A stretch of 64,000 nt of DNA, taken from assembly GCF_964355755.1 (NCBI RefSeq), contig NC_092672.1, positions 7,264,441 to 7,328,440 on the forward strand. The letters run 5' to 3'. The translations under genes were made by a program, and so were the position numbers. Under the pieces are notes generated by a model. That model worked only from the letters and a program-made list of their open reading frames with translations. It ran no database searches and had not been told where the DNA came from. This DNA comes from Antedon mediterranea (taxonomy: Eukaryota > Animalia > Echinodermata). Below are positions 1 through 64,000 of the stretch, one piece after another (positions within the stretch are counted from its first letter, which is position 1; every line of letters begins with the position of its first letter).

Positions 1-126
1 TGCATGTAAGATATTTCCACATTGAAACCTATTACACACAGGCTCTAAGAATCCTTTTCTAACATCCCAATTGTGTATCTAAAGATATAAGCATTTTATG
101 ATTTTATATTTAAATTTCTTTTTTAG

Positions 127-233
127 AAAATAGTACTTCAACTGTAGCAACTTGTGGTGGTAATTCAGTGTGTTTGATTGACTGCGAGTCGGGCAAAGTT
201 ATGAAGCGTTACAAGCACGAAAATGTTGAAGAG
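127..233 (+). CDS. EED/ESC-family-like WD40 protein, internal exon (gene 5' end lies upstream of window): ..NSTSTVATCGGNSVCLIDCESGKVMKRYKHENVEE
   Basis: Acceptor ttttag at 121-126. The only reading frame continuous with the next exon requires a GC donor (gcaagt at 234-239). Motif VCLIDCESGKVMKRYKHENVEE-FYCLAWT aligns with EED VTLYECHSQGEIRLLQSY..ENFYTCAWT. Confidence 0.55.
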
Positions 234-507
234 GCAAGTTACAAAACGCTGTAAAATTTAGAGAATCTATTTTAAACAATTTTGTATTGGTTGTGCAAAT
301 TCTGTTTTATATATAAAAACATTACAATTTTTTTTTTCTTCTCCCCTCATTATCTTTTTTATTTTTTGTTATTATTTTGTCAAAGTAATATGGGGTCTCC
401 ATCATACAAACCTCCAGGTTTCCTGAGAGACCATTTCATCACTTTCTTGAATCATTTTAGATACAGTACTAATTATTTTATTTGTGAATAAATATATATT
501 TTTGTAG

Positions 508-724
508 GAGTTCTACTGTTTAGCATGGACAACATTAGAAATGGACGTCGGCGACGCAAAGATTGCACGCAAGAGTAATATATTGGCAATTGGCGGTGCT
601 CGTGGTGATGTGAAACTGTTGCACCCTGAGCAATTGATTTGTTATGCTCAGCTCAGAAATTCACGCAAAACATGCTCTATCAATACATTGGTGTTCCATC
701 GTGACAAACCCACTTGGCTTTTTA
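508..724 (+). CDS. EED-like WD40 protein exon: EFYCLAWTTLEMDVGDAKIARKSNILAIGGARGDVKLLHP...LVFHRDKPTWLF
   Basis: Acceptor tttttgtag ending at 507, donor gtaaga at 725. Pattern resembles EED [34 protein letters not shown]. Confidence 0.7.
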
Positions 725-835
725 GTAAGATGGTTTTGAAATTATTTTTTTATTTAACTTATCTTAAAATCTTGCCAACTAGTAACATAATATTCCATTG
801 GCATTATTATGTTATTTAGCAACTTGTATTTTCAG

Positions 836-905
836 GTGGTGCTGAAGATGTTGTATTGTGGGATATTGGTGTTCCGTCTGGACCAGACTATAAATGTAAA
901 TGGGT
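836..905 (+). CDS. EED-like WD40 protein exon: SGAEDVVLWDIGVPSGPDYKCKWV
   Basis: Acceptor attttcag, donor gtaagt at 906. Phase matches the flanking exons. Confidence 0.7.
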
Positions 906-1212
906 GTAAGTAGATTGCAATACATTGTTGATAGGAATAATACACTAAAGGTCAAAGTTCATTCTCTAGGCTTGGGTGTGTCAAAGGTCACACTTTATTG
1001 TTGTTTATTTAACAAGTAAATTTGCTGTGGGTGTCAGTGGCTGGATTTAATAGAGCCTAAGGTACAAATAAAATATGCAACAAGTTAAATAATAAAGTAA
1101 AGCAGCCGGAAAGTTCCAAGATTTCATAAAACCCTATTTATTTTGTCAAGGCTATTAATATTTTATTTCTCCATGCTTTAATATTTTGTTTGTCTATTTT
1201 TTTTTGCAATAG

Positions 1213-1353
1213 AAAATTGTTTTCGTTCCTTCCTCCTGGCACTGGACGAGTTCTGGGAATTGTGTACTCGCCAAAGAATGATTACATAGTTGCAGGCTGT
1301 GAGAATGGATGCTATGGCTGGAATCTACAAACAAAAACTAGTAAAAAAGAAAA
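1213..1353 (+). CDS. EED-like WD40 protein exon: KLFSFLPPGTGRVLGIVYSPKNDYIVAGCENGCYGWNLQTKTSKKE
   Basis: Acceptor ttgcaatag, donor gtaagt at 1354. WD repeat signature. Confidence 0.7.
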
Positions 1354-1603
1354 GTAAGTAGCTATTTTATTTTTATTACACCTTATTTATAGAGGGTGGC
1401 CCTAATCCGTGTATGCGGACAATCAAGGGGCCTCTTTTGATGATGAGTGACAGTGGCTGTGTGTATACTAGTACACTAGGGTAACCCCCTACTCGTCTCG
1501 AAAGATGTACTAGGAAACCCAGCTTAAGGCTACATTCACATTAGTTATAATTCTGACTAATAATTTCTATTTTTCTCGCTCTAACAAATTTATTTTGTTA
1601 CAG

Positions 1604-1713
1604 GGTACACACCTTAGAATTCCTACTGCCAAGTATTGCACGTAGCGAGGAGAATGAAGATGACGAAGGTGATACAATTGATGGCATGGCTGCCATTGAT
1701 GATGACCTTATGG
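1604..1713 (+). CDS. EED-like WD40 protein exon: VHTLEFLLPSIARSEENEDDEGDTIDGMAAIDDDLM (acidic insert)
   Basis: Acceptor ttgttacag, donor gtatgt at 1714. Phase consistent. Confidence 0.65.
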
Positions 1714-1997
1714 GTATGTAACTCTATGATTTTCAGTTTACTAAATAATATCTATTAAATATACATAGAAGATAATGAGACCTCAAACATTGATTCATTC
1801 CAGTCAATTTACACAGACACAGAGTGATAAGAGTAATACAAATATAGAAACTATTTTATACTGTGTTAATAAAAAACAAACTGGACTCGCTCATTGTTTT
1901 ATAGATTCCTCGTTCTCAAGAAATAAGCCAAAGATTTTTTTTTCTCTTGCATATAATCCCATATTATGTTTATAAATATTTTACCTTTCTTTTACAG

Positions 1998-2156
1998 TTA
2001 GTAAAGTTGCTGCTGATAAATCAATTCAGATTTGGAGTTTATCAGAGGCCAGAGAAAAGCAGCAAGCCCGCAAGAAAGAACTTGATATTGTACCTGTACA
2101 TACTCTAAATTGGTCAAGTACAGACAACATCTATATATTACTTAACACATGGCCAG
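1998..2156 (+). CDS. EED-like WD40 protein exon: SKVAADKSIQIWSLSEAREKQQARKKELDIVPVHTLNWSSTDNIYILLNTWP
   Basis: Acceptor cttttacag, donor gtaagg at 2157. Confidence 0.7.
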
Positions 2157-2591
2157 GTAAGGTATCTGAGTAACTGCTAAGTGTATGTTTAAAGAAAGAC
2201 CTGCATATTATAAATAGTATAAACCAACAAAAAAGCTAGAGTTGACACCTCAACTCTGACATCTCGTCTGTGTAAATTGTCCTTATTAAGTCAACATCCA
2301 TAAGACAACACATATAAGGCAGAGGCACATCCATGTTTATTTGATCAAGGCAAACTAACAGGATGCTGAGCTCCAGAGATCAAAGCGTTTATCTGTGGCT
2401 GTGACACGATCAGTTTCACTCCCTTAAAGGAAGCGGGGCATCCCTGAGAATGTGTACATAGTACAGTACTGTTGGTATGTGTCGCAGCCAGACATAAGAT
2501 CAAAGGAATGTTACGAGTTTCTATCTTTGCAAGGCAAGCTCTGTGTCCTGTTGTTAAATTGCCTTGATTTGATATTTATTAATATTTACAG

Positions 2592-2701
2592 GTTGTGGTC
2601 ATATTGTATGTGGTGATGCTAATGGCCCTGTATGGCTTTATGAAGTAAAAGACGTGAAAAAAGGAGCAAACAAAAAAAATATGGATCCAAATCCGTTACA
2701 A
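2592..2701 (+). CDS. EED-like WD40 protein exon: CGHIVCGDANGPVWLYEVKDVKKGANKKNMDPNPLQ
   Basis: Acceptor atttacag, donor gtaagc at 2702. Confidence 0.7.
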
Positions 2702-3144
2702 GTAAGCTGTATTATAATTAAATAGTATTACATATGTTTACAATCGGTTTCAGAGGAAAAGTTATTAGACGTAGTAAATGGCAATGTTCTGCCAGGCCTC
2801 TTCTGTATGAAGTCCAATGTTCAACGATTTAGAACATCCAAGGCTTGGATGGGATTGTACATGTGACTGTGATACAACAGTATAACAGAAAGAAGAAACA
2901 CAGACAAATATTGTGTTTATGTTCTTGTACAAAAATAAACCGCTTTACACGCATAAAATATCCTAAAATAACCAAAAAAGTGTGGAACCACTTTGAAGCT
3001 CCCATATGAGAGCTCACTGGAACAGTATTCAAAGGAGCTCGAGTGAAAAAGGCATCTGTCTATATCCTATCCTACCAAAATAAGAAGTAAAAAGATGTTG
3101 CTTAAGACTTATATAAAAAATAAATGTTTGCCTTTTATTTATAG

Positions 3145-3285
3145 TTATTGGACATCCCTGCTGGAACAGTGAGTTTATCTAAGGAACAGAATTTGATAAT
3201 CAATGATGTTGCTATTAACTCTGATGCAAACTTCATCGTTGGAGTTACAAGCAAGAATATGGTTTGCATTTGGAAGAGATCATAG
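3145..3285 (+). CDS. EED-like WD40 protein terminal exon: LLDIPAGTVSLSKEQNLIINDVAINSDANFIVGVTSKNMVCIWKRS* (stop TAG 3283-3285)
   Basis: Acceptor tatttatag. The C-terminus aligns with the EED tail [27 protein letters not shown]. Confidence 0.7.
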   Translation, partial: LLDIPAGTVSLSKEQNLIINDVAINSDANFIVGVTSKNMVCIWKRS

Positions 3286-3355
3286 TCTTGAACATAGTCC
3301 GCAAAAAACATTTAACATATGGATATTGCATTGCTTCTTAGCTGTCTCCACACTA

Positions 3356-3474
3356 AAGCGTGGTTCCCACTAGCGACGCAACGTAACGCAATCTACGCAA
3401 CGTAAGAAAATGCCCTTCCAACCATTGTGTTTGCCCCGCCTGCGTTGCGTTGCGTTCTAGTGGGAACCACGCTT
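3356..3474. mobile_element. MITE family B (TIR gcgtggttcccactagcgacgcaacg / cgttgcgttctagtgggaaccacgc), 119 bp
   Basis: Terminal inverted repeats of about 26 bp are visible. A related longer copy sits at 63663-64000. Confidence 0.6.
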
Positions 3475-3477
3475 AAG

Positions 3478-3589
3478 TTTGACAAAAAAGGTGTGATGTG
3501 CCCGAATATGATAGTAATATGACAAAATCATGTCCATATATGGTCACATTACATTTTGTTGTCACATAAAGATTGATAGTGTACAGGGC
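3478..3589. mobile_element. MITE family A copy (left TIR lost, abuts MITE-B)
   Basis: Core tttgacaaaaaaggtgtgatgtgccc..atcatgtccatatatgg..cacataaagattgatagtgta shared with 12 other copies. Confidence 0.55.
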
Positions 3590-5184
3590 ACTAGCCTCAT
3601 CATATCTATTGCTTTCCAAACCAGGCTGGCAAATGAGTTGCCTGCTATTACAAGTAGCGTTCATTGTGGTTGAGTGAATCACCATCGTATTTTGATTTTA
3701 TTCTGGTAAAACCTAATCTTTCTTATCAAAATTAAATTTATTTGAATGAATATTTTAATTGGATATTAAATTTTAAAAGTTAAAAACTGAGTTAAGGTAC
3801 ATTTTTACATAAATTGTCGAGTAGATAATAATTAAATAGATAATACAAAATTGGCTCTCAAAATTGTTTGAATTAAGTATGTTAAATCTACAGAATTTTA
3901 TTTGGAATCATTAATTAAAATTGTAAGTCTTATTTTCATATTAACTGTGTATATATTATCAAAGTACAGTATAAATAGAGTTAGGGAGTCCTAATTTATT
4001 ATTACTTTTTTAAACAATGTTATGAGTGTAATTATGTTGCGTTAAAATGACGTTTGGGACATACAGGTATCATTCAACAGATAATTGGTCAATTATTTAA
4101 AAAATAAAACAACTTAATCAGGGAGTCAGAGTTATTATATGGATTGTGTTAATGCTATATACTGCATGCTGATTAATTCAATATACAATAGATTATGTCA
4201 TTCAAAATCATAATTAATTATAACCATTGAATTTCTGTATGGAGGATATATGGATTATTTTTATTCTAAAGCTATTTTTCCAAATCCATACTTAAATGTA
4301 AAGTCTCTACATAAACCAATAATATTCTAGCTTATGTATAATTATTTACCATATATAACATATATTAATTTGTGGGAAAAATTATGTAAAGTATGAACTT
4401 TCTTTTTAAGCGCATTTATGTCCCTTTTTAAGGTCGAGTTTTTTTTTTTAATTCATGCTTTCTGTAAATTGTTACTTTAGTGTGTTTTTTAATGTTTTCA
4501 GTTTATTAGTATCAATAAACAAATTAAGTATTTTCAAATTATGGCATTTATAATAATTATGTGTTTCAAATAATAAATATCGGTGAATATTCATTGCACG
4601 ATATTAATAAAAAGATCAAAGTATGACTAAACATTTTGCATTTAATGATATCAAAAACATATTGATAAATTTGTTCTGCAATGTGTGTGTGTTTACCAAT
4701 CACACATAAGTGAGATATTTCAGTCTTAAGTCAAGATTTCCACTTAAGTGGTATTTACTTTGTGTGATTGGTGAATATGGACACTGGGAAGTAAGAAATC
4801 ATGTTGAATTTGTAAATGAAATAATTGGATAATCTTGCTTGAAATTGCCAATACATACATGTTTTTAATTTTAATGGTTTTGTGTTTTGTTTCCAAAGTG
4901 AATTACACCATAATATTGTAATCTTGAAAAAGTATAATTGAAATCGATCATGATACTCGGAGAAAGCCGAATACAATAAGAACAAAATGTGGGGAAATAA
5001 CCTGCATCTTTGCAGCCTAACTTGGCTGAATTGTGCAGCTTGTTGTACAGCTACCACTAAATGGTGGTGCCATTTGCCAACATGGGCTGAAATGGATTAG
5101 CACACCAGGGTAACTTCCTGCTCTTCAGAAGATGCACTCGGTTCTTTTAAGTTCACACAAGCCAACACAGGACTTGTTCTACCA

Positions 5185-5245
5185 CTAGAACCATTTAGTT
5201 GAGGAGAGCCTTGAACGACTGGTTTGTGGAAGTCTGCCTTCACCA
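5185..5245 (-). CDS. NLK: NLK putative terminal exon 11 (tentative): (S)GEGRLPQTSRSRLSSTKWF*
   Basis: Frame is compatible with the phase-2 end of exon 10 and it ends in W-x-stop like vertebrate NLK ..SPLVWE*. The acceptor is weak, so this is a low-confidence call. Confidence 0.25.
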
Positions 5246-8200
5246 CTCAGTCACTCGACACAATTGTACAAATACACAATGAACCGAATATATACCTTCA
5301 ATTAAGCAGTTTTAAGTGAACGATTCTTTAGTTCTGAAGACAATTGATTCCGTATTTTATAACCAATCAAGTAAAACATTTTTTAATGAAAAACAAAAAC
5401 AATGTATTCTTATTTTTATATTTTATTCATTTTTTTTCAAAACTTTTTCACCATCACCGTAACCTTTGGGGATCTAGTATATTTTATGGTGGTTGGACAT
5501 ACCTTAGACCGCGTATGAATAAATAGACCTCGTACACTCGTTTTAATTGCACTAGGTAACGTGTCCCCACATCTAAAAAAACAACTGACAACTAATAGGT
5601 GCTGCTGTACAAGAATGTTCAGTATTATCTCTTCTACAATAGACATAAAAAAGAAACTATTATTTTACAATACAAATATATGAGTGCTGAATAACCAATA
5701 TAATTAATACAATTACTATAGACGACAGAGGGAAAATAACCTCCCGCGAAAACAGTACATTAACAGCAACTTAGGGAGTCTTATCAAAGTTTTTCTTCAC
5801 AAAGTAATTAGTTCTTAATTATTAATTTGTTCATGCTTAGATACGCTTAATAGTTAAGTAGGAGTCTTAGTGAATAGCATATAGATCTGAACATGATGGT
5901 CACCTCAATCAATACTTTGATACATCCCCTAAAAATACACCCTTAATAAATAATAGATCGTTGCTGTTTCATGGGTGCAGCAAAAACAAAAAAATGTGGC
6001 TCTTAACTGAAATATTACAAATACATATTAAAAGCCAATAATAAAAAAATTACAATATTTATATAGTACACACATAATTAATGATTTGTTGAATTGAATG
6101 GTTTTGAGAATCTTATCTCAATTTTAGCATACTATACAAAAAGGTGCATTTTTTTATACAAACTAATACAGTACAAAATGGTAATAATTGTTCGTATGAA
6201 AACTGAAAACTATTGGCGAAATGCTAAATATTAAAATTTAAAGGATTGGCTGGAAATCAGCACCTCAGTCAGCACATTGTTGAACTATGAAATTACATGT
6301 TGTTTTTAACAACTTTAAAATGATTATTATAACAGTACATACATAAGAGGCAGTTTGCTACACCTCAAAATTCTATTATATGCCTTGCACCTAAGTATTC
6401 AAATACTGTATATTATTTCCGGATCAAACTTTAATGTAAAGCATTTTCTATTGGTATATATCAAAATCATTTGAGATGCATTGGAAAACAAAATCATCTC
6501 ACTGTTACTGTTAAGTTGTACTTGTTTTAAATAAATCACAGTGGACTGTCTCTTGTTTTAATATTGCTAGGACACTGGTGGTACCCACTGGCAAGGTTCG
6601 CACTGGAGACTATTGCTTCATCTTCAGTACTTCCACGTAATAGTGCTTCTTGAGTTCAGTAAATAAATAGCACTCTTAATATTTACAAAATTACTAACCT
6701 TAGACACTACAAACATCTATATTACTACTTCATATCATCTATCTTATTTATATAAGAATAATAAAAATTAATTTATAGCAACAAAGTTTAAAATCAATCA
6801 GATTACCAGATGATTTTGTTCTTTAATCATTGTTCAAACAGTTACTTATAGTGGAGTGTCTTGGATGTCAACATGCCTACCTGGTAGACACATGAAGATG
6901 CATTTATACAAATTGTAAAATTGATGGAAAAACGACATATCAAAACCAGTAACTTTCTGTCGATAAATTTCTCAAAGTAATGACTGACATTTTTTCTGTA
7001 AATACAGAAGCCTTAACGAATTTTTAAGAATGAAATACAGTGTTTTCTAGCATCTTATAAAAGAAATATAAAATAAAAAGTTTGTATAATAGTACTTAAA
7101 CTATAGAAACATAATGTATGGCATGTATAACATTAATAATAATACATCCGTATTTCCAACAAATTCTGAATGGAATTTTCTAAATCAATGGTTATGGTCA
7201 AATTTAAAACAACAAGTCTAGAATTCATACTAAAATACATCCACGATTGTAGAAGTACAAAGCTGTTGTCTTTCTTCATTTGGAATGATGTAAATGATGT
7301 TTCATACCAATTGTTACACTTATCTTGTGTTTTTTTTATAACATGATTAAAAACAAATGATAATCATTAATACAATTATTTACTATGGCACTTATTAGAC
7401 ATAAAACCCTTTTGGATTTCAAAAATAGTTTAGTTACTCTGTACAATGTGAATGAAACAACGTAGCCATGAATAAAATTCAGATTTCACTTCTTTTCTTT
7501 ATACATTAAAAAACATTTAAAATATTCAACTCAATCTTTACAACATGTGTATATAAACATGACTTTCTTTTTTTTTTGTGTTATTTTTATCAAATAGTTT
7601 CTTTGGATCATATTAGAATCTGTAGGTTTTAGATAAATGATTTTGTCTGAATCATACTTTTACGCTTGCTTAATCTTTCATCAGGAATCTCTGAACTTCT
7701 GTGAACTTTTATCAAAACTTGTTGACATTTTTCAAAACTTTTTAACCTTTTATCATGGATTCTTTCTAATTTTATTTAGAATTTCTAAAACTTTTATCAA
7801 GAATGTAATGCAAAAAATATTACTACATTTTTTGCTGAAGCCTAGCACATGGCATTTCAGCAAATTCAGTTTAAAACACGATTGTCATGAATTAACATTT
7901 GTGGAAATAAAACAACACCGCTCTCTTTGAAACACATCAACTGCAGTGTAAACGAGCAGCATATCAATCTGGCTCCTCGCGAATCGTTGCAGCGTGTTTG
8001 TTCATGCATAAATACTAAAGATTCACTGATTGACAGAACTACTGTTTAGAGTTTAAAACATGATCCTTCGTTAATAAATACAAACAAGAATATATTTAAC
8101 ATTAATTACACAAGTTATGTATATTTGGACATTATTTAAATAAAACTAGATTTGTAAATCACAAATTAAAATTAATGAAACATAATTGCCTTTAATCTTT

Positions 8201-10076
8201 TAAAAAATCCCCCTTCGTGTTGATGGAAAATTCAACATACATTCATTATGTAAAGTAAAAATTAAACTTCCCAAATTTGAAAAAAAGAAGAAAAAAACAC
8301 TTTTACTTTACTCAGAATAAGATTATAATTTACATGCATTTTTTTTTCTAGAAAATATGTTATTTATTTGTGAAGTGGATGACATATAATAACCATTCGA
8401 AAGACGTTTTACCTTGAAAGATGAGTTCTAAGCCAATATAATACTACATACGCTTAGTAGTTGTGATTTATGCACCATCAGGCCCAAACTTAGTTAGTTT
8501 TTTGTACTTTCTTTTGGCATGGCAGATAAACAGGGACATTTAAAGTTTTTTCTAAACTTACCCTGACTGTGCCTCTGATTGTACACCCAACAATTTCTAT
8601 TATTAAGTATATTTGGGGAATTGGGATGAAACATTTAATAATTATAAACATTATTTTCCTATCTTTTATATTTTCATGAGCAAAATCACAAAAGGTTTTC
8701 ATTATCTGAAGGTTTAGATAAAAGCAGTTTTTAAAGCAAGGCTTTTTGTTAACAAAACCATTCAACTAAAATAAATTATTGCATTGTTAAAGGCGATTTT
8801 AAACAAGTCTCTGTATTTAAAAAAAAAATGTTTCTTTAATAATCAAAACAATTTCAATAATTTATTATAAATATTGTGTTTTTAAGCCTTTTTAAAATTA
8901 AATGTATTACTGTATTTGATTAATTTTACATTTAATTATTTTATTGCATCGTTTTCATGCAGCGTTTTCACCAGCAATTTTCAGTATTATTGATTATTAA
9001 GTATGAGTGTTATTGTTTCAATTAGATTAAATTTGTCCAATTGAGTTGAGTACACCATAAAATAAAATGTAAAAAAAAAGAAATTATTTTAAACCCATCA
9101 AAATGAAAAAAAAAACAATGACTAAAATAAAAATGATGCCAATGTTGGAAGATAAGTCTAGATTTCTTATATTTATCATAAATTATTAAATTATGCATAT
9201 TTAATACTAGTACTGGTTATGAAGATTACTGAATCACTCTTGGGGAAAAAGAATACGCCAAAAAACACTATACAGTACCTCATGCAAAGACAAAAAAACA
9301 ATCTACATGTAATAAAATAAAACCCGACACGAGGTAGCAATAAAAAATAAAGTCATCAACAAGTATGCAGATCAACTCTGACCCAACATGGACAAAAAGA
9401 ACTTGTTACATTTGTGCAGCATTTAAAATTACATTGAAAAGATGTCTTTAAAATCATCTCCGAATACACTCATAATGATTTTAATATTCTATTAATTGTG
9501 CACATGCATAAAAACTTGATGATTGTACTAGACATCATAGCAGGAATGCTTCACGTAGACGAGTGGAATAGAAGGAACGTTTTTATTCCCACGGTTGAGG
9601 TGTTGGGGGTAGCTCAGTGGCACTAGCTACAGATGAACTAAAAGAACAAACATTTTACACAAAATTGATAAAAAGATAAAAACTGTAAAAACTTCCAATA
9701 ATACTTTTAAAGTTATTAGTCATCATCTTAGGAATAATGCTACCAAGGAAGAGTTAAATTACAACTCTTCCCTGATGCTACTTTCCAAAGTTATGTTTGA
9801 ATAATGATTTAGTAGAATTTATAATTCACATGTTTTGTATTATATTACACTTTAATACAATACTAAACATAAAAAACATTGTTTAAGAAATGTACACAGT
9901 AGTGTTTATCCCCTATCCACAAAAAGAACAGTATTGACATTTGAGAGAATTACAATTTAAATTATAAAAACTGGAATTTCGAACGAATTGAAGGCATAGG
10001 AAGAAACAATGCATCTTAATTCTATTGTAAAGCTAGGTAAAAACAAGGCCATCCAATATTGTCCTCCCCTTATGAT

Positions 10077-10172
10077 TGCAGGGAATAATTTCGCCAGTGT
10101 AGCATAGCAAAAAGCTATACAAAACAACCTTATTGCTACACATTTCTAAAATGTGTAGCAAAAAATACAATA
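10077..10172 (-). mobile_element. MITE family C copy (hairpin ttgctacaca..tgtgtagcaa)
   Basis: Reverse complement matches the copies at 40752-40846 and 41405-41516. Confidence 0.5.
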
Positions 10173-10365
10173 CAAAACTATGTTTCTCGAAAATCAGTTT
10201 GATTAGCAATTTTGCTAAACAAAATTTTAAAATGAAATTTTTCCCTGGATTGGTTTATTGTCTAGGGTGGTTATTGTTCCGATTAATGTCAGAATTGCTA
10301 CGGTTATATCTCCCATGTGGGGTTATATCTCCCATGTGGGCTTATATGTGAAACTATAAACTCAC

Positions 10366-10459
10366 CTCGCAAAGCTCTTGAATGCGGCAGACTGGGGGTT
10401 AATACAAAGGGGGATGTAATTTCCTTGGTGGCGCTCTGTGATGAATTTTAATAGGGATT
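10366..10459 (-). CDS. NLK: NLK exon 10: (E)SLLKFITERHQGNYIPLCINPQSAAFKSFA
   Basis: Acceptor ttaaatttcag, donor gtgagt. Matches vertebrate NLK EIIHQFILEQQKGNRVPLCINPQSAAFKSFI. Confidence 0.8.
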
Positions 10460-11320
10460 CTGAAATTTAAAAAAAAAAAAAATATTTCTTATTTATAAAA
10501 AGCAATGCATAACATATAAAAATAGACAAATTTAACACAATTATGTTGTTGAATATTAGAATAATAAATGTTATTAAAAAAAAGGTTGAATCTAATAATG
10601 ATCAAACCAAGATTGAAATGTTGAATCATTACTACACAATCTCACTGTACAATATTTCAAGAGTTTTATTCCATTATAATACTAATTATCTTCGTCTTAT
10701 TTTGTTCGGTTTTCTGTTTTCTGCGGAAAGGAATACCAGTAGAAAAACTATTGTTAATGTTTAAGGTATAAATAAAATATCCCTTTGTTAAGCCAGGTGC
10801 ACAGTATTAAATGCAAGAGAGTTAACAATCACTAATTTACTTTTTCTCTATGAAACTTATCAACTAATTTCCTTCCTAAAAATCGAGCTGTGTTAAAATG
10901 CAACCCAGATAAACAATTACACATGGATGTCCACACAAACACAACAAACATGTCATTGTAACCACTGAGTTAAATTTCAGAAGAGACAAAATTTAGGTGT
11001 AATTAAATTCAATCAAATAGCATTGTAATTCTTATGTTATTTTGTTGAGATGCAAAGTTTAAAGTTCTTTTAAATTGTTATTTTGATATTGTTGATGACC
11101 TTGGGATTTCAATAAATATTTGTCTAATTGAAATAAAAAGTTGATGTAATCTTTTAATTCCAAGATATGATTAGGTCAAAGGTTAAACAATGCTGCTTAC
11201 AGTATACAAAAATAACAGTCTTTTTAGCAGGGAGTTGTTATTAGATATATAATAACAACTCCCTGTTTATAGTATTCTACAATATTCCATTTCAAACTAC
11301 AGAGATTGCTGTAATCTTGT

Positions 11321-11463
11321 GCTCTGTCTACACTATCAAAATGGTTTGACAAAAAAAGTGTAATGTGCCTAAATACGGTAGTGATATGACATCATCATGT
11401 CCATATACAGTATGGCCACGTCACATTTTTTTGTTGGATAAAGTTTGATAGTGTAGACAGAGC
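11321..11463. mobile_element. MITE family A, complete copy (TIR gctctgtctacactatcaaa / tttgatagtgtagacagagc)
   Basis: Perfect 20-bp TIRs plus an internal palindrome gtgatgtgcc..tatggtagtgatatgac / gtcatatcac.. Confidence 0.7.
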
Positions 11464-11494
11464 TTTACTCTTCCCTGGCTATTCCATTATTTAC

Positions 11495-11693
11495 CTTTGA
11501 CCTGTCGTACAGATGTAAGTCTTGATTCGTAGCTGGAGTCGAATCGTTGAGGTGCGCATGGTTCAAAGTTGGATACGTATTCACGTCCTGTTGGTGTGTT
11601 GTGGCAGCATTGGCACATACAAGTGTGGTAGCGTAAACGGCCTTCGTCAAGGTACGGGTGAGCTAGAGCGTCTGTACAGGAGATACGTTTATC
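11495..11693 (-). CDS. NLK: NLK exon 9: DKRISCTDALAHPYLDEGRLRYHTCMCQCCHNTPTGREYVSNFEPCAPQRFDSSYESRLTSVRQVK
   Basis: Acceptor ttattttctag, donor gtaaat. Near-identical to vertebrate NLK SKRISAKDALAHPYLDEGRLRYHTCMCKCC. Confidence 0.85.
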
Positions 11694-12039
11694 CTAGAAA
11701 ATAAAGGAAGGTGGTCAACAGGGTTCAATGTTTTGGAAGGCAATATACTCAATAAATTAAATTCTTTTGAGAAATCATTATTTATGGGGAACATTATATT
11801 TATTATGTCTTTGTATTTTTTAAACAGACAAGTAAATATGTACATACAAGTACCATACATTTCTTTTTCATTTTATTCTAAAAATATAGTTTATATATTA
11901 TATATAGATTATGACCAAATATAGTAATGACCAAATATAATGATGACCAAATATAGTAATGAGCAAACATAGTTATTAAGGCCAAACTGGGTTGTAGTAC
12001 AAAATAACCTAATACATGTGAACAGGTTTAAAGCATGTT

Positions 12040-12155
12040 TACAGTACACTACCAAACTAGTTTGACAAAAAAAGTGTGATGTGCTCAAATATGGTAGTGA
12101 TATGATGTGATCATGTCCATATTTGGGCATACAAATTTGATAGTATAGACAGAGC
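12040..12155. mobile_element. MITE family A copy (degenerate left end)
   Basis: Shares the family core and the right TIR tttgatagtatagacagagc. Confidence 0.55.
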
Positions 12156-12291
12156 TTAAAGTATTAACAAATGGTTATCATATAAACATGTCATATTGCA
12201 TAATACAATCATTCTAACATATACAATGTTGAAAAAGATTGATAAGTAACTGATCCATATGAATTCCAGATAAACTAAAATTAATACTCAC

Positions 12292-12378
12292 TGGATTAAA
12301 AACGAGCATTCTGCTAAGAAGATGAACTGCCTCGTGTGTTGATTGACTCGATAGTGTGTACAGCGCGGATAAAGATGA
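12292..12378 (-). CDS. NLK: NLK exon 8: SSLSALYTLSSQSTHEAVHLLSRMLVFNP
   Basis: Acceptor ctatattttcag, donor gtgagt. Matches NLK PSLPVLYTLSSQATHEAVHLLCRMLVFDP. Confidence 0.85.
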
Positions 12379-12650
12379 CTGAAAATATAGAAATAAGCAT
12401 AAACAATTATTATTATACAAGATGTATGATCAGGATAAATTTATCATTCTGTTGATAAAGAATTTCACTTTTAACATGGAGAAATTTTCTCCACGCTTTT
12501 AGCATTGTTAAAACACAAAGGGATTTAAAATGTTTTATATAGGAGTATTATTTTAGATTGGAATGAAGGCCCTAATGAGAGAACTTGGTAGAATGATCTG
12601 CTGTATAAATTACAAGGATTGTGCCGGACAGAGGTTGGCAAGCCAACACA

Positions 12651-12790
12651 GTCTAAAACTCTGTATGGTAGTAAAGTGCCAAAATATGGTAGTGATATGC
12701 CCAAATAAGGTGGTGATATGACAGCATCGTGTCCATGTATGGGCACATCACATTTTTTTGTCACACAAAGTTTGACAGTATAGACAGAGC
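12651..12790. mobile_element. MITE family A copy
   Basis: Contains the family core atggtagtgatatgcccaaataaggtggtgatatgac and the right TIR tttgacagtatagacagagc. Confidence 0.55.
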
Positions 12791-12963
12791 TTAAAGCTCA
12801 TCATAAAGGGCTTTCACCTAGCCTAGTTTCAACATCATAATATCTCTAAGGCACCTACCACATTACCTTTCATTTAAGACATTCACTCTAAAATGGTACT
12901 AGCTAAATATCATTTTTACTGGTTTTTATTTAAATATTTTTTGTTGGCCACTTAGGTACTCAC

Positions 12964-13065
12964 TGGTTTATGTGGTTGCTGTAGAATGTGTGTTTTAGCT
13001 CCATCACATGCATACCTAAGGTCCTGATGGCTAGGTGTTCCTAGAAGCTCCATAATTAGATTTAA
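12964..13065 (-). CDS. NLK: NLK exon 7: LNLIMELLGTPSHQDLRYACDGAKTHILQQPHKP
   Basis: Acceptor cttttgtatttatag, donor gtgagt. Matches NLK LDLITDLLGTPSLEAMRTACEGAKAHILRGPHKQP. Confidence 0.85.
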
Positions 13066-13734
13066 CTATAAATACAAAAGTAATATTATTAACACTATTA
13101 TATACATTATCCTTTATTTGGCCTATGGATTAGTATTGTCATGACAACTGATGATGATCAAAGATATCATACTGCTAATATTACAGAGAATAAGCTGAAA
13201 ATAATTGTAATCTTTTAAGTTTATGAAAACATTTTCTCTAAAAATAAAGCTGGCATTTGAAGTATACCATTGTTCTCTTAGTATCATATGACAATTTGAA
13301 CTATTTTAAATTATTCCATGATTTGAATATTAGTATACCATGTTCTACTTATTTCTGTTTATTGTTGTCATTGAACAATAAAGAACAAAATATACTTAAA
13401 GACTGAAAAAATTTGGAGGAAAAACAATTATATGAGATTAAAAATGACTATAAAAACAACAATCTTGAAAACAAACACTTGTTAATGGTAGTACAGTTTC
13501 CTATTTGAAAAGTATATACAATATGTTATAAAGAGAATCACCTAAGGGGGCATTCAGACTTGGTGATTTACCCGGGTAAGTTGATTACCTAACTCAATTC
13601 AATAATGTTGTGAAACCTCTAAGCGCTGAACATTATTTACCCCAGTCATTTTTTTCAAACACGTATGGAAACATGCTCCCATAATGCCGCTAGTAATTAG
13701 TGCAAAGTTGTGTCTAGATCTAACCGGGTTCCCA

Positions 13735-13875
13735 TTTATACACCTGGGTGGAGAAAGGCACACGTAAGTAAAGTATCTTGCCTAAGGATACAAGCAATGC
13801 GGCAAGAGTTGGATTCGAACCTCGATCTCACAATCAGTAGTCGAACGTCTAACACACTGCGCCACACGCCCTTAC
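13735..13875 (-). mobile_element. tRNA-derived SINE (A-box TGGCGCAGTG, B-box GGTTCGAATCC) in NLK intron 6
   Basis: Pol III box motifs are present, there is no valid cloverleaf acceptor stem, and it is homologous to 44280-44420. Confidence 0.5.
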
Positions 13876-13956
13876 AGTACATAACTAAGCCTGAATGAGC
13901 CTTAAGTCTGGCGACAAATTTAAAACTTTAAAAAACGTTACGAAAGAAAGACTTAC

Positions 13957-14166
13957 TTGTGTAACAGGACTCTGTGCTTGAAATAGAATACGCCGACCTA
14001 AAAGTTCAGCGAATATACAGCCGACTGACCACATGTCAACAGCATTTGTATAGTATTTGCTGCCAGTTAATATCTCAGGCGCACGATAGTACTGGGTCAC
14101 CACTTCTTGGGTCATGTGCTTTGAACGGTCAAGTTCTTCTACTCTTGCCAGTCCAAAGTCACAAAT
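13957..14166 (-). CDS. NLK: NLK exon 6: [70 protein letters not shown]
   Basis: Acceptor tttattgtag, donor gtaagt. Contains the DFG motif and APE activation-loop motif, and is near-identical to vertebrate NLK. Confidence 0.9.
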
Positions 14167-14334
14167 CTACAATAAATTTATTATAGTTTTAATATTATTA
14201 CTGGTGTTGAATGGTTGATGTCATTTTTAATTTATATTGTATTTAAATCAATTAAAGACAAATTCCCTTTATACATTTCTTTTTAAATTTTAAGTTACAT
14301 CCTAGATTTTTTTTTGTAAAAAGAAATTTAATTA

Positions 14335-14480
14335 ATGTATTGTTACTGTTAGTTAAAAATGTGAAAAAATAAATATATTCTAATAATTTAAGGACCTGCT
14401 ACAAATAACAGCAAGAATCACATGCGGATTGATAAATCATTTTGCTTCTGTGATGCACCTCTACTTTTGGTGCGATAGAG
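14335..14480. repeat. Interspersed repeat family D, older CpG-depleted copy
   Basis: About 70-75% identical to 21410-21545. CpG positions in that copy appear here as TG/CA. Confidence 0.45.
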
Positions 14481-15300
14481 TCGACCCCATAGATAAATTT
14501 CTTTAATGAAAGATTTTCTCTGGCTTAAATGAATGTAATTATTGTTAATGATCAGAGCCTTCCAAATACACTACATTGCACTACATACATGCTATATCTA
14601 ATTTTAGTGTTAAAAGCTTTTAACGGTAAAATGTTATTTTCAGTCGTATATGACTTGACGTGTTTATTTCTATTTTCACTTTAAATACATGACTGTTCCT
14701 TAGGCCTACAATGTTGTTTTTACACTCACAAAGGCATTGGAGCATGCCTTTGACAATGGCTTAATCTTAACAAACTTATAGTGCAAGGTGTTTTATTGTA
14801 TTCCAGGCACCTGGTGTACAGTTAAGAACACAAATAGGGCTTTTAAGTGCCCTATGTGAAGTAAAATTCCCTCATGTGCAGACTCAAAACAACAATGAAT
14901 ATTATAAAACCTTGAACGCCCAGTAGGGGTAAACCTCTAGGGAGGAATTCATCTGATAAAGAAACAACTTTAGAAAGTGTTTTGAATAAAGTTACATATC
15001 CAAGGATTTTGTTTTTATCAGCAAGGTCTTCTAGTTAGTTTAATTTCAGTTAACTTCTAGCATCAACCATAGAAATTAGCTGTCTTACCACCAAACCTCA
15101 AGTGTATGTTCACACATGCGGCATTAGATTGGATTCACTGTGCCACATCTTTGGTGTTGTGTATACGACTATACGTATGAATGCATCCTTACATACCGAC
15201 GCGACATGTGAAGCAATGGCATTTATCGATTTTTAAAAGTACAAATAATCAGTTTTTTATTTGTGTACCAAGTTGTTTTATATGCAATTTTGTACAATTA

Positions 15301-15594
<294 letters not shown>

Positions 15595-15740
15595 TTAATA
15601 TAATAACAAAAAAATGAAATGGTAACATTTCGATGGTCATAAGAATAACAAATGTCAATTTATCATGATAGGAATAAATCATACTATCGGCAATAACCTC
15701 AAGAGAATCAAGCAGTGCAGATTTTGCTCATTTCACATAT

Positions 15741-18700
15741 TGAGTACATGAGTAGGTTTATTACTAGTGTTAAACACTTATTTTTATTTTTATTTTATTT
15801 TTTATTTAATCGGTATAAAAAGACTCAAAATACAACTCATAGTTGAAATGAAGAGCTTACATATGAAAAAGATAATTCACATAGCCTAAACAAAGTTAAA
15901 CGAAGAAAAAACACATTAAAGCCTAAGAAACAGTAATAATTACTGTATAATTCGTTAAACTTAAAATTACTATAAAAAATGCACAAATTCTTAAATATAC
16001 AATTTTAAAAAATAGAGACTAATATTAATAATCACATTATTTTTAAACACCAATAAAATATATGTAAAATTCATTAAATTAAAAGTACAATAAAAATTGC
16101 ACAAAATTCAAATTCAAAGGATGATATTAATAATTACAAATTCTTATATTATATTTACAAATTTAAAAAATTGAATCTTATAAATCACATTTTTATAGTC
16201 CCATAAGTAGTTAAAAAAAAAAATTTAAAGCATAAAACAACCACTTGACAAAGAGACAATAGAACATACTCTTCGAAATGTCTTTAAAGGTTAATTGTCC
16301 AAATCTATTCATTATTTAAGAGTCCAATAACAGTTGGAATTGTTGATGCAGCAAGTCTTTTAGTCCGACATCGTGGCACATCAAACTTATTAACTTTACG
16401 CAAACACCTTGTCGGCTTTTCTTTTTCAGGGATCCATTCCTTAAAGCGATCCGACTTTAGCAGCCCCTTTCCAAAGTTATAAAGAAGAACCTGACGTCTA
16501 TGCTGCAATGTCTTTAACTTGAGGGTTTCAAGTGATTTTGCGTAACTAACATAGTTTTGATATCCAATAATAAGTTTTACAACACGCTTTTGGATGAATT
16601 CAAGTTGATCACTCTGTTTATTGGTGATCGAGCTATGCCAAAGAGGACTGGCATACTCAAGTAAAGGACGAATGTATGTTATAAAAGTGAAAACCAGATC
16701 ATCCTTTGGGGCTCCAAAACGCTTCAGAATGTATAGCATATATAGACGACGTGATGCCCTGGAAACGACTTCTTTAATCTGCTTGTCCCACTTGAGGTCA
16801 CTTTGCAGATGCACTCCAAGAAGTTTCACACTCTGGGATTCTTCGAGTATAACACCATCCATTTGTAACGGCTCAAATTGGGGAACATTACGCAAAAAAT
16901 GAACACGCATCACTTGAAACTTTACAGGATTTGGTGTTGCATCATTCTCCACACACCAACTGGAAAGAGCATCAAGGTTGCTTTGAATCGAACTATCTTC
17001 AGGTCTCTGTACTGAAATCACCTCGCCAATCGTCAGGTCATCAACAAACTTCCATCTATCAGGTACATTGTTGAGCAAATCATTAACCATGATAGTAAAT
17101 AGGATTGGGCCTAATTTAGTACCCTGAGGCACTCCGCACGAAATTGGTTCTGGCGCTGAGACTGAACCGCCCAACCGCACACACTGATTTCTTTGCGAGA
17201 GGAAGCTACACACCGTTGGAATGATAGAGGGCATGATATTAAGACCAATTAATTTGTCAATCAGAATTGAATGGTTGACCCGGTCAAAGGCTTTACTAAA
17301 GTCTATGGCACAAATAGTACCATACATTCCTGAGCTATCTAATCCTGACAGAAGCCTATTACAGAGTTGAACAAGGTAATGAGTCGGTGATGAACCCTTC
17401 GCATTTCCAAACTGTTGGGAATCCATAAGAGGTCTGAAATCAGTAGCTATCCAATCAGAAAGGAAGCTCTCAAAAATTCTACCAAAAACAGGCGTGATGG
17501 ATATAGGCCTATGTTCATTAGGTGTAGAAGCCTTTGGCTTTTTGGGTACAGGAGTAATGATGGCATTCTTCCAGATAGATGGGAAATTATTATCCTGGAG
17601 GCAACAATTCAATATTTTAGCGAGAGGTTGGGCAAGTTCTAAGGCAAATTCCTTAATTAATCGGAGAGGTATATCACGAGGATGCCTTGATTTATTCACA
17701 TTAATGCCCTTTAATAGTTTAAAAACTTGCCCAGGAAAAATAACAGGGGGCTTAACAGAAGGAAGAAAGGCAGGTAAATTTCGCAAATCTAATGCAGGTA
17801 AAAAAGAACAAATCCTAGCAAAATGTTTGTTGACAACATCTACAACAACATCAGGGTCACAACCAGGTTCAAGAAGTGCAGATTGCGGTTTTGATTTTCC
17901 AGCAATCCTCTGCACTTTCTTGTGCCACTTCTGGGGCTCAATTTTCCTAAGAGAAGATATAGATTCTTTATAGAAGTTTGATTTTGCCAATCTTACTTCA
18001 GAACGAACAAGCCTTCTAAAATGACGGTATCTTGTTTGGTTACCCTTTCGATAAGCACGATGTCTTTTCTCAATCATTTTTTTAATACTTTGATTAAACC
18101 AAGGTTTATCATTGTCTCTGACACGAATAACTACTGAAGGAAAAGACTTTTCGTAGGTTTCCTTAAGCACACTTTCAAATTTGGCAGCTAAATATTCAGA
18201 ACTGTCGTCCTCATAAACTATATCATCCCAGTCAATCCCAGTAATAACTTGGCCAAATGCACGCATGGACGAGTCTTTCAAGGGACGGCGAACTAGCAAC
18301 CTTCTCTTTACCGGTTTCTTTTGAATAAAATTAGGTTTTAAAAGAATGGAGGCATGGTCACTGCGACCCAGGGGAGAGAGTTTTAAAGGGGATTGGTAAA
18401 GATCAGAGATGTTTGTTAACATTTTATCAAGACATGCATCATCGCGAGTGGGAAAATCTACTACTTGTTCTAATGATGTTTGATAAAGTAGGGGGTCAAT
18501 ATCGTAGTCATTAAAGTCACCCATAATAATGAAAGCAGCATTATCCCTTACACTACGAAAATAGTCAATTCTTGAGCACAAGAACTCTGTAAGCTGTTGA
18601 TTCCGATTACAGTTAGGTGGGTAATAGACGACAATAGTGACGATTGAGAAAGAGAGGTTAATTTTTACATCAACGCATAGGCATTCAAGATCAATAGGAC

Positions 18701-19487
18701 ATGCATCATCAACTTCGTAATCATATACTTCATTAATATATAGAACAACACCACCGCCAACGCGATTACTTCTATCATTCCGAATGCATGAGAAACCCTG
18801 AACTGCCGAACACTCAGAAGAAAAATCAGAATGAAACCACGATTCTGTTATACCAGCAATATCAATGTTACTGTTTGCTAAAACTAACTCAAATTCATTC
18901 ATCTTATTGCATAACGAGCGCGCATTACACAGAAAAACACTAGGGTAAATGTTAGACCTACTAAGTTTAGCTTTACAAAAAATTGGAACAAGAATACTAG
19001 GCCCTCTCTCACCATTAATATTAGAATTATCTACTCTTCCTCCGATCTGAACAAGTATTTGCTTCCGCATATTCCGACCAGCACGGCGCCCTCTTTTACG
19101 CTTGAAAGCGGATACATTAGTTCTTGAGAAATTATAATTCAAACCCATAATTATCGGAAAAAAAAAAACAATTCAGAATAAAACAAAGTATCAAAAACAA
19201 AGAGGAATAAGTCAAGAGAAGAAAACCACGAACAGAATATAAAACTTTGATAGAAGAGGCCTTCAACAAAAATTCAAGACAAGCATTGTACAAGTCTGAA
19301 GCTGGTTATCCCCTGTGTGAATAGAGACAATTAGAGGAACCACCAACAATTTAGACAATATTGAAAGACATGAGACATACTATTAATATCTTAACATGTA
19401 CATTACGCTACAGGTATAAAACAATCAGTAAATAAATCATAAAGGGGTCATTTTTTGGAACACAATTGCACTATTAGCAATAATGAA
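15741..19487 (-). mobile_element. Full-length single-ORF non-LTR retrotransposon (CR1/L2-like clade), in NLK intron 4, same orientation as NLK
   Basis: Termini were defined by comparison with the deletion derivative at 22357-22550. It has a 339-bp 5'UTR, a 947-aa ORF and a 564-bp 3'UTR containing two ~110-bp tandem repeats. Confidence 0.7.
16305..19148 (-). CDS. LINE ORF: APE-type endonuclease + reverse transcriptase (FSKAFDRVNH, FVDD) + CR1-type C-terminal domain (LEYASPLWH)
   Basis: Uninterrupted 947-aa ORF. Endonuclease N-terminal motif CNARSLCNKMNEFELVL..ITESW. RT motifs PISITPV, SKAFDRV, FVDD. Confidence 0.85.
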   Translation of the reverse strand: MGLNYNFSRTNVSAFKRKRGRRAGRNMRKQILVQIGGRVDNSNINGERGPSILVPIFCKAKLSRSNIYPSVFLCNARSLCNKMNEFELVLANSNIDIAGITESWFHSDFSSECSAVQGFSCIRNDRSNRVGGGVVLYINEVYDYEVDDACPIDLECLCVDVKINLSFSIVTIVVYYPPNCNRNQQLTEFLCSRIDYFRSVRDNAAFIIMGDFNDYDIDPLLYQTSLEQVVDFPTRDDACLDKMLTNISDLYQSPLKLSPLGRSDHASILLKPNFIQKKPVKRRLLVRRPLKDSSMRAFGQVITGIDWDDIVYEDDSSEYLAAKFESVLKETYEKSFPSVVIRVRDNDKPWFNQSIKKMIEKRHRAYRKGNQTRYRHFRRLVRSEVRLAKSNFYKESISSLRKIEPQKWHKKVQRIAGKSKPQSALLEPGCDPDVVVDVVNKHFARICSFLPALDLRNLPAFLPSVKPPVIFPGQVFKLLKGINVNKSRHPRDIPLRLIKEFALELAQPLAKILNCCLQDNNFPSIWKNAIITPVPKKPKASTPNEHRPISITPVFGRIFESFLSDWIATDFRPLMDSQQFGNAKGSSPTHYLVQLCNRLLSGLDSSGMYGTICAIDFSKAFDRVNHSILIDKLIGLNIMPSIIPTVCSFLSQRNQCVRLGGSVSAPEPISCGVPQGTKLGPILFTIMVNDLLNNVPDRWKFVDDLTIGEVISVQRPEDSSIQSNLDALSSWCVENDATPNPVKFQVMRVHFLRNVPQFEPLQMDGVILEESQSVKLLGVHLQSDLKWDKQIKEVVSRASRRLYMLYILKRFGAPKDDLVFTFITYIRPLLEYASPLWHSSITNKQSDQLEFIQKRVVKLIIGYQNYVSYAKSLETLKLKTLQHRRQVLLYNFGKGLLKSDRFKEWIPEKEKPTRCLRKVNKFDVPRCRTKRLAASTIPTVIGLLNNE

Positions 19488-19783
19488 AATTCTGTTGTTG
19501 TTTTTTTTCTTCACATTATTGATTGTCTCCATCCCCGAAACCTCGACTAAGAAATACCGGAATGGTGTCCGGCGGGGGATAGTTTATTACCATTAGTTAA
19601 GGTCCTATGTAAAGCACCTAGAGGGGTCAGTGATCCATTAGGCGCTATATAAATACTGTTTATTATTATTATTATTATTATAGTATGAAAAAATGTTCCA
19701 AAATGTTGTTTTTTTTTGTGTGTTACTGTTATATAAACAGTATAATATTACTATAGGATCAATAAACTGTTAATACAATGTTA

Positions 19784-19987
<204 letters not shown>

Positions 19988-20570
19988 TTAAGGAACTTGA
20001 AACATCTCCTGTTGTCTCTAATTACCACACTTGTATAGTAAATCATACATCAAAATTCTTGCCAGCAATATTATATAGATTGCATATGAACATGGCTGCT
20101 CTCAGCTGAATTAAACAGAGTATTATTATTAATATTCTTTGATGATTTTAATATGATAACAGTATACTGTGAAGTGCATCATATGAAGTAATAATAATAT
20201 TTATTTGAATCAGCAGTGGTACACATGCGAAGTGGTGCATCCATACAATTACAACATTAAGAAAAAATACAACTTAAAAACTATACAAAAACAAGAGCGA
20301 GGAAAACTAAAACATGTCGATTAAAAAATGTATATTGTTTATATAAAAGCATTTATTATAGGTTTAACTTTTAATATAAGAAATACACTTTCCTAAACAA
20401 ACTAAAAACATAATCCTTAGTCATGGTAGATATTGATTTTACTTATGTTATGAACATGATGTGTACAGCACGATTGGTTGTCAATGACCTTAATTTGTCA
20501 TTATGGGTTACGGTTAAGACACAGATATAAATGCTAGGTCATCAAAATCTTTTTTTCCCGAAGCCTTAAG

Positions 20571-20668
20571 CTCTGTCTACACTATAAAAAACTATATGGT
20601 AGTGATATGCTCAAATATGGTAATGATATGACGTCATCATGTCCATATGGGCACATCACATTTTTAGT
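20571..20668. mobile_element. MITE family A copy (right end truncated, followed by a G-rich tract at 20670-20705)
   Basis: Left TIR gctctgtctacactat is intact. Core atggtagtgatatgctcaaatatggtaatgatatgacgtcatcatgtccatatggg. Confidence 0.55.
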
Positions 20669-21409
20669 TAGGAGAGGTCGGGGGAGGGGGGGGGGGGGAG
20701 AGGGTATCTCTTGATATTTAAATTCTCATAGCAATCATTGTCAGCTAAGAAGTTGAACTCCAAACATGTGTACAGGTATGAACGCATATTAATTAATGAT
20801 CATGAATGCAGTATAGTTATTTTCATTGGGGTCAATCAGACTATGCTCAGGTCAAGCATACTTTCCATTTAGTTTCAACCAATGTTCCGGTCAATCATTC
20901 TTTGTTCCATTTAGTCTTACTTATCCAGGTTAATTTTTACAAATATTTCTGATAAGAAGTCTCTTTATAACCGAGTCCTAGTATGGCTTAAAGATCGTTT
21001 CTACCCAACTGAATACCCTCCTCCCAAATGCACTGTAATGCCAACATCTCGGAATTACCTTCTTTAAGAATTTATTTCCAAGAATCAAGTTGTCTAATAC
21101 CTCTGAATTCCGTCAGAATGTTATAACTTAATTCTTTAAAAGGTAAAGAAGGGAAAAAAAAAGTCTTTAGTCATTGTAGATCATCGACTAGTACGTAGTC
21201 ATTGGATGAAGTGCTATGCAATTGCTATTAAGTCAATGACCTGTATTTGCCTATATAGTCTAGTATGATACTGTAGTTCATACTAGACTTGTATGTCCAT
21301 TAAAGCCCCATTCCCTACGTTTTTTAGATCTAATTTAAGATCACAAACTATATTTAATGTAAAAATAATACTATATGGTCCTATTGCGATAACTTTTTTC
21401 GTCTTTAAA

Positions 21410-21545
21410 CGGTTAAAAATGTGAAAAATAAATCGATTTTAATAATTATAGCGGCCCGCTATAAATCCCAAAATGCATTGCGCGCGGATTGATATTGTTG
21501 TTTTTCACCTGTAATGCGCCCACTTTTCGATCGATCGTGAAGCCA
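21410..21545. repeat. Interspersed repeat family D, CpG-rich (younger) copy
   Basis: Homologous to 14335-14480 and retains gcgcgcgg, cgatcgatcg. Confidence 0.45.
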
Positions 21546-22024
21546 AAACAAATGGAAGACTCCTAACTTTTCAGCGAAAATACCGGGTTTTCCCCAATTT
21601 GTATCAACGGAGTCTGGCAAAAATAGAAAGATAATTAATGCAGCAACTATACAACGTCAGGCTAGGTATATAGCTAGCGTACGATGTTCGTACGTTACCG
21701 ATGTTTACCAGCTAGGCCTACAAAACTAAGCCTAGCTAGGCTAGGCCTGAGACCGTCCACGAGAGGTCGATCGCCGCGAGCTACTTAGGTAGTGCATTGT
21801 TTCTCACTTTTTATCATAATTTACCATAAAACGTACATTTAAGACAAAGAATGACATGGTTTAATGTTTTTAAAGTGATATATATGTATTATTTTCCAAA
21901 AAACGTCCAAAATTGCAGGGAAGGGGTCTTTAACTTTAGAACTATAATTACAGACTAATGATATTGATAATACAAGATGTTGTTAGAAACAGGTTCTTAT
22001 GAATATAGTATGTCTTCATATAAA

Positions 22025-22182
22025 GCTCTGTCTACACTATTAAACTAATTTGACAAAAAAGTATCATGTACCCAAAGATGACACTGATACAGTATGTCTA
22101 AATATGGTAGTGATATGACATCATCCATATATGGGCATATCACATTGTTTTGTAACATAAAGTTTGATAGTGTAGACAGAGC
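22025..22182. mobile_element. MITE family A, complete copy
   Basis: Both TIRs are present (gctctgtctacactat.. / ..tttgatagtgtagacagagc). Confidence 0.7.
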
Positions 22183-22356
22183 ATAAGAACTTATAATTCT
22201 ACAAACTTGTCTATTCCAGTACAGTATGACAATATACATGCTGAAAAATGATGGGGATAAAAACAGGGATATGGATAGCAATGCACTTAATATTTTCTTC
22301 AAAACTGGAAGTATGTTCACCTTTACTTCCACCTTAAATCCGTCTTCTTTCACAGA

Positions 22357-22550
22357 ATTTTCATTATTGCTAATAGTGCAATTGTGTTCCAAAAATGACC
22401 CCTTTATGATTTATTTACTGATTGTTTATACCTGTAGCGTAATGTACATGTTAAGATAGTATGTCTCATGTCTTTCAATATTGTCTAAATTGTTGGTGGT
22501 TCCTCTAAGTGTTTAACACTAGTAATAAACCTACTCATGTACTCAAAATT
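22357..22550 (+). mobile_element. Internally deleted derivative of the CR1-like LINE: 154 bp of LINE 5'UTR joined directly to the 40-bp LINE 3' terminus
   Basis: 22357-22510 is the reverse complement of 19321-19487, and 22511-22550 is the reverse complement of 15741-15780. Confidence 0.65.
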
Positions 22551-24936
22551 AAGGCATGGGTTCTTTCATTCATATAGCAAGAAGCCCTAAGTTATGTCAA
22601 CTGTACTTGGTCTATTCCAATACAGTATCACAATATATAAATAATAATGCTGAATAAAGAATTTAAAAACAGGGATATGAATAACAATGTACTTTAAGGC
22701 ATCTATTTATAGCAAGAAGCCCTTATTATTCAGTTATGGCAACATAGTAAAATGTCATACTTAATATTCTGATAACAAGCATAAATCAAGATAAGCTAAA
22801 CTAATCATTTTCAATGTTGAAATATTTGTGTTTAATTTGAAAACACATTTTGTGGTGCATTCATTAATCCCGCAAAGGGCAATTACAATACAATTAGGAA
22901 TATTTAATTTTATTATTCAATAATTATTTTGATCATGATCTTGTTTCTTTAATCTTTAGATTTCTCAGGTTAGGTAATGTGTTCCTCTACTGGAAAAATG
23001 TTATGTTTAATGATAATAAAAAAGGAAACTTCATATTGTGGTCAGATCATTATTTTCATCAAATTAGTTTTAAATTGGTTGAAATAGGTTGCAAAAATAA
23101 TGCATTGTATCTGAAAGGGGTGTTTAATCAAATTTAATATAATCGAGTTGTAGAGATCGGAGAGAGGCTAATGTTGGTTTATCTATAAGCTAGGCACAAA
23201 ATAGACTAAATAATAATTGTAAAAAGTTTAATTATTAATGTTTATTTTTTAAAGAAAACTTGCAGAAATCCTCAATCAATTCATATTAAAATACTTATTT
23301 ATAAAAGGAAGAATTGAATTCTAGGCCAATCTGTTGAACCCTTTCAACTATTTGTGATGAATAATCTACCAGAGTCAACCGTGTACAACCAAGATATTTT
23401 ATTTGTAAGCATACAGCAGCTTACAAGTCAAAGGGTCTGTTCAACCTATAGCGTTTACTAGACCTATTTTTTTTTTCCAAATGTCAGTACAAAAGGTTAA
23501 AGATTTGTGATGGGTTTAAAAAATAATTCAAAACTGAAATTGCAATGCAAGTTATATCTTTAAATTTCAAAGCCTTATAAATTTTTTTCTAACCAATTGA
23601 AAATTAGTGAAGCCAACATACAGTGTAGTAGTTAGTAGATTAAATAAAATGATATTTTTTTTAGAAATACCACTCAGCATCCAAAAAATAATGAAGTACA
23701 GTACAGTCAATGTTATGATTTGATTATGAACATAATTCTCTAGAAGAAATGGGATTTTAAAAATTGAATATTTTATCAATGTTATTGAATTTCTTAATTA
23801 TTTTCTATAAAAAAAAACCAACAAATATATGCTGAAAGAATCCATTAGCTACCTTGAAATCGTATATTAATGTTATGCAATGTTTTACTCCAAAGCAGTT
23901 AATAATAATAATACTGTACAGTATACTTGATATTATCTGAAACCTTCAGACTGAAATTTATCGTGAAGCCAGACTTGTTTGATTTTAATACCTTATTAAT
24001 ATTACTGTAGGTAAATACATTTTTTTTAAATACAATTTTGATAAAAAAATAAAATATTTGATAGCAATGTGAGAAAAAACAGTTCACTATTGGTAAATTA
24101 CAAAAGGGATGCTCTAAGAAATCTTTGTATCCAAGTCCTCCTTCTGGAGAGCACAGGCTATTGTTGGTTTATCCAGATAATCTAGGTACAAAATATACTC
24201 CTTTTTTGATAAATTCTAAGATAAATATATCTATATGTTGGTTTTTTTTCTCCATTATTTCTATGTAGTACGCAGCATTAGGAATTCTCCATAACATAAG
24301 ATGTCTTCAATTCTGTGAATGTGAATAGTGTACAATAATTAGGTATGTGTCAATGCACGTTCACAGTAGTAGCGGTATTTACTTAACTGTTAGCAAATCT
24401 ACTACTACCCAACGCTCTTAGTCTTACTGTAATAGCCTTTAAATCTTTTAAATGATACTGCTGCTTGTAAAAATGAAATATATAATTAAAATTCTTATTT
24501 TGATGTAATGAACATTTTGTAGAAAAATTACGTTATGTGAATCTTTAATTATTATATTATATCATTAATTATTTAACTCAACCAAGAATAGTGTCCCTTT
24601 TTATAAAAAATACTGTAAATTAAATGCAGTTAATATGTGTTTGTGTTATGGTTTTATGTGAAGAAGGATTCAAACCAAACATTTAAACTCTGTTCGGAAA
24701 GAGGTGTATCCTTTTTTGTGTGTAAATTTAGAGAGTCACCATAACCAATAATTTATTCAAAATATATGCGCTTAAATTTAATTTCAATAGTCAATAATCT
24801 AAATAGATTAATAAGTGTAGAAACAAGTGTGTAGACAGTCAATACACTTTGCTGAAAATCAATCAACAATACTGAATTTATCTAGTCAAATGAAAAGCAA
24901 ATTAACTAGTATGATACTGTAGCTGTAATGCAACAC

Positions 24937-25081
24937 ATCTGTCTACACTATCAAACTAGTTTGATGTGCCAAATATGGTAGATAGTGAAATTTCCAAATA
25001 TGGTAGTGATATGACATCATCATGTCCATATATGGGCATATCACATTTTTGTGTCATATAGCTTGATGGTTTATACAGAGC
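24937..25081. mobile_element. MITE family A copy
   Basis: Left TIR atctgtctacactatcaaa. Family core. Right end gcttgatggtttatacagagc. Confidence 0.6.
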
Positions 25082-25589
25082 TTAAGAATGAATGATGTTA
25101 GTTATTATTTAATTACTATTTAAAGCATACAAACTTGTGTTGATTTTATTTCAATATCAGTAGAACTCAGTAATGGTTGTTATTGTATTAAACTATAATA
25201 TTGATAGAAATGCTGCAGCCATAGAATCTTCTCTCGATGTGCCTTTGTGTACACAAGACAGACCAACAATGAATTTTTTCATCCCATCTAAACACAATGA
25301 CAGTAACATCTTTAAACAAAGAAGCAGTAAGAAATTGTTTCAATCGGCTTTTACTGTACATACTGTACATATTCTCTACGATTTCTTTTTTACCTACAGT
25401 AATTCAGAAACAACTTATTACTACAACACAAAAAATGTAAAAAATTATTACATGGATATCTCCTAAGATAATCTAACCGAGTTACAGCGATTTCACATGA
25501 TAATTTGTCACTGTGTGTATACATTACTTTACAGTGTAAAACAACTCATTATAAAGCGTATTACAGACACCATACACACAATTAATTAC

Positions 25590-25800
25590 AATGCTGTTAC
25601 GTTTTGTAAGATGTCTGTGTACTGTGTGAATCGGGTATTACAATGTTGTTTGTCTTGTAAGATGTTTGTGTACTGTGTGAATTGGGTATTACAATGTTGT
25701 TTGTCTTGTAAGATATGTTTGTGTACTGTGTGAATCAAGTATTACAATGTTGTTACGTTTTGTTAAGATGTTTGTGCACTGTGTGAATCGGGTATTAGCA
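25590..25800. repeat. Minisatellite, ~58-bp unit x ~3.7 (gtgtactgtgtgaatcgggtattacaatgttgtttgtcttgtaagatgtttgt)
   Basis: Direct tandem copies are visible. It lies about 30 bp downstream of the NLK exon 3 donor, within intron 3. Confidence 0.7.
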
Positions 25801-25832
25801 AGTCAAAGAAAACATTTGTACAAAAAGGATAC

Positions 25833-25888
25833 ATTTCCTCAAAGAAGTCAACTGGAGGTGGTTGAAGGATATCTAATGCTTGTAGTAC
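25833..25888 (-). CDS. NLK: NLK exon 3: VLQALDILQPPPVDFFEE(I)
   Basis: Acceptor ttctttcag, donor gtatcc. Matches NLK VLSALDILQPPHIDYFEEI. Confidence 0.8.
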
Positions 25889-28800
25889 CTGAAAGAACAA
25901 TAAATTAAATTAAATAATCAATATGTCTGCATTAATAAAAGTATTTAATGAATAATGATATAGTTTGTGTTTCAGGTTCAGATCCATGGAGTTGTGCTTT
26001 CATATCGCAAGAAATGTCATATATAATTATCATCCTAACAGCAAAGTGTTCAGATTTGCTTAAAAGACGCTTTCGTCTGAAACTGAACAAGTGTCACTGA
26101 TTTGGGCGAACATCTGGTATACAGGAGTAAATTTGATTTGTTAGAGGTCAAAATCATTGATGCCTGACTTTCGTATTGTTGATGCATGACTTTCGTATCA
26201 TAAGCGTCGTTCACTAATCTTATACATTGAGCTGTCGTAACGAACGAAAGATCAGTGTTGTAAGAGGTGGCTTCCACTAATCTTTTCCTGGTTCAGACCT
26301 ATGAAGTTGTACGCCGCATACGATATGACGGCATAACTCTGTAACCTCAGTGATCAAGCCCTTATTAGACCCATATGAGTCTCTTATTTACAGTAGAAGG
26401 TATGCCAAGAGGAGACTAACAATGTTACCCACAGCCTCATACAATTATGAAGCCTACAGTATAGATAGAACTGTCTAAAATATCAATTATATTATAATGA
26501 AAACTCAATTAATTTATATTAAAATGAGTAGAGGCTGGAGAAAATTAAATAGGATTGAATAAATTCCATTTTTGAACTGTTAATTAGCAAAAATTGAACT
26601 TTAAAATAACAGGTTTTAACCTTCAAAAAATATAAAAATTGACTATACAGTACTGTACAATGATAAAACATGGTTTTAAGTTTTTCTGCAGAAAAACACT
26701 GGTAAACAATCTAATTTATTATTTATTTTTTCAGCAATATGTTTAAAAATGTTCAAAATGAATGGTTTCTGCTTCCAATACTACTACTTTAGTACAGTAG
26801 CCTTTATTAAGGTAATTTACAATGTTTAACAAATTCAATTTTTGTTATTATACAATAGATTACCTAAATTGTGATACACATTTTTTATTTTCTTTTATTT
26901 TGAATCAGAAATCAAAAGAAAAATGAAATTGTTGTTGCCATAGAAACAAAACCAATGATGATTGATTCCTGTTTTTCTAGTATTTTTACATAAAATCAGA
27001 AGTAGATAGGTCATAAGAAAAGTTTAATATTTCAAGATGAGAAATTGATAATGCAGGTAATGATAAACGTAAGAAAAACAAGTCTAGAATCTGAAAATTA
27101 CAGTTAATACTTTTACATTTTCAGTCTGTACTTTTTCACCTGATGATAAAATTACAAAGATTATTTTTTTAAAGAAAGAATTTTTTGTTTTGGTGTCAAT
27201 ATCATTACAAAAAGGTTGTTATTGCTGCACAGTACAGTAAACAGTATCGCAACAACATTTGTTGTCAACTTGGCAAAAAAACATGCGATATGCAAGTAGT
27301 AAATATTGTTAAGATGATAAAAATTACGATTAAAAATGTCTGTGAAAATAATGGTATTGTATTGGATGTAATGTATAGCAGACAATATAATGACAGCAAT
27401 AATTGATATTAAAAAAAATCAAGAAATTAGACCCACAATAGCTAACTGTATAATGAAAAAATTAAACCATGAGAAATAAACTGCAACAGCAGGCGGCAGG
27501 CATATAGTAGGCCACAAAACAGGCTGTTGTCTACATCAGCAGCAAAGCAATATTAATCTACTGCCATCACTGTGCCTGCAGGCTATGTTAGACCTGAACC
27601 TTGCCAGTAAGGCAACCAGTAATTCTGTAAATGGTTTTACCTAGCTCAGGTAATTAGGAGCCAATGAAAGCAGAATATAACACTTACTTATGCAAATTGA
27701 ATGAGACTTTGTCAAGTACTGTAGTACAGATGCATATTAGACTTAAGCTACACAATACTGTAGCCTTGTTTTTAACAAAATCTACAATTTATATTTGAGT
27801 GTTTTTTTATTTCCTTTCTACAGGGAATATTTATGAATTATATTAATAATATATTAAATGAACAAAAAAATAATAACTATGTTTTCTAATTGTTTTTATA
27901 TATATTTTTTAAAGGTTTTTAATTGAATTTACTTAATTAACTTTAGAAGTAATTACACAGTAGCCAAGGTTTAATTTGATATGCAAATTAATGATTAATC
28001 AGAATCCTTGTAAATGTAAATTTAGTTTCATGTTATAATAAAAAATATTACAAAAAGGTGTTAAATATACCCAAACTTGACTTGACTAACTTGTTATCAT
28101 GTAGACAGTCATGTTTCATGCTAGTCTACAACACCTGAAAGGGGAGTGTGTTATTACTGTACTTGGTTATAGTTTTTATAATGATTTAGCCTAAAACAAT
28201 AGAATCTTAGATTTTCCCTACATAAAAAATGGATTAAGCCATGACCTTTGGACCTTACCTTCAACCTCTCAGGTCACTAGACCTTTAAAAATGTTCCTCA
28301 GCATGAATAATTGGAAACAAAAGAAGAGACTGAACTCAACAAACTAACAAAGAACAACCTGACTAACAAAGAATAATAATACCAAATTCAAAAACAATTG
28401 TTTTCAACAAAATAAGAAAAAGTACACAGTGCTATAATTGATTCCCAATCTAAACTAATAAATTAGGCGACCTCAGGAAGCTTTAAATTCAATATTGATA
28501 TTTTGATAAACTTAAAAAGGCATGATAATGGGAAGAGATTATGGATTCCATATTTTCTTGGATAACAATTATTCATGGATAAAAAAGAATTAACCACTGA
28601 AGCGTGACTAGATGAGGACTTAAAAACGACTTAAATCTGAAAAAAAATAAAATTTGTTCTTCAGATTTTTAGAAAACCACAACCAGCTGAATAAATACTA
28701 TTATAGTACTTTATATTTTATTGTAATTTATTTCGTATTTTAACATAATATTTTGCTAATTTATAATATTTATTTCTAGCTTTTTGGCTACCCAGAAAAA

Positions 28801-30184
28801 AGCTGTGTTTTAATTGTAGGCCATTAAAAAAATTAATTAATTATAGTGACATGAGTTTTTCCCTTTTTTTAAGAGCTTTGTGATCACAAAAATATATCAG
28901 GGCTGATGAATGCAATGAATAGACTATAGTGAACAATGATACAAAATGAAGTTGGTTCATCCAATCTTGATAATAAAAATTATTTGTTTTTTTTTACACT
29001 ACAGTATTCTCTTGTATTGTGTACAATATTTTAGGCTGGCTACATTGATATTCCCAGCTAAATACTGCAAAATATTAATTTTAAAAAAGCAAAAATTAAT
29101 TTGTAGGTATGATTTTTTTTATATGGCCTTAAATGTAATTTTATAATGTCATTTTCATATAATTAATGTCCAATTTTCCATATAATTTTATTTAAACTTT
29201 AAGTATAGTTGCCATACATACAGTACACAAACTCCTCAATCCTTAATTTCAATTAAGTAAGACACAAAAATGTATACAGTACACAAATTACAAGAGGCCA
29301 TATAATAATACAGAACACCGTCAAATAATACTAAACAGTAAAACATGAATTATTCATGAGATGTGCCAAGTCAAGCAGATTAAACAGCAAAGTTATAACA
29401 GTTAACACACTGTCTAACCAATTATGATGCTTTGTGTAAATTGTAACCACCTTCATCACTATGGAAACATTACCAATTTGTCGTTTTCAGGAATGATAAC
29501 ACTGAATCAAAATTTAGTAATTACTGTCATCTTAATTCCTAGGTGAAAGTGTGAACGCACTTTTACAAGCATGGAGGAATTTGTAACAAAAATAATTTTT
29601 ACTCAAAATTATAAAAATTTAATATCAATAATCATACAGATTTTATTTTATTATTACTATAGTTTTGAAGAAGCAAATATACACAGTGTATTTATTATTG
29701 AAATGGTAGAAATGATAAAAATGATGAAAAAATGTAAAGAAACACTTTTTAAATTTACAGTATAACAAATTTACAATAAATTACTACAGTAGTTACCACC
29801 ATGTTATGCCATTATATTATAACTATAACAATTATAGTATTATACTGTAATTGTGTAGATAAGGTGGAAAAAGATCATCAGGGAAACCTTTGGTTATTCC
29901 CTACCAGATGAAAGTGGTAATTTAGAAGTCCAAAGTACATCACAACAATGCATCTAGTAAGCATGCAATATTAGCCCACACTGGTGGTATATTATACAAT
30001 TACCATCTTTCAATAAACAGGGTTAATCAGGGGACAGTGCATAATTACCTATTTATTAGAATTAACACGTTTTAATTTAAGACAGCTAGTCTATTGGTTA
30101 CTTCATATTTAAATTTGTTGTGGCAAGCCACCTTTATTCACCACATACACAAACATAGGAAAAAATGTATTAAATAAAGCTTAC

Positions 30185-30314
30185 ATTATCATGTTTAAAG
30201 AAGAATAACATCTTAAGTTCTCTGTAGACTCTCTTTGAGGAGATAACATTTTGGAAAACATTTGGCATCTTCTTGAGGGCCACTCTTCTACCATCCCGAG
30301 GGTCTGTCACAGAC
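30185..30314 (-). CDS. NLK: NLK exon 2: (W)SVTDPRDGRRVALKKMPNVFQNVISSKRVYRELKMLFFFKHDN
   Basis: Acceptor cttttcatag, donor gtaagc. Near-identical to NLK SVTDPRDGKRVALKKMPNVFQNLVSCKRVFRELKMLCFFKHDN. Confidence 0.9.
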
Positions 30315-30606
30315 CTATGAAAAGAACAAAAAAGTAAATGTATGTTGAAAAACATTGTTTATGAAAAATGTAAAGCCATACATGTCAACCCTCACTCTTA
30401 GTCTTATGCATTATAATTATAAAAACGTACACCCTATTCACACAATTAAAACTATTTTTAATTTTATACAGTACATGTTTTACTAAATGATTTTTTAAAC
30501 TAACTAGGCATAATTACTTTCATAATTAAAAGCTATTAATTGGGGATGTTCATCATTGCTTAGATGAACACTGTACACACACAGTGATCATCAGACCTTA
30601 ACTTAA

Positions 30607-30697
30607 GCTCGGTCTACATTATCAAACTTTATGTGATGGACACAATGATCATATTTGGGCATATTACTAGTACAATGGGCATACCACTACTACCATA
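30607..30697. mobile_element. MITE family A partial copy
   Basis: Has a left TIR variant gctcggtctacattatcaaac and a partial core. Confidence 0.35.
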
Positions 30698-33600
30698 TTT
30701 ATTTCTTTATGTTTAGAAATGGACAGGTGAAATGGACAGGCATGAAAGCCGACGAATTTCTGGAAAGCTAGATTCAATTGCAGAGATGTCGGACTTTAAA
30801 AAAGGAAAGTAACCACATAACCATTGACTACTGTACAACAAAAAGGAAACAAAAAAACTTTACATGTTGAAGGAAGTGGCTTTTTTTTATTGGGTGAAAC
30901 TGGTTTAAACTTTACTGTATGTAATCATTTAAAAAATATTATTCTTAGTCATGAAACGCAAACGTCTGCTTATTCAGTACATACAGTTCATAACATTCTT
31001 TATGGCCTGTTTCTGCTGCGTATCACAAGAAATAGTTTATTTCAAAGACTAAATTTGTGCTCCCAAATGACCGTTTCTGGTTGGTTGTTACCCATTACCC
31101 AAAATACAATGTGACTAGGTGTTGAAACGCTCACGATACTACAGCCTGTAAAATAACCGTTTTAACATTGCAGTTAAAAGTTGCAAAGCGATAACCGGAT
31201 AAATATTGTTTTCATCTCCAATCGTTATTGTCAATCATTTTAAAAACCTGTAATACACGATTGTACTGTATACTAGTACACTACAGTATTGATATCAATC
31301 TTTAGAAATTATAAAATTTTAATTTCCAGGAACGGTTTCATGCAAATGAAGTGAATTCAATAATTCTTATTCTTTTGTACCGGTAAGTCATAGACAGAGC
31401 GCATTATGTTAATTAATTACATATTATGACACATTACAATACATGATGTATGTATTTTAATATACTGTGCAGTTAGTCAAGGTGCTTTGAACAGGAAACG
31501 CCTTGTGAATGCTGATATTTTAAATTGTCTTGTGCCACACTGCCATGCAAGAAAGAAACTTTCTTTTGTTAGGGGATATACCGGATAACTCATCCCGTTT
31601 TTTAATGAATGTTCTTCTAAATTTAGCAGGGTTTCGGAGGAGGCAGTTAATACGGAAAATTTGCAAAGTCATTTTCAAATAAAAGATTTTATGAGAATTC
31701 TACGTAAAGCAAGCTAATTTCATGCAGAATTTTCAATCTGGTACTTTTTCGATTTTAGTGAACTACTGACTGAGATTCCTGGTTATCTGGTTCCAGCAGC
31801 ATGTTCTGACTGCTTATTAATCTTGTAAACATAGCCTACTACTAACATGCGTTGTTGTAAAGATGCTGGATTTACAACGCCAGCTTTGTTGTGCATCAGC
31901 CAGTTTCCTTCCTTAAGTAGGCGTGTCCATTGAGACAAGTAATTTCCTGCATGTCCAGGATGTTCCTATGGTCCATGTTCCAAGAAGCTTCACCTACCCT
32001 GTAGTAGGGATTAGATGGGATTAAGGCCTATGTAGTAACCAAACCTACCCTGTAGTAGTTGGGATTAGATGGGATTAAGACCTATGAAGTAGGTATGATG
32101 TGCCATTCTGGAAAGAATTTATATGTCCAACAGAATGGTAATTTTAACAATCTAAAACAGATAATATTTAAGACTCAGGTCTTGCACCCCAAAGTTCCAA
32201 TTCCACAAAGTTATAATGTTTTTTTTAGCTAAACAATGAATTCAACCTATATTTAATCCGTTATTTCTCTGCAGGCCTTATTTCTACTATGGGAATTTTT
32301 TTTTTCAATTCAACTTTATGTGTCAATTTTCTATGTATCCAAAAAACATCTTTTACAAGATTGTCTTCTGCACTTTCTTCACTGTGTGATTTCTATACAA
32401 AGTTTATCACTGAAGATTAAACCATTTTTCGTATCAAAGTTTTATCATCAATTATCAGATATCCATGTCATAAACACATGTCATACTGTAATCGGACATA
32501 CTGGGATTCATCCTTTGTTTCCAAAAAAAAAAAAAAAAAAAAGCTACTTTTGTAGATTTTACTCTAAACAATTTAGATACAGTTTAAATACAGTTGAATC
32601 TGCTGAGTGAAAGCAGACACCCTCAGATCTGGGAAAAAGCGTCTAGGTTTCCAGAAGATGAATACATACATTTTTACATGCCAGTGCCACATGACTGATA
32701 TGTGCTTGTCAATTGTATTGTACCTACTATACTATACGAACCGAAGGAGAGGTGCGCCACAAATTTGTATTGATGCATGGGTATGTCAAAAAACCTAGAT
32801 GGTACGTAACATCAATGAACAACGGTGCGTCAATGTTTGCCACCCACCCTCATTATTACAATTTAAAGTTGTAAAGAAATTGTTTTTTTTGTTGTCACAA
32901 ACACATCTTTTTGGTGGTCACTTTGCGTGATGTAAATTGTCGAACAGTGGCTTATGATGCAGTACTGTACAATCAGTATATTATTACTATCCATAATACA
33001 TTTTTGGTTAGGCATTTTAATACAGACAGTAGACATAATGAAATGTCACATGCTCGTCATATAAACTCTGCATAAACTTGGCTATGTGAAAAACATAATG
33101 TTAAATTCCTCAAATGAAGTCATGTTGGTAGTGTGTAGTAATGTGCTCTGAAAATATTAAGTATGATTTATAATGATATGGTTATCAAGATACTGTATGA
33201 TAATACTAGTAATACAGTAGGCAGACTATATTATTGGGATTCATATTGTGAACATTTCAGGGTGAGAGGCAAGACTTAAATAACACTGAACAGTACATTA
33301 TAGAGTAGGAAACTTTGGTCTACTGTACTATAAATTAAAATTTACATTTATTTTAAAATTCTATTATTTAGAATGTCTCTTTGGCATTTAATCTTAAACC
33401 TACAGGTTTAAAAGATGAGGATGTATATTTAGCTAAAAAAGGTAGGGTCCATATCCTTTGTCATTCATTCATAAACATCATACAATATTTAATGTAATAA
33501 TAATTGATTTTAAGATCTTTTTAAACTATTGACCTTTCATCAAGAAAAATGTTTAGTTTCTCATTTAAATAATAAAATAAACATATTTAAAAAAAAATTA

Positions 33601-34002
33601 TTTTAGAATTTTGACTCATTGAGTTAATGGTAATATTAATGAATTCCATATTAAAGACAACAATAAATCAGCATACAATCAATCAATAAAACCAAGTGCT
33701 AGAATTTCCATATCAACATTCATAAAAAAAAAAAGAATCAATTTCTTATATTATTTATACTTTTCAGCTCATTATTTATTATCTACGTAATTGGTAAGTA
33801 GGTTTTTTTTTCCTTCATCTGATGCAATGTTATATTACTGTATATTGATAACCTCTATAATTGGAAGGTCATACGAAGGCTACAGTATGAAAGCTCTTGT
33901 TGATAATATGCTATAGCCAGTGAAAGTGAACAATGCTAGAAATATGAATATTGCTCTATCTGACAATGAGAACACAGCACCAACAACATAATTAAAACAC
34001 AG

Positions 34003-34337
34003 AGTTCTGTCTAATTATCAATTTTACAAACAAAAGTGTGATGTGCCCAAATATGGTAGTGATGTGCCCAAATATGGTAGTGATGTGCCCAAATATGGTA
34101 GTGATGTGCCCAAATATGGTAGTGATGTGCCCAAATATGGTAGTGATGTGCCCAAATATGGTAGTGATGTGCCCAAATATGGTAGTGATGTGCCCAAATA
34201 TGGTAGTGATGTGCCCAAATATGGTAGTAAGTGATATGACAGTATGCCAAAAATATGGTAGTGATACATCATCATCATGTCCATATATGGGCACATCAAA
34301 TGTTTTGTCATATAAAGTTTGATATTGTAGACAGAGC
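34003..34337. mobile_element. MITE family A copy expanded by an internal 21-bp tandem array
   Basis: TIR-like ends gttctgtctaattatcaa / tttgatattgtagacagagc. Nine perfect copies of gtgatgtgcccaaatatggta lie inside it. Confidence 0.65.
34039..34227. repeat. 21-bp microsatellite-like tandem repeat x9 inside a MITE
   Basis: Perfect repeats. They generate spurious ORFs in all frames (34011-34495). Confidence 0.9.
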
Positions 34338-34943
34338 TTTATTTTAATGAGTTCAAAGTTAACACAAATATCAGAAAATTGAACTAGATGAATTATTAAA
34401 TGTAAATTGTATTCACCAATCATGTGTAAAGAGTAAAGATTAGAATGATAACACCTACTCCACCCATTTCCATTTAGACAACAACATAAAATCATTGTTC
34501 AAATCTGATTGACAATTAAAAAAAATGACATGTTACAATTACATATTAATAATAAAGATGATACAGCACTAGTTCAAAGTTTAATTAATTCACTGGTTAT
34601 CAGTCATGAAAACTGTTCAATGTCAGAATGGATTTATGCAAGTTGTAGAACAGCAGGAAAAGACCCTGAACAAAGCTTACTATATGAACAACAAAAACAC
34701 TAATAAATTAGATAATGTAGGCACTGTTTTGGTTTTTTTAAACATGACATCTCCCTCAGGGAGTCAGGGTAGAGTTTTCTCATTTTTTTTTGGTCACAAT
34801 TTCCAAATGCTTTTTACTGTGTATCTGTGTCCTCATCACACACCTACATGTAATTTGAAACACCATTGTGTACTTACTTTATTCCGGATATACTGATTTT
34901 AGATTTATATTTAGTTTAGTATTACTATACTACAGTATACAAA

Positions 34944-35508
34944 TGGGTCTAAAATTGGGTATTGCTAAACACCGCAAACACCGCAAACCTAAAAAAAAAC
35001 ATAGCAAACCACATCGAACCAACATAAATTTCTACTGTTAACTACTTATTTTTGGGGTAAAACATCACTTTTTGGTCAAAAATGATTGCTAAACCCTGCA
35101 AACCTCCAAAAAAATATAGCAAACCCCATCGAACCAACATAAAAGTGATTGAATCATGTAGTGTACAACCCACTGGGTATACAGTATCCATGTAAAAAAA
35201 ATATTAAATTTCTACTGTTAACTACTTATTTTTGGGGTAAAACATCACTTTTTGGTCAAAAATGATTGCTAAACCCTGCAAACCTCCAAAAAAATATAGC
35301 AAACCCCATCGAACCAACATAAAAGTGATTGAATCATGTAGTGTACAACCCACTGGGTATACAGTATCCATGTAAAAAAAATATTAAATTTCTACTGTTA
35401 ACTACTTATTTTTGGGGTAAAACATCATTTTTTGGTCAAAAATGATTGCTAAACCCCGCAAACCTCCAAAAAAATATACTGTAGCAAACCCCACCAAACC
35501 AACATAAA
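34944..35508. repeat. 181-bp satellite array A (~3 units)
   Basis: Direct repeats of the unit aaatttctactgttaactacttatttttggggtaaaacatcactttttggtcaaaaatgattgctaaaccctgcaaacctccaaaaaaatatagcaaacccc... Confidence 0.8.
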
Positions 35509-35509
35509 A

Positions 35510-35636
35510 GTGACAAATATGGTAGTAAGTGATATGACAGTATGCCAAAAATATGGTAGTGATACATCATCATCATGTCCATATATGGGCACATCAAATG
35601 TTTTGTCATATAAAGTTTGATATTGTAGACAGAGCT
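35510..35636. mobile_element. MITE family A partial copy (duplicate of the right half of 34003-34337)
   Basis: Identical to 34230-34337. Confidence 0.6.
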
Positions 35637-36242
35637 TTATTTTAATGAGTTCAAAGTTAACACAAATATCAGAAAATTGAACTAGATGAATTATTAAATG
35701 TAAATTGTATTCACCAATCATGTGTAAAGAGTAAAGATTAGAATGATAACACCTACTCCACCCATTTCCATTTAGACAACAACATAAAATCATTGTTCAA
35801 ATCTGATTGACAATTAAAAAAAATGACATGTTACAATTACATATTAATAATAAAGATGATACAGCACTAGTTCAAAGTTTAATTAATTCACTGGTTATCA
35901 GTCATGAAAACTGTTCAATGTCAGAATGGATTTATGCAAGTTGTAGAACAGCAGGAAAAGACCCTGAACAAAGCTTACTATATGAACAACAAAAACACTA
36001 ATAAATTAGATAATGTAGGCACTGTTTTGGTTTTTTTAAACATGACATCTCCCTCAGGGAGTCAGGGTAGAGTTTTCTCATTTTTTTTTGGTCACAATTT
36101 CCAAATGCTTTTTACTGTGTATCTGTGTCCTCATCACACACCTACATGTAATTTGAAACACCATTGTGTACTTACTTTATTCCGGATATACTGATTTTAG
36201 ATTTATATTTAGTTTAGTATTACTATACTACAGTATACAAAT

Positions 36243-37080
36243 GGGTCTAAAATTGGGTATTGCTAAACACCGCAAACACCGCAAACCTAAAAAAAAACAT
36301 AGCAAACCACATCGAACCAACATAAATTTCTACTGTTAACTACTTATTTTTGGGGTAAAACATCACTTTTTGGTCAAAAATGATTGCTAAACCCTGCAAA
36401 CCTCCAAAAAAATATAGCAAACCCCATCGAACCAACATAAAAGTGATTGAATCATGTAGTGTACAACCCACTGGGTATACAGTATCCATGTAAAAAAAAT
36501 ATTAAATTTCTACTGTTAACTACTTATTTTTGGGGTAAAACATCACTTTTTGGTCAAAAATGATTGCTAAACCCTGCAAACCTCCAAAAAAATATAGCAA
36601 ACCCCATCGAACCAACATAAAAGTGATTGAATCATGTAGTGTACAACCCACTGGGTATACAGTATCCATGTAAAAAAAATATTAAATTTCTACTGTTAAC
36701 TACTTATTTTTGGGGTAAAACATCATTTTTTGGTCAAAAATGATTGCTAAACCCCGCAAACCTCCAAAAAAATATACTGTAGCAAACCCCACCAAACCAA
36801 CATAAAAGTGATTGAATCATGTAGTGTACAACCCACTGGGTATATTCATGTAAAAAAAATATTAAATTTCTACTGTTAACAACTTATTTTGGGGGTAAAA
36901 CATCATTTTTTTGGTCAAAAATGATTGCTAAACCCCGCAAACCTCCAAAAAACCATAGCAAACCCCACCGAACCAACATAAAAGTGATTGAATAATGTAG
37001 TGTACGACCCACTGGGTATATACATTATTAAATTTATACTGTTAACTACTTTTTTGGGGATAAAACATCATTTTTTGGTT
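36243..37080. repeat. 181-bp satellite array B (~4.5 units)
   Basis: Same unit as array A. Confidence 0.8.
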
Positions 37081-37262
37081 AAAAATTAATAATCATTTTT
37101 GACCAAAAAATGATGTTTTACCCTAAAAATAAGTAGTAAATTTTTTTTTTACATTGATATACCCAGTGGGTTGCACACTACATGATTCAATCACTTTTAT
37201 GTTGGTTCGGTGGGGTTCTATGTTTTTTTGGAGGTTTGCGGGGGTTTGCGGTGTTTAGCAAT
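37081..37262. repeat. Inverted copy of the satellite unit, forming a ~190-bp-arm palindrome centred near 37085
   Basis: 37081-37262 is the reverse complement of the unit (rc gttaattttaggggtattgctaaacaccgcaaacccc), so the array ends in a long hairpin. Confidence 0.75.
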
Positions 37263-38822
37263 ACCCCTAAAATTAACTTCTCTAATAATTAATTGTAAAA
37301 AAATGAAGATTCCTTACAAAATACAAAGGTTAATTCATGATATAAATAGACCACAATAATACTGTTCTATAATGTTTAACTATATACAGTATATGGTTTC
37401 TATACTTGATGGTTTTAAGTTTAACTGAACAGGTCCTATCTTAGCTTGTACTGTACCATTGGTGGATGATTAATTATTAGTACTGTATGCTTATATACTT
37501 GGATACTGTAAATAATTCTGAACTTATTTTTCCATAGCTTTTGAAAAGCTAAAAAAAACAATCTGTTGTAATAATATATTCACTGTAAGCTATAGTGAGT
37601 GTAGTTAGTAGGTTACACATTGTATAACAGTTGTATTGTATAGTAAAGGTATCAGTAAATCCTCTATGCTGTTTAATTACACCCACCACACAACAGACTA
37701 CGTTTTACTTTTAAATAGAGACTGTGTGCTTTGGTCTAACCACAAAAATTTAAGATTGTGAACAAAGAAATTACAAGGATAGACTCTTGGTTACTAAGTA
37801 AAAGACTTTGGACCTTTTGGTGATAAAAATACTATAGTGACAATGTTTTAAATATAGAAAATTGTACAATATAAAAATTTGAAAAATATGTTTAGGTGTA
37901 TGATTCTATATTATTTGTCTATTATGTTTCATTCTTTTTACATAAATTAAAACTTCGTTTTGATCCTCATTTAACTTGTATGTAAATTAGGGAAGGGCTT
38001 ATCAAATATTGATCATGCAAAATCTCATTTTTGAAAAAGATACAGTACAATGTTAATCTATTCAAGAACTAAATCCCTCTTTCAAAGGCTTACCAAATAT
38101 CCTTAAAAGGAAAATACAGTTAGTACACTATGTGGAAATACAGTACTATACAGTACTACAGTAGTAAATGGTAACTTCACATTTTTTGAAAATATAAAAT
38201 ACAGTATCATTATCAATAATAATTATTATAGTGTTAATTAATGATGCTGTACTTAATGTATATTGGTACTGTACAATAGTTAAAAAAAAAAATCTACTTT
38301 GAACAATTTACATACAATTCATAAGCTGTATACTACAGCTCTATATTAATTTAGTATTTTTGAAAACAGAATTTAATTTTCTAGTACGACATTTACTGTA
38401 AATATATAAAAAAGTCTACAGAAAAGAGATTGCAAAAATAGAACACATCTAGACAATTAACACAGTATCTGATTACTACTGGAGGCTTAAGAACCCCCTT
38501 GGAGCTGGGATGGATAGATCATTAGGTGTTAACATTTTTGCTCAACACAGGATGCTATTATAAATCAGGCCTTAACAAAGCAAGGACAGATTGAATGCAT
38601 TACAGTACCTATACTGTAAAAAAAGTGATTTGGATAGAAGTTTCATAAAATTTTACTGTTATTATACTGTCTGTAGTATAGTACTACTACTGGTAGTGGT
38701 AGTAGTAAGTGTATACCATGGACAAATTACTATTTCTTTGCTATACAGAGTACTGTGAACATGGAAAAAACAAGAAGCCCTTTAACATTGTCCAAGCAAC
38801 TTATAGTAAGAGTCTTCTAGCT

Positions 38823-39548
38823 ACAGTACTAAGCACAGACTTAGGGGCCTGTTCGTAGGGGTTGAAAATACCAGCTTATTCCCGATTTCCGTTCGCGTGG
38901 CCCAATTAACTTTTGCCTCAGGCTACAAAAAATTCGAGGTAAAATGTTCACCAAATTTGCAGGTTATTTCAGCGATAATCCAATTATACTCGGCCTTCGA
39001 GGATAATAAATCTCCGATAGAGGCAATGTGTCAAATTTTGACAAACGTTCGCTGCCTAGGCCCGTCATTTCTCCTACGAAGCTCTTCCATACACGCTTCG
39101 AGAGCGATCGTCAGCTGGTGCTGTCCTTGTTGGTGTAGACCGTTTAGGAATACACCCCGTTTAGTAGTAGGCCTAGCTGGTCGGTGGTGTTTCCGTCAAA
39201 TTCTTCGCCAATGAGTAAAATACAGGTCGTCAGGAGAAGGCATATTTCGGCAGGATTATCGGCGTTAAGAGGCATAAGGTTTGTCGCAAGGATAAGCAGT
39301 GTAAAAGGTAGCAAGTAATTGTTATTGTAAAGAAAGATCGCGAGTAAAAAATATACAACACGAAACTAGCGTGCGAAAATGGGGTCGTAGGTTGTAAAGA
39401 CAACTGACCTTAAAACGTAATTTCCGGTTTGTGATTCGTCGATTAAGCATTTAAGCGGTTAAATATTTCAAGTACGAACAACGCTCAATTTATAACCCGA
39501 GGCATGGGTGAAATTAAGCGCTTATTTTAACCACCGTACGAACACGAC
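38823..39548. mobile_element. ~725-bp GC/CpG-rich element with imperfect ~26-bp TIRs (ggcctgttcgtaggggttgaaaata / rc ggtcgtgttcgtacggtggttaaaata); non-autonomous DNA-transposon-like
   Basis: Visibly CpG-dense relative to the flanking DNA, with inverted termini. No recognisable transposase. Confidence 0.4.
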
Positions 39549-40751
39549 CTTACTGTGTGCAGAATGTTTTTTTGTAAATTAGGTTAATGAATGCAATTCC
39601 TACTGTAGCTAAAAGTAGGCCTACACAGTTCCTCAACTACAGTACCAGCCATATATGGGGGGGGGGGGGGGGAGAAATCCAGGATGAACTAAATTCACTT
39701 CCCTGTTGCAAATGCAAACAATGCAAAAAAGTGTAGACAATGTACACACTCAGAAAGCTTAAATTTGAATATTATTATGTTAAAAACCATTTTGGAGTCA
39801 TCATCATGTATCCAGTTTAAACACATTTAAAATAATTCCTATGAAAATGCAATCATTTTGTTAAGCTAGTCTAAAAAATGTAAAAGTAAAGATCTGTGCT
39901 AATTTGGAGTCGGCATAAAAAAAAAAATACAAAAAGAAAGTGCCTCTGGCCAGAGCTCTACATTCAGTATAGCATAGCCCAGGAATACATATCAATATGT
40001 CATAAGAAATTTATTACCAGCATAAGAATCATTTAAAAGGCAGTTTAAGAGGCTTTGTTTATTCTTGTCCATGATAACGTACAGTAAGTGTACTGAATAT
40101 TAATTGTGGATAGTTGATAGCTTAGGAGCTTCTAGGCAGTAATCGTGTCCAAATCACTCAAATTAAGCATTGGATTAAAAAAAAATATACAATATTGAAT
40201 ATAATTATGTTGAGAAATTCTAAGGTAAAAACTACCAAACTGTATTATATTTTTCTATGTAATGTACTGTATTACTTCAGTATTCTGCGAAATGAATACA
40301 TTATACACTTCAATATATAATTCCATCAAGAAAAGCGTATCAGTCACAAAAACTTTACTGTGACTCATTATGGTATACAAAATATATATGTTAATGAGTC
40401 AGAGTGAATCAGCGACTTTGTTATGCTAGGTATGACCCAATCAGGCATATTATTGGAGGATTAATATTTACAATCCCACAGTATTTAAAGTGTTTTGTTG
40501 ATACCAAACAATAACGACTACCACTACCGCCCTAAAGAATGATACATAAAAATATAATTAACAGAATATTACGGCAAAATAAAATTTTTCAGCACATTCT
40601 TTTTTTGTACATTATTGCATATTTACATATTTCTTTTTATAAAGAGAAAAAAAGGAGAAATTTTAGATGATGTTAATTAAAAATTATTTAGAAAATTTTG
40701 TTTAGCAAAATTGCTATCAAACTGATTTTTTAGTCAAGAAACATAGGTTTT

Positions 40752-40846
40752 GTATTGTATTTTTTGCTACACAATTGTAGAAATGTGTAGCAAAAAAGGT
40801 ATAGCTTTTTGCTATGCTACACTGGCGAAATTATTCCCTGCTATGG
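40752..40846 (+). mobile_element. MITE family C copy
   Basis: ttttttgctacacaattgtagaaatgtgtagcaaaaaaggtatagctttttgctatgctacactggcgaaattattccctgc. Confidence 0.5.
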
Positions 40847-41404
40847 TACCCTCACTTTTTAATGATTTAAAAGGCAGACATACAATACTTAACTATAAAA
40901 TCTATTTTTCCATTAGGTGCGGTTAATTCATCTGCACTGACATAGATAAAAAGCCTACTGTGCAGGATAGGAAATTTAAAAGCTAAGGGTACTGCATTGT
41001 GTGTTAAGATTTTTAAACGATCCTTTTTAAAAACTAACTTGAAATACTGTAAACCAGAGAAAATAATAGTTCCATGATGGTTCCGAAACGTCGATCTTCT
41101 TTGTCATTAAATTTTATTTTGAAGTTATATAGTAAACGTCTTTTAATCGTAAAATAAAACAGACAGGTAAAAATAAATGTAAAGATGTTTTGCCAATCAA
41201 ATACAGTAACTTTCCAGAATACTAACTGTACAGAATTGAAGGAATATACTCTATAATTAAATACAAAGTATTTAACTTAAATACAAAGTATTTAACTAAC
41301 TGTAGTACATACAGTAGTACCAAAGAAGAGTGAAATTAACTCTTATCTGGTACTACCTGTACACATGGAAACATTTTATTTTAAAATTTTGTTTAAGAAT
41401 GTTT

Positions 41405-41516
41405 TAGTTTTGTATAGTATTTTTTGCTACACAATTTTAGAAATGTGTACTGTAAGTAGCAATTAGGTTGTTTTGTACAGCTTTTTGCTATGCTACACTG
41501 GCCAAATTATTCCCTG
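41405..41516 (+). mobile_element. MITE family C copy
   Basis: Homologous to 40752-40846 with an internal insertion. Confidence 0.5.
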
Positions 41517-42760
41517 TACTACTACAACAACACAATGCTTCTATGGGTTTCTTGATTCTCGCTAGACTACATCCAAAATCTCCTTACCAACTTACAAAAA
41601 GAAAACATGTGGTTTGTTTTAAGTCGAAAGCAGGAACTTCCACACATCCTCTAGCCCTGGCTTTGTGTGGCCTACTCATGGCAACAAAAATCTATTTAGT
41701 TTTCCCAACAAAAAAACACTTCATTATTGAATAGTCAAATCTTGAATCTTTGGTCTTTTGTTTTGAACAATGTATTGCTAAGTATTTTTTAAACCATTTT
41801 TTTTCTTTTTTTTGTGCTACTTATTGTGTCAACAGGATAATGATATGTAACTGTAATGTAGCATACACTACAGTATTATTATTTTCACATTTACACACAA
41901 CATTTAAAAAAAACATTAAAACAAAACAGTAAATTAAAACTTGATTATTAATATTAGAATGTGTATACATTTCAGTTTTAAAAATTTAAATAAATAACTT
42001 GATGATTTTCTTTAAATAAAAAAGACTAATTTGATTATATAAATTAGGAAATACATTTCACATAGTACAACAAGAGTACAACAAAAATGACTTAATAAAG
42101 TTGTCTATATTTTGTCTAAATACAGAAAGAGTTTTAATAAACTGAATAGTAGTAGTACAGTAGCATCAAGTAGAAACTATTTATTTAGTAAATGACTATT
42201 TTTGAATTTCATTTTCATAAAAGAATATAAAAATAAGTATTCTACAATAAAATTATTCCAAAAACTATAAATAATTATATGGAAGTATTTTATTTATTTC
42301 ATACTTGACATTGTATAGTACGTTGTCAATCAGCTTTTGTTTAAGCATCAACCAGCTGATTTTTAAAGGTCTCTTCAAAACACAATTATTTTCAAAAAGG
42401 TGACCATGTACTTTTAAAGGCCATATTTTGATCCATTTAATTCAATATAAAAACAGTAACTACAATTATTATTTAGATTACAGCTGTATTATAATTTTTT
42501 TTATCATACATCAGATACTAAACTTGCAGTTCTATTTTATAAAGATGCAAACAAAGAGAATTGTCGGCAATTCAGTCACCGTTTTGTTGGACGTCCACAC
42601 GTCACCAACTTTCAATTGATATATGAACATGTTAAAATAATATTCATTTAAACGTAATGTAATTAAAATGTATGTATATAAAGTAAAATTTTGTTCAATA
42701 TTCATCAAAAATTTATATATGAAGTTAAAATAAACAAAGTTGAAGGAACAAAGGACTTAC

Positions 42761-42963
42761 CATACAACACCAAACGCACCATAACCGATCGGTCTGTCGG
42801 GCTCGAAATCTGCCCGTGTTGTCGACGTTGATGATGGTGTTGTGGTCGACGAAATGCCATTTCTTTGCTGATAAAATGCTTGTGAAGCATTTAGAGCACT
42901 TTGTTCGTGTAGAATACCACGAAAGTTCACATTCTGTCTTACTCTGGAACCACAGACAGCCAT
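42761..42963 (-). CDS. NLK: NLK exon 1 (start codon at 42963): MAVCGSRVRQNVNF...TTRADFEPDRPIGYGAFGVV(W)
   Basis: ATG reading MAVCGSR (human MSLCGAR). Glycine loop GYGAFGVVW. Donor gtaagt at 42755-42760. Confidence 0.8.
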
Positions 42964-44279
42964 AGTTGAAGAACTATGAAGCTCGAATGTAAGGTCTTCT
43001 TTGAATCGACAAACGCCAACCAACAAGCCTTCGTCGGTAGCACCAGCAAATGCAGCAGGGATAGGCTAACCACTCTCAACGCACACACCCGAAATTTCGG
43101 AGCGAAATTATACGTTTTTCTCAACTTAATATCATAATTTGAGTCAACCACTGGTATGATTAAGACCAAGTAATGACTGTTGTTTCTTCTGGTGAGCTGT
43201 GGGTTCACAGACGGTAGAGATTTGTGGTCATGGAGTGAGCTGCACTTGTACTGACCACCTCCACTCTACCGATCAGCTGCCTGCTCGCGATCGACAATCT
43301 ACAAAAAGAACAAAAGATCGCCTGGACGCTTTAAATCATAATTATAGATGGCGCTATTAACAATTTGGAAATTATCATAATTAATACACAGCAGCATCAT
43401 CATAACTAGATTTTTATTTGTTTTAATTTATTTAATCGTCATTAATGCCATCATAATCTTCACTGTCATTATCACCCTCACGAATTTAACGCTTATAAAA
43501 ACACAAAATTCAAATAGTAAATCTAATCTAATCTTGCCATATTATTTTAAGTGTTGTTCTAGGGACACTCTTCCACCAAATTTCTTTTGAAAGACAATTT
43601 TTTTTTTTCAATTATACAAGGTTCTTTTCATTTCAAACAGGGCAATTCCTGTATTCGGCAATGAAATACTTGCACAGCTAACATCAGGAATTACCAACAC
43701 CAGGAGCATTCATACACAACCATCAGCTCCGACGCGTTAGATCATTCACCCTCCCCAAAGTCCGGACACAACGCACAAAAAACTTCATTACTTTCCACGG
43801 AGTTTTCAATGATTGGTGAATGATCAGAAACTGAGTTATGATAAGCAATTGTGAACCCCTTTTGGTTTGTGTTACTGGATGTACTATGATGGCCATTGAA
43901 AGACTGATTTGTGGACTATGATATATTTTAGTATTACTTGTTTGGACTGTGTTATACTATGTTTTTTTTTTATATATATTTATTATTATATTTATGTCAA
44001 CTTCATCACTGTTTACTTGATGCAATAAAGGAAATAAATAAATAAATAAATAAATACAACACATTCATTTTTTATACACAGTGTGATTGTTTTATGTAAA
44101 ATCGAATTGCAATATTACAACTGTCTATTAAAAATTATTAATAAATGTACATTAATTACCATATTCTTAATCTTTATCATTTTAAAATAACTAATATTCT
44201 GTATAATCACCAGGCAGTTTGGAATTTCTTTTAATACCTATAAACCTTTTTAAATGATAAATTGTTGTTGTTCCTGGCC

Positions 44280-44420
44280 TGGTGGCATTCCAATAAATAA
44301 GAACAATGTGGCATAATGGACTAGCATGTGAGAGGCATGGGTTCAAGAACTATCTGTGCCATATTGCTTGTACCCATATCCAAGATACTTTACTCTAATT
44401 GCCATGTCCTTCGTATGAGA
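44280..44420 (+). mobile_element. tRNA-derived SINE, second copy
   Basis: gggttcaag B-box-like. The tail ctgtgccatattgcttgtacccatatccaagatactttact is homologous to the reverse complement of 13735-13875. Confidence 0.45.
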
Positions 44421-46007
44421 TGTAAAGACGTTGGTATTGTGTATATACAATACAGATGTACCCAATAAAGAACTTGGTACACTATTCATGAGGGGATCAT
44501 CTCCCGATATGCTTATTATTTTGGTAGGCCATACACTGCTTCTGTGGGTCCGTAGAGTACCTTATATCTTCAATTTTAATAATAATACAGTTACATATTC
44601 AGTTCATACATCATCATAAGGTGCAGTAAGTCTAATGTTGTAGTTGTACCCCTCAGGTTCATCGTAATTTGATAAGCAAACCGACGGTAGACCTTCCCGC
44701 GTCTGGTCCGCTAAAAAGTTGTAGTGCCGTAGTTCACCTCTCAATCTATAGTGTGAATAAGTCAATTTCATCAATTACAACTATATATACTATATATAGT
44801 GCAAATAATGTGCTTTATTTGTTTTGCAAAACTAAATGTTAGAGTCACAAATTATTGGTATTTGCATCAAATCATGCCTAAAGGGTCTATCACAACCTCT
44901 CCGGTCTGGCTGTAGTTCAAATTCATGTCAAATTGCATGTACATCGTTTCGCCAACTATCAGTTGGCTTTCTCAAAGTGTAGTGACACGTATGTCACCGT
45001 TGACCTCTAGATGACAGGTAAATAATCGTTATTTACTATTACGGTTGAGATATAATTAACCAGAACAGGTGTGAAAGATGTTTAAAAGTGCCAGTAGGTA
45101 GAAAATATGTTTTTCTTAAATATATCACACACTAACTTACCTTTTATGGGTGACTGTCTCAAAATCATCTTGCAAACTTTTTATATTTGGAATATTTGCA
45201 GTTACCAAGCTACTACCTTTAAAATGTGTATACCTAACAGGGTGTCTAAAAAAAATTATTATATATAGATTAATATGCAGACTCAAAGGATAAAGGAAAA
45301 GAAAGATAGGGGGTCTCGGTGGTGTGTGAGTTAGGACATATTTTTTTCAAACTATTTTTTTATTGCATGATTTAAAAAAAAGAGGAATTTCTATAAATGG
45401 GCTATAGTACTACATAAAACCATAGAGGGTGCTATGAAAAATCTAAAAATATTGGTAAATAGGTGAAAAATGTGTTAGCAACACATTATATCAAACGCAT
45501 GAATGAATTATAAAAATGATACAGACCAATATTAGTTTTCTATTCTCTATCAATATATAGAGTAGTAGAAATTATAAATTTATACATTTTTTAGTTTTAG
45601 TTTTTAGTTGACTCAAAGTATCAGGAGACCGTACCGCCATTATCGGGAGAGTTGGGATGTCTGATTTCTAAAATATTAAAGTCAGTTAGGCTTGGGCAGC
45701 ATAACGTTTTTTAAAGGCATTATACATCAACAGAAATAAGTGCTGTATATTTACAATAACTTCAACAAACGTACAGAATTACAGGCCTTGTCTTTTGAAA
45801 ATTATAGGTGTGCTGCAAATTGCACTCCTCAATACATTCAGGGATGCTGTAGGTGTGCTGTTTGTACATTGGTGTGTAGAAGTTTGCCAAATTTAAGTGT
45901 GTTGTAAATTGCACACTCAAAGGGCAGTTTAGGCGTGTGTTAGGCGAGTGATCGCATTAGCTCGCCTTCAAAGACAAGGCCTGGAATTAATATGTAAAGA
46001 GATCTAC

Positions 46008-46187
46008 CTAGCATATGTATCCCAAAGCTTTCTTTGCATTCTTTGATCCCAAAGACACACCATGCCTTCCATACCACCACTTAGAACCTTCCAATCATCG
46101 GCCTGCACCTGAGTGACAGCGCCCCCATGTCCAGATAAACTCATGACAGGACGATTGCTTTCTAGACGTAAATCAAACAGCCGGACT
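46008..46187 (-). CDS. F-box/WD40 gene exon 8: (R)VRLFDLRLESNRPVMSLSGHGGAVTQVQADDWKVLSGGMEGMVCLWDQRMQRKLWDTYA
   Basis: Acceptor ctattcaatag, donor gtagat. WD repeat motifs (SGH..., LWD). Confidence 0.55.
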
Positions 46188-46317
46188 CTATTGAATAGAA
46201 AATATTTAGCATACAGTCGATCTCCATCGAATAGGAAATATTTAGCATAATCTGGTTAAAGTAGATGTGACTTCTTATGCCAAATAGCATTCTACATTTT
46301 CTCTTATATCTCTTTAC

Positions 46318-46673
46318 CTCTTATCTTTACATCCCGTAACAAACATGCTCCTAAGAGGGTCATCACCATGAATACAAGTAACATTCCAAGTATGTCCTCG
46401 GAACACTTGCTTTATGTTTTTTGTCTCAACGTCAAAGAATTTAACTGAGAAGCTCTCTTGGAAGCCTGCGACACCAAACCCGCAGACAATATAATTGTTC
46501 ATGACCTCCATACAAGTCGGTATTCCTGAGCCTCCTACAAAGGCATGTACAAGGCTTAGATACCTAGGCCCTGGTGCAGGCTGATAAATGTATAGTCCTG
46601 TATTTGTTATTAACGCTACATTGGTGGCTTGCTGGTTTTGATCCAACATTGGAAAAAGTTTCATATCTTCAAT
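46318..46673 (-). CDS. F-box/WD40 gene exon 7: IEDMKLFPMLDQNQQATNVALITNTGLYIYQPAPGPRYLSLVHAFVGGSGIPTCMEVMNNYIVCGFGVAGFQESFSVKFFDVETKNIKQVFRGHTWNVTCIHGDDPLRSMFVTGCKDK
   Basis: Acceptor ttttttttgtacag, donor gtaaag. Long open frame with WD signature FRGHTWNVTC. Confidence 0.65.
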
Positions 46674-46779
46674 CTGTACAAAAAAAAAATAAAGAAGAAT
46701 TATAATTGAATGCCATATCATATCTTGTATACTGTGTAACATTTATTCATAAGAATGAAGATTATTTGATAAAGTAGAA

Positions 46780-47030
46780 TTGTAACTTGATGGTTAAGAT
46801 GTTTGCCTCCTGATTTTACGGTACTGGGTTCAAATCCTGCTGATCTCAGAATGTTGGTTTCAAGACTAGAATAATATACCAGAGCCCTGTAATACAGTCA
46901 TGGCTGTATGATTAGTCTATTTTAGTATGCATTCTAGTGTGTATTCTAGTCCAGATAAAAAATCTTGAGATCAGACAGGATCGAACCCAGGACCATACAA
47001 TCGGTAGCCAAGCCAATATATATGACAAAA
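46780..47030. repeat. Foldback element with inverted tRNA-like arms (ctgggttcaaatcctgctgatctcagaatg / rc ctgggttcgatcctgtctgatctcaagatt)
   Basis: Two inverted T-loop-like segments separated by ~70 bp, in an F-box gene intron. Confidence 0.45.
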
Positions 47031-47032
47031 AA

Positions 47033-47117
47033 ATGTGTTATATCACTTGGGCATATCACTACCATATTTGGGCACATCACACTTTTTTGTCAAACTAGTT
47101 TGATATGGCAGACGGAG
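47033..47117. mobile_element. MITE family A partial copy
   Basis: gggcacatcacacttttttgtcaaactagtttgatatggcagacggagc. Confidence 0.5.
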
Positions 47118-47145
47118 CTTTAACCACAGAATCACATCTACTTAC

Positions 47146-47339
47146 ATCAGTATCCAAAATGATAGAATCTTGCTTATACCAATTGCCTGAACCATTGGCA
47201 GTCTCAACTCGTAGTTCCCTCCCAGAGGTACTTGCAACTTGGGCAGCATCAGTTGCTATAGACGCACATCTAATACTATCTTGGTGATAACGATGGACAG
47301 GGTCACCACCATGCTCTGTGCTCCATATATTCATGTCAC
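47146..47339 (-). CDS. F-box/WD40 gene exon 6: (G)DMNIWSTEHGGDPVHRYHQDSIRCASIATDAAQVASTSGRELRVETANGSGNWYKQDSIILDTD
   Basis: Acceptor ctacttaag, donor gtaagt. Phase links exon 5 to exon 7. Confidence 0.6.
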
Positions 47340-48025
47340 CTTAAGTAGTTAAACGTTTCATTTGTTTGTATCATTGTTATGTAAAAATAATTGTCGGAGT
47401 AAAATTGTTGTGTAAAACACAAAAATGCAGTGTGACATTTACTAGCAGATTCTCAGTATTGTATCATATATAATTTGTGCAGTATCCAGGCAAATTCTAT
47501 AATACATTGTCACATATGCATCTCATGTGGTGGCTGTAAATAGGCTAAAAGACTAACCAACCTTAACCCAATACAGGTGTGACATTGTACAACAAAACTT
47601 GCCTATGATACTGAAGACATCATGTTATATATGTGAAAATACAGCACAGAGAATCGGCTGCTTTTACTATAACTAAACGTCCTTTTCAATACATGGCATC
47701 GTTCCCAGTGCTTTTCACTTTGCTGAGATCACTTCTTTAATAATAATAATAATAATACCAGCATATCTTTTAGACAACCATTACTTACACATTATAGTTC
47801 TATAAAATAATATTACTATATAATATAAATACATTTTTTTTTACATAAAGTACATGAGCACTCTTGAGTGGTATGTGCGCTATAAAAATCCTGTATTGGT
47901 GGTGGTGGTACATCATCTGTTAATGGATTACGAGACATGGCTGTATCAATACTTTATATCATTCTAAACATACAGTAATTAAACCCGGAGACATTTTAAT
48001 TTTGTTTTAGTGTTTATTTACTCAC

Positions 48026-48093
48026 CATTTGTGTATGTCGCAATGGAAACGATTGAATTCACAGCCACGTGATTGACCTCTGGCATATCACAA
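48026..48093 (-). CDS. F-box/WD40 gene exon 5 (short version): (G)CDMPEVNHVAVNSIVSIATYTN(G)
   Basis: Acceptor ccatgctttttag, donor gtgagt. This is the only arrangement compatible with the phases of exons 4 and 6. Confidence 0.45.
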
Positions 48094-48526
48094 CTAAAAA
48101 GCATGGTTTCATTTTCAACTTGACCATTTACTTTCCACAGCCTAACACTACCATTAGAATAACTAAGTATAAAACAATACAATGTTAATTAATGATTTAC
48201 AGTATTTATTCAAATAAATTCCTGACTTTGAATTAACACCCCCTCGCAAAAACGCCCCGCCACATGCAGTACATACACAATATTCTATCACAACACATTT
48301 CTATTTGTAGTAGAATTCATTGATTGATCTACAAATTTGATATCATTTTGATGCAATTTTTACAGTTTTTTTTATCCCTTTTCGATATTAATTTTTTTTT
48401 TTCATATCTAGGGGGTAGTTATTTGATGTTACAAATATATAAACGCCTCCCTCTCCCAGGACGTTTATTCAAATAATTTTGTATTATGGTGGTCCTTAAA
48501 ATTGATAATTGAAATTCTTCTCTTAC

Positions 48527-48615
48527 CCTGATATAACGGCATTGTCAGAAGAACTTGCCGTACATAGAACACCACCGGTAACATGCTCAAGTGCGGTCAC
48601 TCGACCGATACGACC
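48527..48615 (-). CDS. F-box/WD40 gene exon 4: GRIGRVTALEHVTGGVLCTASSSDNAVIS(G)
   Basis: Acceptor ttttgtgtag, donor gtaaga. Confidence 0.55.
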
Positions 48616-48973
48616 CTACACAAAATGTACAACGTGACTAATTTACTTTTAAACGGGCTATTGATGGATCAGTACTCTTGGTTAACTCCCTACTCTTCTG
48701 AAAGATGCACTGGGTTGTAGTGCACACAAGTGAGACATTTACACAGGATCTCTAGTTTTAAGTCCTTACCCGAAAAGACTTGTTTTATTTACTACTAGAA
48801 CCATGGTTAAAGACAGTCTTTGACCTGTGCCAATTTTAGGGCTATTGTTTGCAATGGCCCTGCCTTAAGTGCTCAACCATTTGACTCGCCTGTACTCTTA
48901 CCTTACTATTTTAACATTTACTTAAGCCTTAACTAGTATAGATATGCTCTCTTTAATAAATGCACACATTTAC

Positions 48974-49138
48974 CTTCCAATTGGCTAATAGCAAATCTTT
49001 CTGCATTAAGCCATCTCTGACTGCCTCTTTCCAATTTGGTTCATTATCAATACTGACCTCGTCTGAAAGACCTAGCGATTGATAAAAAGGAAACCATAGC
49101 AACTGGTCATTTGCCAAACTTCGCCAACTGGAGCTCAC
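48974..49138 (-). CDS. F-box/WD40 gene exon 3: VSSSWRSLANDQLLWFPFYQSLGLSDEVSIDNEPNWKEAVRDGLMQKDLLLANWK
   Basis: Acceptor gtgttctag, donor gtaaat. The C-terminal part of the F-box (..W..LA.D..LW) is as in FBXW proteins. Confidence 0.7.
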
Positions 49139-49312
49139 CTAGAACACAAAAAAACCTTGTTGAAAAAAAACCTATAGAACAAAGGTCCTTGTGTTTTTTT
49201 TAGCAGTAGCTGAATTCCGTTGCGGTTCGCGGGCTGTCTGTTGAGAACACCTACTTATGATAGAAATACAATGGAAATTGAAAACAAGCTCAAATCTGTA
49301 TGGTGTTCTTAC

Positions 49313-49417
49313 CTGTGCACAGTTACATAGGTCTTTCATGCTTAGATGCTTGAAAATCTTAACACCAATTTCACGTGGAATCTCTATATCAAAAAACGGT
49401 ATTTCATTTAATTCGTC
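49313..49417 (-). CDS. F-box/WD40 gene exon 2 (F-box core): DELNEIPFFDIEIPREIGVKIFKHLSMKDLCNCAQ
   Basis: Acceptor cattttttcag, donor gtaaga. F-box consensus LP.EI..KIF..L...DL..C..V. Confidence 0.75.
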
Positions 49418-49722
49418 CTGAAAAAATGATAATACATAGAAAGAATTATAGTAAGCATCAACTGAACAATACTATCATTAACCTCATACACATAAAAACA
49501 TTATGGGTTTGTCAACATAGTGTATGGATGTACTGTATTTGAAAAAGATGATGTTAACTGTGAAATATACACTAGTGGCCAGATTTAGACTTTTGATTTT
49601 TATTTAAATCACTTAGATTTGATCAGACATTGTTATGTTGATCTGCATCACAAAAAGGTTACCTCTGGTTAGAGGGAGTGTCTAATGCGGGGTCTCAATT
49701 GGAGTATACTGAATTTTCATAC

Positions 49723-50103
49723 CAAATCTGATATGAAAGTTTCAAGAAATCCGAGTGTCTTGTTTTTTTCTTCATCATCTTCATTGTTCATCTTTCTTCT
49801 CTTCCAAGCATTCTGATTTGTCAGTCTCTCACTTGTGCTAGCTTCATTCTGATTGGTCAGTCTCTCACTTGTGCTAGCTTCATTCTGATTGGTCACTCTC
49901 TTGCTTTCATTTCTATTCTGTAATCTTTTTCCTTCCAGTAAGGTTTCAACAATTGTAAATGGTGTGTAGTTCACTTGGGCATTTATATCAACTGTGTTCT
50001 TTGTGTTCTTAGGATCTGATTTGTGATCAGAGATTCCAGGTTCAGTCTTTTTTTCTTTCAGTTCTTTTTTCCAAGACACTCTAAACTTGTCTAAGTCATC
50101 CAT
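49723..50103 (-). CDS. F-box/WD40 gene exon 1 (start codon at 50103): MDDLDKFRVSWKKELKEKK...NEDDEEKNKTLGFLETFISDL; contains 12-aa tandem repeats RLTNQNEASTSE
   Basis: ATG-initiated open frame ending at donor gtatga. A 36-bp DNA tandem repeat lies at ~49800-49900. Confidence 0.6.
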
Positions 50104-51442
50104 CTTCCATTTTAAACATTTTTACCTTAAATAAAAAAAAAATTTTAAACTGATGATGAGCATGATATTACGTTAACTACGCCAATACATGTTTGCTTTG
50201 CGTCATGCGCAATTTGAACAACTTTACCCAACAAGTAGTTGATTCAAATCAGCGCAAATGTTATGATAAACCTACTTATCAGCATAGGCCTAGGTAGACA
50301 GATTTAATAAAATATAGGCCTACTAATCCATACCATATCAAAGAAAAGAATACAGATTTCAATTTTACCTCTGGACAAATCCATGAAATCGAACAGAAAA
50401 ATTAGTCCTAGCTAACCTAAAATCTAGCCGTGATCCAAGTGAGAGGTTATGAGCTAAATAGGCCTATGCTAGGCCTAGCTAGGTTAGAGTACCGGTAGTG
50501 GTACTAGCCGACTATATTCTCTAGGCGAGGGAGCTAGTACTAGTAGTAGGTTAAGGCTAGGCTAGGGCCAGGCCTAGAGGCCTAGTTTTATTTTAAACAA
50601 TGACCAACCTAGTCCTAACTAAAGATCTCTAGGCCCATGGCTAGCTTCTATTAGTTAGCTTAGCCTATGCCTAGTAAAGCTGAAATAAGTTAAGGGATCC
50701 AAGTTAAGTTTTAATAATATATAAATATACCCATCCTCTGAACAAAATAGAGACATTTTAATTGAGTTGATATTGAAAATAAAATAAACACACTTTGTTT
50801 ATGTTGTATAGCGCCATCTACGAATAATGTGATTAAAAACTTTTTAAGAATTAAGAGAGAATTATGCTCATATGCTCAAATAATTAATTAATTCCTCATT
50901 TACACTTATTATATGAAACAACTTGCATTATGAAGTGTAAAAATAAGTTTTTATTTATTTCTTTTCATCTTTGTATATCTTTGTATATATATTTTATTGT
51001 AATAAACTATTACATAGATTATTCTATATTTTATTGTTATCAATTATTTTTATTTTTCAAAACTCACTTTTTAACCGTTGCAATCTTATCTTTGCATGCT
51101 TAAGAAGTTATAAAAAAAGAACCATGCTGTCACGTGCGCTGTGTAGTGCGCGTATTTGATAGTTTCCAAGAGCTAGTAAAATATTGGTATTCAATTGGCT
51201 AGTTAGTGCGCTCACCGCGCTTACAATAGAACAGCGCAACCATTGTTACGTTATCAAATATTCGAATATATCTAACGACTATTCCAAATTTAAGTCAGAA
51301 TGAAAAATTCTTTCAATTGATGAACAGTGATTTCAAATTGCTCTTCATTAAAACGAAATAACACTGCTTTTACCGTGCAATTCAGTTTGGGAATACTATA
51401 CATCTATTTCCTATTGAATTTGCTATATTTACATCATCTGCT

Positions 51443-53062
51443 ATGGCAAAGTTGATATTTAAAAGAAGATATAATGCTTCTTTAGAAGAAGCCCAGAATG
51501 CGGTGAGATCAAATGAGTATCCCGCCGCTAAGTACGCTAGGTTCCTCCAGGTGAGGAATAGAAGGGCTAGGCCTAGAAACAGGGGGTGTCCTTATGTCAG
51601 AAGAAACGCTAATGTTAACCCAACTTGTAAGTTAGGCGGCCTACACGAATTAGATACACTTATAAAAACGGAAAACAAATCAGCTGATATCAATTATTGT
51701 CATTTTGATCATGAATTAGGCCTAGGCCTAGGCCTAAATACAAATGATATGCCTATCATAATTATAAGTAGTGATAGTAGTAGTGATTGTGACATTATTA
51801 TAAGTAGACCTAGTACCAATGATGGTGATAGGCCCAGTGAATATCAAATGTTGTCTCCAAATACAAATGATATGCCTATCATTATAAGTAGTGATAAGAG
51901 TAGTGATAGCGACATCATTATTAGTATTAGCAGTGATGGTGATAGTAGAAGTAGGCCTAGTGAAGACCAAATGTTGTCTCCAAATACAAATGATATGCCT
52001 ATCATGATAAATAGTGATAACAGTAGTGATAGTGACATCATTATTAGTATTAGCAGTGATGGTGATAGTAGTAGTTGGCCTAGTGAAGACCAAATGTTGT
52101 CTCGAAATACAAATGATATGCCTATCATGATAAATAGTGATAAGAGTAGTGATAGTGACATCATTATTAGTATTAGCAGTGATGGTGATAGTAGTAGTAT
52201 TAGTAGTAGTGGTACTATGCCCAATAGTAAGAGTAGCAGTAGTGGCGATAGTACTAGTCGTAGTATTAGTAGCAACAGCATTGGCAGTAGCAGCATAGGA
52301 GAAAATAGTAGCACTGTTGTAGTCGTAGGAAATGGTGATGTTTTGTTTCATTTTCCAGGTAGTGATAACAATTCTAACGACATTTCAAATGAAAATTTTG
52401 AATTTGAATCTAATAAAGAATATTTTAATTCATTAATTAATCGTGAAAAAATATCTGAAAATCCATGGGCACATTTTGAATCACAATCAGTCAAAGATCA
52501 TATGGTAGAATTTTTATGTAATATTCGATCTGAACTCATTCGTTATGAATACATAATCGATTATGATATTGTTCATCGTAGCCTTACAATTATAGAAAAT
52601 GTACTAATCTGTGATAACACAGCATTTAAACTTGGAGATCTCGAGGAATTGGCAATTGCATCATTTTGCCTTGCATTGAAATGTGCTGAACGATACCAAT
52701 CTAAACACATCATCCCTTATGCGTGTGACCGCCTCCGGAATCTTGGCTTCTTCAATCCTAAAAAAATTGCCCAAATAGAATTTAAAATATTAAAGATAGT
52801 AAACTTTAATATCAATAGTGTCACTTGTCTTGATTTTGTTCACATTTATTGCGATATTGCTATCAGTAAAGCTACAACCAACAACAACAAACGTAGAATA
52901 GAAAGAGTAAGACACGAATCTGTCAAATATTTGATTACAAATAAAATATCTCTTACAACAGTAAAGCCATCCGCAATAGCTTACTTAATAATTAACGCAA
53001 TTCTGGAGAAACTAGAAATACAAGACTCATTCTATTTTGAGAATAATGACGATAGTTCTTAA
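51443..53062 (+). CDS. Intronless cyclin-box (cyclin N-terminal domain) protein, 539 aa, with four ~40-aa tandem repeats carrying SIM-like cores (DIIISISSDGD) and a Ser-rich linker
   Basis: Single ORF. The C-terminal ~200 aa carries a cyclin-fold pattern (MVEFLCNIRSELIRYEYII, LAIASFCLALKCAE, KKIAQIEFKILKIVNFNI). 120-bp DNA repeats lie at 51760-52200. Confidence 0.65.
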   Translation: MAKLIFKRRYNASLEEAQNAVRSNEYPAAKYARFLQVRNRRARPRNRGCPYVRRNANVNPTCKLGGLHELDTLIKTENKSADINYCHFDHELGLGLGLNTNDMPIIIISSDSSSDCDIIISRPSTNDGDRPSEYQMLSPNTNDMPIIISSDKSSDSDIIISISSDGDSRSRPSEDQMLSPNTNDMPIMINSDNSSDSDIIISISSDGDSSSWPSEDQMLSRNTNDMPIMINSDKSSDSDIIISISSDGDSSSISSSGTMPNSKSSSSGDSTSRSISSNSIGSSSIGENSSTVVVVGNGDVLFHFPGSDNNSNDISNENFEFESNKEYFNSLINREKISENPWAHFESQSVKDHMVEFLCNIRSELIRYEYIIDYDIVHRSLTIIENVLICDNTAFKLGDLEELAIASFCLALKCAERYQSKHIIPYACDRLRNLGFFNPKKIAQIEFKILKIVNFNINSVTCLDFVHIYCDIAISKATTNNNKRRIERVRHESVKYLITNKISLTTVKPSAIAYLIINAILEKLEIQDSFYFENNDDSS

Positions 53063-53346
53063 ACAGATTAGGATAACTTAAAACATAATGTAAGTAAGTT
53101 AAGTTAAGACAAAACAATCAAATGTATATTGGATCTAGAATATAGTTTTATAGGATTAAATTGATTAAGGAAAAGTTTTTAGCTAAATAGATTAGTCTAA
53201 GATGTGCAATATCTAAGTACAATGTAAGGTGATAAGTATATAAAATAACGTTTTAAAAATGTAGATTACTGCAGCACTTGTACTTAAGAAAAACAAAGTA
53301 AGATAAGTAATGTGAATTAAAAACAATATTGCTATTGTAACATTAA

Positions 53347-53550
53347 AGCCTGTTTTCCTGTCGACGTTAGTCGACGCTATCGTTAACAATAATCGGCGAT
53401 CTTCTACGTAAACATTGAAATGTTAACGATTTACAGGAAAGGGTACTCGCTATCGTTATCATTTCAACTTGATCGTTTTTAAACGATCGTCGTTGAACTG
53501 TTAACGATCAACGACGATAGCGTCGAATAACGTCGACAGGAAAACAGGCT
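53347..53550. mobile_element. MITE with perfect ~21-bp TIRs (agcctgttttcctgtcgacg / cgtcgacaggaaaacaggct), 204 bp, possible TTAA/TA target site
   Basis: Perfect inverted termini. AT-rich flanks ..cattaa | ..taaaac. Confidence 0.6.
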
Positions 53551-54968
53551 TAAAACATGCTCTAAGGAGGATATTAATAATACTAATAATAAAGTAAAAA
53601 TAGCTTATTAATGATAATGATTGAAATAAGTAATTCGTTTCAGTAATATATCCGTTGTTAAGTTAAGTTTTTTTTACCGTAATCAATACAAAAAAAAGGA
53701 GGGAAAAAAAAACAAAAACAACAAAAACGCTTAATGATACTAAGTTGAAATAAGTTTTTAGTTAGTAAGAAATAAAAAAAAAAACTTTTTTACGAGTTTA
53801 TATTTTAATAATAATTTTTAATTAAAAAATGTTATCGTAAGTTAAATCAAGAAAGAACGTTAAAAACAAAATATAATATTGTAATTATTAAAAAATTTTT
53901 CGTATAACAGGTTTTAGGTCTATATTATTGTATAGTAAACCATTAAAATAAGTAATTTATTCAATAATCTTATTTATTTATCAGTTTTAGTTCGATAAGG
54001 AATTGAAAAAAAAAACTCCAAAAAAAAAACCAAAAACAAAAACAAACAAAAACACACAAAAACACCCCAGTCTGAAGTCGGAGATGCTACCTCATCGTGG
54101 TAGACTGGTGTCAACATCATTCGTAACCAAACTGGTACTAATGGTGGCTAACAGCATCACGCATCTTGTACCATACTTACAATCGCACACTGATACCACA
54201 CATTTGTGATGTCACGGATGTAGGCCACTTATTGAGTGAAAACATCAACAATATTTCTTTTTTAAATACGTATTATATATGATTATTAATATGATATAAA
54301 GCTCAGGAGTGCGGGTAGGATTATAAATAATTTAGGTGGGATCGACTATGTGTGAAAGCTAATATGAAGTAAACACAGACTTGATAAGTTATTTTGGTGC
54401 TTTTTTCTCTCGTTTGTCCGGGCACTACTACTTTTGTTCAATCATCAAGTCGTCATATCCATGGTAGAGGTAAAAATGTTATGGAGGCTATTACAATTCC
54501 ACTTATCCAAACATTTTAAAATTGTGTAGGCCTACAAAGAACACATATTGACACTAATATATGAACACATGAACCATCAAGTAAGTATTGGTTTTTAGTC
54601 GCGTGGAGTGCAAACGCGACTCTGCAGCTCACTATGTCGGTCGTTTGGTCGGTCGGTTTGTCGATTGATCGGTAAACACTAACTCAAATTTGAGCACGCG
54701 ACTGCAGCCATGTATATGGTCTTTTTATTTTTATAGAAAATGCCAGACTTTTGTTTTTTTCAGTCTATAGAACGCCCTCTTTCTAATCAATGCTTGTATA
54801 GTAAATTCTTGCATAATTAGTTAGCATTGCATTGCGAACGCAGAACATCGAGTCTCACAATCTTCTGAGTTGTCGAAGCTTCCTGACTGTGAACGCTGCT
54901 GACTAGTCACATCCATTGCGCTTCTGGATATTACCGAAGACTCTCATTTAATTGATAGACCATTAGTC

Positions 54969-55020
54969 ATGGTGTTTTTCGACATCTGTATCGTTTTTGC
55001 CCTGATAATAAATGCTTATG
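54969..55020 (+). CDS. alpha-carbonic anhydrase exon 1 (signal peptide): MVFFDICIVFALIINAY(G)
   Basis: ATG at 54969, hydrophobic signal peptide, donor gtaagt at 55021. Confidence 0.65.
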
Positions 55021-55304
55021 GTAAGTGTTGTTAATCAATTCAGACTAGTAAATTTAATTTTTGTTTTGTTTTTCTGAATGTTATACTCGCTCTTACCGAA
55101 TTTCTTATTTATCACTGCGGAGTCTTACGTAACTTACGTAATTTTAGAAATGTCATGTGTAGGCTACTGCGAATTTACGCCTTTTAGAACGGTTGTTTCT
55201 ATATTATATTAGTAGTATTTTAATTAATGTGTTCCCTTTATAACCGATTAAAAATACAAAACATTCTAAAACAACGACAATGTGTTGCCTTTTTACTCGT
55301 TTAG

Positions 55305-55343
55305 GTGAATATGAAAAGAACTGGGGATATCATGGAAATACAG
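55305..55343 (+). CDS. alpha-carbonic anhydrase exon 2: EYEKNWGYHGNT
   Basis: Acceptor ctcgtttag, donor gtaaga. WGY..GPEHW N-terminal CA motif. Confidence 0.7.
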
Positions 55344-56040
55344 GTAAGATGTCAGTTTTAAAGTTTGAAACGCAATATCGAAACTTCCGGTGGGGGGGGG
55401 GGGGGAAATAGGAATTTAAGGACCCATTGGAATTAATTTGATTTGATTTTTCTTTCGACTCTATGGGCTATCCTTGGTTTCTTATTTAATTTGTTTGCTT
55501 GTAAATTGCTTGTATTCATATTTTCTAGTAATCTTGCGTTGAAACCGACTAAAATAAAATAAAATGCAGGGGCAGTAGCAACAGTAATTTACCGTGGATT
55601 TCATTATGGTCATGGCGGTCAATTTAAATAACGAATAGAAAACTAGTTTCAGCTTTTTTTTATGTGACTATACCAAAATTTATTAGCTCCATTTAAATAT
55701 TTACAACTGTATTAAGGTCCGATTCGTTAATTTTATATCAATTATAATTTATTATCAATAATAATTTTTTCACATAAATTAATAATAAATTAACAAAGGG
55801 TAAAAGTCTTGCTTCTGAAAACTCCAAATCACAATGACGTAATAACAGACGTAATATCGTTGCAAAGATTTTCGTAAAGAAACAGGTGGGATCGAAGGTC
55901 TATGTCAAGTTGACACGGCGTGTTACCAAATAAATTAAGTCGGAGAAGACGGGAAGTAGCGTATGACAGATAGAAAGTTCATTAGACATTTAATGTTTAG
56001 TAATGATGTCATTATAAAATTATGACCTTTACGTGCAAAG

Positions 56041-56167
56041 AGGATGTAAAGCTCTGTCTACACTATCAAAAAAAAAACGTGATGTGCCTATATATGGACA
56101 TGATGACGTCATATCACTACCATATTTGGGCACATCATGACGTTTTGGTCAAACTAGTAGACAGAGC
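56041..56167. mobile_element. MITE family A, complete copy (in CA intron 2)
   Basis: gctctgtctacactatcaaa ... ggtcaaactagtagacagagc. Confidence 0.6.
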
Positions 56168-56996
56168 TTAAGATAACCGGTTATCAAACCTACAAGAAAT
56201 ATATAATCATATATGTTCTAAGAAATTAATAATAAAGATTATATTGTCCCCTGAAAACAATATATGCTATTTTAGTCTCACATAATGGTTATTCACGTTG
56301 ACAAAAAGTTGGATTGAAAAAAACAATTATCTGAAAACAAAATTGTACTTTAACGCAAAACCGGATTTTGGTTGAAAAATAAGTATTTTTTTCTTGAAGT
56401 TTATTAAAACTGCGATATAGCCTAATTCAAAGTATGTAGGACATTTTGCAGTTTTAATAAAGTTATTAATTAACCCCAAAAAATAACGTTTCATTTTAAC
56501 CAAAAACCAATGTCTGACAGACAATTTAAGTATTTTTTTGCTTTTAATTACATTTTTTTTTTCATTAAAACATTTTTTCCTCGATTTTTCGAACTAGTAT
56601 GTGACATTAAAATGGAATATTTGAAAATAAAATTGACAACAAAAATGTTAGGGGACAATATATCTTTAAACGTGTTATAATTTATATCATGTAAACAGTA
56701 AATCCCATTGTAAAAACTTCCTTTTTATACCCAACTTTATTTGTTTTATCTTATTAAATAAAACGGATGCAAGAAAATTGATGTTTAATAAGCCTGTCTA
56801 AAAAACAGCATATCGACACACAATCCGTCCCTGGTACGACATTATCTGCAAGGTTGTTAATATTCAAGATTCAAGATTCAACAAATTTTATTTGTCCATA
56901 AAAATGGAAATTCACTTTGCTTCATGTTAATGTACTGTATAGGTATTGTTGAAAACATTTATGTGTGTAGGCTAAAACAAAAATAAATTTTTCCAG

Positions 56997-57170
56997 GTCC
57001 GGAGCATTGGTCTAGAATGTATCCGAATTCAGACTGTAGTGGCAAGAGCCAATCTCCTATCGAATTTTCTAGCCGAAGCACGACGTACAAAAGTTTTGAT
57101 CCGTTATTTATCACAAATTTGGTACCAGTGCACCATGTAGAGATGTACCTGAATAACGATGGCCACTCAT
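56997..57170 (+). CDS. alpha-carbonic anhydrase exon 3: GPEHWSRMYPNSDCSGKSQSPIEFSSRSTTYKSFDPLFITNLVPVHHVEMYLNNDGHS
   Basis: Acceptor ttttccag, donor gtaagt. QSPI motif and proton-shuttle His (NDGHS). Confidence 0.8.
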
Positions 57171-58093
57171 GTAAGTTGAATATTTTTCGACACATTATAG
57201 AGATAATGTTTTGTTCTTTGGAAAAAAAAACATTTTGTTGTTGAATATGCCACACTTCGTTTTTGTACCTTTCCAAAAACAAAAAAATTGTTGAATGAGC
57301 CACTTTATTTTTCACTACACCAACAAAAAAAACATTTAACTTGAAAAAAAAATCATAGTTTGACTGGAAAAAGTTGACCGAAATTATTTGTAATTCTTTT
57401 TTTAATATAACCATTTTAACAACCATTTTATATAGCTATTTAATATCGTTTTTGTTCTAAAAGGTCCATGTTTGTGGACAATAGATCCTTAAAAAGAAAT
57501 ATTTTATTTCAATTATAAGACAATTTACGGTATCAATGACAATATAGCTTAATTCAATATTTGTATTCATTACCCTTATTTAATGTTCAGTGATTTTCTA
57601 TTTATTTTATTGGTGATACAGAAAACGTTGTTTGCGTCTTGTGACAAGGCGATCCATTATATAATTTACGTAGCTTGATGTACTGTTTAACATTACGGAT
57701 ATTGATAATTATACAAAACTAGGGCATTATCAGCAGATCAGTAACTCTTCTGCAAATACTTTCAATTTACATTTCGACATGTTTTCTTAAACAATAATCA
57801 GAAAGTTCACGGCAGAAGAAGTAGGCCTATTCTTATGATATTTTATGTAAAGCCTAATAATATATACTATTAAATAAATATAATTAATAGATATAAATAA
57901 TGTTGCTATTGAACATAAGGGTCAGAAGTTGATAAGGTAAATCAACCAAACTAGTAAAAACTACCATAAATATAATCGGATGGCATGAGAGGCTTGGTAA
58001 GAGAAAACATATTAGGTTGTGATTGGATTAGCTGAAATTCAAAGACAACAGAACTGAGGTAATCTACAAATAAGAGTTTACAAACGTTTACAG

Positions 58094-58239
58094 TGATGGT
58101 TAAGATGAATGGTTCAGAAGAGATTTCTGGAGCAGGGCTTGGAAATACCTACTTAGCTGAGCAATTTCACTTCCACTGGGGCAACAATGATTCCGTCGGT
58201 TCCGAGCATCTAATTGACGGTAGGCAGTATCCAGCTGAG
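58094..58239 (+). CDS. alpha-carbonic anhydrase exon 4: [49 protein letters not shown]
   Basis: Acceptor tttacag, donor gtaagc. Zinc ligands HFHWG. Confidence 0.85.
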
Positions 58240-58367
58240 GTAAGCTTTGAGTTCGTGTATCCCGTATTCTTACTCTATCCCATGCTTATTATGGAACTGA
58301 ACAATCCATTCAAGCATTACTACTGGATCCTCTAGTGTATAAACAGTGTTTGTTTTATTTTGCGTAG

Positions 58368-58463
58368 CTTCACATCGTTCATTATGATGTCGACCGCTTC
58401 AATTCTATCGCCGAAGCCGTTTCACAACCAAGGGGCCTTGCTGTCTTAGGATTCTTTTTTGAG
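58368..58463 (+). CDS. alpha-carbonic anhydrase exon 5: LHIVHYDVDRFNSIAEAVSQPRGLAVLGFFFE
   Basis: Acceptor ttttgcgtag, donor gtaagt. Third zinc His (LHIVH) and GLAVLG motif. Confidence 0.85.
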
Positions 58464-59261
58464 GTAAGTTCTCAAACAGAGTAAAGATAAATGCATGTTA
58501 TACAATAAAAGATTATAAATGAATTTCATTTTTATGATATCATAATGATGATACATACTTATTTAAAAGATAGACGTCAAATAGTTGCTTACGATCATTG
58601 TATTTACGTCATTATTATGTGGCTTGTTTGAAAACGCATTTTTTTAAATATTCGGAGAAAAAGTTAATTGTTGATATCGCAGTGAAGGTCGACAGGGTAT
58701 ATTAATTTGGTCAATCTTTAGTTTTTCTTGTCTAAGAAGTAATTTGCTCATCACGTGCGTCACCTCCTTTATAATCGAAAACAAATAATAACCGTTTAAA
58801 ACAAGTAACAATCGTTGAACTTTAAATACTGAGTCATGAGAGTTGGCTGTGGCAGCCTGTTCAAATGCAATAACTCATCTTTCCTTATTTGTAGGTCAAT
58901 TGGCTCGTATCGATTAAATATATCGTTATTCATTTATTTTTTCATTCAATATCGTATATTGTAAACGTTCTTACTCATTTATTTTTGTATTCATTTATTT
59001 GATAAAAATCACATAAATAACAATAAAGTTTTGAGTTGTGTAACGATATATCATGTGTCAATGTAAATAGTTAATCATCATTCGGATGTTAGCACCAGTT
59101 TACATATGTTGTTCGGCTTTGTGATTAAGGTCATCATCCGTTAACGGTATTGGAAATAAACATCATTCGCAGAATAACGTTAAGTTTTAGTTGTACGTTC
59201 AACGAACTAATTTGATATTTATGTTATATAAGAATATATAAATATTATGGTTACTGTATTT

Positions 59262-59374
59262 CAAACTAGTTTGACAAAAAGTGTGGTGTGTCCAAATATG
59301 CCATCACTATGTTCATATATGCTGGGCACATCACATGTTTTGTCACATAAACATTGATATTGTAGACCGAGCTT
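59262..59374. mobile_element. MITE family A copy (in CA intron 5)
   Basis: tttgacaaaaagtgtggtgtgtccaaatatg..gcacatcacatgttttgtcacataaacattgatattgtagaccgagc. Confidence 0.55.
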
Positions 59375-60028
59375 TAGAACAGTATTCGTGTGCGTCATGA
59401 AAACGCGAATAATAGCCTGATCAATTTTAATTTCTTTTTTAAATTACGCACAAACGCAACATGCAAGTCGCACGTACGTTATGTGCGCAGAAAGTAGATG
59501 GATATAATTTTGTGAATAAATAGGTACAACAACAGTTAACATCATAATCTAAGTCTATTCTATTCTGACCATTTTAAAAAAGAACTTTAAGTCGTAATTT
59601 ATGTTTATCATTATTTATATATTATTTATTTTGAAGTTTTATTTGTTTCGTTATTGAGAGAGGCGACTTTTAACCTAGCTTGCTGTGCCGTCCCATTCCA
59701 CTTATTAATAAATCTTTTCTTGCATTTATTATTAATAATGTTATTGGCTGTATATTTATTATGTTACTCTGTATTTTGCTTGATTATTTGTGGAAATAAA
59801 TGTTAGTATTATTAATTTTAAATGTATGTACATTTAGCAATACAATCTGAAAGTCATGCCTGTAGCTGAGCTTCAAACGAGGCTACCTCTACACTGTAAA
59901 TTGTAAATTGTAAACATTGAAACTAGGGCTGTACTTAACATTTACGCGGACATGGATATCACAATCTAATTACAGCTGATTCGCAACTTCTACAACTGAA
60001 AAGTTAATTGCTTTTTTTGTTTTATTAG

Positions 60029-60098
60029 ATTGATGGAGATAAGACAAATAATGCATTTCAATATCTTGTAGATTTAATTAAAGACGTGCCGTATAAAG
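60029..60098 (+). CDS. alpha-carbonic anhydrase exon 6: IDGDKTNNAFQYLVDLIKDVPYK(G)
   Basis: Acceptor ttttattag, donor gtagga. Confidence 0.75.
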
Positions 60099-60974
60099 GT
60101 AGGATTTTCAAGATTTTCAAATAAATGCACATTCATTACCGGTAATTAGGTGCATCCGTCTATTTCTATATTTATCACAAAAATTAATTACGGATATTTG
60201 ATACAATGTGACTAATTATTAACCGTCATATTGTGTGGGTCTACGTCAATGATTCGCTTTGTAATACAACAGTTATCGTGGGAAAAAATCTTTCCTAAGT
60301 ATCGCCTCATGTTTTACGATTGTTTTTTTTTGACATAGTGTTGGTCGTCTATTAATTTTTATACATAATGAGAACACTTGTATAGTAGCATTTTAGGACA
60401 GGATAACGTCAACGATCATTTTTATATTCCATATTAATACTCATCTTAAAATGAGTGGATGTATTCTCCGTTTTAATGTGCTAAATCTATACAACATACA
60501 ATATTCGTTGGCGACGACACGAAGTTACATTGATGTTGCTACGCGCATGACACTAACGTGTATAGCCCATATTAGTTTATTAACAAAATTACAATAAAAT
60601 TACACCTTTTTTAATAGCTGATTTGTCTAGATTTGCTAAATAAAACATATAAATAAAAATTCCTTTAAGCTAAAATTGTGTGTTTTGTGAAGCTCTCTAC
60701 TAAATCGCATTTTTCGCGAAACGCATGGTTAGCCTAATATGTCAAAATGACTACGCGGTTGGTTTCTCTTCGTGGTACGGTGTCGCTGACGAATTGTGAT
60801 ACTAGATTACATTGTGTCATATTCTTCCATATGATGTACAGCGGTAGAAATCCAAGGTGATATATTAATATGACGCTATATCGTGCAATTTATCTCATTG
60901 CACTGCACAATTTGAAGATTATAATTTATATATAGATACCAATACAATTACCTTAATTTGTATATTCTTTTCAG

Positions 60975-61135
60975 GCAATTCGATTCGATTTCCGAGACCA
61001 TTCGATGTAAAAACTCTTTTCCCGAAGTCACTGAGTCAATACTTCCGTTACGATGGTTCTCTAACCACACCAGATTGTCACGAAAGCGTAGTTTGGACGG
61101 TTTTCAACGAACCGATCAAAATTTCTAAAAAACAG
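60975..61135 (+). CDS. alpha-carbonic anhydrase exon 7: [53 protein letters not shown]
   Basis: Acceptor tcttttcag, donor gtacgg. GSLTTP active-site motif. Confidence 0.85.
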
Positions 61136-61483
61136 GTACGGTGAAGAACATATTGCTCAAATGTTAATTCGATTGGGTACCTATTTGCCCACACAAAATG
61201 TGGCCAGTTACGTTGTAGAAATAAAAGCCTACCTACCATTATTAATCCACCAAATTGGAAACGCCATTTAGGCCTACTAAAAAATAGGATCAATCAAAAT
61301 AACATTTACTTCCAAAAAATGCTTGTCGGGGACGTATTGCTTATTAATAAAGATCATTCATTTCAATGTTTGCTGCCGCCTGGAATGTATCAAGATTCAT
61401 TAGTGTAATGACCAGTTTATGTTACCGATTATTTAACATATGCATAGTGTCATGTATTCATAAAAATACCTTTTTGTTAACAG

Positions 61484-61684
61484 GTTGAGGCGTTTCGTAA
61501 TGTAAACACAGCTATACATGGTTTTAGAACAGTGAGATTGGTTGATAATCACCGACCAATTCAGCCCATCAACAATCGAATCGTTTACAGAAGTTTCGAA
61601 ACATCCGATGCGTCTTACGCATGCGTAAATAAGGTCTACCTCATGTTAGCTGTTTTAATGGTTTGCTTAAGCAACTTTGTTTAG
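61484..61684 (+). CDS. alpha-carbonic anhydrase terminal exon: VEAFRNVNTAIHGFRTVRLVDNHRPIQPINNRIVYRSFETSDASYACVNKVYLMLAVLMVCLSNFV*
   Basis: Acceptor ttgttaacag. NHRP..PLNGR-like motif. Hydrophobic C-terminal tail before stop TAG at 61682-61684. Confidence 0.7.
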   Translation, partial: VEAFRNVNTAIHGFRTVRLVDNHRPIQPINNRIVYRSFETSDASYACVNKVYLMLAVLMVCLSNFV

Positions 61685-63662
61685 CACCACGTCACGTAAA
61701 CTTTAGCTGTCTATGACGCGCACAAATGAAATAGTTTATGTAAATTGTATTTTGAAAGCAGTAGATTAAGAAACTCTGTTTAGCATCACGTCACTTAAAG
61801 TTTAGCTGTCTATGACGCGCACAAATGAAATAATTTATGTAAATTGTATCTCGAAAGCAGTAGATTTTAGTAAGAATTAGGACTATAGTGTAACCACTTC
61901 AATGTACTAAAAGATGTATTGTCCCCCTGAAAAAATAAATCTTAACAACATTTTTGTTTAATATGCCATTTTAATGTAACATAATAGTTATCCACTTTGA
62001 CCAAAATTTGGATAAAAAAAAAGGAAATTACCTGAAAAAAAACTGTAATTGACAGCAAAAAAAAAAATGGTGAAATTGGCTGCCAGCCAATTGATTTTTG
62101 GTTGAATTTAACCATTTTATTTGGTCATTTTATAAGTGAAAACATTATTTTTTTTATTTTCTTTTCTACGGAAGTGATTAACTTCATTAAAACTACAAAA
62201 TAACATATTTATAGTCCGATTTAATGAATCTTCATTTTTCATGTTTTTGAGGACAACACATCTTTAAACACAAGAACATGTTCCAATGATTGTTCGACGA
62301 TAATGAAAATATACAATAATAAATAATTCTTGTAGCTTAACTTCTCTGGATTTTCTGTTTTCATGTAGCAAACATAACAGCAATATTGTATTTCGATTTG
62401 TTGGTTATGTCCGTATCTAAAAGTTTTAAAGTTCATGTAAATTGTAGAGATTTTAGTAAAAATTATGACTATTAGTGTAACCAATTCAATGTACTTAAAC
62501 ATAAGAACATGTTTCAATGATTGTTTGACGATAATGAAAATATACAATAATAAATAATTCTTGTAGCTTAACTTCTCAGGATTTTGTGTATAGCAATATT
62601 TTATTTTTAATTTGTTGGTTATGTTCGTATCTAAAAGCATCGTGTCAGTATTTCAAGGTGAATTCCAAAATTGTGTGTGATTTAAGCAAGGCAATCTAAC
62701 AACAGGATTTGTCGCAGCAGCCAGACATAAAATCAAATGACGTCTATTACGAGTTCCTATCTTGGCAAGGTGAGCCCAGTGTCCTTTTGTTAGATTTCCT
62801 TGGTTTAAGCCTGATTATTAGTGGGAATTCCCACTTGGACGCGATGGACTATAATGCAAATTGTCGTTTCCTTTTTCGTCTTTGTGGGAACATGTACTTG
62901 TACGGGGCTGGCTAATCTAGGTTGACCGAAATAAGTAACAAGATAAATATTTTGGCACACGTGGCGTTTTATAAGTTCAGACAAAATTTGAAAAAAAATG
63001 GTGGACTAACATGAAAAAGACAATAAATACACATTTGGGGATAGTCCAGGGACTGGCAAGAACTTCGGTGCCTATATTTCGAGGAATAAGTTTTCTTTAT
63101 GAAATAAAAATATTGCTTTTCCTAATGGAATTGATTATAGAAAGGCTTGTATAGATAATAAGATCCTCTGTAATAAAGCTTTTTAGTCAACGAAATAAAT
63201 ACGTTATTTTAATATACATATCTATTATACATTAATAATACTCTTTCTACAGATGAAAATTATGTCGAAACATAATGGGAATAATTACAGAAATAAAGAA
63301 TTAAAAACAAAACTGATGTTCGATGGCAGGATATCAGGGTTTTGACTAATCACCTGTAATACGTGTAGGAGTAATTCGTTTCCTGTGGTTTTGAGTTCGG
63401 TGGCCAGTAGTTTACCGTTTAAAATAAATATTAATGCTCCATACTTTTTGTAATACAAATAATCTTTGGTTTTACACCAAGTAGGCCTACCAACAAAGAC
63501 TGGGTTACATGTAGGCCTAGCAGTGTTCCTATTGCAGCGCTTTCATCCCGAACAACAGACCATCGTCACTGTGCCACTGTGGTAATAATCATACAAACAC
63601 TAGAAGCATCACATATCCTGTAATTAAAATGGATAAGACGATTTTTTGATTTTTTTTTAAAG

Positions 63663-64000
63663 TAAAGCTTGGTTCTTATTAGCGACGCAACCTACGCAAC
63701 GTAAGAACATTCCCTTCCAATAATTGTGTTTGCCCCCGCCTGCGTGAAATCAAACCTGCGATGTTTTCAGCACTGTTGCATCGTCGGTTCCCACTTGTGT
63801 TACGCAATACAGCACTTTGCGTCGATACGTCGCTGCGTAAGCGTGGTTCCCACTAGCGACGCAACGCAAGGACGTAACGCAACGCAAGTGAATTGACCAA
63901 TCACAAGCTATGGCTTATTCTCTTGTGATTGCTAACTGTCTATAACTTCGCTTGTCATTGGTTAAAACGCTTTCGTTGCGTTTACGTCCTTGCGTTACGT
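63663..64000. mobile_element. MITE family B, larger copy running off the window end (contains CCAAT-box-like gaccaatcac / cattggtt)
   Basis: Shares ..ggttcccactagcgacgcaacg.. and ..ttccaa..attgtgtttgcccc..gcctgcg.. with 3356-3474. Confidence 0.55.

Follow-up and report, generated by a model that had tools for sequence, protein, structure and literature searches.

Two nested mobile-element relics linked by a 1298-bp tandem duplication in an NLK intron of the crinoid Antedon mediterranea

Introduction

Within about 3.3 kb, an intron of the NLK gene of Antedon mediterranea holds perfect 21-bp repeats, an exact tandem duplication of more than 1 kb, ~180-bp repeats and a long palindrome. This raises the question whether we are dealing with one exotic structure or with several familiar ones laid over each other. 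We addressed it in a window of 64 kb, that is, the whole stretch of DNA analysed. The flanking NLK exons lie at 42760-42801 and 30182-30313 on the minus strand, as located with an NLK query sequence, with a 12.4-kb intron between them. They enclose 34003-37262, and the original prediction was thus right to place the structure inside an NLK intron. The layout it proposed was also sound as a whole (a MITE enclosing a 21-bp array, tandem duplication at a higher order, repeats of ~180 bp and, at the end, a palindrome with inverted-repeat bounds), whereas several coordinates and sizes had to be corrected (Table 1).

We consider it likely that this intron records three ordinary repeat processes, one on top of the other, namely the expansion of a 21-bp motif within a MITE, the insertion of a foldback element and a 1298-bp tandem duplication. 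The locus contains a small MITE and a 1-kb foldback-type transposon, two nested mobile-element relics that are linked by this duplication. The whole structure is ordinary repeat biology rather than a novel kind of system, and chance is ruled out as the source of all the features described here.

Table 1. Features of the composite repeat locus (positions are those of the window)
Feature	Position	Strand	Remarks
MITE-A copy (Tourist-like MITE)	34003-34338	+	336 bp; BLAST and alignment to other copies in the window
Perfect 21-bp minisatellite GTGATGTGCCCAAATATGGTA x 9.1	34038-34228	+	TRF: 100% matches, 0 indels
Copy 1 of the 1298-bp tandem duplication	34216-35513	+	0 mismatches against 35514-36811
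Copy 2 of the 1298-bp tandem duplication	35514-36811	+	0 mismatches against 34216-35513
Novel junction	35513/35514	+	...CATAAAAGTGA joined to CAAATATGGTAG...; no microhomology
Left target-site duplication CTAAAATT	34949-34956; second copy 36247-36254 via the duplication	+	8 bp; abuts terminus
Right target-site duplication CTAAAATT	37267-37274	+	8 bp; abuts terminus
23-bp terminal inverted repeat GGGTATTGCTAAACACCGCAAAC	34957-34979; 36255-36277; 37244-37266	+; +; -	each 23/23
Truncated left-end foldback fragment	34957-35513	+	L1, L2, L3 and 69 nt of L4; created by duplication
Intact foldback-type non-autonomous transposon	36255-37266	+	1012 bp; 23/23 termini
Direct unit L1	36255-36382		intact element
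Direct unit L2	36383-36562		intact element
Direct unit L3	36563-36742		intact element
Direct unit L4	36743-36923		intact element
Direct unit L5	36924-37088		intact element
Inverted unit R1	37089-37266		intact element
Near-spacerless palindrome (L5 against R1)	36924-37266		centre 37088/37089; inverted pairs and fold

Perfect 21-bp repeats lie within an old MITE copy

The MITE family to which the left part of the locus had been assigned, MITE-A, proved real: BLAST and alignment gave at least 12 further copies or fragments across the 64 kb. Complete copies measure 115-156 bp and bear AGCTCTGTCTAC... termini and terminal inverted repeats. Two of them, at 22026 and 56052, are flanked by TAA/TAA, and the left flanks of the remaining ones are degenerate. 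Small size, terminal inverted repeats and a high copy number agree with Tourist-like MITEs (those mobilised by PIF/Harbinger). That group has a 3-bp TWA target-site duplication, for which TAA/TAA at the two copies is a candidate. The copy at this locus matches the ends of the family (AGCTCTGTCTAC... and ...GTAGACAGAGCT) and is ~78-84% identical to other copies. Its left end is degenerate and its flanks read CAG versus TTA, so that the target-site duplication is not preserved; the copy is an old one.

It exceeds the usual length because of its internal array. Nine perfect 21-bp repeats had been placed at 34039-34227, and the array is indeed real and perfect, although its limits differ from these and it comprises 9.1 copies. 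Other members of the MITE-A family carry one to three occurrences of this motif. It represents one strand of the internal stem of the MITE, and its complement lies at ~34280-34300 in the MITE fold. It seems that this stem motif of the old MITE expanded recently to nine perfect copies, most likely through replication slippage.

The 1298-bp tandem duplication has a blunt, non-homologous junction

The block was originally described as 1299 bp long, starting at 34230 and repeated at 35529-36827. Its tandem arrangement and exactness were borne out, but its length is 1298 bp and its limits are those given in Table 1. The identity of the two copies ends abruptly at either outer edge. Each copy begins at the last 21-bp repeat and ends 69 bp inside unit L4 of the foldback element described below, and combines the left 557 bp of this element with 741 bp of upstream intron. 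In copy 1 the MITE tail (34216-34338) is followed by 610 bp of unique intron (34339-34948), the 8-bp left target-site duplication and the left part of the element (34957-35513). A 96-aa ORF of the unique block gave no Pfam match.

The junction between the copies (in short form AAAAGTGA joined to CAAATATGG) is blunt and coincides with no transposon end. When the contexts of the breakpoints were compared, no aligned homology was found between them, and an AGTGA(T) match lies 5-6 nt out of register and is not compatible with the junction. Unequal crossing-over and a microhomology-based origin were therefore rejected. A blunt junction away from any transposon terminus points to end-joining or a homology-independent template switch, rather than to transposition or unequal crossing-over. 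The duplication, with no differences between its copies, would be very recent, and it would postdate the 1012-bp element. The earlier view that a satellite continues past the duplicated block has to be abandoned in favour of an order in which the element was there first and its left part was afterwards copied, along with the adjoining intron, by the duplication.

Perfect copies may also suggest that the duplication, and perhaps the 21-bp array of nine copies as well, is an artefact of assembly and that the true locus contains one block. It is plausible to suspect this where 1298 bp show 0 differences beside a perfect 21-bp array, and where a long palindrome and 180-bp repeats make the region difficult for assemblers; nevertheless, the edges of the duplication do not match repeat-unit boundaries, and 35513/35514 joins non-homologous sequences. 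Such a junction is beyond what repeat collapse or expansion can produce, so reads (or a chimeric read) carrying it would be required. We regard an artefact as improbable, and a genuine tandem duplication remains our preferred reading.

The ~180-bp repeats form a foldback-type element

The intact element consists of five direct and one inverted ~180-bp units, which are 90-99% alike in the unit matrix. Every unit opens with the terminus-like sequence ATTGCTAAAC and is closed by a short hairpin, ATCATTTTT...AAAAATGAT, which adjoins the centre of the palindrome. The two arms are highly asymmetric (5:1), and a middle domain is absent. The motif GCAAACC is concentrated here, as 20 of its 23 occurrences in the window lie inside the element, two per unit and 21 bp apart. 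A repeat is present where the original prediction saw a 181-bp satellite with three units per duplicated block, but the unit measures 180 bp, and in each block a terminal unit of 128 bp is accompanied by two complete ones and by 69 bp of a fourth.

An inverted last unit does exist, although not at 37081-37262, and together with L5 it forms a hairpin whose centre had been put at ~37085 and whose arms had been estimated at ~190 bp; they measure ~165-178 nt. The arms 36924-37088 and 37089-37266 are 91% identical over 158 aligned positions. For 36860-37275, treated as single-stranded DNA, the predicted fold is a long, nearly continuous hairpin of -139.6 kcal/mol, as compared to -41.7 +/- 4.4 for shuffled sequences (z = -22).

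The array is bounded by inverted repeats, as proposed, but these are perfect 23-bp termini with outer limits at 34957 and 37266, not at 34944 and 37262. Elsewhere in the 64-kb window GGGTATTGCTAAACACCGCAAAC was not found with up to three mismatches. The terminal complementarity ends exactly at the 8-bp CTAAAATT, which is AT-rich (the genome has 32% GC) and for which a chance match of two 8-mers of the window has a probability of 7.6e-5. Perfect 23-bp termini directly flanked by this repeat indicate that the array is one transposon insertion and not a local satellite; the suspected resemblance to foldback elements was well founded, while the satellite label was not. The insertion and the duplicated target are plain from the sequence itself. 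Points against this reading are the AT-richness of CTAAAATT, the asymmetry of the arms, the missing middle domain and the finding of no second insertion in the 64-kb window.

One might still propose that the ~180-bp array arose in place, that the inversion of its last unit goes back to hairpin-primed or fold-back replication, and that the flanking CTAAAATT copies are a coincidence. The hairpin at the unit ends, situated by the palindrome centre, could prime such synthesis, and no other copy of the unit was found in the 64-kb window or in the metagenome, viral and protein collections searched. What makes this scenario very unlikely is that an 8/8 direct repeat stands precisely where the 23/23 complementarity stops (p ~8e-5), and that only the terminal units, as opposed to the internal ones, start with GGGT and carry an extra CCGCAAAC repeat, which is expected of transposon ends and not of an arbitrary array edge.

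Database searches yielded no relatives of the transposon. A second copy was not found elsewhere in the 64-kb window, which contains one insertion and its duplicated fragment only. The 180-bp unit had no match in metagenomes, and in viral contigs it gave two 19-bp chance matches without extension. The unit ORFs, concatenated and used as a protein query, retrieved no relatives. Exact-product look-ups were without a match for the junction-spanning ORF (35449-35793, minus strand), the unique block, the unit ORF, a 539-aa ORF and three Antedon LINE proteins. As a separate observation, a LINE ORF in the window shares 99% identity with a protein of Antedon mediterranea.

Coding potential of the arrays was rejected, as the longest ORF within them has 49 aa (57 aa among ORFs overlapping an edge). 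The same applies to a functional RNA: the tRNA search of the region found none, and Rfam gave sub-threshold generic miRNA-hairpin and snoRNA matches only (best score 34.9 bits, gathering score 90).

Classification and comparison with known elements

Inverted arms built of tandem subrepeats, termini abutting a target-site duplication and the lack of capacity to encode a transposase are all features of foldback elements, and all were found here. Classical satellite DNA, with its long homogeneous arrays at one or more loci that stand apart from mobile elements, did not fit, since within the 64-kb window the 180-bp unit is confined to a bounded element of 5+1 units. Tandem repeats borne by a Helitron or Helentron, which have neither terminal inverted repeats nor a target-site duplication, were dismissed because perfect termini and an 8-bp duplication are present. 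The termini of hAT elements (Ac, hobo, Hermes, Tol2) are short repeats starting with 5'-YARNG. The 8-bp CTAAAATT agrees with the hAT target-site duplication, but the terminus GGGTA... does not follow this consensus, and we rejected the assignment.

The element shows the 8-bp target-site duplication of Mutator/MULE elements including the Foldback clade (8-10 bp), and likewise the 5'-GG terminus (GGGTATTGC) and 8-9 bp duplication of Merlin. Judging by these sequence features, the Merlin or Mutator/Foldback superfamily appears to match best the 8-bp duplication and the 5'-GG(G) terminus. In Merlin, a conserved terminal 5'-GG, target-site duplications of 8 or 9 bp, terminal repeats up to 462 bp, internal tandem repeats in some families and records from echinoderms have been described (PMC8101967); the match to our element is restricted to the end features. 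In their autonomous forms, Merlin elements encode an IS1595/IS1016-like DDE transposase and Mutator elements a MULE transposase; the 64-kb window holds no transposase. By analogy with related elements, a transposase supplied in trans would recognise the GGGTATTGC... termini and the repeated GCAAACC motifs.

The closest analogues are Tetris of Drosophila virilis and tandem-repeat-containing MITEs. Tetris (Dias et al. 2014, PMC4079207) is likewise a non-autonomous, non-coding foldback with ~200-bp tandem repeats inside its terminal inverted repeats and target-site duplications of 8-10 bp (8 bp here), and many of its copies are rearranged. Its ~220-bp internal repeats share 37 bp with the terminal domain, at ~80%, while the corresponding stretch in Antedon spans 53 bp at 89%. 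On the other hand, Tetris has final, tandem-repeat, inner and middle domains, whereas the Antedon element is made of end-like units only, in 5:1 arms; the two show no sequence similarity, and the host here is a crinoid.

Mutator-type foldbacks (Drosophila FB; Meloidogyne Tm1, with 8-10 bp target duplications, PMC3169594; Aedes Muta1, a foldback-type MULE with 8/9-bp duplications, PMC5225508) resemble the element in their composite inverted termini of tandem subrepeats, variable arm length, target duplications of 8-10 bp and large numbers of non-autonomous, MITE-like derivatives. They differ from it in subrepeats of 12-15 bp (10-31 bp in FB) versus 180 bp and in a usual target duplication of 9 bp versus 8 bp. 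In the bivalve element DTC84/pearl, the body consists of up to ~5 core repeats, and junction palindromes have been proposed to drive copy-number change (PMC3879986). DTC84 is also a short non-autonomous element of a marine invertebrate, and its unit-junction palindrome may be likened to the hairpin closing each unit here. However, its short inverted repeats lie in separate flanking cassettes, while in Antedon the repeats themselves are the termini, and its putative target-site duplication is AA instead of 8 bp.

Among echinoderms, TU elements of Strongylocentrotus purpuratus (Liebermann et al. 1983, cited in PMC4079207) are foldback elements whose long inverted termini consist partly of tandem repeats; they reportedly have an 8-bp target duplication, outer-domain repeats of ~15 bp and middle segments. 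The Antedon transposon falls structurally within the known class of foldback elements.

Proposed order of events

The foldback element probably inserted ~620 bp downstream of the MITE and duplicated the 8-bp target, and the pre-insertion site would read ...GGGTCTAAAATTAACTTC... (also written ...ACAAATGGGTCTAAAATTAACTTCTCT...). The subsequent duplication left the present locus with a single right end but two left ends of the element (34957...37266). An origin of the duplication in alternative transposition of this element (such as the sister-chromatid or reversed-ends kind reported for maize Ac, PMC3744419) could in principle be suggested by this set of ends, by the transposon end inside the duplication and by the terminus-like ATTGCTAAAC sites of internal units. 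It is extremely unlikely, however, and was rejected on the position of the junction, which lies ~68-69 nt inside L4 and within the MITE array, coincides with neither a true nor a pseudo terminus, and bears no new target-site duplication. Our preferred reading is still that of an insertion followed by end-joining or template switching.

Implications

The remarks in the original prediction on fragility and assembly collapse are reasonable; perfect repeats beside a long palindrome are prone both to mis-assembly and to real instability. It is a rather doubtful, further-reaching idea that the element belongs to a currently active crinoid foldback family of pure reiterated ends, whose spacerless palindrome makes the intron a hotspot of instability. 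If so, this would account for the three tandem duplications, perfect or nearly so, that lie within 3.3 kb at scales of 21, 180 and 1298 bp. With its two left ends and its single right end, the locus would then be a composite able to mobilise 741 bp of host intron together with the MITE tail, and the modelled ~170-nt hairpin in NLK pre-mRNA could feed small-RNA or RNA-editing pathways.

The locus opens no long-standing question. It illustrates how two unrelated elements, rearranged by a later segmental duplication, can come to look like one exotic structure. In practical terms, it is a case for repeat annotation and would add two families to a crinoid repeat library, one foldback-like and new, the other of Tourist-like MITEs. 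Crinoids are an under-studied group, and the NLK intron offers a clean, datable case of an end-built transposon seeding tandem repeats.

The repeat array in the NLK intron carries the signature of a transposon

Two nested mobile-element relics and a recent segmental tandem duplication make up the locus studied here. Its location in an intron of the minus-strand gene NLK, proposed in the original prediction, was borne out by tblastn with a human NLK sequence as the query, which placed it between two of the NLK exons (Table), in an intron of 12.4 kb. The window is eukaryotic DNA with a G+C content of 32%. Two ORF fragments show weak similarity to WD40 / beta-propeller, in every case below the Pfam cut-off, and are probably exons of adjacent genes.

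The array within this intron had been described as a satellite of 181-bp units. It is indeed built of repeats, with a period of 180 bp, but its inverted 23-mer termini and the 8-bp direct repeat identify it as a transposon rather than a satellite. No further site of the 23-mer was found in the window with up to three mismatches. Terminal complementarity stops exactly at the start of CTAAAATT, the direct repeat extends neither way, and the chance of a match between two 8-mers from the window is 7.6e-5. As inverted ends with an abutting direct repeat are the signature of cut-and-paste insertion, the sequence argues for such an event, with an 8-bp target-site duplication.

When one copy of the 1298-bp duplication is removed, a 1012-bp element identical to the intact copy remains. 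With each unit taken to start at the terminus-like ATTGCTAAAC, this foldback element consists of five direct units (L1-L5) and one inverted unit (R1), 90-99% identical in alignment. Two features, GGGT at the start and an additional CCGCAAAC repeat, are confined to the two outermost units, which are thus the true ends. Every unit finishes, at the unit junction, with a hairpin of 9-bp stem. The motif GCAAACC appears twice per unit, exactly 21 bp apart, and 20 of its 23 occurrences in the window lie within 34957-37266; these motifs are plausible as putative transposase-binding sites. The same 21-bp period is found in the unrelated MITE minisatellite, which is probably a coincidence.

The arms join at 37088/37089, essentially without a spacer, and 36860-37275 as single-stranded DNA is predicted to fold into one long, nearly continuous hairpin (-139.6 kcal/mol vs -41.7 +/- 4.4 for shuffles, z = -22). 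The inverted last unit and the hairpin had thus been recognized correctly, while the arms are of about 165-178 nt and not 190. ORFs in the foldback arrays reach at most 49 aa inside and at most 57 aa if they overlap an edge; neither a tRNA nor, at threshold, an Rfam family was found in them, and the metagenome, viral-contig and protein collections searched contained no relatives of the 180-bp unit.

Features of the locus and of the rest of the window
Feature	Position (strand)	Size	Remark
NLK exon	42760-42801 (-)		PDRPIGYGAFGVVW
NLK exon	30182-30313 (-)		
MITE-A copy	34003-34338		
21-bp array	34038-34228	9.1 copies	unit GTGATGTGCCCAAATATGGTA; 100% matches (TRF)
Duplication, first copy	34216-35513	1298 bp	
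Duplication, second copy	35514-36811	1298 bp	
Direct repeat CTAAAATT	34949-34956 (copied to 36247-36254); 37267-37274	8 bp	immediately outside 23-mer ends
23-mer GGGTATTGCTAAACACCGCAAAC	34957 (+); 36255 (+); 37244-37266 (-)	23 bp	
Foldback element, truncated left fragment	34957-35513	557 bp	
Foldback element, intact	36255-37266	1012 bp	
L1		128 bp	direct; internal deletion
L2, L3		180 bp each	direct; one base different
L4		181 bp	direct
L5		165 bp	direct
R1		178 bp	inverted
Palindromic MITE-like element	~3355-3474	~120 bp	ends AAGCGTGGTTCCCACTAG / CTAGTGGGAACCACGCTT
MITE-A copy	~3478-3583		
MITE-A copy	~20665-20720		truncated on right
Tandem repeat	25585-25797	53 bp x 4.1	87%
Tandem repeat	49809-49901	36 bp x 2.6	96%
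Tandem repeat	51736-52199	123 bp (41 codons) x 3.8	89% identity
Tandem repeat	61667-61866	99 bp x 2	92%
LINE ORF	16305-19148 (-)	947 aa	intact
ORF	49717-50103 (-)	128 aa	
ORF	51443-53062 (+)	539 aa	uninterrupted
WD40 / beta-propeller fragment	46314-46742 (-)		
WD40 / beta-propeller fragment	541-819 (+)		

A very young tandem duplication has copied part of the element

Base-by-base comparison revealed zero differences between the two copies over exactly 1298 bp, and identity is lost immediately beyond them; the duplication must thus be very young. The original prediction had the duplication itself, with a length of 1299 bp and edges about 14-16 bp off; its overall structural picture was right and its errors were small. 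The block starts 13 bp before the 21-bp array ends and runs 69 bp into L4; the transposon thus contributed 557 bp to it, and the rest consists of the MITE tail, the left target-site duplication and a 610-bp stretch of unique intron.

No microhomology is present at the junction (...CATAAAAGTGA|CAAATATGGTAG...), nor could the two parental contexts be aligned, and the junction falls at neither a true nor an internal pseudo terminus of the foldback element. For these reasons we favour an origin by end-joining or a homology-independent template switch. Unequal crossing-over is disfavoured by breakpoint contexts without alignable homology, and aberrant transposition by the position of the junction away from any terminus. 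As repeat collapse or expansion by an assembler could not create a non-homologous junction, we think, from the sequence, that the duplication is real.

The 21-bp array is a recent expansion in an old MITE

MITE-A has at least 12 more copies or fragments in the window; full-length copies are of 115-156 bp with termini AGCTCTGTCTACACTATCAAAC..., and TAA at both flanks of two complete copies suggests a Tourist-like (PIF/Harbinger-type) MITE. The copy studied here is, judging by its sequence, old: it is ~78-84% identical to other copies, has a degenerate left end and has not kept its target-site duplication. The 21-bp unit is an ordinary piece of the internal stem, present in 1-3 degenerate copies in other family members. 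Nine perfect repeats, as originally predicted, inside an old copy point to a recent expansion, which probably proceeded by replication slippage at a stem-forming motif, given the computed MITE fold.

Elsewhere, one MITE-A copy directly adjoins a second kind of small palindromic element, and another is followed by a G-rich run, GGGGGAGGGGGGGGGGGGGAGAGGG, unusual for sequence of 32% GC.

Other repeats and ORFs in the window

The remaining tandem repeats of the window are mostly 85-96% matched, with a 41-bp, two-copy 20-bp repeat as the sole exception. The NLK-intron locus stands out for recent events, with its perfect 21-bp array, the single-base difference between L2 and L3 and the perfect 1298-bp pair. 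The 36-bp repeat lies inside the 128-aa ORF and encodes a repeated TNQNEASTSERL. The 123-bp repeat lies in the Ser/Asp/Ile-rich 539-aa ORF, for which neither a Pfam match nor an exact product on record was found; long antisense ORFs overlap it, as is typical of repeats.

Another NLK intron holds, on the same strand as NLK, a non-LTR retrotransposon ORF that encodes both an endonuclease and a reverse-transcriptase domain. Its product shares 99% identity with an NCBI protein of the feather star Antedon mediterranea, the 6 differences marking the latter as a paralogous copy; the host is accordingly this crinoid or a very close relative, and the LINE family is young and possibly active.

Relation to known transposons

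In Merlin elements the terminal 5'-GG is conserved and target duplications measure 8-9 bp; some contain internal tandem repeats, and echinoderm records exist (PMC8101967). For hAT, the target-duplication length fits, but the terminus does not. Foldback-type MULEs have target duplications of 8/9 bp (Muta1; PMC5225508) or 8-10 bp, mostly 9 (Tm1; PMC3169594), yet their subrepeats are much shorter than the 180-bp units described here. Bivalve tandem-repeat MITEs (DTC84) share with our element a palindrome at unit junctions (PMC3879986). The closest published counterpart is Tetris of Drosophila virilis, a non-autonomous foldback element with ~220-bp tandem repeats inside its terminal repeats, 37 bp in common between tandem repeats and terminal domain, and target duplications of 8-10 bp (PMC4079207).

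Follow-up and report, generated by a model that had tools for sequence, protein, structure and literature searches.

Why does an AT-rich and CpG-poor intron of the crinoid Antedon mediterranea harbour a discrete block of some 700 bp that is dense in CpG dinucleotides, and where did this block come from? We analysed the 64,000-nucleotide stretch of DNA that surrounds it (the window), and our data are best accounted for if the block (38844-39549) represents a single insertion of a class II, cut-and-paste DNA transposon, non-autonomous and most probably a member of the PIF/Harbinger superfamily, at a TTA within intron 1 of NLK, a reading to which we give a probability of about 0.7. Within this superfamily the element is most likely either Tourist-like (MITE-like) or an internally deleted derivative.

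Host gene and composition of the block

A tblastn search with human NLK gave eleven exon matches on the minus strand of the window, running from 42810 down to 9586. The coding part of exon 1 (MAVCGSRV...GAFGVVW), which forms the upstream boundary of intron 1, occupies ~42963-42761 on the minus strand and is followed by a GTAAGT donor near 42761. Exon 2 (SVTDPRDGRRVALKK..., ~30314-30182, minus strand), recognised in the tblastn search with NLK and by comparison with the annotated Antedon protein, forms the downstream boundary. Reconstructed from the window, the NLK protein matches the annotated serine/threonine-protein kinase NLK-like of Antedon mediterranea along its full length at 99% identity, and the two have identical N-termini. 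On the strength of this homology the element can be placed within intron 1 of the minus-strand NLK gene of A. mediterranea, bracketed by exons 1 and 2, in agreement with the location given in the earlier note on this DNA.

That note had also described the block as an isolated CpG-rich island within an AT-rich, CpG-poor intron, and its composition bears out this description. The 706-bp element at 38844-39549 holds 46 CpGs, with an observed/expected ratio (o/e) of 1.39 and a GC content of 43.5%, while CpG o/e in the 2-kb flanks is 0.21 and ~0.38 (that is, 0.2-0.4), at a GC content of ~30% and with TpG/CpA in excess (o/e 1.1-1.4); TpG o/e within the element is 0.71. The window as a whole is AT-rich and moderately CpG-depleted, with a GC content of 0.319 and a CpG o/e of 0.64. 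Among ~1270 windows of 700 bp, the region of the element ranks first by CpG count, with 46 compared to a mean of 11.2 (sd 7.7), the next unrelated maximum in the 64 kb being 34, and when CpGs are grouped across the window the largest cluster is again this block. About nine CpGs would be expected here from the gene-body background, in contrast to the 46 found. The edges of the block are sharp: all of its CpGs lie between the first at 38854 and the last at 39545, and the nearest CpGs beyond it are at 38387 on the left and 39911 on the right, leaving CpG-free gaps of 467 bp and 366 bp respectively. The interval originally delimited, 38823-39548 (GC 0.433, 46 CpG, o/e 1.36), captured a real block but not the exact extent of the element proper, whose bounds could be narrowed to 38844-39549 because TTA repeats abut its termini.

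Loss of CpG accompanied by an excess of TpG and CpA, as in the flanks, is the footprint of methyl-cytosine deamination, and methylation is the probable cause of the depletion of the intron. Mosaic (gene-body) methylation is established for invertebrates. The NLK gene body overall has a CpG o/e of 0.51, compared to 0.88 in the 20 kb upstream, and this contrast fits such a pattern of methylation. Elsewhere in the window CpG clusters, most of which lie beyond the gene body, have an o/e of 1.3-2.0, so that the value of 1.39 in the element fits sequence without methylation-driven decay.

Inverted termini and a TTA duplication at the block edges

The edges of the block coincide closely with a pair of terminal inverted repeats (TIRs), the first CpG lying 10 nt inside the left end of the element so bounded and the last CpG 4 nt inside its right end. 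The left TIR is at 38844-38878 (plus strand) and the right TIR at 39515-39549 (minus strand). When the left 60 nt were aligned locally, with gaps, to the reverse-complemented right end, the result was TAGGGGCCTGTTCGTA-GG-GGTTGAAAATACCAGCTTA / TAAGGTCGTGTTCGTACGGTGGTT-AAAATAAGCGCTTA, with a score of 27. Control pairs of positions with equal spacing throughout the window had a mean score of 13.6 (sd 3.2, z ~4.2 for the element) and only 0.5% of them reached 27, which confirms the imperfect inverted termini that had been noticed earlier. With gaps the TIR extends over ~35 nt and is rather imperfect, its ~38 alignment columns holding three indels and ~5 mismatches. The 14-nt cores, GGGCCTGTTCGTAG on the left, beginning at 38845, and GGTCGTGTTCGTAC at the minus-strand start of the right TIR, match at 11 of 14 positions, with three mismatches. 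Directly outside the two termini the sequence reads TTA, at 38841-38843 on the left and, identically, at 39550-39552 on the right. This perfect target-site duplication (TSD) had escaped the earlier note, and it refines the bounds of the element. Read inward, the ends are TTA-G-GGGCCTGTTCGTAGG... on the left and TAA-GGTCGTGTTCGTACGG... on the right, one additional G at 38844 separating the left TSD from the left TIR core. Before insertion the site would have read ...GCTACAGTACTAAGCACAGAC-TTA-CTGTGTGCAGAATGTTTTT..., with a single TTA. A discrete block of foreign composition that stops exactly at inverted repeats and a short TSD has the anatomy of a class II transposon insertion.

Several other repeats around these termini are less informative. 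The inner part of the right TIR lies within a local palindrome at 39507-39532. A possible subterminal repeat of the right TIR (39451-39485 compared with 39514-39549) was not significant (p ~0.13), an outer 15-nt inverted repeat (38814-38828 / 39601-39615) was at chance level, and a search for tandem repeats inside the element found none.

PIF/Harbinger elements are characterised by a 3-bp duplication of TTA/TAA and by TIRs of 14-25 bp with an outer G(N)5GTT (PMC2213677). The element agrees with this description in the TTA abutting both of its termini and in its TIR, with 11/14 matches in the core and ~35 nt in the gapped alignment, and both termini, GGGCCTGTTCG / GGTCGTGTTCG, bear the G(N)5GTT motif. 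In the end sequences used for the motif comparison, GGGCCTGTTCGTAGG (left) and GGTCGTGTTCGTACG (right), the position of the motif next to the TSD is exact at the right end, TAA-GGTCGTGTT, where it directly adjoins the duplication, and offset by 1 nt at the left end, TTA-G-GGGCCTGTT. As such, a strict scan for the motif adjoining the TSD fails by one nucleotide, while a scan allowing a 1-nt offset passes. Consensus TIRs reported for the superfamily include GGGCCTGTTTGRAACACTTTTT, GGGTCCGTTTGGTTC and GNSYSTGTTTGGTT, and that of MtPH-E from Medicago is GGGCCTGTTTGRAAC (PMC2213677), the first 10 bases of which are common with the left core of the element from 38845. The element thus resembles the non-autonomous PIF/Harbinger elements (Tourist-like MITEs, MtPH, mPing/Pong and PIF/mPIF) in its TTA TSD and in TIRs that start GG...GTT, and resembles the shortest non-coding MtPH copies, of 431-898 bp (PMC2213677), in its sub-kilobase size and lack of coding capacity. 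It differs from these elements in its crinoid host, in the one extra G on the left before the motif, in a TIR that is long but imperfect, and in a body that exceeds the genome in GC and CpG rather than being AT-rich. Tourist/Harbinger elements have been annotated in another crinoid (PMC11861897), and among the repeats of a feather-star genome DNA transposons form the largest class (PMC13079724).

The termini could instead be those of a TIR transposon of another superfamily, such as a Tc1/mariner-like element with a 2-bp TA duplication, in which case the match to the Harbinger motif would be coincidental. TA is contained in TTA on both sides, the rule that G(N)5GTT strictly adjoins the TSD is missed by 1 nt at the left end, and the element contains no fragment of a transposase that would identify its family. 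However, if TA were the duplication the two termini would start with G... and A... and so be out of register, while with TTA both start with GG, and the core GG(N)4GTTCG fits the published PIF/Harbinger consensus TIRs (PMC2213677). We therefore consider a different superfamily unlikely. Candidate duplications of 4, 5, 8 or 9 bp at the element ends gave no match, which excludes the piggyBac, Transib, hAT, P and Mutator types.

Coding content, mode of insertion and competing origins

The element appears to encode nothing. Pfam searches of its six frames found no domain even at E<=10, its stop-free stretches of at least ~28 aa, concatenated, had no homologue among 5.8 billion proteins, and its 122-aa open frame found no match in a full HMMER scan of 1.84 billion representatives. 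Rfam returned nothing at gathering score over the whole window or at E<=1 over 38600-39800, and a tRNA search found none in the element. The earlier note had singled out a 105-aa open reading frame (38897-39214, plus strand) for comparison with known proteins. This frame is judged spurious and not to be a gene because it begins with GTG, has no Pfam match and no relatives in protein searches, and belongs to a stop-free frame that opens at 38810, outside the element, and enters from the flank through the TIR. Nor does its product appear among the called genes on record. The DDE/DDD transposase (IS5-like, DDE_Tnp_4) and Myb/SANT-like open reading frame that define autonomous, and only autonomous, PIF/Harbinger members were not found in the element, either as a domain or as a homologue. 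Since no transposase is present, this copy would be non-autonomous, and since there is no transposase remnant, it is the termini and the duplication that assign it to a superfamily. At 706 bp, non-coding and with TIRs and a TSD, the element conforms to the usual description of a MITE (short, < ~800 bp).

Some features of the element sit less easily with a PIF/Harbinger insertion. Repetitiveness is a basic property of a transposon family, and searches for further copies or fragments within the 64 kb (blastn with word size 7, and nhmmer) returned only the self-match, so that a single copy is seen; the flanks of the element likewise showed no repeat-family membership within the window. Classical MITEs are AT-rich, and a CpG o/e above 1 with a GC content 12 points over that of the genome is not typical of them. 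The extra G at the left end breaks the strict published motif rule, the TIR is imperfect, and the superfamily is assigned without a transposase remnant.

Given a PIF/Harbinger-like insertion, the known behaviour of the superfamily suggests how the element would have reached its present site. A DDE transposase and its Myb-like partner, encoded elsewhere in the genome, would have mobilised it in trans, recognising its GG(N)4-5GTTCGTA termini and excising it from a donor site, and integration at a TTA followed by gap repair would then have doubled the 3 bp. Coding for nothing, the element would be transcribed only within the NLK pre-mRNA and removed from it by splicing of the intron. Its CpG richness would be a composition that it brought along, while the CpGs of the surrounding intron would have been lost to TpG and CpA. 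It is likely that its arrival was recent relative to the time taken for CpGs to decay in a presumably methylated gene body, and escape from methylation would be a less likely cause of their retention. That the CpGs of the element are intact while those of the surrounding intron have decayed suggests a recent insertion. The earlier note had listed a very recent non-autonomous DNA transposon among its candidates, and the TIRs at the block edges, the TTA TSD, the terminal motif and the lack of coding sequence all support the transposon part of this proposal, while its recency is read from the CpGs.

A comparable situation is known from cnidarians, where intronic repeats are CpG-enriched over the intronic background and young copies are preferred targets of methylation (Ying et al. 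2022, PMC8857917). The Antedon element is alike in being a repeat within an intron of a long gene and in being CpG-richer than its background, and because cnidarian intronic repeats are likewise CpG-rich compared to their surroundings (PMC8857917), a CpG-rich element in a CpG-poor intron may well be an ordinary pattern. In contrast to the cnidarian data, the crinoid methylation pattern is deduced from CpG depletion only.

The CpG density of the block might instead be maintained, if it were an unmethylated island, perhaps itself derived from a transposon, that acts on NLK from within the intron, either as an alternative promoter or as an enhancer, or that serves as promoter for the element itself. 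This is consistent with the o/e of 1.39 and the lack of surplus TpG/CpA in the block, set within a gene body that is strongly depleted of CpG, and with its 46 CpGs compared to 22 in the NLK exon 1/promoter block. The element also resembles the intragenic ('orphan') CpG islands of vertebrates in being a discrete block of ~700 bp whose o/e exceeds 1 while the transcribed region around it is CpG-poor. It is unlike them in being bounded by TIRs and a TSD, in its GC content of 43.5%, and in having an invertebrate host for which mosaic methylation is assumed. A CpG island in the sense of Gardiner-Garden and Frommer is reportedly at least 200 bp long with a GC content of at least 50% and a CpG o/e of at least 0.6. 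The element passes in length (706 bp) and o/e (1.39) and falls short in GC (0.435), and so does not qualify under this classical definition. Moreover, it contains no RNA family and no open reading frame that has relatives, it shows no exon-like similarity to NLK, and its sharp edges are already accounted for by the TIRs and TSD. The annotated A. mediterranea NLK begins at exon 1, upstream of intron 1, and the alternative first exon of an Anneissia isoform joins exon 3 rather than exon 2. A maintained island is therefore improbable as the explanation of the block; it could be compatible with a transposon origin, and is not needed to explain the data.

More far-reaching interpretations are distinctly improbable. 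In one, the element would actively escape gene-body methylation and work as a promoter or enhancer island; in the other, it would show that a Harbinger family which is still mobile entered Antedon very recently by horizontal transfer, an idea that draws on the foreign composition of the block (GC 43.5% compared to 32%).

The same difference in GC content from the host, together with a CpG o/e above 1, is what could be said for foreign DNA other than a transposon, whether bacterial, viral, organellar or vector-derived, that was integrated here or mis-assembled. We judge this very improbable. There is no protein-level similarity in any frame and no tRNA or rRNA, the DNA of the element had no match among plasmids and phages, and one exact 23-mer from it had no match in 185,579 prokaryotic genomes. 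A degenerate pattern of both TIRs gave 63 single matches in metagenomes, none of which extended beyond the pattern or was paired, and matches of this kind, 19-23 nt in length, are attributable to chance. Random integration would not be expected to give TIRs and a TSD. The horizontally acquired fragment of prokaryotic or viral origin that the earlier note had entertained can accordingly be set aside.

A chance fluctuation in composition with a fortuitous inverted repeat, and no discrete element at all, is equally implausible: although, counting every position and lengths of 80-6000 bp, chance alone should produce the relaxed signature of TSD, motif and TIR ~0.25 times in 64 kb and one other such pair does occur in the window, the block has 46 CpGs compared to the ~9 expected, the TIR reaches ~35 nt, and for chance to be the cause the signature would have had to fall no more than 10 nt from either edge of an anomaly of ~700 bp that was defined independently, which is very unlikely. 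The strict rule gave no other Harbinger-like TIR/TSD pair in the window. The sole other pair under the relaxed rule, at 45929-48152, has a TTA and four mismatches in 14 and spans an exon-like open reading frame related to WD repeats; its occurrence at the chance rate suggests that it is probably fortuitous.

If the PIF/Harbinger reading is correct, the element probably represents a so far uncatalogued family of non-autonomous PIF/Harbinger-like elements, or a single member of such a family, in a crinoid, and is a hint that DNA transposons have been active recently in Antedon mediterranea. Its significance beyond genome annotation is small. It may be of modest value as a natural test case for the spread of gene-body methylation into new insertions and for the rate at which CpGs decay, and it is a possible presence/absence marker among Antedon populations or species.

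Other features of the NLK locus

Two further CpG-dense features were seen in the window. A second block in the NLK gene body, at 21318-21833 between the exons at ~25829 and ~19972, has 30 CpGs and an o/e of 1.6, with no convincing TIR or TSD at its ends, and is possibly a further young insertion, of another type. A short patch at 53362-53535, within an otherwise very AT-rich kilobase, has a CpG o/e of 3.1, with 22 CpGs in 174 bp. Close to the element described above, 107 bp to its right and outside it, is a G16 homopolymer at 39657-39672.

The introns of NLK contain several other repeats. An intact 947-aa open reading frame of a non-LTR retrotransposon, with an Exo_endo_phos endonuclease and RVT_1, lies at 16305-19148 (minus strand) and has a CpG o/e of 0.70. 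Another A. mediterranea chromosome carries an annotated protein with 99% identity to it, and for this reason the retrotransposon family looks recently active. A hairpin-like element of 158 bp at 22025-22182, with 22-nt terminal inverted repeats that are 95% complementary (GCTCTGTCTACACTATTAAACT...) and flanks of ATAA(A)/ATAA(G), is probably a small MITE. Intron 1 itself carries a 1298-bp tandem segmental duplication of 100% identity at 34216-36956, which includes a 180-bp satellite (35025-35478 and 36323-36956), and the repetitive open reading frames at ~34040-34310 point to a short tandem array there with a period of ~21 bp.

Upstream of NLK, a 539-aa ATG-initiated open reading frame at 51443-53062 (plus strand) has internal Ser/Asp-rich repeats (NTNDMPIIISSDKSSDSDIIISISSDGDS...), shows no Pfam domain and has no counterpart among the called genes on record. 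Exon-like open reading frames at 46314-46742 and 49717-50103, both on the minus strand, indicate a neighbouring minus-strand gene upstream of NLK. The first of these resembles a WD-repeat beta-propeller family only weakly, with a score below the cutoff, and the second encodes an N-terminal MDDLDKFRVSWKKELKEKK... segment.

Follow-up and report, generated by a model that had tools for sequence, protein, structure and literature searches.

An intact single-exon open reading frame of Antedon mediterranea predicted to join an amplified SUMO-interaction-motif-like array to a divergent cyclin box

RESULTS

A 539-codon single-exon ORF lies head-to-head with an FBXW8-like gene

The window analyzed here is the whole stretch of 64,000 nucleotides of Antedon mediterranea contig NC_092672.1 (positions 7,264,441 to 7,328,440), and all coordinates refer to it. 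It contains an open reading frame (ORF) on the plus strand at 51443..53062, which consists of a single exon of 539 codons plus a stop codon and begins with an ATG in a context of G at -3 and G at +4. An intronless gene had been proposed at this position in a preliminary description; its coordinates were exact, and all peptide strings quoted in it are present in the translation. The following features were assigned to the locus:

50104..51442, no strand: intergenic, presumed promoter region of 1.34 kb between the ORF and the FBXW8-like gene
51443..53062, plus strand: complete ORF, single exon, 539 codons plus stop
51443..51736, plus strand: N-terminal basic region, aa 1-98 (from composition)
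51737..52198, plus strand: repeat array of 3.75 units of 123 bp (41 aa), aa 99-252 (from tandem repeat analysis)
52199..52432, plus strand: Ser/Asn-rich low-complexity linker, aa 253-330 (from composition)
52559..52816, plus strand: predicted first cyclin fold core, aa 373-458 (Pfam Cyclin_N profile positions 48-127)
52817..53041, plus strand: predicted start of a second, truncated cyclin fold, aa 459-533 (from alignment to KAL9245813.1)

The ORF and the FBXW8-like gene are arranged head-to-head and share the 1.34-kb intergenic region, inside which a CTAG/GGCC-rich block was seen at 50280-50680. The FBXW8-like gene comprises at least 8 exons at 44607-50103 on the minus strand, with its ATG at 50103, and these exons match the A. 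mediterranea RefSeq protein XP_071944104.1 at 100%. Exon fragments of carbonic-anhydrase and NLK-like genes are also visible in the window. A further uninterrupted ORF of 947 aa (16305-19148, minus strand) was recognized as ORF2 of a LINE-type retrotransposon and is not a host gene. The earlier statement that every neighboring gene is multi-exonic is thus correct for the host genes, as exemplified by the FBXW8-like gene, but overlooks this LINE ORF2. A MITE-like element of 212 bp is located 280 bp 3′ of the stop codon of the 539-aa ORF. The ORF locus itself does not overlap any dispersed repeat family of the window, and no further copies of it were found within the window. Scans of the window with Rfam and for tRNA found nothing.

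Several measures bear on the coding capacity of the ORF. From stop to stop, the frame is open over 566 codons and is the second longest of the window. Given the base composition of the window (the genome has 31% GC), 566 open codons are expected by chance with a probability of about 1.6e-20, and the nonrepetitive C-terminal 245 codons alone with a probability of about 2.7e-9. The GC content by codon position in the nonrepeat C-terminal part is 0.40/0.28/0.23, compared to 0.30/0.31/0.31 in the flanking DNA. The GC content at third positions (GC3) of the ORF is 0.23-0.26 and is thereby lower than that of the FBXW8 exons (0.35).

The N-terminal 98 residues have a pI of 10.0 and contain the basic clusters KRR, RNRRARPRNRG, and RR, for which a role in nuclear localization is possible. 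This region closes with (TAGGCC)3, which encodes GLGLGL. The Ser-rich linker that had been described downstream of the repeats was indeed found (31% Ser and 14% Asn), and it includes a hydrophobic VVVV core at aa 292-295 (nt 52316-52327).

The central region is a recently expanded tandem array of SIM-like motifs

The middle of the protein had been described as four repeats of about 40 aa (about 120 bp). Tandem Repeats Finder reported a period of 123, with 3.8 copies and 89% matches at 51736-52199. The array is therefore real, but its unit measures 123 bp (41 aa), and the fourth copy is partial. The units begin at 51737, 51860, 51983, and 52106, the last amounting to three-quarters of a unit. 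Each 123-bp unit is in turn composed of two 36-nt sub-repeats of the type IIIxSSDxSSDxD. Units 2 and 3 are 93% identical, and units 2, 3, and 4 share at least 93% identity with one another, which supports the recent expansion suggested previously. Unit 1 diverges most (84%), with indels that are exclusively in frame; all indels between units preserve the reading frame. Differences between units are mostly nonsynonymous (nonsynonymous-to-synonymous counts of 6:1, 3:1, and 1:0), an excess that, with such small numbers, is compatible with neutral drift.

The array consists of 28% Ser, 17% Asp, and 17% Ile and has a pI of 4.1; judged from this composition, it is probably disordered. It holds nine sites of the CK2 consensus S/T-x-x-D/E. 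Every unit carries two modules that resemble SUMO-interaction motifs (SIMs), namely, PIIII, PIII, or PIMI followed by SSDxSSD, and DIIIS(I)SSDGDS. SIMs are defined by a hydrophobic core with acidic or phosphorylatable flanking residues (PMC6735914). On the basis of this definition, we applied a strict test that demanded psi-psi-x-psi or psi-x-psi-psi (psi being V, I, or L) together with an acidic/Ser flank. Four sites of the array passed (IIII at aa 105 and IISI at aa 159, 200, and 241), and at least four of six flanking residues of these cores were D, E, or S. The VVVV core of the linker (aa 292) passed as well, with a weaker flank, while the III and IMI cores of the array are weaker and failed. 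In total, four strict and four weaker SIM-like cores are clustered within 154 aa of Ser/Asp/Ile-rich sequence. The layout of the array thus agrees with the published description of SIMs, as had been proposed, although only four of its sites satisfy the strict pattern. The array fits the SIM definition at the motif level only, and its modules are candidate SUMO readers.

The C-terminal region resembles a divergent cyclin box with a truncated second fold

A cyclin N-terminal fold had been proposed for the C-terminal third of the protein. Cyclin_N was the top Pfam family, and a match was obtained for the C-terminal 230 aa (17.7 bits, E=0.003) as well as for the full-length protein (15.2 bits, E=0.018); both scores lie below the curated gathering cut-off of 23 bits. 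The complete lack of a Cyclin_N match, which by the preliminary description would have refuted the proposal, was not observed. An exhaustive HMMER search of 1.84 billion representative proteins returned a sole, marginal match (E=3.8e-4), KAL9245813.1, which is a plant cyclin with Cyclin_N (8.9e-25) and Cyclin_C (1.2e-11) domains. The alignment to this protein is colinear and covers 219 aligned residues with a pairwise identity of 27%. In a four-way alignment, identity to cyclin D1, cyclin A2, and KAL9245813.1 was 19-22%, and hhalign against a profile of these three cyclins, from which the query was excluded, yielded a probability of 84.9% (E=6.4e-6).

The signature residues of the cyclin box are, in cyclin A numbering, R211, D240, K266, and E295. 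As signature positions, we considered the columns that are invariant in cyclin D1, cyclin A2, and KAL9245813.1. The ORF keeps R, A-x-K-x-x-E, E, T, and P-S-x-x-A among these invariant columns, while the D of YxDRF is exchanged for E. In the first fold, ALKCAE and QIEFKIL align to the cyclin sequences ASKFEE and RMEHLVL, and the start of the second fold carries the P-S-x-x-A motif as KPSAIA. Pairwise alignments by BLAST and MAFFT put an R at the K position, and the register at this site is therefore uncertain by one helical turn.

The cyclin-like region exceeds the N-terminal fold to which it had been assigned and runs colinearly into the second fold before the stop codon is reached. The alignment ends at residue 234 of KAL9245813.1, whose Cyclin_C domain spans residues 171-284, and the ORF stops about 20 aa later; the second fold is thus short by about 50 residues. 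A Pfam scan at E<=10 gave no Cyclin_C match. A missing 3′ exon that would complete the second fold was considered and rejected, as the ORF was the sole match in the window when KAL9245813.1, cyclin D1, and cyclin A2 served as tblastn queries.

BLASTP of the C-terminal domain against fragments of human cyclin D1 or A2 alone gave E=1.4 or no match, and sequence searches of the PDB returned nothing at E<=10. AlphaFold (AF2) models were all-helical, but their confidence was too low for the fold to be confirmed, with pLDDT values of 42 for the single sequence and 46 with KAL9245813.1 as the only alignment partner. A Foldseek search of the PDB with a model of pLDDT<50 placed cyclin D1 on top, a result that is nonsignificant (E=0.13, TM 0.22) and unusable as evidence. 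The cyclin assignment rests on the profiles and the match to KAL9245813.1. Together with the retained signatures, these suggest that the C-terminal ~210 aa are probably a very divergent cyclin box, complete in its first fold and truncated in its second. The truncation makes stable folding and CDK activation doubtful.

The ORF appears unannotated and has no detectable relatives

No homologue emerged from word-indexed homology searches, whether the query was the full protein or its C-terminal 245 aa. The full-length word search collected 8000 candidates with common short words, none of which scored; it was probably swamped by Ser-rich matches. An exact look-up of the 539-aa protein in a collection of 15 billion proteins showed that it is absent, while its RefSeq neighbor XP_071944104.1 is present there. 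Neither did we find a record of the ORF as a called gene, nor did any homology search recover a model of it; the ORF appears unannotated. No orthologue was detected in the collection, which does hold a RefSeq FBXW8-like protein of another crinoid, Anneissia japonica. Paralogues and viral relatives were likewise not found in the collections searched, including the viral contig collection and a metagenome scan, and a viral origin was rejected on these grounds. That the preliminary description recognized no known family joining a cyclin to a poly-SIM array is consistent with these searches.

Intronlessness had been taken to suggest either a retrogene or a lineage-specific, fast-evolving gene. A search for a spliced parent detected none at E<1e-3 among the proteins searched, which included RefSeq proteins of A. 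mediterranea such as XP_071944104.1, apart from the plant cyclin KAL9245813.1. A-rich tracts occur 630-710 bp past the stop codon, including at 53690-53730, but similar tracts exist elsewhere. The k-mers shared between the flanks are AT-rich 11-13-mers whose number and complexity are too low for a target-site duplication, and none is placed like one. A processed retrogene is therefore not supported: the coding sequence is uninterrupted, introns in the untranslated regions being possible, but there is no detectable parent, convincing poly-A remnant, or target-site duplication. A lineage-specific, fast-evolving gene fits better.

DISCUSSION

The reading that we favor, though tentatively, is that of a lineage-restricted, intact single-exon gene for a predicted cyclin-like protein that possibly ties SUMO binding to a CDK or another partner. 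Its product would be built of four parts, i.e., a basic N terminus, the amplified 41-aa array, the Ser/Asn-rich linker, and the divergent cyclin box. The acidic, probably disordered array would bind poly- or multi-SUMOylated proteins in a multivalent manner, and CK2-type phosphorylation of the flanking serines may strengthen this binding. The cyclin box would engage a CDK or another cyclin-box partner, so that the protein might concentrate this partner at SUMO-rich nuclear sites. It would then act as a SUMO-directed targeting subunit, comparable to the SUMO-targeted ubiquitin ligases (STUbLs), in which a RING domain is combined with SIM arrays. All of this, from SUMO and CDK binding to the nuclear localization, is inferred from the sequence. 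The lack of detectable orthologues is proposed to result from fast evolution of the gene, and the preservation of cyclin signatures despite extreme divergence argues for past or continuing constraint.

It is less probable, but deserves serious weight, that the ORF is nonfunctional or barely functional, being either a decaying old cyclin copy or a young proto-gene whose middle grew through minisatellite-like slippage of an AGT/GAT/ATT-rich unit. The ORF would then be unexpressed or free of selection, and the SIM resemblance would be a by-product of repeat composition. Such an origin would agree with its absence from protein collections that hold the RefSeq neighbor, with the failure to find an orthologue or paralogue, and with the truncated second fold and the low AlphaFold confidence. 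The prevalence of nonsynonymous differences between repeat units and the low GC3 relative to the FBXW8 exons point in the same direction, and, as is typical of low-complexity DNA, the repeat is open in both reverse frames as well. However, the very small chance probabilities of the open frame, for the 245 C-terminal codons as well as for the whole, speak against a nonfunctional ORF, as do the clear codon-position periodicity of the C-terminal part, the in-frame nature of all indels between units, and the retained cyclin signatures. Still less probable, in our estimation, is a functional cyclin-like gene whose Ile/Ser/Asp repeats are not SUMO readers but form a phospho-acidic low-complexity region, which might serve as a CK2-dependent charge patch, in condensate formation, in binding of histones or other basic proteins, or as a degron. 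Many proteins that have no relation to SUMO contain Ser/Asp-rich tracts, the SIM support is at the level of motifs with four of the eight array modules matching the strict test, and in units 3 and 4 the first module has degraded to PIMINSD. Furthermore, all modules derive from one 36-nt unit, so that the array represents one ancestral motif that was amplified rather than independent convergence. On the other hand, the hydrophobic core and the acidic flank were kept together in most amplified copies, and an Ile/Val triad or tetrad beside S/D clusters is the layout of the DAXX phospho-SIM (PMC6735914). The protein also lacks a signal peptide or secretion feature of a biomineralization-type acidic protein, its N terminus being basic and not hydrophobic; such a matrix protein was ruled out given this N terminus and the presence of the cyclin-like domain.

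We regard it as very improbable that a virus or mobile element delivered the gene, be it a viral or a captured cyclin, or that it arose as a LINE-mediated retrocopy. Such an origin would explain why the ORF is intronless among multi-exon neighbors, and the LINE ORF2 in the same window, the MITE-like element beyond the stop codon, and the A-rich tracts could be taken as its traces. These tracts, however, are not peculiar to the locus, target-site duplications were not found, and no long terminal repeats or terminal inverted repeats bracket the gene. Pfam revealed no transposase, reverse transcriptase, or viral domains, and the searches for relatives in viral contigs and metagenomes, for a parent cyclin at E<1e-3, and for other copies in the window were negative.

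The favored reading, a lineage-restricted gene for a cyclin-like protein with a SIM-like array, can be compared with several known systems. With cell-cycle cyclins such as the D-type (Pfam Cyclin_N PF00134 and Cyclin_C PF02984), the ORF shares a colinear match over the first fold and the start of the second, and it keeps equivalents of the arginine in MRxIL, of the lysine and glutamate in ASKxEE, of the glutamate in RMExxxL, and of PSxxA. In contrast to cyclins, it has a 330-aa N-terminal extension without counterpart, a second fold that is about 50 residues short, and a score below the Pfam cut-off. The STUbLs RNF4 and RNF111/Arkadia (PMC4083429, PMC3678163) likewise show several closely spaced hydrophobic cores with acidic/Ser flanks in a low-complexity, probably disordered region combined with an effector domain; the tandem SIMs of RNF4 read SUMO chains (PMC4083429). 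Yet the ORF shows no sequence homology to them; its effector is cyclin-like (no RING, U-box, or HECT domain was found in the Pfam scan at E<=10), and its motifs form a near-identical 41-aa tandem array whereas those of the STUbLs are SIMs of unique sequence. CK2 phosphorylation of the DAXX SIM raises SUMO1 affinity about 30-fold (PMC6735914), and the CK2-type sites of the array recall such phospho-SIMs, a resemblance at the motif level only. SIMC1 pairs SIMs with a partner-binding domain, targets SMC5/6, and places its complex at specific nuclear sites (PMC9708086); its other domain is Nse5-like and not cyclin-like, and the ORF showed no sequence relationship to it. Cyclin B3 of placental mammals offers a precedent for new interaction surfaces gained through internal expansion (a 2012 study, as cited in PMC6446836), but this B-type cyclin is conserved and clearly orthologous, both of its folds are complete, and its extension is not a SIM-like array. 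A functional precedent is provided by SUMOylated Rb, which recruits CDK2 through a SIM in CDK2, so that a kinase-side SIM steers CDK phosphorylation toward a SUMOylated substrate (PMC4957593). There, a single SIM resides in CDK2 itself, while the ORF would carry an array on a cyclin-like subunit of hypothetical activity. The predicted combination of a cyclin-like domain with a SIM-like array is without detectable relatives.

If the ORF is unexpressed, it constitutes one more unannotated, fast-decaying ORF of a repeat-rich echinoderm genome, and its main value would be a caution against inferring function from low-complexity motifs. At the other end stands a bolder form of the favored reading, which we consider a long shot. 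The protein would be a natural "SUMO-targeted cyclin," whose SIM array reads SUMO chains and whose cyclin box brings a CDK to SUMO-rich nuclear structures; candidate sites would be PML-body-like condensates, centromeres, DNA damage sites, meiotic chromosome axes, and crossover sites. Such a cyclin would be the kinase counterpart of the SUMO-targeted ubiquitin ligases and would connect SUMOylation directly to CDK targeting, a route for which so far only the single CDK2 SIM (PMC4957593) or engineered kinase-recruiting condensates (PMC10101210) are available. Provided that the ORF is expressed and that its two halves function as predicted, it would encode the first natural protein in which a polySUMO reader is joined directly to a cyclin box. 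It would also illustrate the quick birth of an adaptor, in which a 12-aa motif was duplicated and the resulting 41-aa unit was then amplified in an orphan gene, and thus how a new signaling connection may arise via repeat amplification within a lineage-specific gene.

Coding evidence for the intronless ORF

The intronless ORF comprises 539 codons from its ATG (51443..53062, plus strand), exactly where the preliminary description had placed it, and the ATG is flanked by G at both -3 and +4. The stop-to-stop frame around it spans 566 codons and ranks second among the open segments of the 64-kb window; given the window base composition (~31% GC; stop probability of 0.077 per codon), a frame of this length has a chance P of ~1.6e-20. 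For the nonrepetitive C-terminal 245 codons alone, the corresponding P is 2.7e-9. GC fractions at codon positions 1/2/3 were 0.40/0.28/0.23 in the C-terminal part compared to 0.30/0.31/0.31 in the flanking DNA; the former has coding-type periodicity, whereas the latter is flat. The N-terminal 98 amino acids are basic (pI 10.0; clusters KRR and RNRRARPRNRG), a composition that would be compatible with nuclear import.

Anatomy of the repeat array and SIM-like motifs

Tandem Repeats Finder delimited the array at 51736-52199, with a period of 123, 3.8 copies and 89% matches.

Starts of the array units
51737, plus strand: unit 1
51860, plus strand: unit 2
51983, plus strand: unit 3
52106, plus strand: unit 4 (partial)

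Units 2 and 3 share 93% identity, and a single codon distinguishes unit 3 from unit 4. Unit 1 is older (~84% identity), and only in-frame indels separate it from the others. Two 36-nt sub-repeats (family D3) are present in each 123-bp unit, so the whole array stems from one 12-residue module, I-I-I-x-S-S-D-x-S-S-D-x-D, which was duplicated first and amplified afterwards.

SUMO interaction motifs (SIMs) consist of a short hydrophobic core with acidic or phosphorylatable flanks, and phosphorylation of the flanking serines of DAXX SIM2 by CK2 raises the affinity for SUMO1 ~30-fold (PMC6735914). In RNF4 and RNF111, SUMO chains are read by tandem SIMs (PMC4083429, PMC3678163). Under the strict test that we applied, a core had to read psi-psi-x-psi or psi-x-psi-psi, and D, E or S had to occupy no fewer than 4 of the 6 residues flanking it. 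Four array sites passed (IIII at aa 105; IISI at aa 159, 200 and 241); the linker adds a fifth core, VVVV at aa 292, whose flank is weaker, and the remaining four array modules (PIII, DIII and two PIMI) have three-residue or degraded cores. The array is acidic (pI 4.1; 28% Ser, 17% Asp, 17% Ile) and contains nine S/T-x-x-D/E sites. The earlier comparison to a textbook SIM layout is thus fair at the motif level, with four strict cores and Ser/Asp flanks, and should be confined to that level.

The palindromic octamer TAGGCCTA also occurs within the array units. It was counted 19 times in the window (0.51 expected; 0 of 100 shuffles reached 19), at sites distributed window-wide in unrelated sequence contexts, with a cluster at 50285-51959. 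Among these sites is a (TAGGCC)3 microsatellite (51717-51736) encoding GLGLGL. The excess could reflect a genome-wide motif or a binding site.

The C-terminus resembles a diverged cyclin box

A scan of 24,736 Pfam families returned Cyclin_N as the best family both for the whole protein (15.2 bits, E=0.018) and for the C-terminal 230 aa (17.7 bits, E=0.003), with aa 373-458 matching profile positions 48-127. When 1.84 billion representative proteins were searched exhaustively with phmmer, the sole match was KAL9245813.1 (P0001) from the plant Gypsophila vaccaria (E=3.8e-4, 27% identity; query 13-231 versus target 18-233). This protein is a genuine cyclin (Cyclin_N, 8.9e-25; Cyclin_C, 1.2e-11), and among solved structures its closest relatives are those of cyclins D1 and A2. 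Both Cyclin_N scores of the ORF lie below the curated cutoff of 23 bits.

Against a small profile built from P0001 plus fragments of cyclins D1 and A2, with the query left out, hhalign gave a probability of 84.9% (E=6.4e-6, 120 columns). In the four-way alignment, the invariant positions were R (IRSEL in the ORF versus MRxI in cyclins), A-x-K-x-x-E (ALKCAE versus ASKFEE), E (QIEF versus RMEH), P-S-x-x-A (KPSAIA versus LPSVIA) and one T; the D of the cyclin YIDRF is replaced by E. From the cyclin A-CDK2 structure, we take the invariant K and the second E to be kinase-contacting residues and the R-D pair to be structural.

Pairwise BLASTP of the ORF against cyclin D1 or A2 alone was not significant, and two PDB sequence searches with the protein gave no match. 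Two AlphaFold runs produced poor models (pLDDT of 42 and 46); a Foldseek search ranked cyclin D1 first (E=0.13, TM 0.22), a result that carries no evidential weight. The colinear alignment reaches the second fold and stops at residue 234 of P0001, whose Cyclin_C domain covers 171-284. The stop codon follows ~20 residues past the end of this alignment, and no downstream cyclin-like exon was found within the window; the cyclin-like domain is incomplete. The C-terminus is nonetheless very probably a diverged cyclin box, chiefly because the Pfam and protein searches each give cyclin as the single best answer, and both place it on the same ORF residues in the same register.

Genomic setting and origin

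The contrast drawn earlier between multi-exon neighbors and an intronless ORF holds true for the host genes.

Neighboring host genes
44607-50103, minus strand: FBXW8-like F-box/WD40 gene, at least 8 exons
58063-58332 and 60869-61141, plus strand: exons of an alpha-carbonic-anhydrase gene downstream of the ORF (six-frame translation by eye, QFHFHWG)
42760-43065, minus strand: exon of a Nemo-like kinase (NLK-like) gene upstream of the ORF (six-frame translation by eye, DRPIGYGAFGVVW)

The FBXW8-like gene best matched the Antedon mediterranea protein XP_071944104.1, named F-box/WD repeat-containing protein 8-like, with 100% identity across its cleanly delimited exons (aa 1-127, 218-247 and 476-536), which assigns the window to this feather star; the second-best match was a protein of the crinoid Anneissia japonica (63% identity). 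Exon 1 of the FBXW8-like gene carries a short in-frame tandem repeat of 36 nt (49809-49916, minus strand) that encodes RLTNQNEASTSE; of its three copies, two share 97% identity. The repeat belongs to the annotated product, since XP_071944104.1 is 100% identical across the exon. A CTAG/GGCC-rich block (50280-50680) lies between this gene and the ORF.

The only other long ORF in the window is a 947-aa LINE-type ORF2 (16305-19148, minus strand). It is intact, resembles the ORF2 of a non-LTR retrotransposon in the endonuclease and reverse-transcriptase motifs read from its translation, and is possibly still active. A 212-bp MITE-like element (53343-53554; 41-nt terminal inverted repeats, 95% complementary; TTAA-type ends) starts 280 bp downstream of the ORF stop. 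A perfect (100%) tandem duplication of 1298 bp (34216-35513/35514-36811) holds an array of ~180-bp satellite units (regions 34216-36811 and 35025-37086); it is a very recent event unless it stems from misassembly. A dispersed, SINE- or MITE-like family (~100-150 bp; at least 12 window copies, 72-88% identity) includes several copies in introns of the FBXW8-like and carbonic-anhydrase genes, and its translation yields recurring fragments containing IFGHITLFVKLV.

Copies of the dispersed repeat family
near 3476, 11321, 12045, 12664, 20565, 22021, 24938, 34207, 35510, 47052, 56046 and 59268

The exact ORF protein was absent from a 15-billion-protein collection, without a called-gene record. Homology searches recovered no gene model of the ORF, although the RefSeq protein of the FBXW8-like gene, 1.3 kb away, is present there. 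Judged from the protein collections, the locus therefore seems to lack annotation as a protein-coding gene. No orthologue was found at E<1e-3 in the protein collection, where A. japonica is represented by its RefSeq FBXW8-like protein. With FBXW8 only 63% identical between both crinoids, a fast-evolving orthologue could fall under the whole-library threshold. No paralogue was present within the window.

Nothing positive was found for the suggested retrogene origin. The searches returned no parent gene; the A-rich tracts 630-710 bp past the stop have similar tracts nearby; and the k-mers shared between the flanks, AT-rich 11-13-mers, were too few and of too low complexity to qualify as a target-site duplication, none being positioned like one. 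The LINE attests to retrotransposition machinery in this genome, with no tie to the ORF locus.

Proposed function and alternative explanations

The analysis shows the ORF, its repeat anatomy and motif pattern, a convergent cyclin similarity below threshold and a lack of relatives; nuclear localization, SUMO binding, regulation by CK2, CDK binding and any biological role are inferred. Tentatively, and with somewhat less than even confidence, we propose that the ORF encodes a real cyclin-like protein that is restricted to its lineage and evolves rapidly. Through the amplified phospho-SIM-like array, possibly regulated by CK2, it would be anchored to nuclear proteins that are poly- or multi-SUMOylated; through the cyclin box, it would recruit a CDK or some other cyclin-box partner. 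SUMO-targeted ubiquitin ligases combine a SIM array with a RING; by parallel logic, a SIM-like array would here be combined with a cyclin box. A functional precedent comes from Rb, which, when SUMOylated, recruits CDK2 in a SIM-dependent manner (PMC4957593).

An ORF that is nonfunctional or decaying and has been inflated by minisatellite slippage seems unlikely, if a serious competitor. The codon differences among array units 2-4 (nonsynonymous:synonymous, 6:1, 3:1 and 1:0) are too few to part drift from selection, and the apparent lack of annotation counts weakly against strong expression support; the nonrepetitive part, on its side, retains its long open frame and codon periodicity. Less probable again is a cyclin-like protein that is functional but uses its acidic repeats for something other than SUMO binding. 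Acquisition via a mobile element or virus appears very improbable; no LTRs or TIRs bracket the ORF, and no relatives were found in the viral collection or in metagenomes.

Overall, the preliminary observation is confirmed, and its interpretation is partly supported. Compared to known proteins, the ORF product would be a cyclin-box protein distinguished by a poly-SIM-like array at its N-terminus that has no precedent, and not a new class. The gene is an apparently unannotated orphan with a cyclin assignment below curated thresholds; if real, its combination of a cyclin box with a poly-SIM-like array would be noteworthy.
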